A DNA stretch of 64,000 bases from Solirubrobacteraceae bacterium (GTDB lineage Bacteria; Actinomycetota; Thermoleophilia; Solirubrobacterales; Solirubrobacteraceae). Positions 1 to 64,000 of the stretch are shown in pieces (position 1 is the stretch's first letter; the number at the start of each line of letters is the position of its first letter). The stretch covers positions 4,264-68,263 of the forward strand of contig DASZHF010000126.1 of the NCBI GenBank assembly GCA_035938095.1, read 5' to 3'. A program made the position numbers and the translations under genes. A model generated the notes under the pieces. It worked only from the letters and a program-made list of their open reading frames with translations, searched no databases and was not told where the DNA came from.

Positions 1-259
1 AGTTGTAGCCCGGCCCGTCGTACGTCGTCCCGCTGCCCCGACCATACGGACTGAACTCGACGATGACCGGACGCGCCCCCAGCGGCGCCTCGCCGGTGAC
101 GGTGGCCTGCAGGGTCACGCCGTCTGACATGGGCACACGCGTGTCGAGCGTCGCGCCGTCCGCCGGTCCAGCCAACTTCAATGCGAAGGCCGTCAGGACC
201 GAGGCGGCCAGGCACGCCCTGACCAGGCGCCGGCATCCGTTACCGCGCGCGCGGACCAC
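1..259 (-). CDS. Partial (N-terminal part only) secreted CocE/NonD (X-Pro dipeptidyl-peptidase S15)-like hydrolase; runs off the window start
   Basis: Not in the ORF track because it has no stop in the window. Reverse translation gives VVRARGNGCRRLVRACLAASVLTAFALKLAGPADG (signal-peptide-like). This is followed by ATLDTRVPMSDGVTLQATVTGEAPLGARPVIVEFSPYG, the usual N-terminal pattern of CocE/NonD hydrolases. The GTG start at 257..259 is a guess. Confidence 0.4.
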   Translation of the reverse strand, partial: MVRARGNGCRRLVRACLAASVLTAFALKLAGPADGATLDTRVPMSDGVTLQATVTGEAPLGARPVIVEFSPYGRGSGTTYDGPGYN

Positions 260-407
260 GATCCCTCGAGCAGCCAACCACTGGGCACGGGAGACCACGC
301 GAAAGGTCGGGGCTCTCCCTCCCCCAAGCACCTACGTCAGCCAACCAACGTGGCCGTGTGACGAACACTGGTGTTCCTAACTCTATTGGATCGCGTACGA
401 TCCCGCG

Positions 408-1109
408 ATGATGCCCAGTCCCGCGCTCGACGTGCACCGATCGTCTGGTTCGGCCGCGCCCGTCGCCGATCTCGGGACGCTCCCACGTGGACCGCACAAG
501 CTCTCCCGCGAGGACGTCATCCATTCCCAGCGAAGCCGCCTCATGCGCGCGATGGCCGAAGCGATGGCAGAGCGCGGTTACGTGCATACCACGGTCGCCG
601 ATGTACTGCGTCGCGCGCGGGTCTCGCGCGAGACCTTCTACCAGCAGTTCTCGTCTAAGCAGAACTGCTTCATCGCCGTTTACGAACAATCGGCCGGGAT
701 GATCCTCGCCAACCTCGAGCAGGAGGCGGCAGCCCCGGGGACGTCGCTAGAGCGCTTCGACCGCGCGATCGGCGCCTACCTGGACGCGCTCGCCGCCGAA
801 CCCGCGTTCGCCCGTCTGTTCATGGTCGAGGTCTACTCCGCCGGCGCCGAGGCGCTGGAACGCAGGGCGGAGATCCAGCAACGGTTCACACAGCTGATGA
901 TCCAGGTCGCCGGCGCTCGTGGTCCGCGCGAGCGATTCGCCTGCGAGATGCTCGTCGCGGCGATCACGACGCTCGTCACCATGCGCCTGGCCGTGAACGA
1001 CGTCGGAGGCGTGAAGGCCCTGCGCGCACCACTCACCGGCCTCGTCCGCGAAGCTCTGTCAGGCATCGAGGTGCATAAGACTCAGGGGACATGCAGCGAC
1101 CGGGCATGA
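408..1109 (+). CDS. TetR/AcrR family transcriptional regulator
   Basis: 233-aa ORF. N-terminal HTH region RSRLMRAMAEAMAERGYVHTTVADVLRRARVSRETFYQQFSSKQNC is typical of TetR. Confidence 0.9.
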   Translation: MMPSPALDVHRSSGSAAPVADLGTLPRGPHKLSREDVIHSQRSRLMRAMAEAMAERGYVHTTVADVLRRARVSRETFYQQFSSKQNCFIAVYEQSAGMILANLEQEAAAPGTSLERFDRAIGAYLDALAAEPAFARLFMVEVYSAGAEALERRAEIQQRFTQLMIQVAGARGPRERFACEMLVAAITTLVTMRLAVNDVGGVKALRAPLTGLVREALSGIEVHKTQGTCSDRA

Positions 1110-1753
1110 CAACCGCGGAACCGGATGCCGGGCGGGAGCCGTCGGACGAGGCTCCGCGCATCGCACCCGGAACGGCAGCCGATGTCGGACGCGTGAACTA
1201 CATGCTCGCGCGCGCGATCGGGGCGGCGGGGGGCGGCGGACCACCCCACCTGTTTACGACGCTCGCCCGCCATCGACGTCTGTTCCGCCGCTGGCTGGGG
1301 TTTGCCGGCGCGCTGATGCCGGGCGGCCTGCTGCCGCGGGCCGACACCGAGCTGGTGATCCTGCGGGTCGCCCACGACACCGGGTGCGAGTACGAATGGC
1401 GCCACCACGAGCGCCTCGCGCTGACCGCCGGACTGAGCGCCGAGGAGGTGCAGCGGGTCCGCGAAGGAAACGAAGCACCGGGATGGTCGGGGCGCCAGCA
1501 GCTGCTCCTTCGCGCTGCCGACGAGCTCCACGCTGAGCGCAGCATCTCCTCCGCGCTGTGGAGCGAGCTGCGGGAGCTTATGAGCGACGCCGAGCTGATC
1601 GAGCTGTGTTTGCTGATCGGGCACTACGAGATGCTCGCAATGACACTGAAGTCGCTGCGCATCGAGCCCGATTCCCTGCCCGACGAACCGCCGCGCCTGT
1701 CCAGAGCGCTGCAGTTGGTCGTCGCTCGGCGCCAGCGGAAGAGGCGCGAGTGA
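1106..1753 (+). CDS. Carboxymuconolactone decarboxylase (AhpD-like) family protein
   Basis: Track ORF is 1091..1753. The ATG at 1106 overlaps the TetR stop (ATGA), so it is preferred. Core RVAHDTGCEYEWRHHERLALTAGLSAEEV is CMD/AhpD-like. Confidence 0.75.
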   Translation: MTTAEPDAGREPSDEAPRIAPGTAADVGRVNYMLARAIGAAGGGGPPHLFTTLARHRRLFRRWLGFAGALMPGGLLPRADTELVILRVAHDTGCEYEWRHHERLALTAGLSAEEVQRVREGNEAPGWSGRQQLLLRAADELHAERSISSALWSELRELMSDAELIELCLLIGHYEMLAMTLKSLRIEPDSLPDEPPRLSRALQLVVARRQRKRRE

Positions 1754-2607
1754 GGCGCGGGGAGGCCGACCTCGCCGGAAAGCGGGCTCTGATCACGGGC
1801 TCGGCGCGCGGGATCGGCGCGCTGCTCGCGCACCGTCTCCACGAGAGCGGCGTCCGGGTCGCGCTGCTGGGACTCGAGCCCGCTCTGCTGGCGGACGTGG
1901 CCGCGCACTGCGGCGACGCTCCCTGGTATCAGTGCGACGTCGCGAGCCGCGAACAGGTCGACGCCGCCGTGACCGACGCGGTCGCTCGTCTGGGCGGACT
2001 CGACCTGGCCGTGGCCAATGCGGGCGTCGGCGCTCAGATGACGCTGATCGGGGGCGACCCCGCGATCTGGGATGCCACCCTCGCGGTCAACCTCACCGGC
2101 ACGTACAACGTCGTCCGCGCGGCAGGACCCCACGTGTCCCATCCGGAGGGCTACTTTCTGCTCACCGCGTCGCTCGCCGCCGCCGTGCACCTGCCGCTGA
2201 TGTCCGCCTACTGCGCCTCGAAGGCCGGTGTCGAGTCGCTCGGTGACTCGCTGCGCATCGAGCTCGCTCCCAGCGGAGCGCGAGTCGGTGTCGCCTATTA
2301 CGCAGAGCTCGACACCGACATGACTTCGCGGGGTTTCGCCACCAAGGCCGCCGCCCGCACCCCCCTGGGAGGACGCCGCCGCCTCCCTGTCTCCCCCGTC
2401 GAGCCGGCGATCGACGCTCTCGAGCGGGGCATCCGCCGCCGCTCACGAAGGATCGTCTCGCCGAGATGGGTCGGCGCCGTGCTCCCCATCCGGATGCTCG
2501 CCCAACGGGTGGTCGAGCGTCAGATCAAGCCCGGACTCGGGGAGACCCTCGAGGTCGCCCGGGGCGAGGAGCCAGAGCTCACCACGGCTCAGCCGCGGGA
2601 AGACTGA
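1750..2607 (+). CDS. Short-chain dehydrogenase/reductase (SDR)
   Basis: TGSARGIGA nucleotide-binding motif and YCASKAG (YxxxK) catalytic motif. GTG at 1750 overlaps the upstream stop (GTGA). The 1558 start in the track overlaps the previous gene and is unlikely. Confidence 0.88.
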   Translation: MRRGEADLAGKRALITGSARGIGALLAHRLHESGVRVALLGLEPALLADVAAHCGDAPWYQCDVASREQVDAAVTDAVARLGGLDLAVANAGVGAQMTLIGGDPAIWDATLAVNLTGTYNVVRAAGPHVSHPEGYFLLTASLAAAVHLPLMSAYCASKAGVESLGDSLRIELAPSGARVGVAYYAELDTDMTSRGFATKAAARTPLGGRRRLPVSPVEPAIDALERGIRRRSRRIVSPRWVGAVLPIRMLAQRVVERQIKPGLGETLEVARGEEPELTTAQPRED

Positions 2608-2645
2608 CCCTTCTGGTCAGGCGAGACGTCCCCGCTCCGGTACCG

Positions 2646-3362
2646 TCAGCCCGCCGCTTCCAGTTCACTGCGCAGCACCACACCCATCAGCCGACCCTCG
2701 GGGGTGCTGACGATCGCCGTATTCAGGTCCCGCTCGGCCAGCCGGGCGGCCAAATCGCGAGCAAGAGTGTCCGCCCGCACCGTCGACGGCCCCGGCTCCA
2801 TCACCGCCTCGGCTGGCGCCTCCGCCGGCGCGGTGCGCATAACGCTGCTCCGCAGGCGACCAAGGATGACGCCGCCCTCCGTGGTCACCAACGCGAAGCC
2901 ATAGGGAGAGGACTCAACCTGCTTCCGGACCTCGCCGACGGGATCGCGGAGGCGGGAGGTGATCGCGTCGTCGTGCGCTAGGGCACCCGCCGTCGCCAGG
3001 GCCGCGTGCTCGCCTTCGATGGGTAAGCCGTGCGCGCGCCAGTCGGCCTTACCGGGCACGTAGTGGTAGACCTCGGCGAAGCCCAGCGTCTCGAGCCGAC
3101 ACGCGGCTCGCGGGCTCAAGTCTCAGAGGTAGTCGTGGCAGTAGACCACGACGGCCCGGGCCCGATCCAGTACCGCCGTCGTGTCGCCGTCGAGCGCCTT
3201 GAGGGGAATGTTGATCGCGCCGGGCAGGTGTGACTCGCGGTACTCGCGCTCCGGTAGGACATCGACCAGCTGCACGCCGGCACCTATCAGACGCTGTAGC
3301 ACGTCGAGCTCGATGCGAGTGAGGGTCACCGCCTGCTGATCGTAGAGCAGGTCGCCGAACAA
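2646..3362 (-). CDS. Rhodanese domain plus CBS-pair protein interrupted by one in-frame TGA (3123..3125); selenocysteine candidate or pseudogene
   Basis: Track ORFs 3123..3362 and 2646..3119 are in the same frame, separated only by TGA and GAC. Joined, they give one continuous rhodanese domain followed by a CBS pair. The junction reads HLPGAINIPL...VVVYCHDYL-[TGA]-DLSPRAACRLETLGFAEVYHYVPGKADWRAHGLPIEG. Confidence 0.8.
3080..3116 (-). promoter_or_regulatory. Hairpin starting 6 nt downstream of the in-frame UGA (candidate bacterial SECIS)
   Basis: mRNA sense is UGA GACUUG AGCCC G CGAGCCG CGUGU CGGCUCG AGACGCU GGGCU. This gives a 7-bp upper stem (3092..3098 with 3104..3110), a 5-nt loop and a 5-bp lower stem (3080..3084 with 3112..3116). 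Confidence 0.3.
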
Positions 3363-3504
3363 GTCGAGAACCGCCTCACCCCTGCTCCGCGCTCCCCGGG
3401 AAACCCCCGGTGTTGGCGATTGTTGACACTTGGATGAAGAACTCTCCAGCTTTGATTCCTCCTTTTCGGTTTAGTGAGTTTCGGTTGAGCATCACCATGC
3501 TGGT

Positions 3505-3975
3505 GTGCCACCAGGACCCGCCAGTGAGAATCGGTCGTCCCCGCACGGCTCGGTTAGTCCGTGGCTCACCCGGGTGGCCAAGGCGCTCTCACACCCGACA
3601 CGGATCGCGGTACTCCAGGCCCTCGTCAAGGGCCGAACCAGCCCTAGCAACGTGGCGTCAGCGGCTTCGGCCAGCATCGAAGTGGTCGCGTATCACGTGC
3701 GCGAGCTGCAGTCGGCGGGCCTGATCGCGGTGGCCGCGACCCAGCCCGTGCGAGGAGCCGTCGAGCACTTCTATGAGCTGACCGAGGACGGCCGCGCGGT
3801 GCTGGGCGCCCTTGAAGCTGTGCTCCGCCTCGAACCCACCCAGCGCACCAGGGACAACACGGCGCGATCGGGCCGGGCCAAGGACAACGCGTCAGGATCG
3901 CGCCGGGCCAAGGACAACGCGTCACGATCGGGCCGCGCTGGAAGAGCATCACCCCGGCGCCGCCGGCGCCCATGA
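3505..3975 (+). CDS. ArsR-family winged-helix transcriptional regulator with repetitive C-terminal tail
   Basis: LSHPTRIAVLQALVKGRTSPSNVASAASASIEVVAYHVRELQSAGLIAV...RGAVEHFYELT. Start is uncertain (GTG 3505 or GTG 3574). Paralogous to 40039..40491. Confidence 0.8.
   Translation: MPPGPASENRSSPHGSVSPWLTRVAKALSHPTRIAVLQALVKGRTSPSNVASAASASIEVVAYHVRELQSAGLIAVAATQPVRGAVEHFYELTEDGRAVLGALEAVLRLEPTQRTRDNTARSGRAKDNASGSRRAKDNASRSGRAGRASPRRRRRP
3866..3938 (+). repeat. 30-bp in-frame tandem repeat, about 2.4 copies, in the ArsR 3' end
   Basis: gatcgggccgggccaaggacaacgcgtcag, then gatcgcgccgggccaaggacaacgcgtcac, then a partial third copy. Encodes RSGRAKDNAS/GSRRAKDNAS. Confidence 0.9.
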
Positions 3976-4062
3976 GACGTTGACGCTGTGAGCGCGACCG
4001 CCCGCTGAGAAGACCATCGTGCGTGGCAGGCGCCCGGTAGCGACCCCGCACTGCCGCGGACC

Positions 4063-4102
4063 TCTTACGCGCCTGTCACCACCAGCTTCCGGGCCTCTTC
4101 CC
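4063..4102 (+). promoter_or_regulatory. Degenerate TCTTACC-type phased repeats upstream of 4125
   Basis: TCTTACG (4063), TGTCACC (4074, +11 nt) and TCTTCCC (4096, +33 nt), lying 23 to 62 nt upstream of the GTG start. Weaker than the other sites. Confidence 0.25.
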
Positions 4103-4124
4103 GGACTGAGCGACGGTCACCGCC

Positions 4125-5360
4125 GTGCGCGCACACCGTCGTCCCGGCGGGTTCGGGTCTCATCGCATCGCCCGCACTGGCGGCCTGGCGCTGCTGTCGG
4201 CTGCGTTGCTCCTGACGATCGTGCCGGCGCCGGCCGGCGCGGACGCACGCGCATACGGCGCCGATTACCCGAGGTCCTCGCACCAACGCCGAATTGGCGC
4301 GAGGCGCGCCCGACGCTTGCACCGCCACGGCACGAGCGCAGCCTGGGAGAGGTCTCGCGCCTCTGTGCGAGTGTCCTGGCGGGGCTGGGGGTCATCGACT
4401 CCGCGAGCGCTCGGTGTTGGATCGCCGGCTATTGGAGAGCTCCCCGGGGCACCAGGCCCAGGCCCGCCCATCGTACGGCCGTTCGCGCCGAATTCCTTCT
4501 GGAACGCGCCGCTGTCAAATAACTCGACGCTGGATCCGAACTCGTCCGTCTACGTCGCCGACCTGGTGCGTCAGGTGAGGCTGTATGGGACGTGGATGAA
4601 CACCGATAAGTGGAGCGTTCCCGTCTACACCGTCCCGGCGGACCAGCCGCGAATGCCCGTGACGCTCGACGACCCCGGCTCGGATCCCCAGCTGGCGGAC
4701 GCCTTCGAGCAGGTGCCCGTCCCAGCGGGCGCGCGGCCAGCCGACGGGACCGACCACCAGCTCGTGATCTGGCAGCCGGCGACCGACACGATGTGGGAGT
4801 TCTGGATCATGCGTCAGGACGCCGGGGTGTGGAAGGCGCGCTACGGCGGCCGGATGTCGAACGTCTCCACTAACCCCGGCTACTTCGACGATCCCCCCCG
4901 CTGGGGAGCCACGGCCACGAGCATTCCCCTCCTCGGGGGTTTGGTCCGCGTCAGCGAGCTGAACGCCGGGCACATCGACCACGCGCTCGCGCTGGCCGTT
5001 CCCGAGCCTCGACAGGGCAGCTACTCCTGGCCCGCCCAGCGCACCGACGGGACCGCTCCCCAGCCGCAAGCGATCCCCGAGGGCGCCCGGTTTCGCCTCG
5101 ACCCGAATTTGAACATCGACGCGCTCGGGCTGCCCCCGCTGACCCGCATGCTCGCCCTGGCCGCCCAGCGGTACGGCATCGTCGTCCGCGACAGGGGTGG
5201 GTGCGTCGCGTTCTATGGAGAAGACCCCAACCCCCTCGGCTACAACCCTTGGACAGCGCCGGGCGGACCCTTCGACCACACGATGCCCAGCGCGGCCCTC
5301 ACCAAGTTCCCCTGGAACTCACTCCAGGCGCTGCAGACCGACATGCATTCGAGCACCTGA
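4125..5360 (+). CDS. Secreted protein of unknown function, divergent member (A) of a three-paralog family
   Basis: Signal peptide GGLALLSAALLLTIVPAPAGADA. The C-terminal 300 aa align by eye with 26232..27707 and 40608..41717. Shared blocks are DxH(L/Q)xV...WE(F/Y)W, xGxI(D/N)HAL, PEGxRF(R/Q)L and YG(I/M)xVxDxGG. Confidence 0.8.
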   Translation: MRAHRRPGGFGSHRIARTGGLALLSAALLLTIVPAPAGADARAYGADYPRSSHQRRIGARRARRLHRHGTSAAWERSRASVRVSWRGWGSSTPRALGVGSPAIGELPGAPGPGPPIVRPFAPNSFWNAPLSNNSTLDPNSSVYVADLVRQVRLYGTWMNTDKWSVPVYTVPADQPRMPVTLDDPGSDPQLADAFEQVPVPAGARPADGTDHQLVIWQPATDTMWEFWIMRQDAGVWKARYGGRMSNVSTNPGYFDDPPRWGATATSIPLLGGLVRVSELNAGHIDHALALAVPEPRQGSYSWPAQRTDGTAPQPQAIPEGARFRLDPNLNIDALGLPPLTRMLALAAQRYGIVVRDRGGCVAFYGEDPNPLGYNPWTAPGGPFDHTMPSAALTKFPWNSLQALQTDMHSST

Positions 5361-5394
5361 GCCTGCCTACACATCGCTCACCGGCGCACATCGC

Positions 5395-6102
5395 TCACCG
5401 GCGCGTGGCGTAGGACCTCGCGAATTCCCGGGTGGTGTATGTCCCGAACTCCTGGGTGAAAGTGCCACCCGGCTGCCCGCTCGAGAGGCTCGCGGGAACG
5501 GCTGGCGCGACGCCCAGGCCGGTCTGGCGGTACCTGGGGTCGAGGATGTTGGCGCGATGCCCGGGCGAGCGCATCCAGGCCGCAACGATCTCCGCCGGGG
5601 TCGACAGCTCGAGGGTGCCCCACGCGAGGTTCTCGCCGATCGTGTATGCCGAGTCCGGCGGGACGTAGCCAGTGTTGAGCACGTTCGCCGCAGCCGTCTC
5701 GCCCGACGGGCTCGTGTGATCGAAGTAGTCGGCTTGGATCATGTCGGTCGAGTGGTGATCCGCCGCGGCCTGCAGGTGGTACTCGGCGGTGAGCGCGTTG
5801 AGACCGACCTTGGCGCGCTCCTGGTTGATCAGGCACACGGTTGCGCTCTCGATTGCCGCGACGTTCTGCGGAGCAGGGCGCAGGTCGGTGTTCTGGCAGG
5901 GCACCCTCAGGTCAGCCGGAGGAGCCGCCGGCGGTGAGTACCCGATGAAGAGACGATGGTGATGCCGCCCAACCCGAGCGGCGTCCGCGGGTCGGGCCTC
6001 GTTCTGCGGGCCGGCGCGGGGCGTGGCGACCGCTACCGCCGATCCCAACATCGTGAACACAGCCATGGTGGCGAACACGACCAGCCGGCGAGCTGACTGC
6101 AC
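5395..6102 (-). CDS. Secreted CAP (SCP/PR-1-like) domain protein
   Basis: Signal peptide, then CLINQERAKVGLNAL...HSTDMIQADYFDHTSPSGE...ENLAWG...AWMRSPGHRANIL, the CAP-domain signature. Confidence 0.85.
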   Translation of the reverse strand: MQSARRLVVFATMAVFTMLGSAVAVATPRAGPQNEARPADAARVGRHHHRLFIGYSPPAAPPADLRVPCQNTDLRPAPQNVAAIESATVCLINQERAKVGLNALTAEYHLQAAADHHSTDMIQADYFDHTSPSGETAAANVLNTGYVPPDSAYTIGENLAWGTLELSTPAEIVAAWMRSPGHRANILDPRYRQTGLGVAPAVPASLSSGQPGGTFTQEFGTYTTREFARSYATRR

Positions 6103-6117
6103 CGGAGTCTCCCTTCC

Positions 6118-7656
6118 CTAGCGGCTGCCGACGCCGACCGGCCGCGCGCCATTGACAGAGCTGGCCCGGCCGTTGCTGCTCGGGTAGTCGTGGTAGTAGC
6201 CACCGACGCCGGAATCCCGCACGCCGGTCGCGACCACGCCGAGGGTGACGCCGCGCGCAGCCTGGACCGTCGTGAGCAGCCGTCTGAACGCGTCTCGTCG
6301 CGTGACGTTGACTCGCCCCAGCAAAAGGACGCCGGAGACCTGGTCGAGCAGGGGTATCGCGTCGCTCACGGCGAGCATGGGACTCGTGTCTATTACGACG
6401 ATGTCCGACATCTGCTCCAGTCGTTGCAGCAGCTCGCGCATGCGGCGGGAATTGAGCAGCTCGGACGGGTTCGGCGGCGCTGTGCTCGAGGGCATCACGC
6501 GCAGGCGTCCATCGCCCACCGGCACCTCGACCTCGGCGAGGACCTCCTCCAGCGTCGCTTCGCCCACGAGGACGTTGCCCATCCCGCCGCTCGTCCTCAA
6601 CTCCAGGCGCTCCGCGATCTGCGGTTTGCGCAGATCGGCATCGACGAGCACAACGTTCTTGCCCCCCCGGGCGAGCGCTCGAGCCAGGTTGATCGCTACG
6701 GTCGTCTTGCCATCGTCGCGGGCCGGGCTGGTCACCAGGACGCTCGATACGACGCGATCGATGTTGAAGTACATCAGCGCCGCGCGCAGCGTTTGGAAGG
6801 CTTCGAAGGCTCGCGCCGGAGCGTTCCGGGGCTGGGCGAAGGCCGACTTGGGGATCGTGGCCAGGAGTGGTCGCCCGGTCAGCTCCTCGAGCTCCTCCTG
6901 ACGGCGAACGCGCCGATCGAGATTCTGGGCGAGGGCCACGAGACCGCCGCCGATGAGCACGGCCACCACGAGAGCCAGCAGCGCGCTCCGAGTGGGTCTT
7001 GGCGAGACGGGCTGGCCGGAGGCGATGGCAGGTTCCACCACCGCGGCGTTGCTTCCCTGAGCGGCGAGCAGGGCGCGAAAGCGCTGCAGCTGGGCCGATA
7101 GCTGCTGGCGCTGGACGGAGTCTGATCGTCGGACGCTGTCAAGTTGCTGACGCAGGGCGATGATCGTTTGATGCACCTGACCGCGCGCAGCTCGAACCCG
7201 GCCTGCGACTACTGCGTTGGCAAAGGCGTTCGCCACCGCCGCCGCGCGAGTGGCCGACGATGCTTGCGCGGTGATCGTGATGAAGCCGATGTCGTCGGCG
7301 GTCGCGGTGATGGTGCCCAGGAGCGCGCGGGGGTTGTGCGGATGTGGGTTGAGCAGTTGAGCGGCGGCCCGTGCCACATCAGTCGTCTGGATCAGCCGAG
7401 CCGCCGTCTGCGTTGCCTGTGGCTGGGTCGGCGGTGGCGTGCCCTGGATCAGCGAGGTGTCCACTGGATCCGCCTGCACGCGCATCAACGCCGAGGCCTG
7501 GTACACCTTCCGGTTAGACGCGGAGAGGTAGTACGCGCCTGCGGGCAGTAGAAGCACGCAGGCCAGGAACAGAAGCTTCCAACGCCAGAACGCCTTGCCC
7601 GTCGCGCGTAGGTCGATGCTGTCGGCCGCCGGGGAATGGGGCGAGCGCGTGCTCAT
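6118..7656 (-). CDS. Polysaccharide chain-length determinant (Wzz) fused to a BY-type tyrosine kinase (CpsD/CapB-like)
   Basis: N-terminal TM plus Wzz-like coiled region. Walker A is VTSPARDDGKTTV, A' is VVLVDADLRKP and Walker B is IVVIDTSP. Short Tyr-containing tail GGYYHDYPSS. The ATG overlaps the upstream stop (ATGA). Confidence 0.9.
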   Translation of the reverse strand: MSTRSPHSPAADSIDLRATGKAFWRWKLLFLACVLLLPAGAYYLSASNRKVYQASALMRVQADPVDTSLIQGTPPPTQPQATQTAARLIQTTDVARAAAQLLNPHPHNPRALLGTITATADDIGFITITAQASSATRAAAVANAFANAVVAGRVRAARGQVHQTIIALRQQLDSVRRSDSVQRQQLSAQLQRFRALLAAQGSNAAVVEPAIASGQPVSPRPTRSALLALVVAVLIGGGLVALAQNLDRRVRRQEELEELTGRPLLATIPKSAFAQPRNAPARAFEAFQTLRAALMYFNIDRVVSSVLVTSPARDDGKTTVAINLARALARGGKNVVLVDADLRKPQIAERLELRTSGGMGNVLVGEATLEEVLAEVEVPVGDGRLRVMPSSTAPPNPSELLNSRRMRELLQRLEQMSDIVVIDTSPMLAVSDAIPLLDQVSGVLLLGRVNVTRRDAFRRLLTTVQAARGVTLGVVATGVRDSGVGGYYHDYPSSNGRASSVNGARPVGVGSR

Positions 7657-8951
7657 GCGCGCGCTGCTGACGTAAGTGCGATTGGACTTGGTGCCGCGGG
7701 CGAGCCGAGCGGGAGCGCTCCGCTTTCGGGGGCTCGTTGCTTCTCAGAGGTCGAGCGCAGGACGACAACCGCGCACAACGCCAGCACGACGACATGCGTT
7801 CGATAGCGGTACGCGGTTCCCGCGTTACCCGCGCTCAGCGCGTACGCGATGAGCATCGCGAAGGCGACATGCAGGAACGGACCGGCGCCCCGGAAGATGT
7901 GACCCCGGCGACGGATGGCCGCCGCTGTTCCGAGGCCCAGCGCCAGCAGTGCGACGAGCGTCCCGAGCACTCCAAGCTGCTGGCTCGTGTTGGCGACCTG
8001 CCACGGATACGGCCTGGTCACGATGTCGGCGATCCGCTGGGGAAGGTTGCCGATTACGGCGCCCCGCGAAGAGAAGTCGACTCGTTCGAGCTTGAGGTTT
8101 GACGCGTCGGATGCGTTGGCATCCTGCGATGACTGGAGATTGGCCTTCAACTGGGCGGGAGTCGTCGCCTGAAGGACGGTCGGCGTGGTGGCGATCGCCA
8201 GACCGGCCACGGCCAGAATGAGCACTCCCGAGCTCGCCCAATTCCGCCCGGAGCCACGCGCCGCGCTATGCAGCGCGATGGCCGCCGCGGCGGCGATCAG
8301 GAACCAGCCCGCGTAACGGCGCGTAGCCACCGCGATCAGGCAACCCGCCGCCATGGGGAGCAGCGAGGTTGGCCGCCCGCGCCGCCACAGCTGCACGCCT
8401 CCGAACACGACCAGGCCCTCGGCCAGGTACATGAGAGGCTCCTTGTGCAGGAGGCTCGAGAAGAAGATGCTGGCGGGCTCGAGCGCCAGCACCCACGCCG
8501 CGATCCGCGCCGCGCGCCGTCCAGCCAGGTCATAGACGGCCGCCGCCATGAGCATCAGCCCGGCCATGGTGATCGTGACCTGGGTGATGCGAAGCGCCAG
8601 CTCGGGCGCGTCAAACGCCCGGATCTGGAGTGCGAACACCCACTTGTAGAGGCTTCCGGTCAGCGCGTCGGTCCACGCTGCGCTGGTAACCGACGTGGCC
8701 GCCAGCGCGTGAGACTGCGATAGGAACGCCAGCTCGTCGCCGCCGCGCAGGCTCTGCGCCAGCGGCGTCAGCGTCACACCGACCGCCGCCAGGACACGCA
8801 CCAGGAATCCCACGAGGAGCGGCGTCGCGATGTTCAGCGACGGGCGCGCGGCGCGCAGACGGTGCAGGAGGAGGTAGCCAGCGTAGGCGGCCAGAAGGAC
8901 GACGAGCAGGACGCACTCGGCGTTGTAGAGGCTGATGTCGTCGAGCCTCAC
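7653..8951 (-). CDS. Polytopic membrane protein, GT-C-like glycosyltransferase or polymerase candidate
   Basis: 432 aa with about 10 or more hydrophobic helices. First loop has an acidic motif RGGDELAF. Start and stop are both coupled to the neighbouring genes (GTGA and ATGA overlaps). Function is inferred only from topology and context. Confidence 0.7.
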   Translation of the reverse strand: MRLDDISLYNAECVLLVVLLAAYAGYLLLHRLRAARPSLNIATPLLVGFLVRVLAAVGVTLTPLAQSLRGGDELAFLSQSHALAATSVTSAAWTDALTGSLYKWVFALQIRAFDAPELALRITQVTITMAGLMLMAAAVYDLAGRRAARIAAWVLALEPASIFFSSLLHKEPLMYLAEGLVVFGGVQLWRRGRPTSLLPMAAGCLIAVATRRYAGWFLIAAAAAIALHSAARGSGRNWASSGVLILAVAGLAIATTPTVLQATTPAQLKANLQSSQDANASDASNLKLERVDFSSRGAVIGNLPQRIADIVTRPYPWQVANTSQQLGVLGTLVALLALGLGTAAAIRRRGHIFRGAGPFLHVAFAMLIAYALSAGNAGTAYRYRTHVVVLALCAVVVLRSTSEKQRAPESGALPLGSPAAPSPIALTSAARA

Positions 8952-9835
8952 GCCCGAGCACCCACCGCGTGCTCCGGATGACCGGGCTCAGATGACATCG
9001 CCGAAGCGAGCAGGCTCGAGAACGCGTCGGTTCGCTTCGGATGGACGAAGACGTAGTTGGCCTCGACGATCGGACCGGGCGAGATCAACCGCCGGACGGG
9101 CTGCTGCTCATAGCGGAAGAGCTCATATCCACGCTGAGCGAGAAACGTGGTCACGCTCTCGGGCCTGAGGCCAAAGCCCTCCAGAAACCAAGGGTTGATC
9201 TCGCAGACGATCGTCGGCTGGTGCCGATCGATCATGCGTGTCGCGCCGCGCAGCGCAGCGAGTTCAGCGCCTTCGATGTCGAGTTTGATGAGCGAGACAG
9301 GCGCGTCGGACGGAACGGTGTCATCCAGCGTCGCCAGTGGGCAGGCAACCTCCTGGCTGTCGAGCCAATGCACATGCTGGCCGCGGCCGGGCCGGTCGTC
9401 CTGACGGTCGGCAGAATGGGCCTGCCCCGCGCTGATCGCCCCCGACCGCTGCAGCGGGATCCTGAACTGCGCTGTCCCGGGCGCCTCGGCGCAGCCCTTG
9501 GCCACAACCTCGACGTTGTTCATGCGGAGCAATCGGATGATCGTCCGTAGGGCCCCGACCGTGAAAGGGATCGGCTCAAAGCACCAGACCCGCCCCGTCG
9601 GCCCCACCCCGCGGGACAGCGGGTACGCCCACATGCCGTAGTTGGCGCCGACGTCGATCACGGTGTCGCCTTCACGCACCCCGAGCGCGACGAGGTCGAT
9701 CTCGGGCTCGCTGAGCACTCCACGTCGGATATCGCGCGCCATCGCGGTCGCTTGGATGTAGCCGTACCCGCCGTGAGCCACTAGCGGTGCCAGCGATCGC
9801 TTGACGACCCGGCGCATGATGGAGTTCGGCGGCAT
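8948..9835 (-). CDS. FkbM-family SAM-dependent methyltransferase
   Basis: VIDVGANYGMWAYPLS and IKLDIEGAELAALRGA motifs typical of FkbM methyltransferases. Confidence 0.85.
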   Translation of the reverse strand: MPPNSIMRRVVKRSLAPLVAHGGYGYIQATAMARDIRRGVLSEPEIDLVALGVREGDTVIDVGANYGMWAYPLSRGVGPTGRVWCFEPIPFTVGALRTIIRLLRMNNVEVVAKGCAEAPGTAQFRIPLQRSGAISAGQAHSADRQDDRPGRGQHVHWLDSQEVACPLATLDDTVPSDAPVSLIKLDIEGAELAALRGATRMIDRHQPTIVCEINPWFLEGFGLRPESVTTFLAQRGYELFRYEQQPVRRLISPGPIVEANYVFVHPKRTDAFSSLLASAMSSEPGHPEHAVGARA

Positions 9836-9838
9836 CGG

Positions 9839-10915
9839 TCAGGAAGCCGCGGCGAGCGCCCGCTCGATGTCGGTGACGTGGAAGTTGGCCGTCGGGACGT
9901 CGTACTGCCCGGGAGACAGACAGGCCGGGATCGAGACACCTTCGCGGAGCCGGTCCAGCAGCTCGCGGATCAGCTCCCGGTTCGCTGGCGAGCCTTCACG
10001 TTCCAGACGCCGCTCGATGACAGCAGCGAGGTCGCCATTGCCCGTCGCCTGCACGATGTGGAAGAGGCTCTGCAGGTAGTCCTCGTTTGGCCCACGAGGA
10101 AACTCCTCACGCTCCCTGATGGCGGCAAAGCCGCTCTCGACGGGGTAGAAGTCGAAGGTGTCGGCAACCGTCACGTCGAGGCGACGAGCCAGGCCGGTCC
10201 GGACGGCGACGGCCCGCAGGGTCTCCCGATGGCGGGACACGATTCGCAGGTGCTTGAGCGAGTCCTTCCAAGTACGCTGCGATCGGCTGCTCCAGAGGCA
10301 GATGGTGACCGTCAGCGACGCTGGGTACATCGGCAGGTGAGCGACGTAGGCGTCGACGAACGCCACCTCCCCCAGCCCATGGACGCCACGCTCGATCAGA
10401 TCGGTCGCATATATCCCAGCGTCGCGATCGACCAGCCGGGGTTGGCTCAGCAACCAGTGTCCGTATCCCGGGCCAAACGCCGTCGCGGTGGTCAGCAGTA
10501 GCTCGCCGTGATGGTGAATCGCCTTGGTCGAGAGGTCTGTGTCCCCACCGGGCAGTGGAATCCAGCAATTCACCACCAGCTCGTAGAGAGGGTTCGATTC
10601 GAGCTCCATCGCGAGGACCGGATAGTGCGTTCGCGACAGGGCGTCCGGCGCCTCGAGATGATGCGCGAGCGAGGCGGCCAGAAACGACGGATCGCGCGCC
10701 GCCTCGGCCATGATCGAAGCCGCCGAGCGATGGGCGTCGTGCTTGGTGGCCGCGGCCTCGAAGATCGCGTTTAGCCGGCTTACATATCCGGCCAGGTTCG
10801 TCGCGTGCGAGGCCGTGGCGTTCGCGCCGTGCGAGCCCGTGCTCGTAGTGTCGCGGGCGTCGGCGATGGTGCTCGGCATGGCGCGCGGGACGGGTGGTGA
10901 CGCGCCCAGCGACAT
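9839..10915 (-). CDS. Hypothetical protein, first gene of the 10915 to 5395 operon; His-rich patch IHHHGE
   Basis: 358-aa ORF with GC-rich third positions and a 3-nt gap to the next gene. I recognise no family. Confidence 0.65.
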   Translation of the reverse strand: MSLGASPPVPRAMPSTIADARDTTSTGSHGANATASHATNLAGYVSRLNAIFEAAATKHDAHRSAASIMAEAARDPSFLAASLAHHLEAPDALSRTHYPVLAMELESNPLYELVVNCWIPLPGGDTDLSTKAIHHHGELLLTTATAFGPGYGHWLLSQPRLVDRDAGIYATDLIERGVHGLGEVAFVDAYVAHLPMYPASLTVTICLWSSRSQRTWKDSLKHLRIVSRHRETLRAVAVRTGLARRLDVTVADTFDFYPVESGFAAIREREEFPRGPNEDYLQSLFHIVQATGNGDLAAVIERRLEREGSPANRELIRELLDRLREGVSIPACLSPGQYDVPTANFHVTDIERALAAAS

Positions 10916-10959
10916 GGCGGCCAGCGTCGTTCATGCGCGGAAGAGCGTCAGGAGTCATA

Positions 10960-10977
10960 GGTAAGAGCCCGGTAAGA
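10960..10977 (-). promoter_or_regulatory. Two exact TCTTACC heptamers 11 nt apart, upstream of 9839..10915
   Basis: The plus strand reads GGTAAGAgcccGGTAAGA (10960..10966 and 10971..10977), 45 to 62 nt upstream of the ATG at 10915. Confidence 0.4.
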
Positions 10978-11071
10978 CCGCTGCGGGTACTGCGCGGTCG
11001 CGCGAGTAAACCTGCACGTCTAGCCGCGTAGCCGTCCTCGGTGATCCGCTGGCTGTGATCCTCGCGATCGC

Positions 11072-12031
11072 ATGATCACACCCGAGCGCGTGCTCGCAAT
11101 CACGATCGACACCGAGGTCGACAAGTCTTCGTCTTGGCGCATAGCGACGCCGCCCACCTTCCGTTCCGTGACGGAGGGGATCCCGCAACTCCTCCAACCG
11201 CTCTTCTCCTCGTGCGGGGCGAGGCCTACCTACCTTCTGAGCCCCGAGGTGATCGAGGACGACGACTCAACGGCCGTGCTCTCGAGTCTGGGTCCGGAAG
11301 CCGAGCTGGGAACGCACCTGCATGCCGAATTCGTGTCTCCTGAGCGCCGCCTGGTCGCCGCCAGCATGGGAGGGCAGCACGCGAACGCATTGCAGTGCCA
11401 GTGCCCGCCCGGAATCGAGCTCGCCAAGTTGAAGGCGCTGACCTACCTGTTCGAGAGGCGCTTCGGCTACCGGCCGACCTCATTTCGCGCCGGTCGCTAC
11501 GCGCTAGGAGACAGCACGCTCGCGCATCTGGCTGGGCTCGGCTACGCCGCAGATTCGAGTATCACGCCCGGCCTGCGTTGGAACTACGCCGAGGGCGTTG
11601 TCGACCACCGCAGGCACTGCGCAGGTCCATCGGTCGTGCGCACGGACGCGGGCCCGATAGTCGAGCTTCCGATCAGCGTTCGACCCGGCGGCGTGGCGGC
11701 CCCGACGGTGGACAGGTTGCCCTCGCCGGTGAGCCGAGCCGCGCGAGCGGTGCTCGGCGACCGAGCGCGCTACCTGTGGCTCCGTCCGAGCTGGGAGAGC
11801 GGCCGGTCGTTGATCCGCTACGTCGAGTCCTCCGCGGAGACCGTCCTGGTGCTCATGTTTCACAGCACCGAGATCATCCCGGGGGCAAGTCCGTTCGCCG
11901 CCACTGTGTCGGACGTTGGCCGGATCGCGGCGGCGCTGCACGACCTGCTCGCTCACTGCGCCCGGGTCGGAATCAGGTGCGTCGGGCTGACAGACGCCGC
12001 CGCGCTGATCAGGGAGGCAGGCGACCGGTGA
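11072..12031 (+). CDS. Polysaccharide deacetylase-like (WalW-like beta/alpha-barrel) protein
   Basis: LAITIDTEVD...ARPTYLLSPEVIED...GTHLHAEF resembles the glycoside hydrolase/deacetylase superfamily. Assignment is from memory of the family. Confidence 0.6.
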   Translation: MITPERVLAITIDTEVDKSSSWRIATPPTFRSVTEGIPQLLQPLFSSCGARPTYLLSPEVIEDDDSTAVLSSLGPEAELGTHLHAEFVSPERRLVAASMGGQHANALQCQCPPGIELAKLKALTYLFERRFGYRPTSFRAGRYALGDSTLAHLAGLGYAADSSITPGLRWNYAEGVVDHRRHCAGPSVVRTDAGPIVELPISVRPGGVAAPTVDRLPSPVSRAARAVLGDRARYLWLRPSWESGRSLIRYVESSAETVLVLMFHSTEIIPGASPFAATVSDVGRIAAALHDLLAHCARVGIRCVGLTDAAALIREAGDR

Positions 12032-12921
12032 ACCGGTGCGCCCTCTGCGACGGCGTACCCGGCCGCGACGCGTTTCCGTTCGCGTTTCGGTGGAATCGCC
12101 AGGTTTATCGTCATCTGCGCTGCCCACGGTGTGACGCGGTCGTCGTGACGCCGATACCAACCGACGCCGAGTTGCGGCGCGTATATGAATGGACGGCGTA
12201 TCACGCGGTCCATTACCCGACGGACCGCTCGGAGCGGTACCGGCGGACGATGGCCGCTCTCCAGCGCTTCACGCGACCTCCGGGACGGGTGCTCGACTTC
12301 GGCGCGGGCACCGGCGTGCTACTCCAGCGCCTCCTCGAAGCCGGCTATGAGGCCCACGGACTGGAGTACGAGCAATCAGTTGTCACGCGGTTGCGGGCCA
12401 GGACCCCGGCGCCGGTCTGGGAGCTGGCGTCTCTGATGGGCGCCGATCTGAAGTTCGACGCGATCGTCATGCATGACGTCCTGGCCCACCTCCCCGGCCC
12501 CGCTGACACGCTGCGAGCGCTCGAGCACATCCTGGCCGCCGACGGCGTCATGGTCGTCGCCGGTCCCCTCGAGGAGAACCCGAGCCTGGTCCACTCGATC
12601 GCGCGCCTGTGGCGCCACTTGCGGGGTGAGCGCCTCAGCGCCGGCCTACCTGCCGTTCCGCCCACCATGCTCGTGCGCACCGACCACCGATCGATGAGGC
12701 GGTTCTTCGACGTCGTGATGGGCTACGACGAACTCGCCTTCGAAGTACTCGAGGATGGCTGGCCGTATCGGGTCGCCGGGCGGCGGCCGTCATCGGTTCG
12801 CGACCTGGTGCGCCACCTGGTCGGTCTGATGGCCGTTGGGCTTCACCGTGGTCTGTCGGTACTTAGCGTTCCCGTTGGCAACCGTTTCGTCGCTGTGTAT
12901 CGGCCGTGTCCGAGCCCCTAG
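12028..12921 (+). CDS. Class I SAM-dependent methyltransferase with N-terminal CxxC...CxxC zinc ribbon
   Basis: GTG at 12028 overlaps the upstream stop (GTGA). CALCDG...CPRCD, then VLDFGAGTGVLLQRLLEAGYEAHGLE and DAIVMHDVLAHL. The track lists this as the 3' part of the 508-aa ORF 11395..12921. Confidence 0.85.
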   Translation: MNRCALCDGVPGRDAFPFAFRWNRQVYRHLRCPRCDAVVVTPIPTDAELRRVYEWTAYHAVHYPTDRSERYRRTMAALQRFTRPPGRVLDFGAGTGVLLQRLLEAGYEAHGLEYEQSVVTRLRARTPAPVWELASLMGADLKFDAIVMHDVLAHLPGPADTLRALEHILAADGVMVVAGPLEENPSLVHSIARLWRHLRGERLSAGLPAVPPTMLVRTDHRSMRRFFDVVMGYDELAFEVLEDGWPYRVAGRRPSSVRDLVRHLVGLMAVGLHRGLSVLSVPVGNRFVAVYRPCPSP

Positions 12922-14129
12922 CGGTAACCCCGATGGGTGACGTCGGCGCGGTCTCGAGGCCCAGCCCGTGGAGGCAGCGCCACCGCATCCTCTTCGTAAT
13001 CGAGAGCCTGGGCGCCGCCGGCGCGGAGTACGCGCTGCTGACGCTGGGTCGCGAGCTGCATGGCCGTGGACACGCCGTTCACGTTGCTGTGCTCGCCCCG
13101 CCCTACGACCTGTGCGCCGACTTCGAATCCGCTGGGCTCGTGGTGCACCGCCTCGAGCGCGGTCGGGCTCGCGGGGCGGCCGAACTGGCGCGCCTGACCC
13201 GCGCGCTCGATGCCACGGTCGTCCACGCGCATCTGTTTTGGGCCGGAGCGCTCACGGCTCTCAGCGGGTCGCTCGCGCGCGGGCCTGCCCGGATAGCGAC
13301 GTTTCACAACCTTGGCTACTCGAGCTATCCGCCGGTGACCCTGCGCCGGAAGCTTCGCCGCGCCGGCGATCGGTTCGCGATGCGACATGGCATGGATGGC
13401 TGGGTTGCGGTCAGCTCGGCCGTGGCCCGCCACTACGGCGAGCACCTCGGGCTGACGCCCATCCGGGTGATCCCGAATCCGCTCGATCTGCCCGCGCTGG
13501 ACCGGCATGCGCATACCGATCCGGCCGGTGTCCGACGTCGGCATGGCCTCCCCCAGGACCGGCCGGTGATCGTCTGCGCCGCAACCCTGCGCCCCGAGAA
13601 GGGGCACTCCGTGCTGCTGGCGGCGCTCGCCCGGCTGCGCGCGCAGGGGTTGAAAGCGGTGACGGTTCTGGCGGGCCACGGGCCCCTGCGGGCGCCGATC
13701 GAGCAGCAGATCGCGGCTCTGGGACTGGGCCCTGAGGTCCGGCTGCTCGGTCGCCTTCCGCGCGATGCGCTGCTCGATCTTCTGGGTGCCGCCGATCTCG
13801 CCGTCCTGTCATCGCTGCACGAGGGTCTCAGCATGTCTGCGGCCGAGTCGATCGCGCTGGGTACGCCCGTGGTGGCCTCGAAGACGGGCGGCCTCGAGGA
13901 CATCGTCGAGGAGGGGTCAACCGGCTTGCTCGTCCGACCGGGCGATCCTGACGCTCTCGCGACCGCACTGGCGCGGGCCCTGATCGACGCGCCGTGGGAG
14001 CAGGTTCTCAGCCCATCGGTGTTGGCGCCGCTGCGGGACCGCCTGGCCAGTCCGGCTGTCGCCCAGGCCCACGAGTCGCTCTACACCGCGCTCGCACGAC
14101 GACGGGAGCTCGCCACCGCTCGCGCCTAA
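12906..14129 (+). CDS. GT-B glycosyltransferase (family 4-like)
   Basis: ILFVIESLGAAGAE N-terminus and EGLSMSAAESIALGTPVVASKTGGLEDIV (EX7E region). Confidence 0.9.
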   Translation: MSEPLAVTPMGDVGAVSRPSPWRQRHRILFVIESLGAAGAEYALLTLGRELHGRGHAVHVAVLAPPYDLCADFESAGLVVHRLERGRARGAAELARLTRALDATVVHAHLFWAGALTALSGSLARGPARIATFHNLGYSSYPPVTLRRKLRRAGDRFAMRHGMDGWVAVSSAVARHYGEHLGLTPIRVIPNPLDLPALDRHAHTDPAGVRRRHGLPQDRPVIVCAATLRPEKGHSVLLAALARLRAQGLKAVTVLAGHGPLRAPIEQQIAALGLGPEVRLLGRLPRDALLDLLGAADLAVLSSLHEGLSMSAAESIALGTPVVASKTGGLEDIVEEGSTGLLVRPGDPDALATALARALIDAPWEQVLSPSVLAPLRDRLASPAVAQAHESLYTALARRRELATARA

Positions 14130-14170
14130 GCGCCGAGCTACCAGCGCCAGGCTTCGATCCGGGCCCAGAC

Positions 14171-15520
14171 ATGTCGACCCAACCCGCTACCCCACCCGCG
14201 CCGATCGACCGCGCCACCCCGACAGACGCCTACGAGACGGGCCTAAGGCTGCTTCCGGTCAGGGCGCTGCAGTATGCCTCTTTGTTCCTGGCGGGCCTGG
14301 TCGTCGCTCGCGCCCTCGGCCCCGCGGCCCGTGCCCAGTACGCGTTGCCGCTCACCCTCGTGTCGGCGGTCTGGGTCGTCGTCCACCTGTCGCTGGACGA
14401 CGTCGCCGGACGGATGCTCGGACGGGGTCAGGCCACGTTGCCGCAGCTCAGCCGCCTGCTATCGGCCGCAACCATCCCGGTATCGGTGGTGGGCGCGCTC
14501 GCGAGCCTCGGCCTGGGGATCGCCGTCCGCAACGAGTCGCTGGCCGGGGCCAGCCCCTTGGTGATCGCCTTGGCGACCGCCACCGTGCCGGCCGCCGTCG
14601 TGTACCAGATGACCGGCGGCCTGCTGCTGCGGATCGGGAGAATCCGGCTGTTCACCTGGACCCTGGCGGCTCAGGCGGTGGTTCAGCTCGCGGGTGTCGC
14701 CGCCCTGCAGGTTGGGCTCGGCCTGACGCCGGCCCTGGCGCTACTCGGCCTGCTGGGAGGCTACGTCGTTGCCGATGCCGCGCTTGTGCGCGGCCTCGCC
14801 AGGCACGTCGGCTGGCGCGGCCTGCTTCCGGGCGTTCCGCCTGGACTCCCCGGTCGTGCTCTCCGGACCGCGAGCGGGCTTCATCCGGGCACGCTCTGCA
14901 ACTACCTCAACTACAGGATCGACCTGCTCCTGGTGGGAACACTGGTCAGCGCGCGCCAGGCCGGCTTGTACTCGCTGTCGACAGCGCTTGCCGAGCTGGT
15001 GCTCGCCGGGACGACCGCACTCAACCAGGCCGTGATAGCCGATCAGACGGCACTGGCTCCACAAGAAGCCGTGCGGGCGACGCTTGCCTTCGTGCGCCGG
15101 ACGCTCAAGCTCGTCCTGGGAGCCGCGGCGCTGCTCTGCGTGGGCGCGTATCCGTTCGTGCTCGTCGTCTACGGGCCCGCGTGGGCGGGAAGCGTCCCCG
15201 CCCTCATGATCCTCACCGTCGCAGCCATCGCGCCGGCGATCGCCGGTCCGTTCAACGTCATGCTCGCGCGCCTGATCCGGCCCGCCACGCTTTCGGCCGC
15301 CGCCGCCAGCGGGCTACTGGTCAACGTGGTCGCAAACCTGCTCCTGATTCCCCGGCTCGGTATCGCGGGTGCGGCGCTCGCCTCGGTCGCCTCGTACTGG
15401 TCCTGGTCGATCGTGCTGATGGTGTTGTTCGCCCGCGCAACCGGAACGTCGCCGCTCAACCTGCTCTTCGCGCGAGCGCAGGCGCCTCACGCCGCCGCGG
15501 CGGGGGTCATACGCGGATAG
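14171..15520 (+). CDS. Wzx-like oligosaccharide flippase (polysaccharide biosynthesis protein, MOP superfamily)
   Basis: About 12 to 14 TM helices. The ATG at 14171 (MSTQPATPP) is preferred over the 13994 start, which overlaps the GT gene. Confidence 0.8.
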   Translation: MSTQPATPPAPIDRATPTDAYETGLRLLPVRALQYASLFLAGLVVARALGPAARAQYALPLTLVSAVWVVVHLSLDDVAGRMLGRGQATLPQLSRLLSAATIPVSVVGALASLGLGIAVRNESLAGASPLVIALATATVPAAVVYQMTGGLLLRIGRIRLFTWTLAAQAVVQLAGVAALQVGLGLTPALALLGLLGGYVVADAALVRGLARHVGWRGLLPGVPPGLPGRALRTASGLHPGTLCNYLNYRIDLLLVGTLVSARQAGLYSLSTALAELVLAGTTALNQAVIADQTALAPQEAVRATLAFVRRTLKLVLGAAALLCVGAYPFVLVVYGPAWAGSVPALMILTVAAIAPAIAGPFNVMLARLIRPATLSAAAASGLLVNVVANLLLIPRLGIAGAALASVASYWSWSIVLMVLFARATGTSPLNLLFARAQAPHAAAAGVIRG

Positions 15521-16860
15521 GGGTCCCCGCGCTCCTCGAGATGGCCGGTGATCCCCCGATGGAGGAGCCGCTGGCCGCCGGCCAACCAGTCCCGCCAGCA
15601 CCTCTGGCCCTGCCCCGCGATCTCATCGGCCGGGATGTCGCCGCGCTCGACCTCGCGAAGGATGCCTGCAACGTCCGTGAGGTCGGGACGGCAGAAGATC
15701 GCGTTGTGACGATCGGCGAACGGATACATCGTCTCAACATGCGAGAGGTCCTGGCAGATGAGAGGCCGGCGCACGATGAATGCTTCCGCGTGACGGAATG
15801 TGATCTCCCCGAAGCCCGCTGGGGCCAAGACCACCCCGCTGCGCGCAAGCGACCGCGTGAAGGCCGGTCGGCTCATGGGCGGCGAGCCCAAGTTGCTCCT
15901 GCGCAGGGCCTCTCCCAGCGCCCTGACCGTCTGCGGAGGCACCCTGACCGCCACGCCGTCGGCGGTGACCAGCGCCGGGGGATCGCCGGGCTCAGCCGGA
16001 TCCTCCTCGGGCGGTGGGGTGCGTAGATCGTGCTCTTCGAGACGCTCCTCGACGGGGCCGGGGCGGTCGCGGGTGTCGCTCCGCTCGAGAGCACCGGTCC
16101 CGTAGAAGTCTTCGGGGACCCGCGTGATCGCCTGGGAGCCGGGGACGCCGGCCGAGCGCAGGATCTCGAGAAGGTCGAGTCGCTGCCGGTGCGTCAGCGT
16201 GCCGACGAAGTGGGCGGTGAGGTGCTTGGGCCTGCGCAGACGCACGAGCGGCAGGCTCGCTTGCACAGCCGCCTCGGCGGCTAGCCGCGCGTAGGTTTCC
16301 AGTCGCCGGTGGGGACGCTCGACCAGGCGGATCCTGTGGCGCGTCCGAGCGTCTATGGCCAGGAAGCAGGGGACGGACAGCCGCAGCTTCTCCAGCTGGG
16401 CGTGCGTGTAGCGAACCCTGCGCGATTCGATCGCCGCGGTCCAGTTGGCTCCGGCGAAGAAGGGGCCGACCCGATAGTTGTAGAGCTCCCGATCGCGATA
16501 GATGCCCTGTCCCTTGAGCACCAGATCGACGCGGTCCAGAGCGCCCGGCGGCAGCGAGAGGCTGAACAGGTCGTGCCCCTCCAGGGCCACGATCCGGTCG
16601 GCCATGCGGCGCAGACGCTCGAACACCGGGTCGACTCGATCGGGGTGGCGCGCCGCCAGCCACTTGTACCAGTCGCTCGAGACGAGCACCACATCGAATC
16701 TGTCGGAGCGGGCCAAGCCACAGGGGTTCGGCGACCAATCCAGGCCCAGATCACGTGCGTCGACGGTCCCCATCGACAACCCCGGCGCGATGCGTACAAG
16801 CTGAACGAACCAAGACGACGCCGAGACCGTCAGCAGGCAGCACTTCACGGGGAACGCCAC
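15487..16860 (-). CDS. Hypothetical protein, possible CgeB/GT-B-like glycosyltransferase with an acidic Pro-rich insert
   Basis: The C-terminal GFGEITFRHAEAFIVRRPLICQD resembles the RxFE region of CgeB-like GT-B enzymes. Insert is RTPPPEEDPAEPGDPP. Start is uncertain (16860 or ATG 16773). Confidence 0.6.
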   Translation of the reverse strand: MAFPVKCCLLTVSASSWFVQLVRIAPGLSMGTVDARDLGLDWSPNPCGLARSDRFDVVLVSSDWYKWLAARHPDRVDPVFERLRRMADRIVALEGHDLFSLSLPPGALDRVDLVLKGQGIYRDRELYNYRVGPFFAGANWTAAIESRRVRYTHAQLEKLRLSVPCFLAIDARTRHRIRLVERPHRRLETYARLAAEAAVQASLPLVRLRRPKHLTAHFVGTLTHRQRLDLLEILRSAGVPGSQAITRVPEDFYGTGALERSDTRDRPGPVEERLEEHDLRTPPPEEDPAEPGDPPALVTADGVAVRVPPQTVRALGEALRRSNLGSPPMSRPAFTRSLARSGVVLAPAGFGEITFRHAEAFIVRRPLICQDLSHVETMYPFADRHNAIFCRPDLTDVAGILREVERGDIPADEIAGQGQRCWRDWLAGGQRLLHRGITGHLEERGDPYPRMTPAAAA

Positions 16861-18152
16861 CCCGGCTTACGGGCGTGGCCGGCGGCGGGCGGGCGGGCGA
16901 TGACGTCGCCCGCTGGCCGCAGCGACGCATCCCTGGCCCGCGCCACGTCGTCATAGATCGCGGCATAACGCGGGATCCCGACCTCGGCCAGACTCAGATT
17001 CCGCCGCGCGACCGCCCGACATCGCTCAGCCACCTCGGGGTCTGCGACCAGGGCAGCGATTGCACGTACCGCCGACTCGTACGTAGGCTGGGAATGCTGA
17101 CTCACCAGGACCCCGATGGTCGGGTCCAGCAGACGATCGACGTCACCGATCCCGGCCGTCGACACGACCGGCAGGCCTGCCGCCAGGTACTCACCGATCT
17201 TCGTCGGCGAAGCCGAGATCTTCGAAGGACACGGCCGAATGAACGCGATTGCGAAGTCGCTGGCCGCAAGATACGCGCCCATCCGCGCTGGCGCCGCCGA
17301 CGTGATCGTGTAGGCCGACGCCGGGATCGATACCCGTCCCAGTTCAGCGACCATCACCTCCGGCGCGCTCTGAGTGAGTATCAGGAAGTGCAATCGCTCC
17401 ATGACCCGCCGCGCAACGCGGAAGAACTCGGCCATCTCGCGCTCCATGTACCAACCGGTGAACTTCCCGACGTACACCATCACCCGGGCCTCCTCCAGCC
17501 CGAGCCCCAGACGGGTGGAGTCTCGCTCGCTACTCACGGCGCCCAGAGCGGCGAGGTCGGCGCAGCATGGGATCACCGATACCGGCCTTCGAGGACGACT
17601 GCCGAAGAGCTGGTCGCGCACCCGCTCGGTGAGAACGACGTTCGCGGTCGCGCACCGGATCGTGGCCCGCTCGACAGCTTTGGTCATGCGGAACGGCAGG
17701 CTCTCACGCCGCCACCGGCCGGCGTCCTCGTACTCCTCCGCCATCAACCCCCGGATATCGAAGATGATCTGCCGTCGTCCTCCGGCCAGGCGGAGGGCGA
17801 TCAGCGCCATCGCCGCCGGGACGTGCGAGCGAGCGTGGATCGCGTCCAGGCGGTGGCGCCGCGTCAGCACGCAGGTCACTGCCGCCCCCGCGATCGTGTC
17901 GTAGACGGTCGCCGCCAGCGACGGACGCTTGTGGTAGCGCAGCGAGTGCCAGCTGATGCCGCGGCGTGAGAGCTCGACCCTGCGTCGCCGGCGTTCGCCG
18001 CGGGCCAGCCGGCGCTGCTCGAAGGTCAGTAGATGCACCCTGTGACCGCGCTCCGCCAGACCAGACAGGTAAGCGATCACCTGGGTGTGGACGAGCGGAT
18101 CGTCGAGCGAGAGGTAGCAGAGGTACAGAACGCCGAGCTTGGCTGGCATCAC
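16845..18152 (-). CDS. GT-B glycosyltransferase (family 4-like)
   Basis: LGVLYLCYLSLDDPLVHTQVIAYLSGLAERGHRVHLLTF and SPTKIGEYLAAGLPVVST. Confidence 0.85.
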   Translation of the reverse strand: MMPAKLGVLYLCYLSLDDPLVHTQVIAYLSGLAERGHRVHLLTFEQRRLARGERRRRRVELSRRGISWHSLRYHKRPSLAATVYDTIAGAAVTCVLTRRHRLDAIHARSHVPAAMALIALRLAGGRRQIIFDIRGLMAEEYEDAGRWRRESLPFRMTKAVERATIRCATANVVLTERVRDQLFGSRPRRPVSVIPCCADLAALGAVSSERDSTRLGLGLEEARVMVYVGKFTGWYMEREMAEFFRVARRVMERLHFLILTQSAPEVMVAELGRVSIPASAYTITSAAPARMGAYLAASDFAIAFIRPCPSKISASPTKIGEYLAAGLPVVSTAGIGDVDRLLDPTIGVLVSQHSQPTYESAVRAIAALVADPEVAERCRAVARRNLSLAEVGIPRYAAIYDDVARARDASLRPAGDVIARPPAAGHARKPGWRSP

Positions 18153-19075
18153 GACTCCAGGGCGGGCTTGCGCGCCCAGGCGAGCAGCCCCGATGCCGCT
18201 CCGATGCGCTGGGCGACGAGCTCCAGCCGGGCGGCCATCCTCGCTGCGCGGCCGGTCGCGTGGACGTCCAGACGAAGCGCGTAAGTCGAGAGCTCGAGCG
18301 TCTCGAGTCCCGCACTAGAAAGGGCGAACCGCAGGGCCCGCCGGGAAAAGCCGATCACGTGGTACGGGGGGAAGGTCGGAGACAGGGCCAGCGTCCAATC
18401 CCGCGCGCGCGTTCGGAGGTACGCCTGGGCGGCGCGCTGGACGAGGCTGCGCTCGTTGGGGACGTCGACAACCACCAGCCCCCCGGGACGCAGGACCCGG
18501 GCGGCCTCGGTCAGCAGCGCCATCGGCTCGTAGACGTGCTCGAGCACGCCGGAGAGGAGTACGAGGTCCACCGACGCCGAGTCGATCTCCGCGTCGTGGA
18601 TCTCCGCGCACTCGATCTGAACACCGAACAGCTCCCGGCCCTCGGCCGCGAACCGCGGCGACGGGTCGAGTCCCCTCGCAGTCCATCCCGCCCGGCGCGC
18701 CGCGACCAGCGACTCGCCGCGGCCGCACCCGATATCGAGCATCCGGCCCGTACCTCCCAGCAGGCCCGCGGCCGTCGCGAGCGTCGCCGCGGCGGCGCTG
18801 ATCTTGGCCGCGGGCTCGTAGGGTCCGAAGTACCCGTCTTCGTCGTAGTGGGACAGGTCGCGAGGGAAGGCGGTGGGCTGGGCGTAGAGCAGGCCGCAAC
18901 GGGGGCACCGGACGACGGTGACGGCGATTCCCTTACCCGCCGAGTGCGCCCAGCCGCCGCGGTAGCCCACGAAGGAGGACGCCGTCTCGCCGCATACCGG
19001 GCATGAGGCCGGGCGCAGGATCCAGTGCTCCCGGTCGCGAGTCTGGGGCAGGGCGCACGGGGACTGCACGCTCAT
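18149..19075 (-). CDS. Class I SAM-dependent methyltransferase with N-terminal zinc ribbon
   Basis: The ATG at 19075 overlaps the upstream stop (ATGA). CPVCGE...CPRCG, then MLDIGCGRGESL and VLLSGVLEHV. The 19297 start in the track is an overlapping extension. Confidence 0.85.
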   Translation of the reverse strand: MSVQSPCALPQTRDREHWILRPASCPVCGETASSFVGYRGGWAHSAGKGIAVTVVRCPRCGLLYAQPTAFPRDLSHYDEDGYFGPYEPAAKISAAAATLATAAGLLGGTGRMLDIGCGRGESLVAARRAGWTARGLDPSPRFAAEGRELFGVQIECAEIHDAEIDSASVDLVLLSGVLEHVYEPMALLTEAARVLRPGGLVVVDVPNERSLVQRAAQAYLRTRARDWTLALSPTFPPYHVIGFSRRALRFALSSAGLETLELSTYALRLDVHATGRAARMAARLELVAQRIGAASGLLAWARKPALES

Positions 19076-20217
19076 GGCGGCGCCACCGCGGCTCGGATTG
19101 CCCGCACGATGTTCTCGGCCTGAGCCTGCAGGGTGTAGAAGCTGTGTGCCCGCCGCGCTGCGGCTCGTCCCATCGTCAACCGTACGTTGGGGTCCAGCAG
19201 CCTCTCCAGAGCAGCGACCCACTCGTCCTCGGTGCGAGCGAGAAACCCGGTTTCGCCCGGGACGACAACGTGTTTGGCGGAGCCGAGCGGAGTGCACACG
19301 GGCGGAATTCCCAGGGTCATGTACTGCACGAGCTTCATGTAGAACTTTCGCCTGGTCCAGCCGTCGTCGGGCAGGGGTAGGAGACCGACGTCGAGGGCGC
19401 GAAGGTCGTCGACCTCGGTTTCGTCCGTCCAGCGCTGGGAGGTGTGAGGTATCCCGGGCAGGTCGAAGCCGCCCGAGCCGATGAAGTGAAGCCTGACGTC
19501 AGCGCGCGCCCCGATCCTGCGTAGAGCCCCTGCTATCACGTTCAGGTTGGCGGTCGTGCTCGGACTTCCCGTCCAGCCGATGCACACCGTTCCATCCTCG
19601 CGGGGCGGGCGAACTCGGTAGCGAAACCGCTCCCCGTCGACCATGCTTGGGATCTGAACGATGCGGTCGGTGAACGACGACACGTAATCCCGATGCTGGT
19701 CGGAGTTCACGATCGTAACCGCGCTCAGCGCTGCGATGCGGCCGACCTTGCCAAAGAACTTCAGATACGACAGATATCCGTTGAACGGGCTGCGATACGG
19801 GACGTAGAGAGGGTCATCGAGCTGATAGATAATTGGCGTTCCGGTGCGAGCGACGAGCCGCTCGAACACCTCGGGACCGATGAGCGCGGCTTCTCGGTAG
19901 ACCAGTACGGCGTCATACTCCGCTGCTCGGCGGACGTCACCGAACCGACTCACATATGCGTGGGTCATCCGGCTCATCTTTGTCAGTCGTCGTCCGGGGG
20001 CGTACAGCGCGCTGTGAAGCTTCGCGCTTCCAAACGGCGCGTAGTCGAACGAGATTCCGTGAGGGGCCAGCACCCGCTCCCACAGCTCGATGCTCGAACG
20101 CGGTCCGGGGGCCGTGCCGTACGGGTAGGGAGTCAGGACGAGCACACGCGTTGCCCGAGCCTGTAGCCTGGGCGGCCGCTTGCACTCAGTCGGGCGATTT
20201 CGGACGGTCATGGACAT
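19072..20217 (-). CDS. GT-B glycosyltransferase
   Basis: 381 aa. The C-terminal KLVQYMTLGIPPVCTPLGSAKHVVVPGETGFL is typical of the GT1/GT4 nucleotide-sugar binding domain. Confidence 0.8.
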   Translation of the reverse strand: MSMTVRNRPTECKRPPRLQARATRVLVLTPYPYGTAPGPRSSIELWERVLAPHGISFDYAPFGSAKLHSALYAPGRRLTKMSRMTHAYVSRFGDVRRAAEYDAVLVYREAALIGPEVFERLVARTGTPIIYQLDDPLYVPYRSPFNGYLSYLKFFGKVGRIAALSAVTIVNSDQHRDYVSSFTDRIVQIPSMVDGERFRYRVRPPREDGTVCIGWTGSPSTTANLNVIAGALRRIGARADVRLHFIGSGGFDLPGIPHTSQRWTDETEVDDLRALDVGLLPLPDDGWTRRKFYMKLVQYMTLGIPPVCTPLGSAKHVVVPGETGFLARTEDEWVAALERLLDPNVRLTMGRAAARRAHSFYTLQAQAENIVRAIRAAVAPP

Positions 20218-20247
20218 TACGGGTCGGGATTACTGCGCCGCACGCTC

Positions 20248-22116
20248 GTGTGTGGGATAGCTGGAGTCCTCTCCTTCGGAGCTCGTCCGCCGGACCTGGC
20301 GCTCGACGAGCAGCTGAAGCTCCTGGTGCACCGCGGACCGGACTCGACCGGGCTTCACTCCGAGGGCCGGGGGGCGATCGGTCAGACACGGTTGGCCGTG
20401 ATCGATCTCGAGACCGGAGACCCTCCAATCCTCAACGAGGGCGGGACGATCGTCGCCGCGCTCAACGGCGAGATCTACAACTTCCGGACGCTGCGCTCCG
20501 AGCTGGTCCGCACCGGACACCGGTTCCGGTCCTCGGGAGACACAGAAGTGCTGGTTCACCTGGCCGAGGAACGTGCGCCGGTCGAGATCGCCAGGCTGGT
20601 GGACGGCATGTTCGCTTTCGCGCTCTGGGACGCCGAGCGCGAGCGGCTGGTGCTGGCCCGCGATCGAGTCGGCAAGAAGCCTCTCTACTTCTGTCAGACC
20701 TCCGAGGCTCTCGTGTTCGGCAGCGAGATCAAAAGCGTCCTGGCACACCCGTCCGTCCCGCGCGAGCTCGAGCCGCTCGCGCTGTCCGCCTATCTGACGT
20801 TCGGGTACGTGCCAACCCCGCGCACCTTCTTCGCCGGAGTCTCCAGCCTTCCACCCGGTCACATCCTGATCGCGTCGGCCGACGGACAGGTTGCGATCGA
20901 GCCGTTCTGGTCGCTGCCCTCGCCCCCGCCGCGCCCGACCCCGCGGACTCTCGCGCAGGCCGCCGTCGAAACCCGTGAGCACCTGACGCGCGCCGTCGAG
21001 CGACGGCTCATATCCGACGTTCCGCTCGGCGCGTTCCTGAGCGGCGGGCTGGACTCGGCGACCGTCGTGGCGCTGATGGCCTCGCTGTCCGATCGTCCGG
21101 TCAAGACGTTCACGATCGGGTTCGACGACCGGTACGGATTCGACGAGCGCCCCTACGCTGGGCTCGTCGCCCGGCGATTCGCCACCGAGCACCAGGAATT
21201 CGTGGTGCAGCCCGACGCGGTGGACCTGGTCGAGCGACTCGTCTGGCACCACGATCAACCGTTCGGCGACTCGAGCGCCGTCCCGACGTTCCTGCTCAGT
21301 CAGGTGACCCGTGATCACGTCACAGTGGCTCTGGCGGGCGATGGGGGCGACGAGCTCTTCGCCGGCTATGAGCGGTTCTGGGCGGCCCTGGCCCTGGGCC
21401 GGTACCAAGCGCTCCCGCGACCGCTGCGCACCGGTCTGCGGGCCGGGGTCGGCCGCCTCCCTGCGACTGCCCTTCACGGACGGGTGGGGAGCATGCAGCG
21501 CTTCACTCGACAGGGAAACGCCCGCGTGCTCGACGCGTACCGCTCGTGGCTCTCCTTCTTCGACGAGCCCCAGCGCAGCGAGCTGCTCCCGGGCGCAAGC
21601 GCGTGGGCGCTCGAGGACTACGAGCGCAGGTGGTCCGAGGGCGGCAACGGCGGGCTGTTGGACCGCCTCTTGCATCTCAACCTGACGACCTACCTGCCCG
21701 ATGACCTGCTCGTGAAGGTCGACCGCACCAGCATGGCGCACGGGCTCGAGGTGCGATCGCCGTTTCTCGACGCCGAGCTCGTCGCCTTCGCCTTCCAGCT
21801 CGCGCCCGAGCTCAAGCTCCGCCGCCTGACGCTCAAGCGCGTGCTCAAGGAGGCGATGCGCGAGCTGCTGCCCGCCGAGATCGTCGGCCGTCGCAAGAAG
21901 GGGTTCGGCGTGCCGCTCGATCGCTGGTTTCGCGAGGACCTCCGCGGCTACGTCGGCGCGCGCCTGGGCGCCCGCGATGCCAGAGTCAAGGCTCATCTGT
22001 CGGCGCCGATCGTCGATCGACTGCTGGCCGAGCATCTGGCGGGCGGGAAGGATCATGGACAGGCCCTCTGGCTGCTGCTCACGCTCGAGGTGTTCCTGCG
22101 CAATCAGGGGTGGTAG
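20248..22116 (+). CDS. asnB: Asparagine synthase (glutamine-hydrolysing) family amidotransferase
   Basis: N-terminal MCGIAGV (Cys nucleophile), GDTEVL and SGGLDSATV (PP-loop). In a glycan locus it more likely amidates a sugar acid than makes asparagine (inference). Confidence 0.9.
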   Translation: MCGIAGVLSFGARPPDLALDEQLKLLVHRGPDSTGLHSEGRGAIGQTRLAVIDLETGDPPILNEGGTIVAALNGEIYNFRTLRSELVRTGHRFRSSGDTEVLVHLAEERAPVEIARLVDGMFAFALWDAERERLVLARDRVGKKPLYFCQTSEALVFGSEIKSVLAHPSVPRELEPLALSAYLTFGYVPTPRTFFAGVSSLPPGHILIASADGQVAIEPFWSLPSPPPRPTPRTLAQAAVETREHLTRAVERRLISDVPLGAFLSGGLDSATVVALMASLSDRPVKTFTIGFDDRYGFDERPYAGLVARRFATEHQEFVVQPDAVDLVERLVWHHDQPFGDSSAVPTFLLSQVTRDHVTVALAGDGGDELFAGYERFWAALALGRYQALPRPLRTGLRAGVGRLPATALHGRVGSMQRFTRQGNARVLDAYRSWLSFFDEPQRSELLPGASAWALEDYERRWSEGGNGGLLDRLLHLNLTTYLPDDLLVKVDRTSMAHGLEVRSPFLDAELVAFAFQLAPELKLRRLTLKRVLKEAMRELLPAEIVGRRKKGFGVPLDRWFREDLRGYVGARLGARDARVKAHLSAPIVDRLLAEHLAGGKDHGQALWLLLTLEVFLRNQGW

Positions 22117-23209
22117 AACGCCGGCGCGCCTGGGAAGCGGGTCGCCGGGCGTCGGCCACCCAACCGTGATTGGGTAGGACGACGACGTCGGTCAGGCCGG
22201 CGTCGCGCACCAGAGAGCGCACCTGATCCTGCGTGAAGCGGCGCTCGAGCGGGGCCGAGAAGCGATCGAACTGATCGTTGACCAGGACGCCGAACGGGTA
22301 GTCGGCGTACGCCTTCAGAGGCAGCGTGGCCGCCAGCCGGCGCCCCCGCGGCCGGTGTCTCAGGGCCCGGTAGGGGGCGACGATTGTCGCCAGCAGCCCA
22401 GCGGCCAGCGGATAGCACAGGGCGTGCAACAGCCCGTGGGGCATCCGCCACGTGACTCTTCTCGCCGCGCCCACGCCGGCCAGGACGAGCCGGTGCCAGA
22501 GCCTGGCCGGTACCCAATACAGATAGACGTGCACGTGACCACCCGGGCGCGCGTAAGGGACCAGCGCCCGCAGGGCCCGCCGCGGAACGGGCAGGTGGTG
22601 CAGGACGCCGAGCGAGCACACGAAGTCGAACTCACCCCTCGCGAGCGGAAGCTGTTCGGCATCGGCCTGGACCGTGAGGACCTCCGGCGGCAGGTTCGAG
22701 CGCGCGACGTCGATGGCGCGCCCGATGTCGACGGCCACCACGCGCGCGCCGAGCGCAACCGCCTCGCGGCTGTGCCGACCCGATCCCGCTCCCACGTCGA
22801 GCACCAGCTTGCCGGCGAAGGACTCGGCGCGGTGGGGGCGCATGTAGTCGAGGAAGTTCCGGCGCCACTCGGGCCGAGGCTGGCCGAAGTGCTGCCACTC
22901 GTAGGCGAAGCTGTCGGCCGTCCGGCGCTTGACCTCTTGATCGTGATCTGGGCCGGAGCCGCGGCCGGGCCCGAGGCATGCCTCCAGCACGGCGCGCGAG
23001 CGCGGATAGTCGGCGATCAATCGCTCCTGCATCGCGGTGCCCAGAATCCGTACCGTGCCCGCGATCAACGGGTAGCGCGACGCGCACCGGGCGCAGCGCA
23101 GAACCCCGTCGGGTCCGAGCTCGGGATAGCCGGCCTCGGGCATGCTGCGCTCGAGCTCGAGCGCCACCTCACACCGCGGGCAACGCAGCAGGGCGGCCAG
23201 GTCGCTCAC
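22079..23209 (-). CDS. Class I SAM-dependent methyltransferase with Trm112-like zinc ribbon
   Basis: LLRCPRCE...LRCARCASRYPLIAGTVRIL, then VLDVGAGSGRHS. The GTG at 23209 is preferred. The track start at 23347 would translate the 18-bp repeat array. Confidence 0.8.
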   Translation of the reverse strand: MSDLAALLRCPRCEVALELERSMPEAGYPELGPDGVLRCARCASRYPLIAGTVRILGTAMQERLIADYPRSRAVLEACLGPGRGSGPDHDQEVKRRTADSFAYEWQHFGQPRPEWRRNFLDYMRPHRAESFAGKLVLDVGAGSGRHSREAVALGARVVAVDIGRAIDVARSNLPPEVLTVQADAEQLPLARGEFDFVCSLGVLHHLPVPRRALRALVPYARPGGHVHVYLYWVPARLWHRLVLAGVGAARRVTWRMPHGLLHALCYPLAAGLLATIVAPYRALRHRPRGRRLAATLPLKAYADYPFGVLVNDQFDRFSAPLERRFTQDQVRSLVRDAGLTDVVVLPNHGWVADARRPASQARRRSTTPDCAGTPRA

Positions 23210-23221
23210 TCCGGTCCCACG

Positions 23222-23311
23222 CCACCCGGCTGTCCCACACCACCCGGCTGTCCCCCGCCGCCCGGCTGCCCCAGGCCACCCGGGCGCCCCGCGCGACCCG
23301 GGCTCGTCCCC
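23222..23311. repeat. Five degenerate 18-bp tandem repeats (ccacccggctgtcccaca type)
   Basis: The core ccacccggctgt recurs at 23222 and 23240. Degenerate copies are at 23258, 23276 and 23294, giving an exact 18-nt period. The array lies between the GT stop (23314) and the methyltransferase zinc ribbon. Confidence 0.85.
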
Positions 23312-23313
23312 GG

Positions 23314-24555
23314 TCACCGCGCGGTCGGTTGAGGTTCGCGAGACCATGCGACTCTCGATCGGCGTTCCGGCGGAGCCAGTAGCTCTCGGTACAGGTGGTC
23401 GAGGTCGGCGACCAATCGCTCCAGCGCGAACGCCTCCCGTACGTAGGCGCGGCCCCGAGAACCCATCTGTGGCCCGTGCTCCAACACGTCCAGTACCGCG
23501 TGGGCGAAGGCCTCTTCGTCGTCACGGTCCGCCAGTAGCCCGCTCTGGCCGTCCCTGACCGCACTGGCGGTCCCGCCCACCCGCGTGGCGACCACGGGCA
23601 CCCCGGCCGCTTGGGCCTCGATCAGGCTCATCGGTGTCCCCTCGTTGTCCGAGGTGAGGACGACGGCGTCGCTGGCGAAGCAGACCGCTGGCATGTCGCG
23701 GTCAAACCCCGTCCACCGCAGGCGGTCTCGCAGTCGCGATGTCACGGGCGCGGTCCGCAGTTCGTCGCCAAGCTCGCCGTCCCCGACGATGACGCAGCGC
23801 ACGCGCTCGTCGCGCTCGACCAGGCGCTCGGCGATGCGCAGGAAGCGGTCGACCCGCTTTACCGGGACCAGACGGGCAATCAGCGTAACGACGCGCATCC
23901 CGTCCGCTATTCCCCACTCCGACCGCTTCTCGGCCCGTACGCGCGCGCGCACCTCACCGTCGGCCAGGAAGCCAGACAGATCGAACCCCAACGCAACGAC
24001 CTCGATGCGCTCGGGCGGAGCAACCCCGAGGCGCACGAGGTCACTCTTGATCTCTTCGGAGACCGCGATCAGCCGCGTGGTGCGCCGGGCCAGGAAGCGC
24101 TCGATGGCCAGGAACAGGCGTGCCTTGGACGGCGAGAAGTAGCGCTCGAGCGAGTGACCGTGAAAGGTGTGGATCAGGACGGCGGGGCGCCCGGGTCCGG
24201 GCACGAGCGCGGCGAGCCGGCCCAGGGTTCCTCCCTTGGCGGCATGGGTGTGAACGATGTGCGGCCGGAAGCGGCGCAGCACGCGTGCGAGCACGAAGAG
24301 CGCCGCGACATCGCGCGGATCGAGCTCACGACCAGCGCGCGAGAAGCGCACGGGGCTCACTCCGAGCTCCCGGGCCAGGTGGTCCATGGACCCTTCGTGG
24401 TCGGCCTCGCTGCCCCTCAGGAGCAGCGTGCTGAAGCCGAGCGGCGACATTACCTTGGTCAGCGTGATCGCCTGGATCGCAGGCCCGCCGACGTTGAGCC
24501 GGCCGATGATGCGGGCAAGGCGGAGCTCGCCGTCGGGGTGCGGCGCCCGGACCAT
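23314..24555 (-). CDS. GT-B glycosyltransferase (family 4-like)
   Basis: LARIIGRLNVGGPAIQA N-terminus and SDNEGTPMSLIEAQAAGVPVVATRVGG. Confidence 0.9.
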   Translation of the reverse strand: MVRAPHPDGELRLARIIGRLNVGGPAIQAITLTKVMSPLGFSTLLLRGSEADHEGSMDHLARELGVSPVRFSRAGRELDPRDVAALFVLARVLRRFRPHIVHTHAAKGGTLGRLAALVPGPGRPAVLIHTFHGHSLERYFSPSKARLFLAIERFLARRTTRLIAVSEEIKSDLVRLGVAPPERIEVVALGFDLSGFLADGEVRARVRAEKRSEWGIADGMRVVTLIARLVPVKRVDRFLRIAERLVERDERVRCVIVGDGELGDELRTAPVTSRLRDRLRWTGFDRDMPAVCFASDAVVLTSDNEGTPMSLIEAQAAGVPVVATRVGGTASAVRDGQSGLLADRDDEEAFAHAVLDVLEHGPQMGSRGRAYVREAFALERLVADLDHLYRELLAPPERRSRVAWSREPQPTAR

Positions 24556-24557
24556 CG

Positions 24558-25625
24558 TTAGACGGGATCGACCGCCGGTCCGAGCGGCGCCGGCTCAATA
24601 GTCATTCGCGCCTTGGACTGGGGATTGGGAGTCCAGAGCGCCTCGAGCAACACGATCGCCAGCACTCCCAGCAATGAGCAGCCGGTTGATATCGCCACGA
24701 GCAACGGCGCCTCCGACTGGTCGGCGATGATGGCGCAACCACAGAGGCCGAACTGCGCGACAGCAAGTGCAAGCGCCACTCCGGCCGGCTTGTGGATGAA
24801 CTGCAGCAGCCGGTGGGTGAGATGGTCGCGTCCGCCGGTGAGCACCCGGACCCGGCGGCGCGTCCGGGAGATCGTGACGAGCGTCGTGTCGAGAATGACC
24901 AGCCCGACCAACAGCGCTCCGGTTAGCAGCGCGAGGCCACCCGGATGACTCGCACCCGACGCGGCGCCGGCCGCGGTCGCCGCAGCAATGATCCCGAGTG
25001 ACATGCTTCCTCCATCACCTAGGAAGATCTGCGCGGGCGTGGTCAAGTTGAAACGCAGAAACCCGGCGCACGACCCGCTGAGGGCAAACGCCAGGGCGGC
25101 GAGTCCGGCGTCGTGGTGTAGCAGCGCCAGCGCCCCGGTCCCGAGCCCGCACACCAAGCCGAGCGTGCCCGCAGCGCCGTCGAGGTTGTCCATCAGGTTG
25201 AAGGCGTTTACGACGCCGACCACCCACACGATGGTGACCGCCAAGTCGACGCCGGCTCCCAGCGACAGGCGCCAACCGAGTCCCGCCTCCCACAGCGCGG
25301 CGGCTGCCATGAGTTCGGCGCCCACGCGAGGAAGCGCCCCGAGCTTGCGGCGGTCGTCGACGGTCCCAACCACCGCAAGCGCCACCATGCAGGCGACCAG
25401 AACCCAGAAGCGCTCGAGATCGACGACAACCAGCGTCCCGATCAGGAATCCGGCGAGCACGGCGACGCCGCCGAGATAGGGAGTCGGGCGCGAGTGCTGC
25501 TTGTATCCCGCCGGTCGGTCGTAGAAGCCCGTGCGGTGCGCGACGCCCATCGCCACCGGGCAGGCCGCCTGCACGCCCACCGCAGCGAGCACGAAAATGA
25601 CAACGGATCCGGCGTCCAGCAGCAT
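24558..25625 (-). CDS. WecA/MraY-family polyprenyl-phosphate N-acetylhexosamine-1-phosphate transferase
   Basis: VNAFNLMDNLDGAAG and other MraY/WecA motifs; about 10 TM helices. Confidence 0.9.
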   Translation of the reverse strand: MLLDAGSVVIFVLAAVGVQAACPVAMGVAHRTGFYDRPAGYKQHSRPTPYLGGVAVLAGFLIGTLVVVDLERFWVLVACMVALAVVGTVDDRRKLGALPRVGAELMAAAALWEAGLGWRLSLGAGVDLAVTIVWVVGVVNAFNLMDNLDGAAGTLGLVCGLGTGALALLHHDAGLAALAFALSGSCAGFLRFNLTTPAQIFLGDGGSMSLGIIAAATAAGAASGASHPGGLALLTGALLVGLVILDTTLVTISRTRRRVRVLTGGRDHLTHRLLQFIHKPAGVALALAVAQFGLCGCAIIADQSEAPLLVAISTGCSLLGVLAIVLLEALWTPNPQSKARMTIEPAPLGPAVDPV

Positions 25626-25793
25626 GACGTCAGGGCCGGGCGATCGCTTCTCTCAGGACGCCGCGGCGTCGGGGCGGGGAACCACTCGTACAAAAGCGGT
25701 CCCCTTCCCATGAGCGAGGCTGCAACGGCGCCCACCCCTTGAACCACGATTGCGTCGCGCGCCCGGGGGTCCGCCCGGGCGAGCGCTCAGAGA

Positions 25794-26066
25794 TCAGGCG
25801 GGCCGGCGCGAGGGCGCGCTCCAGATCCTCGGAACCCGCCGCTCTGTCGCAACGACCGCGCGGTCGGGCGGCCGTCGGGCCGTCCGCGCAGGCACGGAGT
25901 GGGACGGGAGGGTGGGGCCAGAGTCCCCGAGGCCGAAGTCCCCCAGCCATTGGGAATCGTCGATCACGGTCAGGCGATCCCCGCGAGCCGCGGCGGCACA
26001 GAGCGCCAGAACGAACACGAAGACGACGACCTGCGCCCCGACGAAAATGATCCCGATTGTGAGCAT
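25794..26066 (-). CDS. Small membrane-anchored hypothetical protein
   Basis: N-terminal TM helix MLTIGIIFVGAQVVVFVFVLALCAAAA. GC-rich third positions. A good RBS (AAAGGAG) sits 6 nt upstream of the ATG. Confidence 0.45.
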   Translation of the reverse strand: MLTIGIIFVGAQVVVFVFVLALCAAAARGDRLTVIDDSQWLGDFGLGDSGPTLPSHSVPARTARRPPDRAVVATERRVPRIWSAPSRRPA

Positions 26067-26175
26067 CTGATCTCCTTTGGGGAGGCGCGGCTGTCCTGGC
26101 CCTAGTGGCCGCGGTGCACGAACTTCGCGTTCGATTGGCCCGTAGGCGCCGGGTGAGGTCGTTGTCCCACTCGCC

Positions 26176-26204
26176 GGTAAGAAATCGCGATGCCCGGGGT
26201 AAGA
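26176..26204 (-). promoter_or_regulatory. Two exact TCTTACC heptamers 22 nt apart, upstream of the 26066 to 22079 operon
   Basis: The plus strand has GGTAAGA at 26176..26182 and 26198..26204. Confidence 0.4.
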
Positions 26205-26231
26205 GGCGGGGAAGATTGCGCTCCCTCACTC

Positions 26232-27707
26232 TCAGCACGTCCCCTCCGACACGCACGGTTTGACGACGCGTAGATAGCGAGCCCAGTCCACCCCATCGTT
26301 GAGGTCGAACACGTAGTCCTGGTCGGGGGCGTAGTACGGGACTCGGTACTGCTGGGCCAGCGTGACCCACCGGTCGGGCTGGCCGAAGCTGGTGTAGACG
26401 ACTCCGGACTCTTGAGCGATGCCCCAGCTGCCGCCGGTATCACCGACGATCATCCCGTAATGGGCCATCGCCTCCAGGACCGCTTTCTTCCAATCGGGCA
26501 CCGGGAGAGCCGCGATCTGGGCGTCGGTCATGGTGAGCTGGAAGCGCATGCCCTCCGCTGGAGCGTTCGTCCGGTCCGGACACGGTGAACCGCCCTTCGT
26601 CGCCGGGTACACCCACGACCCCGAGTCGCAGCGCACGTTCATGAGCAGGGCGTGGTTTATGCGGCCGGAAGCCAGCTCCTCCGCGCGCAGGACGCCAGCG
26701 GCGGTGCCGTATTGAGCGGCGACCGCATCAGAGCCCAGGCCATTGCCCGCGATCGGGGTCTTGCCGCCCCAGCGAATCGTGAGCGCGCCGCCGCCGGCCG
26801 GCTTGGACTCGACTCCCCAGAAGTCGTACTCCCACCCGGACGCCTGGTCGACCACGCTCAGGTGGGCATCGGAGCCGCCGGCCGGCCTCGCCCGGTCGGC
26901 GATGCGAATCTGGGCACCCTCGATCGCACATGTGCCCCAGCTCTCGGTGCAGTGCACCCTGAAGACGGGGTCCGCCGGCGAGGAGTAGTACACGGGACGA
27001 CCGCCGTCGAGCTCGCCGCGCCCCGCTGTTCCCGCGAGCACGTTCTCCAACCGGCCAAAGCTCAGCACGCGCCCGACTATCGCCGAGGAGCCCGCCTCAG
27101 ACGGAGCGCCCGCGGAGATCTCGCGGTTGAACGCGCTCTGGGGCGAGTACGGCCGCCAACACCCCGGCGGCCGCGCGACGGCGCCGAACGTTCCATACGC
27201 AGGCAAGCAGCCCGGGTTCCCGAGCGCGCCCGAAGCGATCGCCACGGGATTGGCGACCGCAACGCGCGGCACCGACCGGGCCGTGCGGACCCGGAGGACC
27301 AGCCTGAGCCTTTTTACTCGGATCCGGCGCGCCCAGCGTGGACGCCGCACCTGGACCCTTCCCTCGCGGGCGGCGGCCTGCAGGTGGCGCAGGGAGATGC
27401 GAGCGCGGTGATGGCGCCCGACCAAGCGTGCCGACTCGAGCGCTGCCGGCGCCAACGCGGTCAGCGGAAACGTCAGGCTGCGCGGGGTCGCACCGACCGG
27501 GGCCACGCGCCGGACCGCGGCGACAGCTGACGCCACCCCGTTCGGAGCCGGGGCGCGTGCGCCGCGACCAGCTGCCTCCGCCGAGCTGGTGGTTGTCATG
27601 ACCGCACCGGTCATGGCCAGCGGAGTCAGCGCCGCCACGAGCAGACGACGACCGCGCTCGGAGCCCAGCGCGCTCCCTCCCACTCCCCCATCCCGAGCGC
27701 TCGTCAT
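26232..27707 (-). CDS. Secreted protein of unknown function, family member B (close paralog of 40608..41717)
   Basis: Signal peptide LTPLAMTGAVMTTTSSAEA. From CWRPYSPQSAFN to the C-terminal VKPCVSEGTC it is collinear with 40608..41717 at roughly two-thirds identity by eye. Confidence 0.85.
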   Translation of the reverse strand: MTSARDGGVGGSALGSERGRRLLVAALTPLAMTGAVMTTTSSAEAAGRGARAPAPNGVASAVAAVRRVAPVGATPRSLTFPLTALAPAALESARLVGRHHRARISLRHLQAAAREGRVQVRRPRWARRIRVKRLRLVLRVRTARSVPRVAVANPVAIASGALGNPGCLPAYGTFGAVARPPGCWRPYSPQSAFNREISAGAPSEAGSSAIVGRVLSFGRLENVLAGTAGRGELDGGRPVYYSSPADPVFRVHCTESWGTCAIEGAQIRIADRARPAGGSDAHLSVVDQASGWEYDFWGVESKPAGGGALTIRWGGKTPIAGNGLGSDAVAAQYGTAAGVLRAEELASGRINHALLMNVRCDSGSWVYPATKGGSPCPDRTNAPAEGMRFQLTMTDAQIAALPVPDWKKAVLEAMAHYGMIVGDTGGSWGIAQESGVVYTSFGQPDRWVTLAQQYRVPYYAPDQDYVFDLNDGVDWARYLRVVKPCVSEGTC

Positions 27708-27765
27708 GGCGGGTCACACCCTGGCCGCCTCGAGGAAGCGATCGAGCAGCGGAGAGTGAGAGCGA

Positions 27766-27783
27766 GGTAAGACCCTGGTGACC
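27766..27783 (-). promoter_or_regulatory. TCTTACC plus GGTCACC direct repeats 11 nt apart, upstream of 27707
   Basis: The plus strand reads GGTAAGAccctGGTGACC, 59 to 76 nt upstream of the ATG at 27707. Confidence 0.35.
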
Positions 27784-27818
27784 GGCGGCACGGACCGGTC
27801 GGCCGGTCCCGCAGCCGG

Positions 27819-29471
27819 TCAGCCGGTCAGGGTGACCCGGCGGGCAACGGTGTACGTGTGACCAGACGCGTCGGTAAGGATCGCCTGAACCTCGATCGCC
27901 AGGCGATGCGTGCGTCCAAGCTTGGAAGCGAGGCTGGGGTCGAGCTTGACGACGGTCCGTACGCGCCCAGAGGTCTGGGCCGCCGTCTGCAAGTTTCCGA
28001 GCGCCAACGACTTATCGCTTGCCGTGGGCGCAGATCCAGCGGGCAGCTTGAGTCGCCGGGCCAGCGCCCCAGACGCGAGCACCGAGATCCGGGCGGTCGC
28101 GGGGAGGGTCGTCGTGTAGCGCACGAGTAAACCCCGGCGCAAGACGCGGCGCAGCGGCTGGCGGAGCACCTTCAGGGTCCCGCGAAGGGTCGCGCCGGCG
28201 GCGCCCGCGGGCGGGGGAGAAGATGACGGGCGTCCTCCGGCGCCGACCGACAGCTTCCGATCGAGTGTGGCCGATTGTCCGTTGCTGTCCGTCACCTTTA
28301 GGGTCACGGTGAAGGTCCCGGGACGAGAGTATGTGTGCGTGGTCTGCGCCCCCGAGCTGCCCGCACCGTCACCGAACTGCCAGCTGTAAGAGTTGATGGC
28401 TCCATGGGAATCCTGGGACCCGCGCCCGTCGAATGTGACGGACTCGCCCGTGCTCGGGTCGCTGGGGTTCAGAGTGAACTGGGCGCTGAGCGATTCGCCG
28501 CCTGCGCACCCCGCGAGCGCGTTGCTCCATTCGAACTGGATGTAGTACTTGCCGCCGTTGATGACCTGGTTGTACTGTCCGGAGTCGGTGGATCCGAGCG
28601 CCGATCCGTACGTCTGCTGGCACTTGTCGCCGATCTCGAAGCCTTGAGCGTCGGACCACGCCCCGGGGTTACCCAGCGGGTCGGTGATCGCCTCGTTGTG
28701 CTCGTGGCTGAGCGCGTCGATGGTCGGGTCGGCTCCCGTGGCGGTCCCGTTGGGGTACTCGCCCGGTTGGCATCCGCTGACGTCGTCATAGGGCTGGCTG
28801 GCGTATATGACCTCGCCGCCGTTGTGGACGAAGTCGCTGTGATAAGCGCAGTAGCCGCCCGAGACGAAGGAGCAGCCGTTGGTGGGTACGACGTCGAAGC
28901 AGCTGCCCACCCCGGGCGGCGTGAAGATGAAGTACACGTCGCCTAGGCCCGTCGGCAGGTTCTGGGCGTCGATGACCGAGGCGATCTCAGCCTGGAGCTG
29001 GGCGTCGGTCAGGCAGACGGTCGCTGGTGGAACGGTCGCGTCCACGCAGCCGCTGACCGGGTAGGCGGTCGGGTCGTCGATCGCGGGCGACGCAAAACTC
29101 GACGCGTACTGCAGCGACCCGCCGCTGTCGCCGAGCTCCGTGGCGACGCTGTAGACGTTGTCGGACGCGCCGCTGGCGGCGGCGACGTTGCCCAGAAACC
29201 CGTTTATCAGATACTCGTAATTGGGAGGAAAGGGATGCCCGGCGGGCGCCCAGAAGATGGCATGGGTTCGGTTGGAGTGCATCACCGGCCCGCCGTGATA
29301 GATCAGGGGTCCCGATCCCTCCTGGCCGGTGGGAGATCCGTGGGACGCGGAGATTGTGTGAACCGGGATGATCCCGCGAAACTTTCGAGAGGGCGGGCGC
29401 CCGAGCGCCGGGCCCGCGACCGCGGCTACGGTGCAGCCGACCCCCACCACCGCTGCGAGCGCCCTGCGCAT
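27819..29471 (-). CDS. Secreted protein: Cys-rich N-terminal domain of unknown function, a PKD domain and a C-terminal beta-rich domain
   Basis: Signal peptide. PKD signature is FDGRGSQDSHGAINSYSWQFGDG...HTYSRPGTFTVTLKVTDSNG. The N-terminal domain has YHGGPVM...IFW, YCAYHS and HEHNEAITDP. Confidence 0.85.
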   Translation of the reverse strand: MRRALAAVVGVGCTVAAVAGPALGRPPSRKFRGIIPVHTISASHGSPTGQEGSGPLIYHGGPVMHSNRTHAIFWAPAGHPFPPNYEYLINGFLGNVAAASGASDNVYSVATELGDSGGSLQYASSFASPAIDDPTAYPVSGCVDATVPPATVCLTDAQLQAEIASVIDAQNLPTGLGDVYFIFTPPGVGSCFDVVPTNGCSFVSGGYCAYHSDFVHNGGEVIYASQPYDDVSGCQPGEYPNGTATGADPTIDALSHEHNEAITDPLGNPGAWSDAQGFEIGDKCQQTYGSALGSTDSGQYNQVINGGKYYIQFEWSNALAGCAGGESLSAQFTLNPSDPSTGESVTFDGRGSQDSHGAINSYSWQFGDGAGSSGAQTTHTYSRPGTFTVTLKVTDSNGQSATLDRKLSVGAGGRPSSSPPPAGAAGATLRGTLKVLRQPLRRVLRRGLLVRYTTTLPATARISVLASGALARRLKLPAGSAPTASDKSLALGNLQTAAQTSGRVRTVVKLDPSLASKLGRTHRLAIEVQAILTDASGHTYTVARRVTLTG

Positions 29472-29515
29472 CGCGACGAGACTGACCGACGTCGGGAAGC
29501 CCCAGAGGAGGGCCG

Positions 29516-29533
29516 GGTCAGACCGCGGTAAGA
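29516..29533 (-). promoter_or_regulatory. TCTTACC plus TCTGACC direct repeats 11 nt apart, upstream of 29471
   Basis: The plus strand reads GGTCAGAccgcGGTAAGA, 45 to 62 nt upstream of the ATG at 29471. Confidence 0.35.
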
Positions 29534-29619
29534 GTGCGCAAAATGCGAGCTTTCGACGCTACCGATGTGTACTATGCCGCGCGCCGCTAGCCGGCGATCG
29601 CCTGTGGGTCACCGTTTTG

Positions 29620-29690
29620 GTAGAGGCGGGAGATGCCACGGAGATGTGCAGCGTCAACGTGTAACCCACATATCTACGGCTCGCCTCTAC
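29620..29690 (+). promoter_or_regulatory. 71-nt imperfect hairpin in the leader of the epimerase operon
   Basis: GTAGAGGCG (29620..29628) pairs with CGCCTCTAC (29682..29690). An inner AGATGTG/CACATATCT stem is also present. The hairpin ends 15 nt before the ATG at 29706. Confidence 0.3.
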
Positions 29691-29705
29691 AACCCCACGG
29701 ATTCG

Positions 29706-30677
29706 ATGCGTTACTTGATCACGGGCGGCGCCGGCTTCATTGGCTCACATCTCAGCGACGAGCTGCTGTCACACGGGCATCGCGTCCACGTGCTCGACGA
29801 CCTGTCCACGGGAAGCATGGACAACATCCGGCACCTCAAGGGCGAGGATGGTTTCGAGTACACGATCGCTGATGCCGCGAACGCCCAGCTGGTGGCTGAG
29901 CTGGTAGACGAGGCCGATGTCGTCTACCACCTGGCCGCAGCCGTCGGAGTGGAACTGATCGTCGAGAGTCCCGTACGCGCCATCGAGACCAACGTCCATC
30001 TGACCGAGGTGGTTCTGGCCCAGGCCAATAAGAAGAAGAAGCCCGTGCTCGTCGCCTCGACGAGTGAGATCTACGGCAAGAGCACCGCGCTCCCCTTCTG
30101 CGAGGACGGCGACATGACGCTTGGTGCCACGAGCGTCGGGCGCTGGGCGTACGCGTGTTCGAAGGCCATCGACGAGTTCCTGGCCATCGCGTACTGGAAG
30201 GAGCGCAAGCTACCCACGGTCGTGGTGCGGCTGTTCAACACGGTGGGCCCGCGCCAGACCGGACGGTACGGGATGGTCGTCCCCCGCCTCGTGCGCCAGG
30301 CGCTGGCGGATCAGCCGCTCACGGTCTACGGCGATGGTCACCAGCAGCGGTGCTTCTGCCACGTGGGCGACGTGGTCGAAGCGCTCGTCGACCTGATGAC
30401 GATCGAGGCCGCGTACGGAGAGGTCTACAACGTGGGCGGAGACGAGGAGGTCACCATGCTCGAACTGGCCGCGAGGATCATGGAGGCCGCCGGCGCCGAC
30501 TCCGTCGTGTCGCTCATCCCCTACGACGAGGCCTACGAAGAGGGATTTGAGGACATGCACCGGCGCGTGCCCGACACGTCGAAGATCCGAGCCCTGACCG
30601 GTTGGCGCGCGCGCGTTCCCCTCGACGGGATCATCGCCGACGTCGTTGACTCCCACCGCGCCGCGCTGGTCGTCTGA
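29706..30677 (+). CDS. NAD-dependent sugar-nucleotide epimerase/dehydratase (extended SDR)
   Basis: MRYLITGGAGFIGSHL, YACSKA (YxxxK). The ATG at 29706 is preferred over the 29565 track start. Confidence 0.9.
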   Translation: MRYLITGGAGFIGSHLSDELLSHGHRVHVLDDLSTGSMDNIRHLKGEDGFEYTIADAANAQLVAELVDEADVVYHLAAAVGVELIVESPVRAIETNVHLTEVVLAQANKKKKPVLVASTSEIYGKSTALPFCEDGDMTLGATSVGRWAYACSKAIDEFLAIAYWKERKLPTVVVRLFNTVGPRQTGRYGMVVPRLVRQALADQPLTVYGDGHQQRCFCHVGDVVEALVDLMTIEAAYGEVYNVGGDEEVTMLELAARIMEAAGADSVVSLIPYDEAYEEGFEDMHRRVPDTSKIRALTGWRARVPLDGIIADVVDSHRAALVV

Positions 30678-30691
30678 GTGGTGGTGGGCAC

Positions 30692-31711
30692 GTGAAGGCG
30701 CTCGTCACCGGTGGCGGAGGGTTCATTGGCTCGCATCTGGTCGAGCGCCTGGTGCGCGACGGCCACGAGGTTCGCGCGCTGGACAACTTCTCGACCGGCC
30801 GACGCGCCAACCTCGCCCACCTCCTGGATGAGATCGAGCTCGTCGAGGGCGACATCCAGAGCTACGAGCGGGCGAGCACGGCGGTGCGCGCGTGCGAGGT
30901 GGTCTTTCACCAGGCGGCCCTGCCCTCCGTCCCGCGTTCGGTTCAGGATCCGCTGACGAGTAACGCCTCCAACGTGATCGGCACCCTCAACGTGCTTCTG
31001 GCCGCCCGCGACGCCGGAGTGCGTCGGGTGATCTTCGCGTCGTCGTCCTCCGTGTACGGAGCGAATCCGGCGCTGCCCAAGCAGGAAACGATGGCCAGCG
31101 AACCCATCTCTCCCTACGCCGCCGCCAAGCTGGCTGGGGAGAACTACTGCCGCAGCTTCCGAGAGGTTTACGGCCTCGACACGGTAGCGCTTCGTTATTT
31201 CAACGTCTTTGGCCCACGCCAAGATCCGACGTCTCAGTACTCCGCCGTGATCCCCAAGTTCATTGCTGCGTTTCTTGCGGGTGACCCGCCCACCATCTAC
31301 GGCGACGGCGAGCAGTCGCGCGACTTCACCTACATCGATAACGTCGTCCACGCCAACCTGCTGGCCGCAACGTCGCCGCGAGTCGAGGGCTTCCGGTTCA
31401 ACATCGCGTGCGGCGAGCGCTTCACGCTCAACCGTCTGGCCGCCGAGCTGCGCGAACTCACCGAGAGCGACGCGCGTCCGCGCTACGCCCGCGTCCGTCC
31501 CGGCGACGTGCCCCATTCCCAAGCCGACATCAGCGCGGCCCGGGAGGCGCTCGGATACCGCCCCGAAGTCTCGTTTCGCGAGGGCCTATACCGCACGGTC
31601 GCCCACCATCGCGAGTGGTCCTACTACGCGCCCTCCCATTCGGGCGCGGCCCGCGAACTTGGCCGTATCACCGCGCCAGTTATGGAAACTGCCCTCGCCC
31701 AGAGGTCATGA
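30692..31711 (+). CDS. NAD-dependent UDP-sugar 4-epimerase-like extended SDR (WbpP/TviC-like)
   Basis: KALVTGGGGFIGSHLVERL, YAAAKLAGE, DNFSTGRRANL. Substrate is not determinable from sequence alone. Confidence 0.88.
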   Translation: MKALVTGGGGFIGSHLVERLVRDGHEVRALDNFSTGRRANLAHLLDEIELVEGDIQSYERASTAVRACEVVFHQAALPSVPRSVQDPLTSNASNVIGTLNVLLAARDAGVRRVIFASSSSVYGANPALPKQETMASEPISPYAAAKLAGENYCRSFREVYGLDTVALRYFNVFGPRQDPTSQYSAVIPKFIAAFLAGDPPTIYGDGEQSRDFTYIDNVVHANLLAATSPRVEGFRFNIACGERFTLNRLAAELRELTESDARPRYARVRPGDVPHSQADISAAREALGYRPEVSFREGLYRTVAHHREWSYYAPSHSGAARELGRITAPVMETALAQRS

Positions 31712-31715
31712 CGCA

Positions 31716-31773
31716 GCGACGCTGAACCCCGTCAAACGGTGACGCTGAACCTCGTCAACGGTGACGCTGAACC
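31716..31773 (+). promoter_or_regulatory. Three direct repeats G(C/T)GACGCTGAACC at 23- and 22-nt spacing, upstream of the HK-RR operon
   Basis: Copies are at 31716..31728, 31739..31751 and 31761..31773, starting immediately after the epimerase stop. Confidence 0.4.
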
Positions 31774-31971
31774 GCGTGATCGAGTGCGACGCCGAATCAA
31801 TTGACCGGGCGGGGACGGTTTTGAGCAGTCGAGCGTTTTTTAGCTCCTACCTTGTGCGTTTGCGAATCGCTGCCGTCCGAAGGCTGACACTCTGGCACCT
31901 TGACGCCCCGCGTCGCGGATGCTCGGAGCACAGAGGGGCCGAATCCGCCGGAGAATGGGGAGGCGTAGCTT

Positions 31972-33642
31972 GTGATTCAGGGTCAACGACAGGATCGGTC
32001 CGAGGCGTGGCCTAGCAGCGCCGGACTGGCGCGCAGGCCTGTCCCTGAGCGGCGGGGCTTTCCCGGCGACGTTCGCAACCGCGGCGAGCTGCTAGGTCAG
32101 CTCCTCGCCACCTCGCACCAAGCATTCGTGGCAATGAACCCGCGTGGGGTCGTCGCCGAGTGGAACAGCGCCGCCGAGCGACTCTTCGGCTGGAGCCGTG
32201 AGCAGATTCTGGGCCGACCCCTGTTGAGCTCCGTCTTCCCCGCCTCGCGGGCTCGGGTCGAGCAGGAGCTCGACCGACTGACGCGCGAGTCGGGGGGCGG
32301 CCTGTACCACCATCATTTCCGGGCCTCGGCGCGGACGCGCGATGGCCGGCGGTTCCCCGCGGACCTGACGGTCTCGGTCATTCCGGTCCGCGGCGGAGCG
32401 ACTGTGAGCGCGTTCGTCGAGGACATCAGCGACCAGATCCGTCTGGAAGAAGCACGCCTCGTCGATCAGCAACGCGGGTTCCAGCGCGAGCGATTGGAAA
32501 CCCTGGGCCAGCTGGCCGGCGGCATCGCTCATGACTTCAACAACCTGCTGGAGGTCATCGTCAGTTACGCGGGGTTGGCCGCCGACGAACTCGAACAGGA
32601 CTCGCCGGTCCGTGGCGACGTGCAGGAGATCGAGCGAGCGGCCCGCCGAGCGGCAGATTTGACCCGACAGCTGCTGACGTTCAGCCGCCGCGAGGTCGCC
32701 AAAGTCCAGGTCCTCGACCTCAACCAGGTGATCCGGGAGCTCGAGCCCCTGCTGCGGCGCACCCTCGGGGAGCACATCGAGCTCGAGATTCGCATTGGGC
32801 CCGATCCATGCAGGCTGCTCGGTGATGTGGGGCAACTCGAGCAGGTCTTGGTCAACCTCGCCGTCAATGCGCGCGACGCGATGCCTCGCGGCGGACAGCT
32901 TCGGATTGCCACCGAACTTGCCGAGGTCGGTCCGGAGGAGGAGATCGGGCTCCCGAGCGGCCGCTATGTGAGCCTGACGGTGAGCGACACGGGCAGCGGC
33001 ATGACCAAGGACGTGGCCGAGCGCGCGTACGAGCCCTTCTTCACGACGAAGCCACGCGGCCGGGGAACCGGGCTTGGATTGTCCACGGTCTACGGCGTCG
33101 TGACAGCAAGTGGAGGCCAGCTTGGACTGACCACTGCGCCCGATATGGGAACCACCTTCGTCCTTCATTTCCCTGCCGCTACCGACGCTGCCGCCATCGG
33201 TTCCGCGACTATCGATCAGGTCCCGCAAACCCGCGAACGCCTTGCGCCCGCGACCAGGCCCGCGCCGGATGAGACGATCCTCTTAGTCGAGGACGAGGAG
33301 ACCGTGCGGCGCGCTTTGACCAAGGTCCTCGAGCGCGAGGGCTACCGCGTGCTGCCGGCGTCCGAGGCGAAAGACGCTCTGGACATCCTGGACGCCGGGG
33401 AGACTCCCATCGACCTGGTTGTCACCGACGTAGTCTTGCCTGGCCTGTCGGGCGGGGATCTCGCTGCGGAGCTGGCGATCAGGCACCCCGAACTGCCCAC
33501 GGTCTTCATCTCCGGCTACACCGACGACGGCGCCGCGAGGCGCCAGATCACCGGCACGCGGCGCAACTTCATCAGTAAGCCGTTCACCGGAGCGGCGTTG
33601 ATAACTACGGTCGCCGACTGCCTGAAGGGAGTCCACGGATGA
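31972..33642 (+). CDS. PAS-domain hybrid sensor histidine kinase (HisKA-HATPase-REC)
   Basis: The PAS region is AMNPRGVVAEWNSAAERLFGW and the H-box is LAGGIAHDFNNLL. G-boxes are DTGSGM and GTGLGLS. The C-terminal receiver reads ILLVEDEE...DLVVTDVVLPG. RBS GGGGAGG lies 8 nt before GTG 31972. Confidence 0.9.
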   Translation: MIQGQRQDRSEAWPSSAGLARRPVPERRGFPGDVRNRGELLGQLLATSHQAFVAMNPRGVVAEWNSAAERLFGWSREQILGRPLLSSVFPASRARVEQELDRLTRESGGGLYHHHFRASARTRDGRRFPADLTVSVIPVRGGATVSAFVEDISDQIRLEEARLVDQQRGFQRERLETLGQLAGGIAHDFNNLLEVIVSYAGLAADELEQDSPVRGDVQEIERAARRAADLTRQLLTFSRREVAKVQVLDLNQVIRELEPLLRRTLGEHIELEIRIGPDPCRLLGDVGQLEQVLVNLAVNARDAMPRGGQLRIATELAEVGPEEEIGLPSGRYVSLTVSDTGSGMTKDVAERAYEPFFTTKPRGRGTGLGLSTVYGVVTASGGQLGLTTAPDMGTTFVLHFPAATDAAAIGSATIDQVPQTRERLAPATRPAPDETILLVEDEETVRRALTKVLEREGYRVLPASEAKDALDILDAGETPIDLVVTDVVLPGLSGGDLAAELAIRHPELPTVFISGYTDDGAARRQITGTRRNFISKPFTGAALITTVADCLKGVHG

Positions 33643-34340
33643 TGTGTCCCACCCGCATCGAGCAGGTCCTGGTTGTCGAGGATGACGACGCCGTGCGCGC
33701 CGCGGTGTGCGCCGTCTTCGAGCGGGCCGGCGTCCGGGTCAGCCAGGCCGCAGACGGGCGCAGCGCATTGCGCAAGCTCTACGAGCAGCGTCCGAGGCTT
33801 GTGGTCCTGGACCTCGGGCTCCCCGAGCTCGACGGGCATGCGACCCTCGATCGAATACGCGACGTTTCAGATGTACCCGTCCTCGTGCTGACCGGGGCCG
33901 ACGGTGAGGTCGAGAAGGTACGCCTGCTCCGTGCGGGGGCCGACGACTACGTGACCAAACCGTTCGGGCGCCAGGAGCTGCTGGCTCGAGCCGAGGCGCT
34001 TGTGCGGCGGGCGGGCGAACTCGAGGTCGCCGAGGAGGTCTACGACGATGGCTGCGTGCGGATCGACGTTAAGGCGCGCGGAGCTTGGGTGGACGGGGAG
34101 CCCATCTCTCTCACGGCGCAGGAGTTTCGTCTGCTGCTCGCGTTCGTCCGTCACCCCAACAACGTGCTGAGCTATATCCAGCTTCTCGATCTGGCGTGGG
34201 GAGACATGCACGGCGGGACTCGTGATCAGGTCAAGGTCTACGTCGGATACCTGCGGCGACGGCTGGGCGCGGCGCGCCACCGCATCGAAACTGTTCGCGG
34301 CTTCGGCTACCGGTATACGCCGTGCCGTAACGCTTCCTGA
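33639..34340 (+). CDS. OmpR/PhoB-family response regulator
   Basis: Receiver VLVVEDDD...LVVLDLGLPELDG...DDYVTKPF plus a winged-helix output LTAQEFRLLLAF...VRGFGYRY. The ATG overlaps the HK stop (ATGA). Confidence 0.92.
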   Translation: MMCPTRIEQVLVVEDDDAVRAAVCAVFERAGVRVSQAADGRSALRKLYEQRPRLVVLDLGLPELDGHATLDRIRDVSDVPVLVLTGADGEVEKVRLLRAGADDYVTKPFGRQELLARAEALVRRAGELEVAEEVYDDGCVRIDVKARGAWVDGEPISLTAQEFRLLLAFVRHPNNVLSYIQLLDLAWGDMHGGTRDQVKVYVGYLRRRLGAARHRIETVRGFGYRYTPCRNAS

Positions 34341-34343
34341 GTT

Positions 34344-34371
34344 CTTACCCGCGCCCTCCCGCTCCCTTACC
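34344..34371 (+). promoter_or_regulatory. TCTTACC and CCTTACC repeats 21 nt apart, upstream of 34393
   Basis: TCTTACC at 34344..34350 (4 nt after the RR stop) and CCTTACC at 34365..34371. They lie 22 to 49 nt upstream of GTG 34393. Confidence 0.35.
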
Positions 34372-34392
34372 TTGCCCTGAGAACGTGGCCGG

Positions 34393-35454
34393 GTGCCACG
34401 GCACTTCGCATCCGTCGCGCTCGGCGTCGTCGGGCTACTCGCGCTCCCGGCGACCGGCATCGCGGCCACCACCGTCGTCGGGAGTGACCTCAGCCACCCG
34501 GCTGACACCGTGGTTCAGCACGGCGCGGACACAGCGGTCTGGAATGTCGCTCTCGGATCTTCGGGCTCGGGAGCCGCGGCCGGAGCTGTCATGCCCAGTG
34601 ACGGTCAGATCACGACGATCAGGCTGAAGGGCACCGCACACGTCAGCCCGAGCGGGGTGGCGCCCCTGACCCAGATCCACTTCCAGGACCTCGTTCCCCA
34701 ACCCGATGGCTCCGTGAAGGTGGATGTCACGACCGGGGCCTTCGACATTCCGACCTCGGGCGATCCCAACCGGGTGAGCGAGTTTCACCCCGAGAACTTC
34801 TGCGTCCACAGGGGGGACTACGTCGCGTTCAACGACGAGGGCGGCTTCGATCCGAACAACTATCCCAACGGGGTCGCCTACCAGGTCCTCGCGCGGGTTC
34901 CCGGGTCGGTCGCCGACGAGTACACCAAGGACAATGGCACCAAGAACGGCGCCCAGTTCACGGGAAGTCCTCTTCAGGGCGAGGAGCTGCTAGTCCAAGA
35001 GGTGCTGGCTACCGGCCCGGACGCCACGCCCCTGTGCCCCGGCGGTACTCAGGGAACGGCCCCGAGCCGGCCGAGCGGTGGCACGCCGCGCGCCGGAGGC
35101 GGACAGCCCGGCCTGAGCGCGGTCACGGTGCCCTTGCAGACGGACAAGGTGAATCGGCAGGGCTTCGTGCAGATCGCCCTCGTGTGCAACACCACCGCTC
35201 CCTGCGACGGCTCATTGACGCTGGGCCCGGCGTCGAGCGGCGGCAGCGGAGCGTCATCCACTCTGGGCACGAGCAGCTTCCACCTGCAACCGCACCAGGC
35301 GAGCAAAGTGAAACTGCAGCTGACCAGGCAAGCCCAGAAGCTCCTTCGTCATCGTCACGGCCGCGCGACCCGCGTAAAGCTCACCGTCTCCAGCGGGACG
35401 GGGGGCGCCCCGGTGAGCACGACCTCGAAGGTCAAGCTCAAGAGTGGCCACTAG
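34393..35454 (+). CDS. Secreted hypothetical protein
   Basis: Signal peptide FASVALGVVGLLALPATGIAA. Beta-rich sequence with GC-rich third positions. I recognise no family. Confidence 0.75.
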   Translation: MPRHFASVALGVVGLLALPATGIAATTVVGSDLSHPADTVVQHGADTAVWNVALGSSGSGAAAGAVMPSDGQITTIRLKGTAHVSPSGVAPLTQIHFQDLVPQPDGSVKVDVTTGAFDIPTSGDPNRVSEFHPENFCVHRGDYVAFNDEGGFDPNNYPNGVAYQVLARVPGSVADEYTKDNGTKNGAQFTGSPLQGEELLVQEVLATGPDATPLCPGGTQGTAPSRPSGGTPRAGGGQPGLSAVTVPLQTDKVNRQGFVQIALVCNTTAPCDGSLTLGPASSGGSGASSTLGTSSFHLQPHQASKVKLQLTRQAQKLLRHRHGRATRVKLTVSSGTGGAPVSTTSKVKLKSGH

Positions 35455-35495
35455 CCACCCCATCACCGTCGTCGGTCTGCTGAGAGACGGTTCAC

Positions 35496-35879
35496 ATGCT
35501 CAAGCCCAATTTGGTGATCGGCCTATTCGCCGCGGCGGCCGCAATCGGTGCCCTGGGGTTATTCGTCTTCACCACCCACCTTCACCGCCACGCCCTCTCA
35601 GGCCCCCCGAACGCCAATGCGGCGGTGGGCCAGTACGGCCAGAGCTGTACCGCCATTGCCACCCAGAATCGCACCCAGGAGCAGGCGCTAGTAAGCGCCG
35701 ACCGGCACAAGGAACAGGTGCTAATAGCTCAGATCCGGCGGGCCGGGCGCCGGCGCGGGAGGACTCCTCCCCGCCTCTGGCAGAGGCTCCAAACGTTGCG
35801 CAGGCAGGACCGACGCGCCGAGATCCGTCAGGTCGCTGCCGACCATTCCAGCCAGGGGAGCTGCCCGCAGGTGCCCTGA
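35496..35879 (+). CDS. Small membrane-anchored hypothetical protein
   Basis: N-terminal TM helix LVIGLFAAAAAIGALGLFVF. The C-terminal third is Arg-rich and less convincing. Confidence 0.4.
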   Translation: MLKPNLVIGLFAAAAAIGALGLFVFTTHLHRHALSGPPNANAAVGQYGQSCTAIATQNRTQEQALVSADRHKEQVLIAQIRRAGRRRGRTPPRLWQRLQTLRRQDRRAEIRQVAADHSSQGSCPQVP

Positions 35880-35950
35880 CGTGGGGCTGACAGAGCCGTC
35901 GAGACGAACCCGGTAGCCACACACGATCGCGCGTCCGGACCAGTCCGGGG

Positions 35951-38188
35951 TTGACTGGGCCGGTCTCGCAAGGGGACATGCAGACAACCACCGCAGCGAC
36001 GACACGGGGCATGGTGCTCCTGGCTGGCGTTCCGGTGGCATATGTCGCTGCGGTCGCCGGCGGGGCGTTCGCGGCGACCGCGATTCTGATCTCGCTGAGC
36101 CTCGCCCTGCTCGGGGTGGCGCGTGCCAACGCCGCCAAATCCTCGGACCACGTGGCGCTGGTCAGTCGGGCGGCCTCGGTGGTGCTCGGCATCCTTCCCG
36201 GGGCCCTCGTCCTCTACCTCGCGTTCAACGCTGGGGGGTTCTTCCCCCTGGTGCCGGCGCTGCTGGCAGTGGGTCTGCTGGTGACGGCCGCGCTGCGCGT
36301 GCTTCTCGTCCGGCGCCCCGGCGCTGGGCTGAGCCGGCCCCTGATCGTCGCCGGTTGCGCCCTCGCGACCTACACGCTCTGGGTGCTGCTGTCGGCGGTC
36401 TGGTCCCTCGCTCCGTGGCGAGCCCTCGTCGAGTTCGATCTCGCCCTCCTCTACACGTTGGCCGTCGTCGTGATGGGCTCGTTGCCGGCCAGCGATCGCC
36501 GGCTGCGATGGCAGATGCGAACCCTGGCCCTCGCGTGCCTCACCGTCTCGTTGGCGGCGCTCACCAGCCGCGTGCTCCCCTCCCTATGGCCGATCTCCAG
36601 CGACCTCTACGCCTCGCGCCTGACTTATCCAGTCACCTATCCCAACGCGCTCGGAATGATCGCCGCCATCGGCGTCATTCTGTGCACCGCGCTGACCACC
36701 AGCGTTCGCGAGACGCGAGCGACGCGGGTACTCGCGGCCGCCGCTCTCCCGCTGCTGGCGGCGACGCTGCTGCTGACATTCTCGCGCGGAGCGATCGCCG
36801 CGGCGATCATCGGGCTGGCGGCCTACCTGCTGCTCGGGCCCCGCCGCGCTCTGCTGACTGGGCTGCCCGCCGTGGTGCCCACCATAATCGCCGTGCGCGC
36901 CGCCTACCGCGCCAACCTGCTGGCGGCGCCCATGCCCGGACATCCCGGGCTCATCGAGCAGGGACATCACCTTGCGCTCACGGTTGCTCTCTGCTGCGTG
37001 GCCGCTGGGTCGATGCGCCTGGTCGTGGGTTTCGCCGAGACCCGCCTGGGCAACCTCTCGCCGCCCCGCCCTGGCGCCCGCTGGATCGGCGCCCTGGCCC
37101 GGAGCGCTTCGCTGGCCGCGGCCCTGACCGGCCTGCTGACACTGGGCGCTCCCCAAACTATCGCCCGCGAGTACGGCCGTTTCGTCCATGGGAGCCCGGC
37201 CGGTCCCCAGCAGGTGCGCGACCGGTTGACCAACGTCGGCGGCGACCAACGCCTGCAGTACTGGAGAGTCGCTCTTGCCGGCTACCGAAGCGCGCCGCTC
37301 ACCGGCGGCGGAGCCGGGACCTATGCCCTGCTGTGGGCGGCGCGGCGTCCGACTGGGGAGCAGGTACTCGACGCCCATTCGTTGTACTTCGAGAATCTCG
37401 CCGAGCTCGGACTGGTCGGCACCGGACTTCTCGCGCTCGCGCTGGGCGCAATTTTCGGCGGACTGGCGACTCGCATCCGGGGGTCCGACCGGGCGCTGCC
37501 CGCCGGTGCGTTCGCCGTCGCTCTCGCCTGGGCGGTTCACGCGGGCGTGGACTGGGACTGGGAGATGCCGGCGGTGTCACTGCCGATCTTCCTGCTCGCG
37601 GGCACAGCGCTCGCGCGACCGGCCAGCGCGCGGCCGAACCAGGCCGCCCGAAGCGCCGGCCGACGCGCGCGCAGGACCCGAATGGCAGCCGCCCTGGCCC
37701 TCTTGGGCCTGGCCGCCCTGCCCGCGGCGGTCGGGGCCTCGCAGACTCGCATGAACAGCGCGCTTACGGCGCTCGGACGGGGAGACTGCCGGCGGGCCGG
37801 CGTCGAGGCGAGGGCGGCGCTCGATCCCCTCGCTGTGCGCGCCGACGCGCACGAGGTCCTGGGCTATTGCGCCGCGGCCCGCGGGCAGTGGCGCCCGGCA
37901 CAGGCCGAGATGGATCGGGCGGTGCATAGCGACCCGCAGAGCTGGGAGCCCCGCTACGGGCGCGCGATCGTTCGCGGGGCGGCGGGTCTGGATCCTCGAG
38001 CCGCCATTCGCGAGGCGGTCGCCCTGAATCCGGGCGCTGTCAACAGAGACGCGGCCGCGCGGTTCCTCGGCGCGGGCCCAACCGGCTGGCGCTCGGACGC
38101 CCAAGTGGCGAGCGTGCGAATCGCGGGCGATGACTATCCCGACCTGCTGGAGCTCGGCCAGCGCGCGGCGGAAACCGAGAGCGGGTAG
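35951..38188 (+). CDS. O-antigen ligase/Wzy-like polymerase family membrane protein with C-terminal TPR-like region
   Basis: LLLTFSRGAIAAAIIGLAAYLLLG and AHSLYFENLAELGLVG are typical of the Wzy_C/O-antigen ligase family. Soluble TPR-like tail. Start is uncertain (TTG 35951 or ATG 35977). Paralog of 53967..56249. Confidence 0.85.
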   Translation: MTGPVSQGDMQTTTAATTRGMVLLAGVPVAYVAAVAGGAFAATAILISLSLALLGVARANAAKSSDHVALVSRAASVVLGILPGALVLYLAFNAGGFFPLVPALLAVGLLVTAALRVLLVRRPGAGLSRPLIVAGCALATYTLWVLLSAVWSLAPWRALVEFDLALLYTLAVVVMGSLPASDRRLRWQMRTLALACLTVSLAALTSRVLPSLWPISSDLYASRLTYPVTYPNALGMIAAIGVILCTALTTSVRETRATRVLAAAALPLLAATLLLTFSRGAIAAAIIGLAAYLLLGPRRALLTGLPAVVPTIIAVRAAYRANLLAAPMPGHPGLIEQGHHLALTVALCCVAAGSMRLVVGFAETRLGNLSPPRPGARWIGALARSASLAAALTGLLTLGAPQTIAREYGRFVHGSPAGPQQVRDRLTNVGGDQRLQYWRVALAGYRSAPLTGGGAGTYALLWAARRPTGEQVLDAHSLYFENLAELGLVGTGLLALALGAIFGGLATRIRGSDRALPAGAFAVALAWAVHAGVDWDWEMPAVSLPIFLLAGTALARPASARPNQAARSAGRRARRTRMAAALALLGLAALPAAVGASQTRMNSALTALGRGDCRRAGVEARAALDPLAVRADAHEVLGYCAAARGQWRPAQAEMDRAVHSDPQSWEPRYGRAIVRGAAGLDPRAAIREAVALNPGAVNRDAAARFLGAGPTGWRSDAQVASVRIAGDDYPDLLELGQRAAETESG

Positions 38189-38243
38189 GCGAGCCCATGC
38201 GTGGCGTTTCAGCCCAACCGCACGAATCGACCTCCGAGCCAGG

Positions 38244-40046
38244 ATGACGAGCAGCGGCCGTCCCGAGCAACCGGTGCAGAGTCGCAGCCTTGGGGTTGTG
38301 CCCACGGAGGTGCTGCTCGTCGAGGCCAGCCGCGGCGACGCGCGGCGCCTGATGAGGATGCTCGCCCAGGGTGAGAGCGAGTGCTACACGGTGACCGTGG
38401 CGCACAGCTTCGCCGAAGCTTGCCGGCGCATGGCCGCCGACCGCTACGACGTGGTACTGCTGAATCCGTCGCTGCCCGATGCCAATGAGCTCGAGGCGCT
38501 CACGCTGGCGGAATCCAGCTCGGTGGACGTTCCGGTCGTGGTCCTATCGGGACGTGACGACGAGGGGGCAGCGCTCGATGCGATCGGTGCCGGGGCACAG
38601 GACTGGCTCGAGAAGGGTGCCATCGACCGCGAGCGCCTAACCCGCGCGATCCGCTATGCGATCACGCGTACGCACGCCTCCCAGCACCGGGCCGGTGGGC
38701 TCTACTACGACCATCGCACCGGCCTGCCGACCCGGGTTTCCCTGGCGCGCGAGCTGCCGTCGGCGCTGGCCCGGGCGGCCCGCGAGAGGCGGGTGCTCGC
38801 AGTCCTGTGCATCGCGGTCGAGGAGACGCCGGGGCTGGCGGGCGGCGAGCTCCTGTTGCGCTCGATGGCGGACCGGCTGTCGGGATGCCTACGTGATGGC
38901 GATGCGCTCGGCTATATCGGCGGCCGGCATTTCGCCGTCGTAGCCGAGGCACAGCAACCGGCCGACGGCGGGCCAATCGCGCGCCGGTTGCTCGAGGTGT
39001 TCAAGCGGCCCTTCGTCGTGCACGGATCCCCGATCCGGGCCAGCGCCAGCGTTGGCGTGGCGATCTCCGGTTCGGACGGCGATCGCGCCGCTGAACCGCC
39101 GCTCGGTCGAGACCGAGGCGATCGCGCCGAGATGCTGCTGACCAGCGCCGCCGCGGCCGCCCTGCACGCGGCGGGCCGGGGCGGCGGAAGCTTCGCCTTC
39201 GCCGATCAGGAGCTCGACGCCGAGGCGATGCGCCGGCACGACTTGGAGACCGGACTGGGGCCGGCGCTCGAGTCCGACCAGCTGACGCTGCACTACCAAC
39301 CACTACTGAGCGCTCATGGCACAGGGGTGAGCGCGCTGGAGGCGCTCGTCCGCTGGGAGCACCCCGAGCGTGGCGTGATCCCGCCGCTGGAGTTCATCCC
39401 GATCGCGGAGCGCAGCGGGCTGATCGTGCAGCTGGGCGAGTGGGTGCTAGAGCGCGCCTGCCGCCAGTTGACGAGATGGGACGCGGCGGGTCTCCCGCCG
39501 GTGCGCGTCGCGGTCAACATGTCCGCGCGCCAGTTCAGCTCGCCCGGACTGGTCACGAGCGTCGCGGGCGTGCTTGCGCACAGCGGCCTCGCTCCGGGGC
39601 GCCTGGACCTCGAACTCACCGAGAGTGTGTTCGCCGATCTCGATACCAGCGTCGAGGTTCTCCAGAGGGTGCGCCAACTCGGGGTGCGGGTATCGCTCGA
39701 CGACTTCGGCACGGGCTACTCGTCGCTGAGCTACCTCGCGCGCATGCCGATCGATGCCGTGAAGATCGACCGCGCGTTCGTCACCCGCGCCCTGGAGGAT
39801 CCTCACGCGGCAGCAGTTGTCGCGTCGGTCATCGCGATCGCACGCCAGCTCGGGATCGAGACCGTGGGCGAAGGTGTCGAAACGCCACAGCAGGCTCGAT
39901 ACATGACCGAGCAGGGCTGCGACCTCCTGCAGGGCTACCTCTACAGCCGGCCGCTTGCGCCGGCCGCCGCCCAGACCTGGCTGGCCGAGCGAGCCGGGGA
40001 CGCAATCCGCTGGGACCGGCGCCGGGCGGGCGGGGCGTATGGCTGA
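38244..40046 (+). CDS. Atypical REC, degenerate GGDEF and EAL c-di-GMP phosphodiesterase
   Basis: The receiver-like N-terminus has N where the phospho-acceptor Asp is expected (DVVLLNPSLPD). The GGDEF site is degenerate (GGRHF) but RDGD sits at the I-site position. The EAL domain looks intact (EALVRW, DDFGTGYSSL, KIDR, EGVET, QGY). Confidence 0.88.
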   Translation: MTSSGRPEQPVQSRSLGVVPTEVLLVEASRGDARRLMRMLAQGESECYTVTVAHSFAEACRRMAADRYDVVLLNPSLPDANELEALTLAESSSVDVPVVVLSGRDDEGAALDAIGAGAQDWLEKGAIDRERLTRAIRYAITRTHASQHRAGGLYYDHRTGLPTRVSLARELPSALARAARERRVLAVLCIAVEETPGLAGGELLLRSMADRLSGCLRDGDALGYIGGRHFAVVAEAQQPADGGPIARRLLEVFKRPFVVHGSPIRASASVGVAISGSDGDRAAEPPLGRDRGDRAEMLLTSAAAAALHAAGRGGGSFAFADQELDAEAMRRHDLETGLGPALESDQLTLHYQPLLSAHGTGVSALEALVRWEHPERGVIPPLEFIPIAERSGLIVQLGEWVLERACRQLTRWDAAGLPPVRVAVNMSARQFSSPGLVTSVAGVLAHSGLAPGRLDLELTESVFADLDTSVEVLQRVRQLGVRVSLDDFGTGYSSLSYLARMPIDAVKIDRAFVTRALEDPHAAAVVASVIAIARQLGIETVGEGVETPQQARYMTEQGCDLLQGYLYSRPLAPAAAQTWLAERAGDAIRWDRRRAGGAYG

Positions 40047-40491
40047 GCAGGCGAATTGCTTCGACGACCCGCGGCTGGTCAAGGCGATGGCGCACCCGCT
40101 GCGGCGAAGAATCCTGGAGATCCTCCAGGCTGGAATCGCAAGCCCGACCGAGTTGTCCAGGGAGCTGTCGGAGCCGCTCGGCAACGTCTCGTATCACATC
40201 CGGGTCCTCTCGGAGGTGGGGCTGGTCCGGCTGGTGCGACGTACCGAGCGCCGGGGCGCGTTCGAGCACCATTACGAGGCGGTGACCGGCGTACTGCTGG
40301 GCGACCGCTGTCCGCTGACACTCGACGCGCTGGCGTTCGAGCAACTCTCGGGCGAGATCGCCAAGCTGCTCGAAAGAGCCCAGCGCCTGCATGAACAGAC
40401 CCTCGACCGTCAGGCCGGCGTCGCGGCCACGCCCAATGGCGGCACCGGGGGACTCATACTGATGCTCTACCAGGCGTCGCCGGCGATGTGA
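40039..40491 (+). CDS. ArsR-family winged-helix transcriptional regulator
   Basis: MAHPLRRRILEILQAGIASPTELSRELSEPLGNVSYHIRVLSEVGLV...RGAFEHHYE. The ATG at 40039 overlaps the end of the EAL gene. Paralog of 3505..3975. Confidence 0.85.
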   Translation: MAEQANCFDDPRLVKAMAHPLRRRILEILQAGIASPTELSRELSEPLGNVSYHIRVLSEVGLVRLVRRTERRGAFEHHYEAVTGVLLGDRCPLTLDALAFEQLSGEIAKLLERAQRLHEQTLDRQAGVAATPNGGTGGLILMLYQASPAM

Positions 40492-40607
40492 GCGCGACCC
40501 GGACGCCGGATCTGGTCGTGACAGCTCCAGATCACATTCCGTAGAACCCGCACTCGGCATGCCCGACCGGCCGTAGCTGATCCAATAGGGGACGAAAGGA
40601 CGGCGCC

Positions 40608-41717
40608 ATGCGCGGGGCATCACGGTGGGCCAGAAGGCGGGTCAACGGGTGGGTGCTGCTGTCCCTGCTGGTAGCCGCCGGGGCCGTGTTTGCGCTCGTG
40701 CGCGTGGTCGTCATCACCGGTCCCAGCTGCACTCCTTCGTTCGGAAGCTATGGCGCCAAGGTGCGCCCGCCGGGGTGCTGGCGCCCCTACTCCGATCAGA
40801 GTCCCTTCAACCGGCCGCTGCCCCTACACCCCGTGCTCTCCACCCACTCCTCGGCGATAGTGGCCCGGCTCATAAGCTTCGGCCGGGCGCAGAACCTGCT
40901 GGCGGGAACCGCCGGGCGCGGCGAGCTCGACGGCGGCCGGCCGATCTACTTCTCCTCACCGGGCGACGCTCCCTACACGCTGCACTGCACCGAGCACTGG
41001 GGGCGCTGCGCGCTCGAGGGCCTGCGGGTCGCCGTGCCCGCGGCGGCGCAGCCCGCCGGCGGCTCGGACGCCCACCTGACCGTCATCGATCAGCGATCGG
41101 GCTGGGAGTATGACCTCTGGGGGGTGAGCTCCAAGCCAGCACGCGGGGGCAAGCTGGTCTTCCGTTGGGGCGGTAGGACCCGCGTGAACGGCGACGGCCT
41201 CGGATCGGCGGCCGTCGCCGCCGGATACGCGACGGCGGCCGGCGTGCTCCGGGCCGAGGAGTTGAGCTCGGGCGAGATCCGCCACGCCCTTTTCCTGGGT
41301 GTCAAGTGCGACTCCGGCCATTTCGTGTATCCCGCGCGCGCGGTCGGCGAGTCCTGCTCGAGCCTCGGACTCCCCAACCGCAACGCGCCGGCGATGGGCA
41401 GGCGCTTCCAGCTGGCGATGTCCGACGCTCAGATCGCCGCCCTGTCGATGCCGGCATGGAAGAAGACGATCCTGCGTGCGATGGCGCATTACGGCATGTT
41501 CGTCGGAGACACCGGCGGCAGCTGGGGGCTGGGCCAGGAGTCGAGCGTCGTGTACACGAGCTTCGGGCAGCCCGACGCGTGGGTGACGCTGGCCCGACGG
41601 TGGCAAGTCCCCTACTACGCGCCGGACCGCGACTACGTCTTCGACCTCAACGACGGGGTCGACTGGGCCCGCTATCTGCGCGTTGTCGCTCCCTGCGTGT
41701 CGCAGGGCACCTGCTAG
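40608..41717 (+). CDS. Secreted protein of unknown function, family member C
   Basis: N-terminal TM/signal WVLLSLLVAAGAVFALV. CWRPYSDQSPFN...GGSDAHLTVIDQRSGWEYDLWG...IRHALFLG...MGRRFQLAMSDAQIAAL...AHYGMFVGDTGGSWG...VAPCVSQGTC. Confidence 0.85.
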   Translation: MRGASRWARRRVNGWVLLSLLVAAGAVFALVRVVVITGPSCTPSFGSYGAKVRPPGCWRPYSDQSPFNRPLPLHPVLSTHSSAIVARLISFGRAQNLLAGTAGRGELDGGRPIYFSSPGDAPYTLHCTEHWGRCALEGLRVAVPAAAQPAGGSDAHLTVIDQRSGWEYDLWGVSSKPARGGKLVFRWGGRTRVNGDGLGSAAVAAGYATAAGVLRAEELSSGEIRHALFLGVKCDSGHFVYPARAVGESCSSLGLPNRNAPAMGRRFQLAMSDAQIAALSMPAWKKTILRAMAHYGMFVGDTGGSWGLGQESSVVYTSFGQPDAWVTLARRWQVPYYAPDRDYVFDLNDGVDWARYLRVVAPCVSQGTC

Positions 41718-41738
41718 CCGCACCCGTCGCGACGGCGC

Positions 41739-43034
41739 TCACGCGCCCGCGGGGCGCGGACCGGGGACGTAGCGGTAGTGATCGGGGAGAGGCCCCAGTG
41801 GATCGAGGGCCAGCGCCGCCCGGACCGCGGCCTCATGGTCCTCGGGTAGCGAGACCTCAACGTCAAGCCCGACCTTGGGAGGCTGGGCCAGCGCGCCGGA
41901 CTCCTGACGACCGAGCCAGGCGGACAGGTAGCGACCGCTGACGGTCGTCGGCGGCCACCACAGCGGCTCGTCGGAGGCCTCGCTGGACCCTCCCCCGCCG
42001 GCGATGTGGCCGCGCAGGAACCGCTCGTGCCCGCCGGTCATGAGCTTCCCGCTCAACACGGGTCGAAACGGCTGCGGATCAACCGGGGCTCCGACCCGGT
42101 GCGCGATGTGCTCGGCCGCGGCGTTGGCCTGCTGCGTGGCCAGGCCGCCGTGCTTGATCGGGAAGTTGGCTCCGTCTCCAGCCGCATAGACGGCGTCGAC
42201 GTCGAGCACGCGGGCGTGCTCGTCGATGGGTATGAAGCCGTCGTGGTCGCGCGGGAGACCGGCCAGACGGGAACCAGCCAGCAGGGGTAGGGCGACGATC
42301 CGTTCGGCGCTGAGGTCTCGGTCACCTGGCGCCAGGTGGATACGCCCCCCGGCCTCGACCTCGGCGTAGGCGCCGGCGACGACCTCGATGCCGCTGGCGT
42401 CGAGCAGTTCGGCGACCGAGCGACTCGCCTCGGGACCGAAGACGGCGAGCGGCGCGGACTCGGGCGTGATGATGGTCAGGCGAGCATCATCGATACCCAT
42501 CGACGCCACGTCGCGGGCGGTCATCAGCGCCAGTTCGTAGAGTGGGAGTGGCCAGTTCACGCCGGGCGGAACGATGAATGCAACGCTCTTGGCGTACCCC
42601 TCCTCCAGGTCGGCCAGCACCCCGTTGAGGGCAAGGGGATCGCGCTCGGTCCCGAATGTCAGGGCGTTCCCATAGGCCGGGTAGGGGTGGGCCCCGATCG
42701 CGACGAGCAGGAAGTCGTAGGAGAACTCGACCCCGGTCGTGGTCAGGACGCTCTGCTGGTCGGGGCGCACCGCGCAGATCGCGTTCAGGCGTAGGTCCGC
42801 GCCATACTCGGTCGCGAACTCGCTGAGGGGGTAACGCCGCACGTGAGCGACCGAGAAGGGCACGCCGACGGCGAGGGGCCTGAGCACGAAGTCGGGCTCG
42901 GGCGACAGGAGGGTGATTCGCACCCGGTCGCCGGCCAGGTCGCGGAGGGCCATGACCCCTTCGAGGGCGGCGACTCCACCGCCGGCGATCACGACCTCAG
43001 CGGGGGACGGGGCGCTTTCAGGAGGGCTGTTCAT
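41739..43034 (-). CDS. NAD(P)/FAD-dependent oxidoreductase (sulfide:quinone oxidoreductase / NDH-2-like)
   Basis: VVIAGGGVAALEGVMALRDL dinucleotide fold. The ATG at 43034 is preceded by GGAGG 5 to 6 nt upstream and is preferred to the 43064 track start. Confidence 0.85.
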   Translation of the reverse strand: MNSPPESAPSPAEVVIAGGGVAALEGVMALRDLAGDRVRITLLSPEPDFVLRPLAVGVPFSVAHVRRYPLSEFATEYGADLRLNAICAVRPDQQSVLTTTGVEFSYDFLLVAIGAHPYPAYGNALTFGTERDPLALNGVLADLEEGYAKSVAFIVPPGVNWPLPLYELALMTARDVASMGIDDARLTIITPESAPLAVFGPEASRSVAELLDASGIEVVAGAYAEVEAGGRIHLAPGDRDLSAERIVALPLLAGSRLAGLPRDHDGFIPIDEHARVLDVDAVYAAGDGANFPIKHGGLATQQANAAAEHIAHRVGAPVDPQPFRPVLSGKLMTGGHERFLRGHIAGGGGSSEASDEPLWWPPTTVSGRYLSAWLGRQESGALAQPPKVGLDVEVSLPEDHEAAVRAALALDPLGPLPDHYRYVPGPRPAGA

Positions 43035-43131
43035 GACCACCTCCGAGTCCGGGATTTCAACCAAGCGCCAAGCATGCTCCCACCTGGGCCCCGGTGTTTG
43101 TCCGGCGCGTCACTCGCCGGGCTGGTCGCGA

Positions 43132-43539
43132 CTACTCGGTGCCGCGCCAGGTGAACCACGCGAACAGGGCCTGCACCGGTAGCCGGGCCCAGAGCAGGGG
43201 CGTGGGAATGCGAGGAAACCGCTCGGACCGCACCGCCATATGGATGTTGGCTGGGTAGACCGCGACCAGCGTGGCCAGTAACCACCAGCGCCCGATCCGA
43301 CGCGTCGACTCCGACATTACGGCCAGGCCTCCCGCCAGCTCGGCGACCCCGCTGGCGACTACGACCTGACGCTTGTAGCCCGCCAGCGCCGGGGGAACGA
43401 TCTCCTCATACAGTCGGGGCCGGAGGAAGTGCAGCGAGCCGGCGAGCAACCAGAACAGTGCGAGGCCGTAGCGGCCTTTACTTCTGGCCGTCACCGCTCT
43501 ATGCGTTCTGGCCACCGCTCTGCCCCTTCTGGCCGCCAC
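43132..43539 (-). CDS. Small polytopic membrane protein (DoxX-like)
   Basis: LALFWLLAGSLHF...VASGVAELAGGLAV...WWLLATLVAVYPANIHMA. The start is uncertain, since GTGs at 43494, 43515 and 43539 all lie inside a direct-repeat array. Confidence 0.6.
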   Translation of the reverse strand: MAARRGRAVARTHRAVTARSKGRYGLALFWLLAGSLHFLRPRLYEEIVPPALAGYKRQVVVASGVAELAGGLAVMSESTRRIGRWWLLATLVAVYPANIHMAVRSERFPRIPTPLLWARLPVQALFAWFTWRGTE

Positions 43540-43545
43540 CGCTCA
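43482..43545. repeat. Three direct repeats TTCTGGCC(G)(T/C)CACCGCTC at 24- and 21-nt spacing
   Basis: Copies are at 43482..43500, 43506..43521 and 43527..43545, between the TetR stop and the DoxX-like body. Confidence 0.8.
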
Positions 43546-43661
43546 ACCCCTGTATCGAGACCCGGGCCCTATCGACGATGGTCGCACCGGTATTGGACGC
43601 CGGCGTGCATTTCAGGTGGGGTTCAGTCCGCCTCATTTACGCTCTCGCCAGCTTGTGCTTG

Positions 43662-44300
43662 CTAGGTCCGCCGCGCTCTTTCTAGGAGGTGTGTCGCGAT
43701 TTGATGGGCCTCGTGGGCCGCTTGGGTGTCTCCGCTGGCAGCGGCGATTATGCATCCAAACATCAGCATCTGCCACTGGCGTGCGAACCCCTCGGCGTCG
43801 CGGATGCCCGCATCTTCGGCCAGCCCGCCCACGAACGAGCGCACGCTTGCGAGCCCCATTACGCAGGCCTCGCTGACGGCGGCGGTCCCGTCGCGAGTTT
43901 CGAGCAGGCTGTTGATGAACAGGCAGCCCTCGTAGTCACCGCGCCGAAACCAGTCGTCGAAGACGTCGAAGATCGCCAGCAGGCGCGCCTCGGGCGTCCC
44001 GGCGCGCCCCTCGACCTGCCGCATCAGCCAGTCCCGAGTCCACAGCTGGTCGCGACGTTCGAGCACGGCCAAGACGAGCTCGTCCTTGGAGCGGAAGTGG
44101 CGGTAGAGGGTCATCTTGGCGACACCGGCCTCGGCGACGATCCGGTCGATCCCTACCGCCTGCAAGCCGTGGCGGCAGAAGAGCCCGTAAGCGGCCCGCA
44201 GGATGCGGTCGCGAGCCTGCTGGCTCCCCTTCCGGGCGCTGCTCGAGTCCGGGTGAGGTTGGACGGGCGGAGTCATCGAGAACGGCGTCGTGCCCTTCAA
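43662..44300 (-). CDS. TetR/AcrR family transcriptional regulator
   Basis: RDRILRAAYGLFCRHGLQAVGIDRIVAEAGVAKMTLYRHFRSKDELV. Confidence 0.92.
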   Translation of the reverse strand: MKGTTPFSMTPPVQPHPDSSSARKGSQQARDRILRAAYGLFCRHGLQAVGIDRIVAEAGVAKMTLYRHFRSKDELVLAVLERRDQLWTRDWLMRQVEGRAGTPEARLLAIFDVFDDWFRRGDYEGCLFINSLLETRDGTAAVSEACVMGLASVRSFVGGLAEDAGIRDAEGFARQWQMLMFGCIIAAASGDTQAAHEAHQIATHLLERARRT

Positions 44301-44321
44301 TCGGCTCTGCTAGGTTGGCAG

Positions 44322-44341
44322 TATACAGACTAGTCTGTATA
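44322..44341. promoter_or_regulatory. Perfect 20-bp AT-rich palindrome TATACAGACTAGTCTGTATA (candidate TetR operator)
   Basis: Self-complementary over all 20 nt. It lies 21 nt upstream of the TetR start (44300) and 25 nt upstream of the divergent LysR start (44367). Confidence 0.6.
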
Positions 44342-44366
44342 GGCGGCGGGTGCAGATCTTTGCCGC

Positions 44367-45320
44367 TTGACCATGGCAGCGTCAACACCCATCGCCATCG
44401 AGCTCCGCCACCTGCGCTATTTCCTCGCGGTCAGCGAGGAGCTGCACTTTCGCCGAGCCGCTGATCGCCTGCACATCTCGCAACCACCGCTGTCTCAAGC
44501 TATCCGCCAGCTCGAGGACCAGCTCGGCGTGCAGCTGCTGCACCGAACCAGCCGGGTGGTCACCCCGACCACGGCCGGGCGGGTGTTCGCCGAGGAGGCG
44601 CGCAGGGTGCTTGCCAGCTTCGACCTCGCCGTCGCCGAGGCCCGCCGGGCCGGCGGCGCCCGCCATGCGCTGCGGATCGGCTGCGTCCCCCACCTTCCGT
44701 TCGGGCTGCTCCAACGGTTTCTCCGCGAGCTGCACGGGCACGACTCCAGCTCTCACTCGCAGGCAGACGTGGCCCATCTCCCCAGCCTCGAGCAGGTCGA
44801 TCGCCTGCGCTCGGGTGAACTCGACCTTGGCATCTTCCATACCCAGGAGCACGAGGGGATCGAATCTGAGCCCCTGTTCCCTGGTGAGCCCCTGGCCGCA
44901 TTCCTCCCCCCAGACCACCCCCTCGCCGCCAAGTCGGCGCTCGGTCCCGACGATGTACGCGAAGAGATCCTCATCGTCGGCCCGCGGGCGACAAACCCTG
45001 CGCTCCAGGACCGTGTGCTGGCGGTCGTCAACGATCGTGGCTACCGATTCTCCGGCGTGCGCGAGGCCAGTGGCTACCATGCTCGCGATCTGATACTGGC
45101 CGCAGCCGGCGGGCCGGGCATGGTGCTCGCGCCCATATCCTTCCATGAAGTCGCGGGAGCCGGCGACATCGTGACGCGTCGCCCGCTGGATCCCGCCGTC
45201 GTCATGCCCGAGATCGTCCTCGCCTGGAGCGCCCACCACCCTGGCCAGCTAGGACCCGTCCTCACTGGCGCCCGGGAGGTTGCGCGTGACCTGCGGCGCG
45301 CGACCGAGCAGTCTGGGTAG
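44367..45320 (+). CDS. LysR family transcriptional regulator
   Basis: IELRHLRYFLAVSEELHFRRAADRLHISQPPLSQAIRQLEDQLGVQLL. Confidence 0.92.
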   Translation: MTMAASTPIAIELRHLRYFLAVSEELHFRRAADRLHISQPPLSQAIRQLEDQLGVQLLHRTSRVVTPTTAGRVFAEEARRVLASFDLAVAEARRAGGARHALRIGCVPHLPFGLLQRFLRELHGHDSSSHSQADVAHLPSLEQVDRLRSGELDLGIFHTQEHEGIESEPLFPGEPLAAFLPPDHPLAAKSALGPDDVREEILIVGPRATNPALQDRVLAVVNDRGYRFSGVREASGYHARDLILAAAGGPGMVLAPISFHEVAGAGDIVTRRPLDPAVVMPEIVLAWSAHHPGQLGPVLTGAREVARDLRRATEQSG

Positions 45321-45627
45321 GACCCTCCGACATCGTCGAGTCGCGCTCCGGCGCGGACGCCATCCGAGCCCCCACCCGGGCCGCCGCTCCCATCGATACC
45401 CAGGCCGATGCTCAACAATTCGTGAGTGGCATTGGATAGCTAAAGCGGTTCCGAGTAATCTCCCGCGAGAGGGTGGGTGCCGGATCACGAGGGAGGATGC
45501 CGCGGTGAGGGTCGCGGGCAGCCAGACTGCCGTCAGCGTCGAAGGTGTCCGGTTCGAGCGCGAGGGCGACGGCGTCAGGCCTCGCGGCGGTGCAACTCAT
45601 TCACGCGATCGCCGAACATCCGCGGCG

Positions 45628-46557
45628 GTGACGATTGAGCTTCGTCACCTGCGCTATTTCCTCGCCGTCAGCGAGGAGCTGCACTTTCATCGGGCGGCCG
45701 CACGGGTGCACATTTCCCAGCCCCCGCTTTCCCAGGCGATCCGTCAGCTCGAGCGCGAGCTCGGCGTTCAGCTCCTGCGGCGCACCAGCCGCGCGGTCAG
45801 CCTGACCGAGGCTGGCCGAGCATTCGCCGAGGACGCGCGCAACGTGCTCGCCCACTTCAATGTTGCGGTCGCCGAGGCTCGCCGAGCCGGCAGCGCCAGT
45901 CCGGCGCTACGGATCGGTTGCGTACCCGACCTACCCCTCGACCAGCTGCGCCGGTTCCTCGTCGAGCTGAACGCTCAAGACTCGGTCCTCCAAGCGGAGG
46001 TAACCCACCTGCTCGCTCCGGAGCAGGTGAGGCGCTTGCTCATGGGGGAGCTCGACCTTGGCGTCTTTCACCACGCGCAGGACCACGCCGGAATCGAGTT
46101 TGAGCCGCTCTTCCCGGGCGAGCCCCTGGCCGCGTTCCTGGCCCCGGGCCACCGCCTAGCCGGTAAGCAGACGCTCGGCCCCGACGACCTGCGCGACGAG
46201 GTCCTCATCGCCAGTCCGCGGGCGGCGGACCCCGCACTCCACGATCACGTGCTGGGGGTCGCGAATGAGCGGGGCTACCAGTTCTCCACCGTGCGCGAGG
46301 CCAGTGGCGACCACCCTCGCGACCTGATGCTGGCCGTGGCCAGCGAGCTCGGGATCGCGCTGGCGCCCGCGTCGCTTCACCTAATCTCCGGAGCCGACCA
46401 GATCGTGATTCGTCGCCCGCTCGAGCCGCCGGGGAAGATGCCGGACGTGATCGTCGCCTGGCACGCGCAACGCCCGCGGGAGCTGTGGACGGCTCTGGTC
46501 GCGGTGGGCAACACTGCCCGTCAACTGCGGGTCGGCGAAGGCCCTGATCGGCCCTGA
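45628..46557 (+). CDS. LysR family transcriptional regulator (tandem paralog)
   Basis: GTG at 45628 gives VTIELRHLRYFLAVSEELHFHRAAARVHISQPPLSQAIRQLERELGVQLL. About 60% identical by eye to 44367..45320. The 45280 track start is an unlikely extension. Confidence 0.88.
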   Translation: MTIELRHLRYFLAVSEELHFHRAAARVHISQPPLSQAIRQLERELGVQLLRRTSRAVSLTEAGRAFAEDARNVLAHFNVAVAEARRAGSASPALRIGCVPDLPLDQLRRFLVELNAQDSVLQAEVTHLLAPEQVRRLLMGELDLGVFHHAQDHAGIEFEPLFPGEPLAAFLAPGHRLAGKQTLGPDDLRDEVLIASPRAADPALHDHVLGVANERGYQFSTVREASGDHPRDLMLAVASELGIALAPASLHLISGADQIVIRRPLEPPGKMPDVIVAWHAQRPRELWTALVAVGNTARQLRVGEGPDRP

Positions 46558-46711
46558 GCGCACTCGGTGCTCGAGCATCGCTCGGACGCCGAACGCGGTC
46601 ATCCTTCTGAGAACCGGCGCTACTGACCACGGTCGATAAGCGGCTCCCGCGCAACTTCTCCTTCCCGTGGCCGTTTTGTTTGCGGTCCAACTAAGGAGGA
46701 GGTCGCTCCAG

Positions 46712-48979
46712 ATGACTCGTGCTCGTTCGCGCCACGTTGCGGTCGCAATCGTTCTCGCAAGCGCGCTCGCGGCAGGCGCCGCGCTGGCAGCCGCCTCGTC
46801 CGTTTCAGTCAGCTCGTCGGGATGGTCGTGGGGCAACCCTAGCCCGCAGGGGAACAAGCTCAACGCGATCGACTTCCTCAATGCCACCACCGGCTTTGCC
46901 GCCGGTGACAACGGGACGGCCCTGCGTACCGACGACGCCGGCGCCACCTGGTCGGGACTGGCCACCGGCACCGCCGGACAGCTCACCCGATTGCAGATCG
47001 TCAACGCCAACACGCTGGTGGTGGGCGGCGGTGCGGGCTGCGTCCTGCGACGGTCTGCGGATGGCGGCAAGACGTTCACCAGAATCTTCGTCCCCACCGA
47101 GACGAACTGCCCCGACAAAGTGCAGGCGTTCAGTTTCGTGGACCCGCAGACCGGCTTCCTGCTCTTGACGGACGGTTCGGTCCTCGTCACTCACGACGGT
47201 GGCCAGTCCTTTACGCGCGAAACCGCTGTTCCGGGTACCGCGGCGGCCAGCGGCGGCGGGAATCTGGTGCCCGAGGACGTGCACTTCACCACGGCGACCA
47301 GCGGACTGGTGTTCCTCACGACGGGCGCTGCCCAGGGGTCAAGCAGCGCCTACTTCACAACCGACGGCGGGGTGTCGTGGAAGCCCGTGGGCAACGTAGA
47401 TTCGGGAACGGTGACGCGCATGTACTTCCTTGATCCGCTGAACGGTTACGCGACTGGCCCCAATACCCTGCTTCGTACCACGGACGGGGGCAACACGTGG
47501 AAGTCGATGGCCGCAGGCGCCAACAACACCTTGACTTCGATTCGCTGCAGCGATCCGTCGACGTGCCTGCTCACGGTGGCCGCGGGCGACAAGCTGCTGC
47601 GAACCACCGACGGAGGTGCGACCGTTAATCAGATCACCCCGTCGAGCTCCCCTCTTCACGGGGTCGCCTTCGCTACATCAAGCCGCGTAGTCGCGGTCGG
47701 CGACAACGGGACGACCGTGGTCTCCAACGACGGAGGTGTGAACTACAGCGCCGTGAGCGGCGACATCGGCGGTCAGTACTTCCGTTTGCGTCTGGGTGCC
47801 AACGGCATCGTCCTGGCAGCCGGAGCGAAGGGACAGGTCGCCCGCTCTGACGACGGCGGTGCGACCTGGCACGCGCTGTCGACGGCGAGCTCAGTCGATC
47901 TGCGTGACGTAGCGTTCTCCAGCCCTACCGTCGGCTACGCGCTGGGCAGCACCGGGACACTGCAGACCACCGCCAACGGCGGCGTCAGCTGGACCGCGCT
48001 CGACCCCGGCCCGGGTGGCCCCGCCAATGCTTTGGTGACAGCGGGAAGCAACGTGCTGCTGATCGGACCGCAGGGCGTGCGGGTCGCACCGGCGGGCGGA
48101 CGTTTCACGCCGGTCACGGCCAAGCTCGTGAAGAACGCGCCACTCAACGACGCGCAGGCGATCGGGTCGACCGTGTTCGCTTTCAGCTCCAAGGCGATCC
48201 TCGTATCTCCCGACGGTGGGGGCACGTGGTCGGCCATCAAGCCTCCGGCCACGAAGCGCAAGGGCCACCGGCATCCTGTGACCATCCACGACATCTCCTT
48301 CACAAGCGCCGCGAATGGCTTCGTGCTCGACACCGCGTCCCGCGTGTGGTCGACTCAGAATGCGGGCCGGCGCTGGACGGAGATAACCAGCACCGGCACC
48401 AGCGACGCGCTCGGGATCGCGTTTTCGGACCCGTCCTCGGGGTTCATAAGCCTCAGTGCGGTGGGCGCAGCGACGGGAGAGGCCGCTGTGTTGCACACCT
48501 CGGACGCCGGACACACCTGGCGACCTCAGCTGATCTCCTCCGGTCTGGTCACCACCGGCGGCGTCTTGGCCGCGAGTCCGGTCGATGCCTACGCCCTGGT
48601 GGTGGTACCCGGATCCACGCCGACGTCGGGACGCGCATTGTTCTTCACCCACTCGGGGGGTGACGCGGGTCAGCCCAGCCAGCTTACAATCGGCACGGCC
48701 AAAGCGCAGCTGACGCGCCAGAAGCTGCGTAAAGCCAAGAGCCAGGTCACCATCACCGGAACGCTGTCCGGAGCCACTGGCGGCGAGCAGATCATCGTGT
48801 CGCGCCGGGACCAGGCCGGCGGCGTGTGGCAGCAGAAGGTCGTGACCGCCGGGGTCAACGGAGGAAGTTTCACCGCATCCTTCAAGATGACGCGATCATC
48901 GCTGTTCGTCGCCCAGTGGGCCGGCGACAGCGGCCGTCAGAGCGTTGGCACGCCGGTCCTGACGGTGAAGGTCAAATAG
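46712..48979 (+). CDS. Secreted BNR/Asp-box repeat beta-propeller protein (sialidase/Ycf48-like fold) with C-terminal Ig-like region
   Basis: RBS AGGAGG before ATG 46712, then a signal peptide. About twelve SxDxGxTW-type boxes are present, including TDDAGATWS, SADGGKTFT, THDGGQSFT, TTDGGVSWK, TTDGGNTWK and SDDGGATWH. Confidence 0.88.
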   Translation: MTRARSRHVAVAIVLASALAAGAALAAASSVSVSSSGWSWGNPSPQGNKLNAIDFLNATTGFAAGDNGTALRTDDAGATWSGLATGTAGQLTRLQIVNANTLVVGGGAGCVLRRSADGGKTFTRIFVPTETNCPDKVQAFSFVDPQTGFLLLTDGSVLVTHDGGQSFTRETAVPGTAAASGGGNLVPEDVHFTTATSGLVFLTTGAAQGSSSAYFTTDGGVSWKPVGNVDSGTVTRMYFLDPLNGYATGPNTLLRTTDGGNTWKSMAAGANNTLTSIRCSDPSTCLLTVAAGDKLLRTTDGGATVNQITPSSSPLHGVAFATSSRVVAVGDNGTTVVSNDGGVNYSAVSGDIGGQYFRLRLGANGIVLAAGAKGQVARSDDGGATWHALSTASSVDLRDVAFSSPTVGYALGSTGTLQTTANGGVSWTALDPGPGGPANALVTAGSNVLLIGPQGVRVAPAGGRFTPVTAKLVKNAPLNDAQAIGSTVFAFSSKAILVSPDGGGTWSAIKPPATKRKGHRHPVTIHDISFTSAANGFVLDTASRVWSTQNAGRRWTEITSTGTSDALGIAFSDPSSGFISLSAVGAATGEAAVLHTSDAGHTWRPQLISSGLVTTGGVLAASPVDAYALVVVPGSTPTSGRALFFTHSGGDAGQPSQLTIGTAKAQLTRQKLRKAKSQVTITGTLSGATGGEQIIVSRRDQAGGVWQQKVVTAGVNGGSFTASFKMTRSSLFVAQWAGDSGRQSVGTPVLTVKVK

Positions 48980-49040
48980 CCAGCCCGTCGTCTCACAACG
49001 CGATGGGCTCGCGCAACTCCGCGGGCTGGCGGAACGCGGG

Positions 49041-51989
49041 CTAACGCTGCCCGGGGATCCAGACGCCGCCCTCGGGGCGGCCGACGGCGGACTCGAGCTC
49101 GACCACGCGGTCCTGGAGCTCCTCGGCGTCCGCACGGGCCACTCCGAGCAGCGCGATCCGGGCGCTGGCCTCGGAATGCGCGTCGTCCAGGGCGGCGGCC
49201 AAAGCGGCCTGTTCCTCGAGCGCGGCCCGGAGCGCAACGGTGAGCTGCTCGCGCTCAGCCAGGGCTTTCTGCCAGCGTTGCGACGCCAGCTTGATCTCCC
49301 GCCGGCCGGCCCTGGCATCGCGGTCGTGTTCGGCCTCGGCTTCCGCGAGCTGAGCGGCGAGCTCCTCGACGCGCGCGCGGGACTCTTGGCGCTCGCCCAG
49401 GAGCGTCTGCTCCAGGGCTGTCATGCGCGTGCGCGAGAGCTCGAGCTCGTCGCTCAGGCTCCGCTCGATGTCGCCCAGCCTTGCCACTCCCAACTCGTGC
49501 TCGTGTTCGAGCGCGTGTTCGAGCTCGGCCACGGTGGCCCGTGCGTTCTCAAGCTCGTCGCCCATGGTTTGCACTGCCCGTGCTTCCTGTGCGACCGCTT
49601 GCTCGCGCTCGGCGACCGCCTGTGCGACCGACTGCTCGCGCTCGGCGACCGCCTGTGCGACAGCCTGCTCGCGCTCGGCGACCGCCTGCTCGAGCTCGGC
49701 CGCGTGCGCCACCGCTCGGGCGCTCTCTTCGGCGGCCGCCTGAGCGCGCACGTTTGCGGTCTCCAGGTCGGCTTGCAGCCGGCGCAGGCGCTCCTGGAGC
49801 TCGTCCCGATCGCTCTCGGCGCGAGTGGCCCGCGCGAGCGCCTTCTCCGCCGCCACCTCCCGCTCGGCCAGCTTCGCCTCTACTTCCGCGAGCCGGTCGG
49901 CCAGCGCCGCGAGCTCTTCGCCGGCAGACGTCAGCTGCCGTTCGGCGGCGATCCGCACCGCCCGTGCCTCGTCGCGCTCGCGCTCGAGTACCTCGCGCGC
50001 CGCTACCGATTCCTCGAGCCGGCTGCGCAGCTCGACCGTCTGGTGCTCGGCTTCGCCGGCCCGGCGCTCGGCGGCCTCCAGCGCGCTGCGGGCCTCGGCG
50101 GCCGCGGTGGCGCTGCGTTGCTGCGCCTCCTTCAACTGCTGCGCGAGCTCGGCCCGCTCTCGCTCGAGGTTGGCGCGCAGACTCTCGAGCTCGTCCGCTC
50201 TCTGCTCCGCGGCCGCGGCCCGCTCTTCGGCAGCGGCGAGTGCCTGCTGGGTCCTCGAGGCTGTCTGGGCTAGCTCCGTGCTCTCCCGCTCGAGCGTCGC
50301 GAGCGAATCCTGTAGCTCGCCGTGGCGGCTCTCGAGCCCGGCGAGGGCGGCCGCCAGCTGGTCGCGCTCGGAGTTCGCGCTCCCCCATTCGCGTTCGAGC
50401 TCCTCGACCCGGTCGGCGAGCTCGGCGAGGCGCCGCTCTGCAGCCGAGCGTACGCGGGCGCTCTGTTCGGCCCTACGGGCGAGCGCTTCCTCGGCCTCCT
50501 CCTCGCGCTCGCGGAGTTGCGCCCGGAGCCGCACGTGCTGCTCCTCGCTGGCCTCCAAGCGGGCGGTCAGTTGCACGTGTTCGTCGGTCAGCTCGCGCAG
50601 CTGCGCTTCGAGCGCGGCGACCGCCCGCCGAGCCTGCTCTGCGTCACGGCCGTCGCGCAAAGCGGCGTCTCGCGCCGTCGCGAGCTCGGCCGCGCGCTGC
50701 TCGGCCACCCCCCGAGCCTCGGCTGCGGCCGCACGGCGCATGTCGGCTTCGCGCTGTTGCTGGGCACGCTGAGCGGCGAGCTGCTCGGCCGCCTGCACGC
50801 GGGCCTCGGCCTCCTCCAGCGCAGTGGCCACCCCCGCTCGCTCCTCCTCGAGCACGGCGCGAGTGCGCTCCTCTGCCTCCTCTATGGCGGCACGCGCCTG
50901 CTCCCGAGCCTCGGCGATGGCGGCCTCAGCGCGGGTCTGCGCTTCCTGGACTGCGGCCTGAGCACGCGACTGCGTCGTTTCCCTGGTCTCCTGCGCCTGC
51001 GACTGCGCCTCCTCGACCGCCTTGCGGGCCTGCGCTTCGACCCGTTCGAGCGCTGCTCGAGCGGCTACCTCGGCCTCCCGGGCGTCGCGCAAGCGCTGGT
51101 CCGCGGCGCTGACGGCCGCGCGGGCGTGCTCGTCAGCTCGGCGAACAGCGGCCTGCGACTGGTCCCTCATCCGCTGAAGCGCCTGCCCGGCAGCTGCCTG
51201 CGCCCGCAGGGCAGCCTCAGCGGCATGCGACTCGGATCGCCGTTCGGCTTCGACCGCGCGAGCCTCGGCGTCGCGACGGGCACGCCGGGCCGCGGCCAGC
51301 GCCTCGCGCAGTCGGTCGGCCATTTCGCGCTCACGCGCCAGCTCCCGCTCGAGCGGGGCGGCGCGCGGGGTAGCGTCGGGCGGCTCGGGCGCGGGCGCCT
51401 CCGATACAGGCGCGACTCCTGGCGCCTCGGGCGCGGGCGCCTGCGATACAGGCGCGACTCCGGGCAGCTCAGGCGATGGCACCTCGTCACCCGCCTCAAC
51501 CGCAGGCGCCTCATCACCCGCCTCAACCGCAGGCGCCTCAACCGCAGGCGCCTCGTCAACCAACTCCGCCGTGGGCGGCTCGTCAACCGGCTCTGCGGCC
51601 GGCGCCGGCGCCTGGACGAGAGTCCGCCACCGGGGCGCGGGGAGGTCGTACAGCTCCCCCACCTCGAGCGCGAGCGCGAACGCCGCCCGGTCGAGGAGCG
51701 CCGGGTCCAGCGCATAGGCCGCCCGCCAGGACGAAGGCTCTGCAGAGACCCGAGCGAGCGACGGTTCGGGTCCTCTGATCGGCGAGCTGCGCTCTATCCC
51801 GTGGGGTCCGTCGACGACCATCACCGGTTCGCCGAGGGCGGTCCCCGGCGATCCGGACCAGCGACCTTCGACACGGGCGAGGACTCGCGAGTCCCCCACG
51901 CGCATCGCCTCGAAGCTCGCGAGCTCGAACCTGATCTGTGAAGGTGCTTCCATCTCCCCCGATGCAGTGGGCTTCCCGGCGAGGCTCAT
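49041..51989 (-). CDS. 982-aa coiled-coil protein (A/E/R/Q-rich) with N-terminal globular domain and Pro/Ala/Glu linker
   Basis: It is the longest ORF in the region, and the overlapping ORFs on both strands are Arg/Pro-rich junk. About 750 aa are uninterrupted AEARxAxE-type heptad or hendecad sequence. I saw no ATPase or other catalytic motif. Confidence 0.8.
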   Translation of the reverse strand: MSLAGKPTASGEMEAPSQIRFELASFEAMRVGDSRVLARVEGRWSGSPGTALGEPVMVVDGPHGIERSSPIRGPEPSLARVSAEPSSWRAAYALDPALLDRAAFALALEVGELYDLPAPRWRTLVQAPAPAAEPVDEPPTAELVDEAPAVEAPAVEAGDEAPAVEAGDEVPSPELPGVAPVSQAPAPEAPGVAPVSEAPAPEPPDATPRAAPLERELAREREMADRLREALAAARRARRDAEARAVEAERRSESHAAEAALRAQAAAGQALQRMRDQSQAAVRRADEHARAAVSAADQRLRDAREAEVAARAALERVEAQARKAVEEAQSQAQETRETTQSRAQAAVQEAQTRAEAAIAEAREQARAAIEEAEERTRAVLEEERAGVATALEEAEARVQAAEQLAAQRAQQQREADMRRAAAAEARGVAEQRAAELATARDAALRDGRDAEQARRAVAALEAQLRELTDEHVQLTARLEASEEQHVRLRAQLREREEEAEEALARRAEQSARVRSAAERRLAELADRVEELEREWGSANSERDQLAAALAGLESRHGELQDSLATLERESTELAQTASRTQQALAAAEERAAAAEQRADELESLRANLERERAELAQQLKEAQQRSATAAAEARSALEAAERRAGEAEHQTVELRSRLEESVAAREVLERERDEARAVRIAAERQLTSAGEELAALADRLAEVEAKLAEREVAAEKALARATRAESDRDELQERLRRLQADLETANVRAQAAAEESARAVAHAAELEQAVAEREQAVAQAVAEREQSVAQAVAEREQAVAQEARAVQTMGDELENARATVAELEHALEHEHELGVARLGDIERSLSDELELSRTRMTALEQTLLGERQESRARVEELAAQLAEAEAEHDRDARAGRREIKLASQRWQKALAEREQLTVALRAALEEQAALAAALDDAHSEASARIALLGVARADAEELQDRVVELESAVGRPEGGVWIPGQR
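49587..49685 (-). repeat. Three 33-bp tandem repeats encoding AVAEREQ(A/S)VAQ
   Basis: Units are 49587..49619, 49620..49652 and 49653..49685, differing at 2 to 3 positions. Confidence 0.9.
51384..51556 (-). repeat. Tandem repeats (42 bp x2 and 27 bp x2 plus) encoding the Pro/Ala/Glu linker
   Basis: 42-bp units start at 51384 and 51426 (PGVAPVS(Q/E)APAPE). 27-bp units are 51487..51513 and 51514..51540 (GDEAPAVEA). Confidence 0.85.
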
Positions 51990-52097
51990 CCCCAGCGATC
52001 GCCCAGGTTGCTGCGCAAACAGGAAGCCTACCTGCGATTCAGCCGGCTGGAAAGGGTCGCAGGGCGAATGCCACGACCCAATGGGTCGGGACCCGGC

Positions 52098-52125
52098 CCC
52101 CGAGGACCTCGGGGCCGAATTTTCG
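52098..52125 (+). terminator. Orphan terminator-like element: GC palindrome followed by a T-run
   Basis: CCCCGAGGaCCTCGGGG (52098..52114), then ccgaATTTTcg. There is no convincing plus-strand gene upstream. Confidence 0.25.
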
Positions 52126-52325
52126 CAAGACGTCAGGGCGGGCGCCGGGACCAGACGGTGCCCAGCTCGATCGGAATGGGCGCCAACCGTCGAAGGACCG
52201 TCCGAGCCCGCGCTATCGTGGTCTAGCGGCAGACGTCGTCGAAAACGCGCTCAGGAAGGCGCTGCCAGACCGGAACTTGTCGTGCTGTCAAGCGTCCCGC
52301 AGGATGAGCCGATGAGAATCAGGGA

Positions 52326-53141
52326 ATGAGTCAACCAGCCGACATGCCAGACGAAAACCAGGCTGTGGGGGGTCGAGCTCGGGGGTTGCCCTGGCGCGTG
52401 GTCCTGAGCGCGCTGGTCGTGCTCGCCCTATTCGGACTGCTCGCCTTCACGCTCTTCCTCCCCGGTCAGCCGGGCCGCGCCTCATCACCCACCACATCGA
52501 CGCCAGCCCAGTCGCCGCGGACACCCAATCCGGGGAGCTCGCGAACGAACACCGTGGTCGATGCCCTCCCCACCGGGCTGGCTCTGCACTCCAACCCGGG
52601 CGGTCCGGTCGTCGGCTCCCTCTCCTCGCGCACGTCCTTCGGGTCCCCTCGCGTCGTTCCCGTCGTGCGGGCGGCATCCGGATGGCTGGGGGTGATCACG
52701 TCCCAGGTGCACAACGGCACGTTGGGCTGGATTCGAGCCCAGGGGGCAAACCTCCAGCAGATCACGTACTCGATCCGGATCGAGCTCCGCCGGCATCGCC
52801 TGACCGTCTTTCAGAACGGACACGTGGTACGGACCATGCCCGCCGGGATAGGGCAGCCGAACGCGCCGACGCCGGTCGGCCAGTTCGCGGTGACCGACAA
52901 GCTTCGCTTCCGACCGCTGAGCTCGGCCTACGGATGCTGTGCCCTGGCCCTGTCTGCCCACGAGCCTCACCTGCTGCCGGGGTGGACCGGGGGCGACCTG
53001 GTGGCCATCCACTCGACCCCCGACACGGCCAGCATCGGCCGGTCGGTGAGTCACGGCTGCGTGCGCGTGAGTCTGGCCCAGGGTCACTGGCTGATGGAGA
53101 ACATCCCGCTGGGGACGCTCGTCACCGTGCGTGACCGCTGA
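52326..53141 (+). CDS. L,D-transpeptidase (YkuD domain), membrane-anchored
   Basis: N-terminal TM VVLSALVVLALFGLLAFTLFL. Catalytic region is AIHSTPDTASIGRSVSHGCVRVS. Confidence 0.9.
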   Translation: MSQPADMPDENQAVGGRARGLPWRVVLSALVVLALFGLLAFTLFLPGQPGRASSPTTSTPAQSPRTPNPGSSRTNTVVDALPTGLALHSNPGGPVVGSLSSRTSFGSPRVVPVVRAASGWLGVITSQVHNGTLGWIRAQGANLQQITYSIRIELRRHRLTVFQNGHVVRTMPAGIGQPNAPTPVGQFAVTDKLRFRPLSSAYGCCALALSAHEPHLLPGWTGGDLVAIHSTPDTASIGRSVSHGCVRVSLAQGHWLMENIPLGTLVTVRDR

Positions 53142-53916
53142 GGCGTCCGAGCAGGCGCCGGCGGCGATTACTGCGAACGCGCGGGGCGGGCGGAAGCGCG
53201 CCGCCGGCCAGGATCGCACGCGGCGCGTCGTCGGTCATCCATCGCAGACGTGCCGCCAGCCCAGGCTCTTCGCGTTCGAGCTCGCGCACGTCGGCCGCAA
53301 GCGTCGGCGGGCGCCAGTCACTGGAGTGGGCGTCGCTGGCCAGAACGTGAGCCCATCCAGTCTCAATGGCGATGAGCGCGAGCCTGCGGCTGCCCGAGCG
53401 CCGGCCCCCGCGCAGCGAGCCGGAGGTCACCTGCACGAGGACCCCGCTGGCCACCAGGCTCGCGAGCCGCTCGGGCTCCTCGCGGAAGCTGGGGTTGTGC
53501 TCGGGGTGGGCCAGCGTGACCCGGAACCCGCGGGCGGTCACCGTCGCGAGCAGGCTTTCGAACATAGGGGGCAGCGGGCCGTAGGGCGACTCGATGAGCA
53601 GGTCGCGACCGCCCCCGCCCAGGCTGGCCGCGCGCAGATCCGCGTCGGAGAGCTCCAGCGCGGCGCTGAGATCGATCTCCGCCCCGGAGAGGACCTCGAG
53701 CTCGACGCCGCGCCGGTGAAGCGCCGCGTTGAGATCGGCGACCCGCGCTCGCAACTCCTCGGGCCGGACGGCGGGGTAGTCCTCGCGCAGGTGGGGAGTC
53801 GCCACGAGCCAGCGGGTCCCGCCGTCGGCCGCAACCTGGGCCATCGCGATGCTTCCCGCCAGGTCCGCCGGCCCGTCGTCGATCCCGGGCAGGACGTGGG
53901 AATGCAGGTCGATCAT
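53122..53916 (-). CDS. PHP-family protein-tyrosine phosphatase (CpsB/YwqE-like)
   Basis: MIDLHSHVLPGIDDGP N-terminus, with later HPE and SDAH motifs. Confidence 0.88.
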   Translation of the reverse strand: MIDLHSHVLPGIDDGPADLAGSIAMAQVAADGGTRWLVATPHLREDYPAVRPEELRARVADLNAALHRRGVELEVLSGAEIDLSAALELSDADLRAASLGGGGRDLLIESPYGPLPPMFESLLATVTARGFRVTLAHPEHNPSFREEPERLASLVASGVLVQVTSGSLRGGRRSGSRRLALIAIETGWAHVLASDAHSSDWRPPTLAADVRELEREEPGLAARLRWMTDDAPRAILAGGALPPAPRVRSNRRRRLLGRLSGHAR

Positions 53917-53966
53917 CGCCCGGGCACCGTGGGCGTTTCACGTTACCGCCTGCCTCGGCCTATTCG

Positions 53967-56249
53967 ATGTCGGACCCCGGCGCGGGTGGGATCGGCGCGC
54001 CCACGGACTCCAGCGCCCGCGGGACTGGGCCGCCCACGGACTCCCGCGCCCCCGAGACTCGGCCGCCCACAGACTCCAGCGCCCGCGGGACCGGCCCAGC
54101 CTGGGTGCCTCGCGCGCGGCGGATTCGCCCGCCCGCCAAACTAACCTGGCGCAGGAGTGCCGGAGTGAGAGCGTCCGCCTTCCCGTCCACCAGCAGGGCG
54201 CCGCTGCTCGTGCGCGCGGCGCCTTTGGCCATTCCCGGGGCAGCGATCCTGGTCGGGGTCATCGTCCTGGCCGAGAGTCACGGTGGCTTCGCTTCGAGTG
54301 TCTGGTATCCGGCCGCACTGACGGCGCTGGCCATGCTCGCCGTCCTGTTGCTGCTGGCCACGCCGCGGCCGCAGGAGCGCTCGCGCGGTATCACGCTCGT
54401 GCTGGGCGCCTACGGGCTGTTCTGCGCCTTCAGCTACCTGTCGGCCCTGTGGGCGGACGTGCCCGGCCAGGCCTGGGACGCTGCCAACCGCGACCTGCTG
54501 TACGGGATCGTCCTGGCCATCGTGGCCCTGCGCGCGTGGCCGCGCTCGTGGGCGCTCGCGGCGCTACTGGCCACGGTGGCAGGCGTGGCGGGAGTGGGAA
54601 TCGCGGCGCTGGTGGACAGCACGCAGGGAAACCCGGCCCGCCTGTTCCTCGACGGACGTCTGGCGTTCCCCTTCGGCTATGCGAATGCGACCGCCGACTT
54701 CTGGTTGATCGCCCTGTGGCCGGCGCTGTGGCTCGCCGCCGCGCCTCAGCTGCGCTGGTGGCTGCGCGGGCTCGCGCTGGGCGCGGCCGGGGTGCTCATG
54801 GAGATCTCGGTTCTGTCGCAGTCGCGGGGTGCCGTGCTCGCCTTCGGCCTGACCGCCGTCCTGTTCATCGCGTTCGTCCCCCGGCGCTGGCCCGCGCTGT
54901 TGATGCTGGGGGCATGCGGCGCGGCCACCGCCGTGAGCTGGAGCGCGCTGACCGGTGTGCGCAACGCGCGCGTGGTGGGCGAGATCGGCCCCGCCCTATC
55001 CGACGCGCGCCGCGCGATCGTCATCAGCCTGGTCGTGCTCGCGGGCGTCGGAGCAGCGTTCGCGTGGGCCGACCGGAACATCATCGGCCCCAGAGTGCAG
55101 CGCCGCCCGTCGCTGTTGCGACTGGGAAACACGCTGCTCGGGGGGCTGGGCGCGGTGGTGCTGATCGTCGTGCTCGCGATCATCGGCAACCCGGCGAGCT
55201 GGGCCCAGGCCCGCTACCACGACTTCAAGACATCGGGCTACAGCAAGGTCAACTCGGGCGGGAGCCGGTTCACCGGGTCGCTGGGATCCAACCGCTACGA
55301 CTTCTATCGGGTAGCGATCGACGAGTTCGCCAAGCACCCCGTGGGCGGACTGGGGGCGGAGAACTTCGCCGTCCAGTACCTGCAGCACCGTCGCAGCGAC
55401 GAAACCCCGACCTATCCCCACAGCTTCGCGTTCGGGACGCTCGCCGGCGTGGGGATCATCGGAAGCGTCCTGTTCCTGGGTTTCCTCGGTCTGGCCCTCC
55501 GAGCGGTGGCTTCGGCGGCCAGGCGAGCTGGGGTTGCCACGACCGGGCTGGTGATCGCTGCGGCCACGGGGTTTGCGATGTTCTTCATCCACGGGCTGGC
55601 CGACTGGCTGTGGCAGTTCCCGGCGCTCGGGATCCTGGCGTTCGCCCTCCTGGGCTTGGCCATGCGCATCCAGGCAGATCCCGCGCCTTCCGAGCCGTCA
55701 TCCGACCGGCCCGCGGCTGACGCGGTCATGATCCCGCCGGAGGAGCCCCCTCGCTGGCGGGCCGTCCTGCGCCGGGGCGCGGTGGCCGTCGGCGTGCTCA
55801 CGGTCGCGGTGTCGTTCGCCCTGCCCGGGATCGCCGCTCGCCTCACGGAGTCCGCCTACCACGTCTCGGCGACCGACCCGGCCCTGGCCATTCACAGGCT
55901 CTCGCGGGCCGAGGATCTCAACTTCATGCGCGCCGACGCCCCCCTGGCCGAGGGTTACATAGCGCAGGCCATCGGAGACAACGCGTCGGCCAGGGCCGAC
56001 TTTCATCGGGCGCTGGCGCGCGAGCCCCAGAACTGGTTCACCTACATGCTGCTGGGCATCCTCGAGGCGGACGACGGTCATCGCGCGGTGGCGGGCCGGG
56101 ACCTGGCCACCGCCTACGCGCTGAACCCGCGCCAACCGGTGGTGGCGGACGTCCGCGCCCAGGTGCTGGCCGGACAGAAGGTCGACATCCGCGTCGTGGC
56201 CGCGCAACTGGCGGCTCAACTGGCGACGCGACTCAAGCCCACCGGCTAG
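53967..56249 (+). CDS. O-antigen ligase/Wzy-like polymerase family membrane protein with C-terminal TPR region
   Basis: VLSQSRGAVLAFGLTAVLFIAF, YPHSFAFGTLAGVGIIG and a TPR-like tail (ALAREPQNWFTYMLLGILEADDG). The true start may be nearer 54166, because the first 60 codons contain a 33-bp repeat array. Confidence 0.85.
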   Translation: MSDPGAGGIGAPTDSSARGTGPPTDSRAPETRPPTDSSARGTGPAWVPRARRIRPPAKLTWRRSAGVRASAFPSTSRAPLLVRAAPLAIPGAAILVGVIVLAESHGGFASSVWYPAALTALAMLAVLLLLATPRPQERSRGITLVLGAYGLFCAFSYLSALWADVPGQAWDAANRDLLYGIVLAIVALRAWPRSWALAALLATVAGVAGVGIAALVDSTQGNPARLFLDGRLAFPFGYANATADFWLIALWPALWLAAAPQLRWWLRGLALGAAGVLMEISVLSQSRGAVLAFGLTAVLFIAFVPRRWPALLMLGACGAATAVSWSALTGVRNARVVGEIGPALSDARRAIVISLVVLAGVGAAFAWADRNIIGPRVQRRPSLLRLGNTLLGGLGAVVLIVVLAIIGNPASWAQARYHDFKTSGYSKVNSGGSRFTGSLGSNRYDFYRVAIDEFAKHPVGGLGAENFAVQYLQHRRSDETPTYPHSFAFGTLAGVGIIGSVLFLGFLGLALRAVASAARRAGVATTGLVIAAATGFAMFFIHGLADWLWQFPALGILAFALLGLAMRIQADPAPSEPSSDRPAADAVMIPPEEPPRWRAVLRRGAVAVGVLTVAVSFALPGIAARLTESAYHVSATDPALAIHRLSRAEDLNFMRADAPLAEGYIAQAIGDNASARADFHRALAREPQNWFTYMLLGILEADDGHRAVAGRDLATAYALNPRQPVVADVRAQVLAGQKVDIRVVAAQLAAQLATRLKPTG
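53999..54097 (+). repeat. Three 33-bp tandem repeats (gcccacggactccagcgcccgcgggactgggcc type)
   Basis: Units are 53999..54031, 54032..54064 and 54065..54097. In frame they would encode PPTDSSARGTG-like 11-mers. Confidence 0.9.
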
Positions 56250-56267
56250 TGGCGCCGATAAGGACTC

Positions 56268-56711
56268 ATGGCCGAGAATGGATCATTTGTCACAGGGTCG
56301 GGTAGGCTAGAACCGGTCAACGGGTCTGCTCCCTTGGCACAGACACCTCACCAGAGAACCCCAGCTGAGAAGGCCCGTGTCCTTCGCGAGTCCCTGCGGC
56401 TCGCGTCCGAGCTGGCCGACGCGCTGACCGCCCAGGCCGCGCGGGTAAAGCGCCAGTGCCAGCAGCTCGAAGAGGTGCTCGGCCGGCTGCCCGCTCTTCC
56501 CGACAGCGCCCCGGCCCCCCAAGCTCGCGAGCTGCGCCGGGCCGCGGTCGCCAACGGACCCGTCGAGGAGAGCCCGGCTCGCCTCGCCGCCATGGAGATG
56601 GCCGTCCAGGGCTCGAGCCGGCAGGAGATCGAGGACTATCTCAGAGAGAACCTGGACGTGGCCGAGGTGGACGAGATCCTCGACCAGGTCCTGCTCGGCC
56701 GCGGCGAGTAA
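56268..56711 (+). CDS. Hypothetical small soluble protein
   Basis: 147-aa ORF starting 19 nt after the polymerase gene. Helical, acidic C-terminus SSRQEIEDYLRENLDVAEVDEILDQVL. I recognise no family. Confidence 0.6.
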   Translation: MAENGSFVTGSGRLEPVNGSAPLAQTPHQRTPAEKARVLRESLRLASELADALTAQAARVKRQCQQLEEVLGRLPALPDSAPAPQARELRRAAVANGPVEESPARLAAMEMAVQGSSRQEIEDYLRENLDVAEVDEILDQVLLGRGE

Positions 56712-56757
56712 CGCTCTTCCCCCGACCCGCGTGTTCGGCGTCGGTGCCCCCGCCGAC

Positions 56758-56782
56758 GGCGCCCCGCTTGCTCAGGGGCGCC
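56758..56782. terminator. GC-rich hairpin GGCGCCCC-gcttgctca-GGGGCGCC in the convergent intergenic region
   Basis: Perfect 8-bp stem. It is part of the first copy of a duplicated module of about 34 bp (56733..56766). Confidence 0.4.
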
Positions 56783-56817
56783 GGTTCGCCGTTCTCGGCG
56801 TCGGTGCCCCGGCCAAC

Positions 56818-56850
56818 GGCGCCCCGTCCCGGGCGGGCGCCGACCCTCTT
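56818..56850 (+). terminator. GC-rich hairpin GGCGCCC-N10-GGGCGCC followed by CTCTTTCTT
   Basis: 7-bp stem (56818..56824 with 56835..56841), then a pyrimidine/T-rich tract. It is part of the second copy of the duplicated module (56792..56826). Confidence 0.4.
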
Positions 56851-56870
56851 TCTTAATAGAAGAAGTTGCC

Positions 56871-58367
56871 TCAGGCGGCCGCGGTGACCGGTGGGGTCAG
56901 CGCCTCGGGGGCGTCGGCCCGCATGATGAACGACACGCCCGCCGGCTCGATGCCGTACTGACGGTCGGCCACCAGTGTCCGCACGGTCTCGGCGATGATC
57001 GCCAGGTCCAGGGCCGCGGAGCGGTGCTTGAGGTAGTACAGGTCGTGGCACAGCTTCCACGCCGAACCCAGGTCGGAGCCCGCGTACCCGCACCGGACCT
57101 GCGCCCACCCGGTGATGCCGGGCCGGATCAGGTGCCGGCGGCTGTAGTAGGGCACGGTCTGCTCGAGCCGGTCGACGAACTCCGGCTGCTCGGGGCGCGG
57201 ACCGACGAGGCTCATCTCGCCTCGCAGGACGTTGATGATCTGGGGGAGCTCGTCGAGATGGGTACGGCGCAGGACCCTGCCGATCCGAGTGACGCGCGGG
57301 TCGTCGGCGGTCGTCCACTGCGCCATGTCGGGCGCTCCCATCCGCATCGTGCGCAGCTTGTAGACCGTGAAGGGCCGGCCCTGCTCTCCGATCCGCGTCT
57401 GGCGGAAGAAGCCGGGCCCGCCATCTCGTTTTATGAGGAGCGCCAGCGCGGCCATCAGCGCGAAGCACAGCGGAGAGACGAGGCTCGCCACCAGGAGATC
57501 GAAGAAGCGCTTGGACATGCCCCCGGGGGCGTGGAAGCGCGGGTGCATGATGTACTGGAACCAGGAGGCGTTGATCTCGGCCACCGGGACGTGCCCGAAC
57601 ACGGTCTCGTAGAACCCGGTGACCTCCCACAGCCGGACCGACAGGTGCAGGCAGGAGTTGGCCATCTCGTCGAAGACGGCGAGCCGCGAGACGCTGCCGG
57701 TCATCAGCAACAGGTCGATGCGATGACCCTCGACCAGCTCGCCGAGCTGGCCCAGCCCTCCCAGCACCGGCAGTCCCTCCTCGGCCTCGCTGTCCACGGC
57801 CTCGGGGGTGATCACTCCGAGCAGCACGTATTTGCCGACGCCGGCGAGCTGGAGCTCGCGAGCGAGCATCGCGGCCGAACCGGGCACGCCCAGCACTGCG
57901 GTCCTGATGCGCCGCTCGCGGCGCAGGAGTCGCCGCCCGGCGACGGCCGGCACGCCGACCGTGAAGGCGGCGAGCAGGAGCGTCCACGCCCCGATCGCCG
58001 GCACGCCGGTGAACGTCATCAGGATCACCAGCGACGCAGCTCCGAAGGCCGCCGGGGCCAGCGAGAACAGCACGCCCGTGAGGGGTAGCAGCGCGGTGTG
58101 CTGAGTCTCGCGCCGGAACACGACTCCGCCCAGCAGGAACGCCAGGAAGGTCAGCAGCGCACCCTCGTAGAGGGTGCCTTGATCGGAGGCCAGGGCGGCC
58201 ACCGCCGCAGCGGCCAGGACCGGACCGGCCAACGAGAGCACCGTCAGCTCGAGCACCTGGCGACCCAAGCCGCGATCGACTCGGACGGCGGCGACCGGTG
58301 CCGCCCGGAGCGTCTTCAGTTCTGACGGCGGGATGGCCGCCGTCTCAGTCGGAGAAGAACCGTCCAT
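56871..58367 (-). CDS. WbaP/EpsB-type polyprenyl glycosylphosphotransferase (bacterial sugar transferase), priming enzyme
   Basis: [11 protein letters not shown]...[32 protein letters not shown]...[21 protein letters not shown]. The track start at 58451 overlaps the LPXTG gene by 62 nt. ATG 58367 is preferred, though 58427 is also possible. Confidence 0.88.
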
Positions 58368-58389
58368 GGCTCTAAAGATGTCTCCGTAG

Positions 58390-58680
58390 TTATTGCCGTT
58401 GAGGTCGTGTCCGCCTGCGAAGGCCATAGCCGACCCCGAAGAGCCCGACACCGCTCAGGAAGAGCAGGCGCACGTCCACGCCCGTGAACGGAAGACGCTT
58501 GGGAGGAGACACGGTGCGCGAAGTGGCGACGGTCGAGCTGGGCTCGTGCCTGTGCACGGGCGGCAGCGGGATCGGGGTGGGCGGATAACCGCCGTTTAGC
58601 GGCGTCTGGGCCAGGGCGGGTGCCGAGGACAGCGCGAGCGTTGCACCGCACAGCACGAGTACCACACTTCTACGATTCAT
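58390..58680 (-). CDS. 96-aa secreted mini-protein with C-terminal LPXTG-type sorting signal
   Basis: The signal peptide is MNRRSVVLVLCGATLALSSAPALA. A Pro/Ser/Thr-rich 40 aa follows. The protein ends with LPFTG, the hydrophobic stretch VDVRLLFLSGVGLFGVGYGL and a basic tail RRRTRPQRQ. GC-rich third positions. Confidence 0.75.
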   Translation of the reverse strand: MNRRSVVLVLCGATLALSSAPALAQTPLNGGYPPTPIPLPPVHRHEPSSTVATSRTVSPPKRLPFTGVDVRLLFLSGVGLFGVGYGLRRRTRPQRQ

Positions 58681-59049
58681 TAGTGGAGCTACCCCCTAGT
58701 ACTAGTCGGCCGCCGTATATCGGGCCTGAAATATCCGGCCCATCCTTGGCCGGAAGGCCTTCCCGGGCTTGCAACCGTGCTCACCCATGGGTCTGCCCAT
58801 ACAACTACTACCAGTGTGGCAGCCCCTTGTCTAGGGCGGTTATCAGGTTCCCGACATGAAAAGGCACCCGAAGCCCGGTCCGGCGCGGCTTCGGCGGCCT
58901 TCTCCGTCGAGTACAACATCTGTCCGCTTTCCTTCCGGCACGACTTCAGGGACCCGTCCAAGGGGGCTCTACCCGCCGGCCCGGCCGATCATGCGGGGCG
59001 GGCATTTAGCGGGGGCGAGGCCGGGCGTGAGCGGGGACCGGGGCCAGGC
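58681..59049. other. Low-GC, palindrome-rich divergent intergenic region (candidate structured RNA or multi-operator region)
   Basis: CTAGTACTAG (58697), GGGCC-N10-GGCCC (58722), GGAAGGCCTTCC (58752), ACCCATGGGT (58784) and CCGAAGCC-N11-GGCTTCGG (58868). Third-position GC collapses across 58777..58860. Confidence 0.35.
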
Positions 59050-59772
59050 GTGAGCGGGGGCGAGGCCACCCTGCTCGCGGTCATCCTCGTCGCCGAGCTG
59101 GTCATCCTGCGCCGCGGGCAACGCCGGGCCCTGTGGGGGATCACGAGCCCTCGAGGGTGGGTGGGAACGCGATTGCTGGCCTACGCCCTGGCCGCCCCCG
59201 GGACGATCCTGCACGAGGGCGCGCACTACCTGGCGTGTCTCGGGCTCGGCGTTCCGGTGGGCCGCCAACTCTCGGCACCGGACGGGCGCCGGGTGCGAAC
59301 CCGGTGGTTCTGGCCGCAACGGACCCCCGAGGGCGACCTCGTGCTGGGGGGCGTGGTGCACGCTCGGACCGACCCGCTCCGCCAGGCCCTGATCGCCACC
59401 GCCCCGCTAATCCTCATCCCGCCCGCGCTGGCGGTCGCCACCGCGCTGCTGCTCGGTCAGCACGCCCTGGTGGGACTCCCCGATGCTCTCGGTCGGGTTC
59501 CGGCCTGGCACGCGGTCCTCTGGTGCTATCTCGCCCTGTCCTGCGGGCAGGCGGCCTTCCCGTCGCCGGGCGACCGGGTGGGAGCGATCGGCGCGCTGTG
59601 GCTGGTCGTGCTGACCGGCTCGGTCGCGTGGCTGCTCGTGACCCTGGGGGGCGCCGGCAGCCTGCTTGACGTCCTAGGAGCAGTGGTGGGCGTGCTGGCT
59701 GCCCCCGCGGCCGCAGCCAGTGTCTTGCTGGTGCTCGGCGCCGTGGGCGGGCGTCGTCGCCACTGGTCCTGA
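59050..59772 (+). CDS. Polytopic membrane protein with HExxH motif (putative zinc metalloprotease, M50/DUF3267-like)
   Basis: GTILHEGAHYLACLGLGVP lies within a TM-rich protein. The GTG at 59050 is chosen because upstream codons look non-coding. The start is uncertain. Confidence 0.65.
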   Translation: MSGGEATLLAVILVAELVILRRGQRRALWGITSPRGWVGTRLLAYALAAPGTILHEGAHYLACLGLGVPVGRQLSAPDGRRVRTRWFWPQRTPEGDLVLGGVVHARTDPLRQALIATAPLILIPPALAVATALLLGQHALVGLPDALGRVPAWHAVLWCYLALSCGQAAFPSPGDRVGAIGALWLVVLTGSVAWLLVTLGGAGSLLDVLGAVVGVLAAPAAAASVLLVLGAVGGRRRHWS

Positions 59773-59784
59773 CGACCTGGCGGT

Positions 59785-59818
59785 GCGATCTAGGGGGAGT
59801 CGCGATCTAGGGGGAGTC
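59785..59818. repeat. 17-bp tandem duplication gcgatctagggggagtc x2 covering the stop of the phosphoribosyltransferase gene
   Basis: Two exact copies at 59785..59801 and 59802..59818. They fill most of the convergent gap. Confidence 0.9.
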
Positions 59819-60499
59819 GCCCGACCGCGCGCGGGCGAGCAGTTCGCGCACCTCGGCGTCCGAGACCTCGGAGAAGTCCTCGTACCACAGCCCGACGGCC
59901 CGGAACGGCGACGGCGTGTGAAGGCACACCAGTTCGTCGACCTGTGCGCGCAGGCGGGGACAGGTCTCCGCGGCGGCCACGGGGACCCCCACGACCACGC
60001 CTCGCACCTCGGCGCGGCGCAGCACGGCGATCGCGGCCATCATGCTCGAGCCCGTGGCGAGACCGTCGTCGACCAGGATGGCCAGGCGGTCCGCCAGTGG
60101 CAGCGGAGCGAGCTGGGCGCCCTCCGCGCCGCGATAGGCCTGCTCGCGACGGAGCAGCTCTCGCTCCTCGGCCGCGGTGATCGCCTCGATCTCGCGCTCG
60201 CCGAGGCCAGAGTCCCGCACCACGCGGTCATCGAGCACCCGCACGCCCGAGGCGATCGCTCCCAGGGCCAGCTCCGGCTGGTAGGGAACGCCGAGCTTGC
60301 GGACCAGCAGTACGTCCATGGGGGCTCCCAGAGCACGGGCCACCTCGAAGGCCACCGGGACGCCACCGCGGGGTAGTCCAAGGACCAGCGCCTCGGGCCG
60401 GCCCCGGTAGTGGATGAGCGCCGCAGCCAGTTGTTGACCGGCGTCGCGCCGGTCGCGAAAGCGGGGTCCCATGGCACCACTGTGAAACCGGAGACCCAT
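59807..60499 (-). CDS. Phosphoribosyltransferase family protein
   Basis: FRDRRDAGQQLA...LGLPRGGVPVA...ILVDDGLATGSSMMAAI (PRPP-binding motif). Confidence 0.88.
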   Translation of the reverse strand: MGLRFHSGAMGPRFRDRRDAGQQLAAALIHYRGRPEALVLGLPRGGVPVAFEVARALGAPMDVLLVRKLGVPYQPELALGAIASGVRVLDDRVVRDSGLGEREIEAITAAEERELLRREQAYRGAEGAQLAPLPLADRLAILVDDGLATGSSMMAAIAVLRRAEVRGVVVGVPVAAAETCPRLRAQVDELVCLHTPSPFRAVGLWYEDFSEVSDAEVRELLARARSGDSP

Positions 60500-60542
60500 G
60501 GCGCCATTCTGACCCTCCGCAGGCCGCCTGGCGAGGCGCGGG

Positions 60543-63275
60543 TCAGGCCGGGTTCAGTGCCAGCAGCGCGATCTCATCCGCGGCGAACAACCTCTCCAAC
60601 GTCGCCACCACCTCGGGATCGAACTGGGTCCCGGCACAGCGCCTAAGCTCGGCCAGCGCGTCGCCCGCCTCCACCCCACGGTGATAGGGACGATCGGCGG
60701 TCATCGCCTCGAAGGCGTCCGCCACGAACAGGATCCGCGACTCGAGGGGTATCTCGTAGCCGCCCAGGCCGTCCGGGTAGCCGCCTCCGTCCATGCGCTC
60801 GTGGTGATGGCGGATCCAGCGCGCCTCCTCGACCAGCCCCGCGTGGACCAGCATGCTGGCGCCCACCGCGGGATGGATCTTCATCTCGGCCCATTCGCCG
60901 GCATCCAGCGGGCCGGGCTTCTCGAGCACCGCCCGGCGCACTGCGATCTTGCCTATGTCGTGCAGGAAGCCCGCGCGGCGCAGTCTCACCACGTGCTCGG
61001 GCGCCAGCCCCAGAGCCTGACCCAGCGCGACCGCGTAGGCGGCCACGTTCTCGGAGTGGTCCTTGGTCGAGAGCTCCTGAACGTCGATGACCGAAACGAT
61101 CGCGTGCAGATGCGCCAGCATGGTGTCGCCCGGACCGCGCTCGTCGTCGAGAATGACCTCGCTGGCGATGGCGGACAGGTTCTTGCCGTTGCGCTTGGCC
61201 CAGTACAGAGCGGCGTCGGCCTGCTTGATCAGCTCGTCCGGCGACGTGGCGTCCTGGGGACAGCTGCTCACCCCCGCGCTCACGGTCACCCGGCGGTCGG
61301 GCAGGATCCGGTGGCGGGCGATCGCGGTGCGCAGCCGCTCGGCCACCAGCAGCGCATGGAGCTGGTCGGTCTCCGGGAGCAGGAGCGCGAACTCCTCCCC
61401 CCCGAGGCGCGCGAAGCTGTCCGTTCCCCGCATCAGCCCCTGCACGACGTGCGCGATCCGGCGCAGAGCGTCGTCCCCCGCGGCGTGGCCGAGGTTGTCG
61501 TTGATCGCCTTGAAGTCGTCGATGTCGAATAGGGCGATCGACACCGTCGAGCCGTAGCGCTCGGTGCGATGCAGCTCCTTATCCAGCGACTCGTAGAAGA
61601 AACGGCGGTTGTAAAGGCCGGTCAACGGATCCCGGATCGCCTGGTCGAGCTTCTCGCGGTAGTCGCGCGCGTTCTGCACGGCGATCGAGAGCTGGTCCAC
61701 GAGCAGCCGGAGCAGATCGAGCTCCGTGCTGGAATACGGGGATTGATCGGGGCGCACGATCGTCACCAGACCGATCTCGTGGCCCCGCGCCCGCAGGGCC
61801 AGCCGCGCGATCTCCCGCCCCCCACATTGCTCGATCGCCTCCTCCCCGCGCTGCCCGGCGTCCACCGCCGAGGCGCGTTCGGCGTGCCAGTCGCCGGCCA
61901 CCGCCCGGAGGTCGAGACCGCTGTCCGTCCAGACATGGACCGCCGAGCTGCGGGATCGGGCGGCCAGGTGCAGGACCCCGAGGCCGCGCTCGATGATCGG
62001 GGTCTCCTCGAGGCTCTGGGTCATCGTGGTGGCCAACCCCGTGAGCGCCTCGAGTTCCTCGTTGCGTCGCACCGCCTCCGCGCGCAGTTGACGCTCGCGC
62101 ACGATGGCCCGATGGTTGTCCACCACCAGGTACGCCTGGCGTCCGAACGCCAGCACAAGTACCAGCAGCCCGAGCAGGCCAAACCACAGGCCGGCCGCCA
62201 TCGTGAGCGCGCCGCCGAGCCAGAGTCCGGCTGCCACTGCGGGCAGGACCAGTACCGCCGTCACGGGCAGGATCACGCGGGCCCAGACCCAGCGCATCCC
62301 GTCGGTTGAGTTGACCTGCCGGGTCAGATCGGGCGCCGGTTGGCGCTCCAGCTCGGAGGCCAGCGCCAGCAGGTAGGCGGCGATCGTCCAGCACAGGGCG
62401 ATCGCCCACTGGCTGGACACGATCCGGTCAGCCGCTCCAGCGCTCACCAGGCCATCCCCGGCCGCGGCGGCTGCGGCCATCCCGGTCAGCGCCCACGCCA
62501 CGCGGCGCCGCGGACAGCCGGGCCTGGCGGTCAGGGCCAGAACGCCGGCGACGACGGCCAGCAGCTCAACGAAGAAGACCAGGCTGAGGAGCACGTCCCC
62601 GCGCGAGATGCCCGGGGTGATGATGAAGAAAGCAGCCGTCGCCAGCAGGAGGATGCCCGCCAGCAGGCCATCCACCAGCCGCTCGCGAGAGGCGGCCGGC
62701 AGGCTGGCCCGCAGCAGCCGGGCCATCCCGGCCAGCATGGCGAGCGAGCCGATGGCGCCCAGGTAGAAGGCCAGCCTCGTCCCGACCCCGACGACCGAGG
62801 AGAGCACGGCGATCAGCGAGCAGACGGCGGTGCTTCCAGCCGCGAAAGCGAGCCACAGCCAGATGGCGCGCCGCTCTCGCCCCTGGCGAGCCGTTCCCCA
62901 GCAGTGGAAGCTGGCGAACACCAGCAGCGCCAGCGGAACCGCGAAGATCAGGTCGCCCAGCGCCACCCCGATCACGGGGAGCAGGAAGGGTCCGGCGGTG
63001 ACCGCGACGAAGCTGGCCGATGCGTCGCGCTTGGGCTCGGCCTCGAAGGCGGCTTCCTCCGCGCCCAGCCCGGAGCGCTCGTAGTCGCTCATGGTGCAGG
63101 AGGACAGCCGGCAGCCGCAATCCGGGCAGCTGGGCGTGAGAACGGTGAGCGAAGCGGCCTCGCGGCGCCAACCGCAGAAGGCGCAGAAGTGCACGAAGGG
63201 GCGATCGGCCGCGGGGGACCGCGGAGGAAGGGTGGCGGGCGGCGCCGCCGGTCTCCTGGCAGGCATGTTGGTCAA
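60543..63275 (-). CDS. Membrane sensor: N-terminal zinc ribbon, multi-TM region, GAF-like domain, GGDEF diguanylate cyclase and HD-GYP phosphodiesterase
   Basis: The N-terminus has CAFC...CPDC, followed by about 8 TM helices. The cyclase domain shows DPLTGLYNRR and RGTDSFARLGGEEF (I-site RxxD plus active GGEEF). The HD-GYP domain shows HSENV...FLHDIGK...HHERMDGGGYPDGL. Confidence 0.9.
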   Translation of the reverse strand: MTNMPARRPAAPPATLPPRSPAADRPFVHFCAFCGWRREAASLTVLTPSCPDCGCRLSSCTMSDYERSGLGAEEAAFEAEPKRDASASFVAVTAGPFLLPVIGVALGDLIFAVPLALLVFASFHCWGTARQGRERRAIWLWLAFAAGSTAVCSLIAVLSSVVGVGTRLAFYLGAIGSLAMLAGMARLLRASLPAASRERLVDGLLAGILLLATAAFFIITPGISRGDVLLSLVFFVELLAVVAGVLALTARPGCPRRRVAWALTGMAAAAAAGDGLVSAGAADRIVSSQWAIALCWTIAAYLLALASELERQPAPDLTRQVNSTDGMRWVWARVILPVTAVLVLPAVAAGLWLGGALTMAAGLWFGLLGLLVLVLAFGRQAYLVVDNHRAIVRERQLRAEAVRRNEELEALTGLATTMTQSLEETPIIERGLGVLHLAARSRSSAVHVWTDSGLDLRAVAGDWHAERASAVDAGQRGEEAIEQCGGREIARLALRARGHEIGLVTIVRPDQSPYSSTELDLLRLLVDQLSIAVQNARDYREKLDQAIRDPLTGLYNRRFFYESLDKELHRTERYGSTVSIALFDIDDFKAINDNLGHAAGDDALRRIAHVVQGLMRGTDSFARLGGEEFALLLPETDQLHALLVAERLRTAIARHRILPDRRVTVSAGVSSCPQDATSPDELIKQADAALYWAKRNGKNLSAIASEVILDDERGPGDTMLAHLHAIVSVIDVQELSTKDHSENVAAYAVALGQALGLAPEHVVRLRRAGFLHDIGKIAVRRAVLEKPGPLDAGEWAEMKIHPAVGASMLVHAGLVEEARWIRHHHERMDGGGYPDGLGGYEIPLESRILFVADAFEAMTADRPYHRGVEAGDALAELRRCAGTQFDPEVVATLERLFAADEIALLALNPA

Positions 63276-63429
63276 GGTCGTTGGCAGCTGGACAACTCCG
63301 GTATCGGCAGCAGGCGTCCAGTCCTTCAGGGATGAGCGCCACCGTCTACGCGTCTGGAAGGGGCTCGCCCCGAGGGTCGAGGGCGGCGCATCCGCTCCTT
63401 TGACTGCCCCGAGCGGTTAAGGATCAGCG

Positions 63430-64000
63430 GTGGTGATGCCCCCCGTCACCGTGCCGACCAGGTTGACGCGCCGGCGCCTGCTGGGCGCGGGTCTGGCCGC
63501 CGGGGGCGCGATCGCGCTGGGCCGAGCCGCCCCGGTGCTGGGGGCAGAGCGCGCACGTAGTGTCGGGGCCGGACACTCGGGGGCGCCCGATCCCGTGTTC
63601 TCGGCCGAGCTGCCGGCCTCCCCGCGTCGCTCCGGCGGGGTCGCGGGCTGGATCGTTGGGCCCCCTGTCCAAGCGCCGCGGCGGTTCGACCTCGTCGGCG
63701 TCGAGTGGCAGGGACCTGTCGCGGCCGGCGTCCAGCTTCGCGTCCTTCGACGCGGCGGACGCTGGAGCCCATGGGTCGACGTGAGCGGCGACCGGGGCCA
63801 CATTCCCGATGGCCCGATCAGCTCGCGGCAGATCAGCGATCCCGTGTGGGCGGGAGGCGCAGACCTCGTTCAGCTCCGTGCCCCCCGCCCGTGGCCGCGT
63901 TCGTTACTTCACTTCGTCGACGTGACGCGGACCGAGCCATCGGGGCGCCGCGGGGTGGTGGCACCCGCCATGGCAGCTCTCCAGACCTCCGGTCACGCCC
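63430..64000 (+). CDS. Partial (N-terminal) Tat-signal secreted protein; possibly a cell-wall amidase-type protein
   Basis: Not in the track because the frame stays open to the window end. GTG/GTG/ATG at 63430..63438, then PVTVPTRLTRRRLLGAGLAAGGAIALG (twin-arginine signal) and RRFDLVGVEWQGP...GRWSPW. AAGGA lies 8 nt upstream. Confidence 0.5.
   Translation, partial: MVMPPVTVPTRLTRRRLLGAGLAAGGAIALGRAAPVLGAERARSVGAGHSGAPDPVFSAELPASPRRSGGVAGWIVGPPVQAPRRFDLVGVEWQGPVAAGVQLRVLRRGGRWSPWVDVSGDRGHIPDGPISSRQISDPVWAGGADLVQLRAPRPWPRSLLHFVDVTRTEPSGRRGVVAPAMAALQTSGHA

Follow-up and report, generated by a model that had tools for sequence, protein, structure and literature searches.

Two open reading frames on the minus strand of a contig from a Solirubrobacteraceae bacterium raise the question of whether they are two genes, one damaged gene, or one gene that is read straight through an internal TGA. 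The frames occupy positions 3123..3362 and 2646..3119 of the window (the whole 64-kb stretch of DNA that was analysed), and both the ORF list and a frame translation place them in a single frame, with a TGA at 3125..3123 as the sole interruption. On the minus strand, the codons at the junction are GTC GTG GTC TAC TGC CAC GAC TAC CTC TGA GAC TTG AGC CCG CGA GCC GCG TGT CGG CTC GAG, which translate as VVVYCHDYL*DLSPRAACRLETLGF. An earlier, sequence-only reading had reported the same ORF coordinates and the same junction (VVVYCHDYL-TGA-DLSPRAA), both of which were recovered from the window sequence, and had suggested that one gene uses the TGA as a selenocysteine (Sec) codon. The analysis described here leads to a similar view: positions 2646..3362 of the minus strand very probably comprise a single intact selenoprotein gene, with a product of ~24 kDa, in which UGA is recoded to Sec by the standard bacterial route.

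This gene, encoding a rhodanese domain and a CBS pair, has 238 codons when counted from a TTG at 3362 and terminates at its own TGA stop at 2646..2648. Its start is uncertain, and a GTG at 3329 would yield a 68-codon N-terminal part, as in relatives; full-length homologues are 220–235 aa in length. Since TGA is also the gene's own terminator, there has been no genome-wide reassignment of the codon, and TGA-type genes contain no further in-frame stops. The internal UGA (3123..3125, minus strand), proposed to encode Sec80, occupies the position of the second Cys in a CxxxxC rhodanese active-site loop. The catalytic Cys of that loop, residue 75, is encoded five residues ahead of Sec by a TGC at 3138..3140 on the same strand; this codon is TGC in all 77 TGA-type sequences, and the residue is invariant across the protein alignments.

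The order of domains claimed in the sequence-only reading, a rhodanese followed by a CBS pair, was borne out by Pfam matches to the read-through product and by a structural model of a homologue. The rhodanese homology domain (PF00581, E = 1.3e-12; 48.5 bits against a gathering cutoff of 22.2) covers residues 21-110, or 3033..3302 on the minus strand, and thus spans the UGA. The CBS pair, or Bateman module, lies at about residues 125-238 (2649..2990, minus strand), where the PF00571 match is weak, being confined to residues 185-234 and borderline in score (23.0-24.7 bits versus a cutoff of 24). An AlphaFold2 model was built for P0001, the closest Cys-type homologue (72% identical to the window protein), with 48 aligned sequences; with a pLDDT of 97.2 and a pTM of 0.88, it depicts a rhodanese alpha/beta domain and then two beta-alpha-beta-beta-alpha CBS repeats. 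When the two halves of this model were compared with the PDB by Foldseek, the N-terminal half matched the BH2092 protein of Bacillus halodurans (3nhv, 3o3w) with a probability of 1.00, and the C-terminal half matched the nucleotide-binding CBS pairs of MgtE, AcuB, KpsF and OpuCA, with a TM-target of 0.7-0.8 for the first three. The same comparison with the PDB returned no solved structure in which a rhodanese and a CBS pair occur together. With PF00581 above threshold, a rhodanese fold in the P0001 model and Cys75 at the start of the loop, the first domain is a rhodanese; as judged from the model and the fold matches, the second is a CBS pair, which would bind a ligand. The modelled product is therefore best described as a single-domain, CxxxxC-type rhodanese, with the loop C-H-D-Y-L-U, that is fused to a C-terminal CBS pair.

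BH2092 is the closest solved structure by both sequence (E = 1.9e-10) and fold, and it helps to locate the UGA within the active site. It is a single-domain rhodanese with a CxxxxC loop that superimposes with an rmsd of 1.6 A over 107 residues at 30% identity. In the sequence alignment, YCWDYLCDMSPRAA is paired with the BH2092 loop, YCWGPACNGATKAA, and the latter also pairs column for column with the YCWDYL[C/U]DMSPRAA of the family. Because these residues are paired in the alignment, Sec corresponds to the second Cys of the CxxxxC loop, five residues past the catalytic Cys. The sequence-only reading had placed the UGA at exactly this point, and the homologues, together with BH2092 (YCWGPAC), do have Cys there. 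BH2092 itself differs in possessing Cys instead of Sec, in lacking the CBS pair and in its Firmicutes origin, and it was a structural-genomics target of unknown function.

How the codon behaves in other species bears directly on whether it is a lesion. Eighty loci were fetched from species-representative genomes of Solirubrobacterales, Thermoleophilaceae, Gaiellales, Miltoncostaeaceae, Pseudonocardia, Actinomycetospora, Micromonospora, Dehalococcoidia and Anaerolineae. Direct reading of the Sec-column codon at these species-level loci gave TGA in 76 of 80, TGC in three and TGT in one, and neither TAA nor TAG was found in any of them. Genes of the TGA type occur in two phyla, including some Chloroflexota, and the same TGA was seen in many metagenome contigs. 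Among the species loci, L001 comes nearest, with 74% identity, and HEV3229399.1 shares a 90% cluster with the window protein. A recent nonsense mutation or an error of sequencing or assembly, making the locus a pseudogene or an ordinary Cys gene, has a negligible probability: a single base change does turn TGC or TGT into TGA and Cys-type homologues do exist, but the retention of the same TGA in so many independent assemblies excludes such accidents, and the downstream sequence, free of other in-frame stops, is still under selection at both the protein and the RNA level.

Protein searches returned two classes of homologues, namely full-length rhodanese+CBS proteins of ~225 aa and many diverged "CBS-only" proteins of ~157 aa. 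The latter are 67-81% identical and all begin at MSPR, the point at which the window gene is truncated. At the TGA column of the protein alignment, most full-length homologues have Cys; the four nearest have "W", and a single one has "S". The "W" comes from JGI gene calls in which TGA was translated under another genetic code (L081), and the "S" is a genuine TCA (L082), one base removed from TGA and followed by an intact copy of the downstream hairpin discussed below. The loop thus aligns cleanly, and the column is Cys (TGC/TGT) or TGA in the orthologues, as a Sec codon in place of the second Cys had been expected to appear. Accordingly, two recognized hallmarks of bacterial selenoproteins are present, in that the in-frame UGA lies within an ORF that is conserved on both of its sides and forms a Sec/Cys pair with homologues, with UGA orthologues elsewhere.

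Could the locus instead be two separately translated genes, a rhodanese fragment of 68-79 aa and a CBS protein that restarts just past the TGA? A potential restart does exist at codon +2, which is TTG in the window and ATG in 32 relatives, and the databases carry a fragment of 153-158 aa as a "CBS domain-containing protein". The break, however, falls inside the active-site loop of the rhodanese, so that the last helix and strand of this domain would be left to the "CBS" protein. Moreover, codon +2 is CTC, CTG, CTA or ATC, and hence not a start, in 40 of the 79 TGA-type genes; in these the next in-frame start lies at least 12 codons downstream, within conserved rhodanese sequence. Because so many of the genes lack a start codon close to the junction, the distal part is not an independent gene. 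The stop, furthermore, is always TGA, and the Cys-type homologues are continuous. On these grounds, two-gene translation has a very small probability; in the relatives, the CBS part is not a gene of its own, and the shared frame and the extension of the rhodanese domain across the TGA agree with the earlier claim of one gene.

If one gene is read through its UGA, a signal for Sec insertion would be expected to follow the codon. A SECIS-like hairpin is indeed present within the coding sequence at 3092..3110 (minus strand), where codons +5 to +11 after the UGA form a 7-bp stem, CGAGCCG/CGGCUCG, around the 5-nt loop CGUGU. It begins 12 nt after the UGA, has seven Watson-Crick pairs and a UGA-to-loop distance of 19 nt, and folds with an energy of -10.8 kcal/mol. 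The published bSECIS model calls for a loop of 3-9 nt, a stem of 4-16 bp, a UGA-to-loop distance of 16-37 nt, a G as the first or second nucleotide of the loop that is usually followed by G or U, and a minimum free energy of -7.5 kcal/mol or lower (PMC13188914), and the 3092..3110 hairpin of the window agrees with the model on every one of these points. The sequence-only reading had described a longer structure: its 7-bp upper stem and CGUGU loop stand, as does the siting of the hairpin where a bacterial SECIS would be, but its 5-bp lower stem has not been conserved among the relatives. When assessed as a conserved element (columns 9-14/43-48), this lower stem was 83% paired with one pair mismatched in 41 of 78 sequences, which is no better than shuffles, and it was rejected. 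No SECIS family was matched at Rfam gathering thresholds in the window or in 83 loci, and at these thresholds the window matched no Rfam family of any kind.

Taken as a single sequence, the hairpin is unexceptional. Folding of the 69-nt stretch that follows the TGA gives -25.7 kcal/mol and a z-score of -0.46 relative to shuffled sequences, which is ordinary at 70% GC, and ~1% of positions in the window (69.6% GC) have, by chance, a perfect hairpin of the same kind at a suitable distance. The evidential weight therefore lies in the comparison between species. Across 77 TGA-type sequences, the element CGAGCCG-CGUGC-CGGCUCG, positioned 12 nt past the UGA, is nearly invariant even at synonymous sites: codon +5 (Arg) is CGA in 66 of 77, codons +6 (Ala, GCC), +7 (Ala, GCG) and +9 (Arg, CGG) are identical in all 77, and codon +10 (Leu) is CTC in 73 of 77. 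By comparison, CGA accounts for only 5-14% of codons at Arg positions elsewhere in the gene, and other 4-fold sites vary with 1.2-1.8 bits of entropy, as opposed to the frozen codons of the hairpin. In an alignment of 78 distinct sequences (A2), pairing of the 7-bp stem is preserved in 99.1% of cells. Most of the substitutions seen still allow a G.U pair (nine A-to-G and four C-to-U changes), and five cells no longer pair (A-to-C three times, G-to-C twice). Double compensatory substitutions in the upper stem numbered zero among these 78 sequences because the stem barely varies, and the support at the RNA level is therefore one of conservation, not covariation.

The fate of the hairpin in genes that lack the TGA points in the same direction. 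It has been lost in four Cys-type genes (L041, L046, L048 and L083), where RAAA or RAAR is encoded by other synonymous codons, and it is intact in the TGT-containing L012 as well as in the TCA-containing L082. Because the hairpin is still intact in the latter two, their sequences suggest that they replaced Sec only recently. In addition, Cys at +8 (the RAAC motif, whose UGY codon lies in the loop) occurs in 91% of Sec-type genes versus 29% of Cys-type genes, and this residue is probably imposed by the RNA and not by protein function. By this comparative evidence, the hairpin of TGA-type genes is under RNA-level selection.

Whether the machinery for Sec insertion accompanies the gene was examined in the window and in the relatives. 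ARAGORN and Rfam searches of the window and 83 loci found no tRNA-Sec, the 64-kb window being devoid of any tRNA gene, and tblastn with E. coli SelA and SelB produced no match to selA or selB in the window or among the fetched loci. The window likewise has no selD. In 18 Solirubrobacterales loci, tblastn with E. coli SelD did find a full-length selD immediately downstream of the gene and convergent with it, encoding proteins that are ~46% identical to E. coli SelD and possess a Cys-type site, HGAGCxCK. These 18 loci share a wider synteny of HIT, rhodanese-CBS, selD, DedA-like and pyrophosphatase-like genes, with proteins 47-97% identical; because the adjacency is confined to one clade with this broader conservation, it may represent one ancestral arrangement. 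An older survey did not find the selenouridine trait in either Actinobacteria or Chloroflexi (PMC1794560), and SelD in these groups therefore usually signifies Sec use. Finally, Actinomycetospora chiangmaiensis expresses SelA, SelB and SelD along with a selenium-dependent formate dehydrogenase, and so has functional Sec decoding (PMC7176365), and two other members of the genus, A. lemnae (L054) and A. cinnamomea (L056), have TGA-type copies of the gene.

The missing selA, selB and selC genes in the window and fetched loci are what favors a selenium-free reading of the UGA, the rival that survives best. Downstream hairpins are generally able to stimulate read-through, and the UGA might accordingly be read by a near-cognate Trp or Cys tRNA under the influence of the hairpin. 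Alternatively, it might be read by a tRNA-Sec-like tRNA(Cys) with anticodon UCA, of the sort reportedly described by Mukai and colleagues. In either case, the protein made would contain Cys or Trp instead of Sec. Against such decoding, the hairpin fits the geometry of a SelB-type bSECIS down to the G-U of its loop, and the column alternates only with Cys, apart from one TCA. The adjoining selD of 18 relatives also argues for selenium, as does the experimental demonstration of Sec decoding in Actinomycetospora (PMC7176365). Selenium-free read-through is consequently given a small probability, and the Sec-encoding gene remains the preferred reading; insertion of Sec is predicted with high confidence to depend on SelB. 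In this scheme, the 3092..3110 hairpin, with its loop G-U, would bring SelB, with its bound Sec-tRNA(Sec), to the ribosome when the UGA is to be decoded.

A rhodanese-type selenoprotein had been thought an unusual prospect in the sequence-only reading, and this does not hold up, as five such forms are already catalogued. A 2026 catalogue of prokaryotic selenoproteins lists them as UxxS, UxxG, CxU (NF041203), UxxG and the UxxxxU of TsoB (NF045694) (PMC13188914). The catalogue makes no mention of a CxxxxU motif, of CBS domains, of Actinobacteria or of Solirubrobacterales, and the combination of a selenoprotein, a rhodanese and a CBS domain was not found in the literature searched. Forms 1-4 resemble the window protein in having a rhodanese domain in which a SECIS directs Sec to the active-site loop or its vicinity, and they too were found through bioinformatic searches for Sec/Cys pairs. 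They differ in their motifs and in their origin from Deltaproteobacteria and marine metagenomes, and none has been described with a CBS pair or with CxxxxU. Form 1 is represented by Geobacter WP_010941598.1, and it may share its Sec column with the window protein: going by the motif description, the U-D-L-S of the latter literally fits "UxxS". Form 3, "rhodanese_LYCAU", was considered as a possible home for the window protein and rejected, as the match to NF041203 reached just 26.2 bits against a cutoff of 115 and the motif is CxxxxU, not CxU.

TsoB, the fifth form, is the nearest conceptual relative. As listed in PMC13188914 after Haft & Tolstoy 2025, it is a protein of ~570 aa that resembles a rhodanese/DsbD fusion and carries a UxxxxU motif, so that Sec is found in the active-site loop of a rhodanese with the same x4 spacing. 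Its model, NF045694, is the second-best NCBIfam match to the window protein (E = 5.6e-10). TsoB, too, shares its operon with a regulator of the ArsR/SmtB type (TsoR) and with other (seleno)proteins, and the regulator encoded near the gene in relatives scores 51.5 bits with the TsoR model. The listed TsoB, however, has Sec at both positions and a DsbD-like membrane domain, whereas the window protein retains the catalytic Cys and has a CBS pair. Membership in the TsoB family was rejected, with a score of 37.9 bits versus a cutoff of 805, no DsbD-like domain and Cys at the first position.

A different sort of precedent is provided by bovine rhodanese, for which a perselenide on the active-site Cys was found to support selenophosphate synthesis in vitro (Ogasawara, Lacourciere & Stadtman 2001, as cited in PMC5877670). 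On the strength of that citation, the likeness is one between selenium carriage for SelD and a gene that adjoins selD in 18 genomes. The bovine enzyme has no Sec residue, and the selD linkage here is genomic and belongs to one clade.

The neighborhood of the gene offers further hints of function. In the window, a divergent gene on the plus strand (3505..3975) encodes a winged-helix regulator that is ArsR-like but lacks Cys (HTH_20; PF12840, 39.7 bits), and the downstream genes encode an SDR, a member of the CMD family and a TetR regulator. The window locus has none of the DF-family gene, the ArsR/SmtB metalloregulator or the CC-motif membrane protein that are found in relatives. In 27 loci, which include every major taxon and both the Sec and the Cys type, the next gene upstream has the same orientation and encodes a protein of ~105 aa that matches the "DF family (seleno)protein" model NF049942 with 110.5 bits against a cutoff of 70. 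A single Sec-containing protein, from Desulfosediminicola flagellatus, was the basis for defining this family (PMC12013277), and the neighbors found here are of the Cys type (FDGCP...KCRLY). Upstream of the DF-family gene, and again on the same strand, 18 loci encode a Cys-containing ArsR/SmtB metalloregulator (NF033788, 86.8 bits). Nine loci have a gene for a small VVCCAGLP-containing membrane protein, for which neither the MerT nor the MerF HMM gave support. What seemed to be a minus-strand ArsR gene at about -320 in many loci was dismissed as an antisense artefact of the DF-family gene in high-GC DNA. In relatives, then, the rhodanese-CBS gene often resides in an apparent operon with a metalloregulator of the ArsR/SmtB type, a CC-motif membrane protein and a DF-family (seleno)protein, and this company tentatively points to the handling of chalcogens or thiophilic metals, or to selenium trafficking.

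From the domain identity and these neighbors, it is conceivable that the pathway served is one of chalcogen or thiophilic-metal handling, or of selenium supply to SelD. Cys75 might carry a persulfide, a perselenide or some other adduct of a chalcogen or soft metal. Sec80, at the opposite end of the active-site loop, could possibly be the nucleophile for resolution or relay, by way of a short-lived Cys-S-Se-Sec bond, and the CBS pair might gate activity in response to a ligand of the adenine-nucleotide type. Assembled in full, the scheme would be a nucleotide-gated selenenylsulfide relay between Cys75 and Sec80, operating in a module with the ArsR/SmtB sensor, the CC-motif membrane protein and the DF-family thiol protein, and feeding SelD in some lineages; as a whole it is speculative and rather unlikely to be correct in every part. 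If it were true, the rhodanese-CBS protein would be a selenoprotein that contributes to the selenium supply for selenoprotein synthesis.

New families of bacterial selenoproteins are found regularly by the same logic, and what distinguishes the present case is its breadth, the unusual position of Sec, the dual-coding SECIS and its testability. The rhodanese-CBS selenoprotein family appears to be genuine, widespread and uncatalogued. That current pipelines miss it is shown by entries for Pseudonocardia, Actinomycetospora and Solirubrobacteraceae, where NCBI, UniProt and JGI call the C-terminal fragment a "CBS domain-containing protein". The finding thereby exposes a systematic annotation error, in which RefSeq, GenBank, UniProt and IMG split the gene or render its UGA as Trp, and a new "exception" model is needed. 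The coding-region SECIS, in shaping the protein sequence through the Cys of RAAC, provides a clear case of dual constraint on RNA and protein. Linkage to a DF-family (seleno)protein, to a metalloregulator and, in one clade, to selD supplies a functional lead for two families of unknown role, and the prediction of Sec is directly testable in cultured carriers such as Pseudonocardia and Actinomycetospora. The family would constitute a sixth, structurally distinct form of rhodanese selenoprotein, in which Sec takes the resolving position instead of the catalytic one and a CBS pair is fused to the rhodanese, and it would extend selenoprotein diversity to abundant aerobic soil Actinomycetota (Thermoleophilia, Pseudonocardiaceae and Micromonosporaceae) and to Chloroflexota.

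In some Solirubrobacterales, selD lies directly after rhodanese-CBS in a tail-to-tail arrangement, as in the homologous locus L025 (selD at 10747..11679, minus strand) and in 17 further loci of the order. The SelD proteins of these 18 loci are full-length and of the Cys type, with about 46% identity to E. coli SelD, and the conserved block around the gene comprises HIT, rhodanese-CBS, selD, DedA-like and pyrophosphatase-like genes.

A second conserved arrangement, found upstream of rhodanese-CBS in relatives, places four genes on one strand: a Cys-containing ArsR/SmtB metalloregulator, a small membrane protein bearing the motif VVCCAGLP, a Cys-type member of the DF family (seleno)proteins (NF049942) and rhodanese-CBS itself. 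Examples are locus L011 (9046..10000, with the TGA at 10211), L086 (8759..9997), L014 and about 24 further loci. The DF gene adjoins rhodanese-CBS in 27 loci from both Actinomycetota and Chloroflexota, and its partner can be either Sec-type or Cys-type. The ArsR/SmtB, VVCCAGLP and DF gene set is absent from the window, where the genes downstream of the selenoprotein gene, all on the opposite strand, encode a TetR regulator (408..1109), a CMD/AhpD-like carboxymuconolactone decarboxylase family protein (1091..1753) and a short-chain dehydrogenase (1558..2607). Selenoproteins occur among CMD/AhpD-like families elsewhere; the gene at 1091..1753 contains no in-frame TGA. The divergent HTH_20 regulator carries a low-complexity direct peptide repeat, SGRAKDNASGSRRAKDNASRSGRAG, in its C-terminal tail (3812..3975). 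Much of the window (6118..16860 and 20248..31711) resembles a region for the biosynthesis of exopolysaccharide or cell envelope and appears unrelated to the selenoprotein. One gene there, a Wzz/tyrosine-kinase-like chain-length determinant (6118..7656), was assigned by HMM; the others, large membrane and glycosyltransferase-like ORFs among them, were assessed by eye.

In locus L081, the in-frame TGA at 727..729 is rendered as Trp in JGI/IMG gene calls (protein P0003), and the Trp of three other homologous proteins, P0004–P0006, probably arose from TGA in the same manner. An alternative genetic code was apparently selected for short contigs, thereby introducing spurious “full-length” proteins that contain Trp into public protein collections.

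Within the SECIS loop, downstream of the Sec codon, the eighth codon after UGA is UGU (3099..3101), encoding the Cys of an RAAC motif. Because 91% of Sec-type genes encode this Cys, versus only 29% of Cys-type genes among all loci compared, it appears to be imposed by RNA structure and not by protein function.

The hairpin also bears on how selenocysteine has been lost. It is intact in L082, where the Sec codon has become TCA (Ser; about 8199), and in L012, where it has become TGT (Cys; 10211), whereas it is gone from the older Cys-type genes of L041, L046, L048 and L083. This pattern indicates that loss of Sec comes first and decay of the SECIS element follows.
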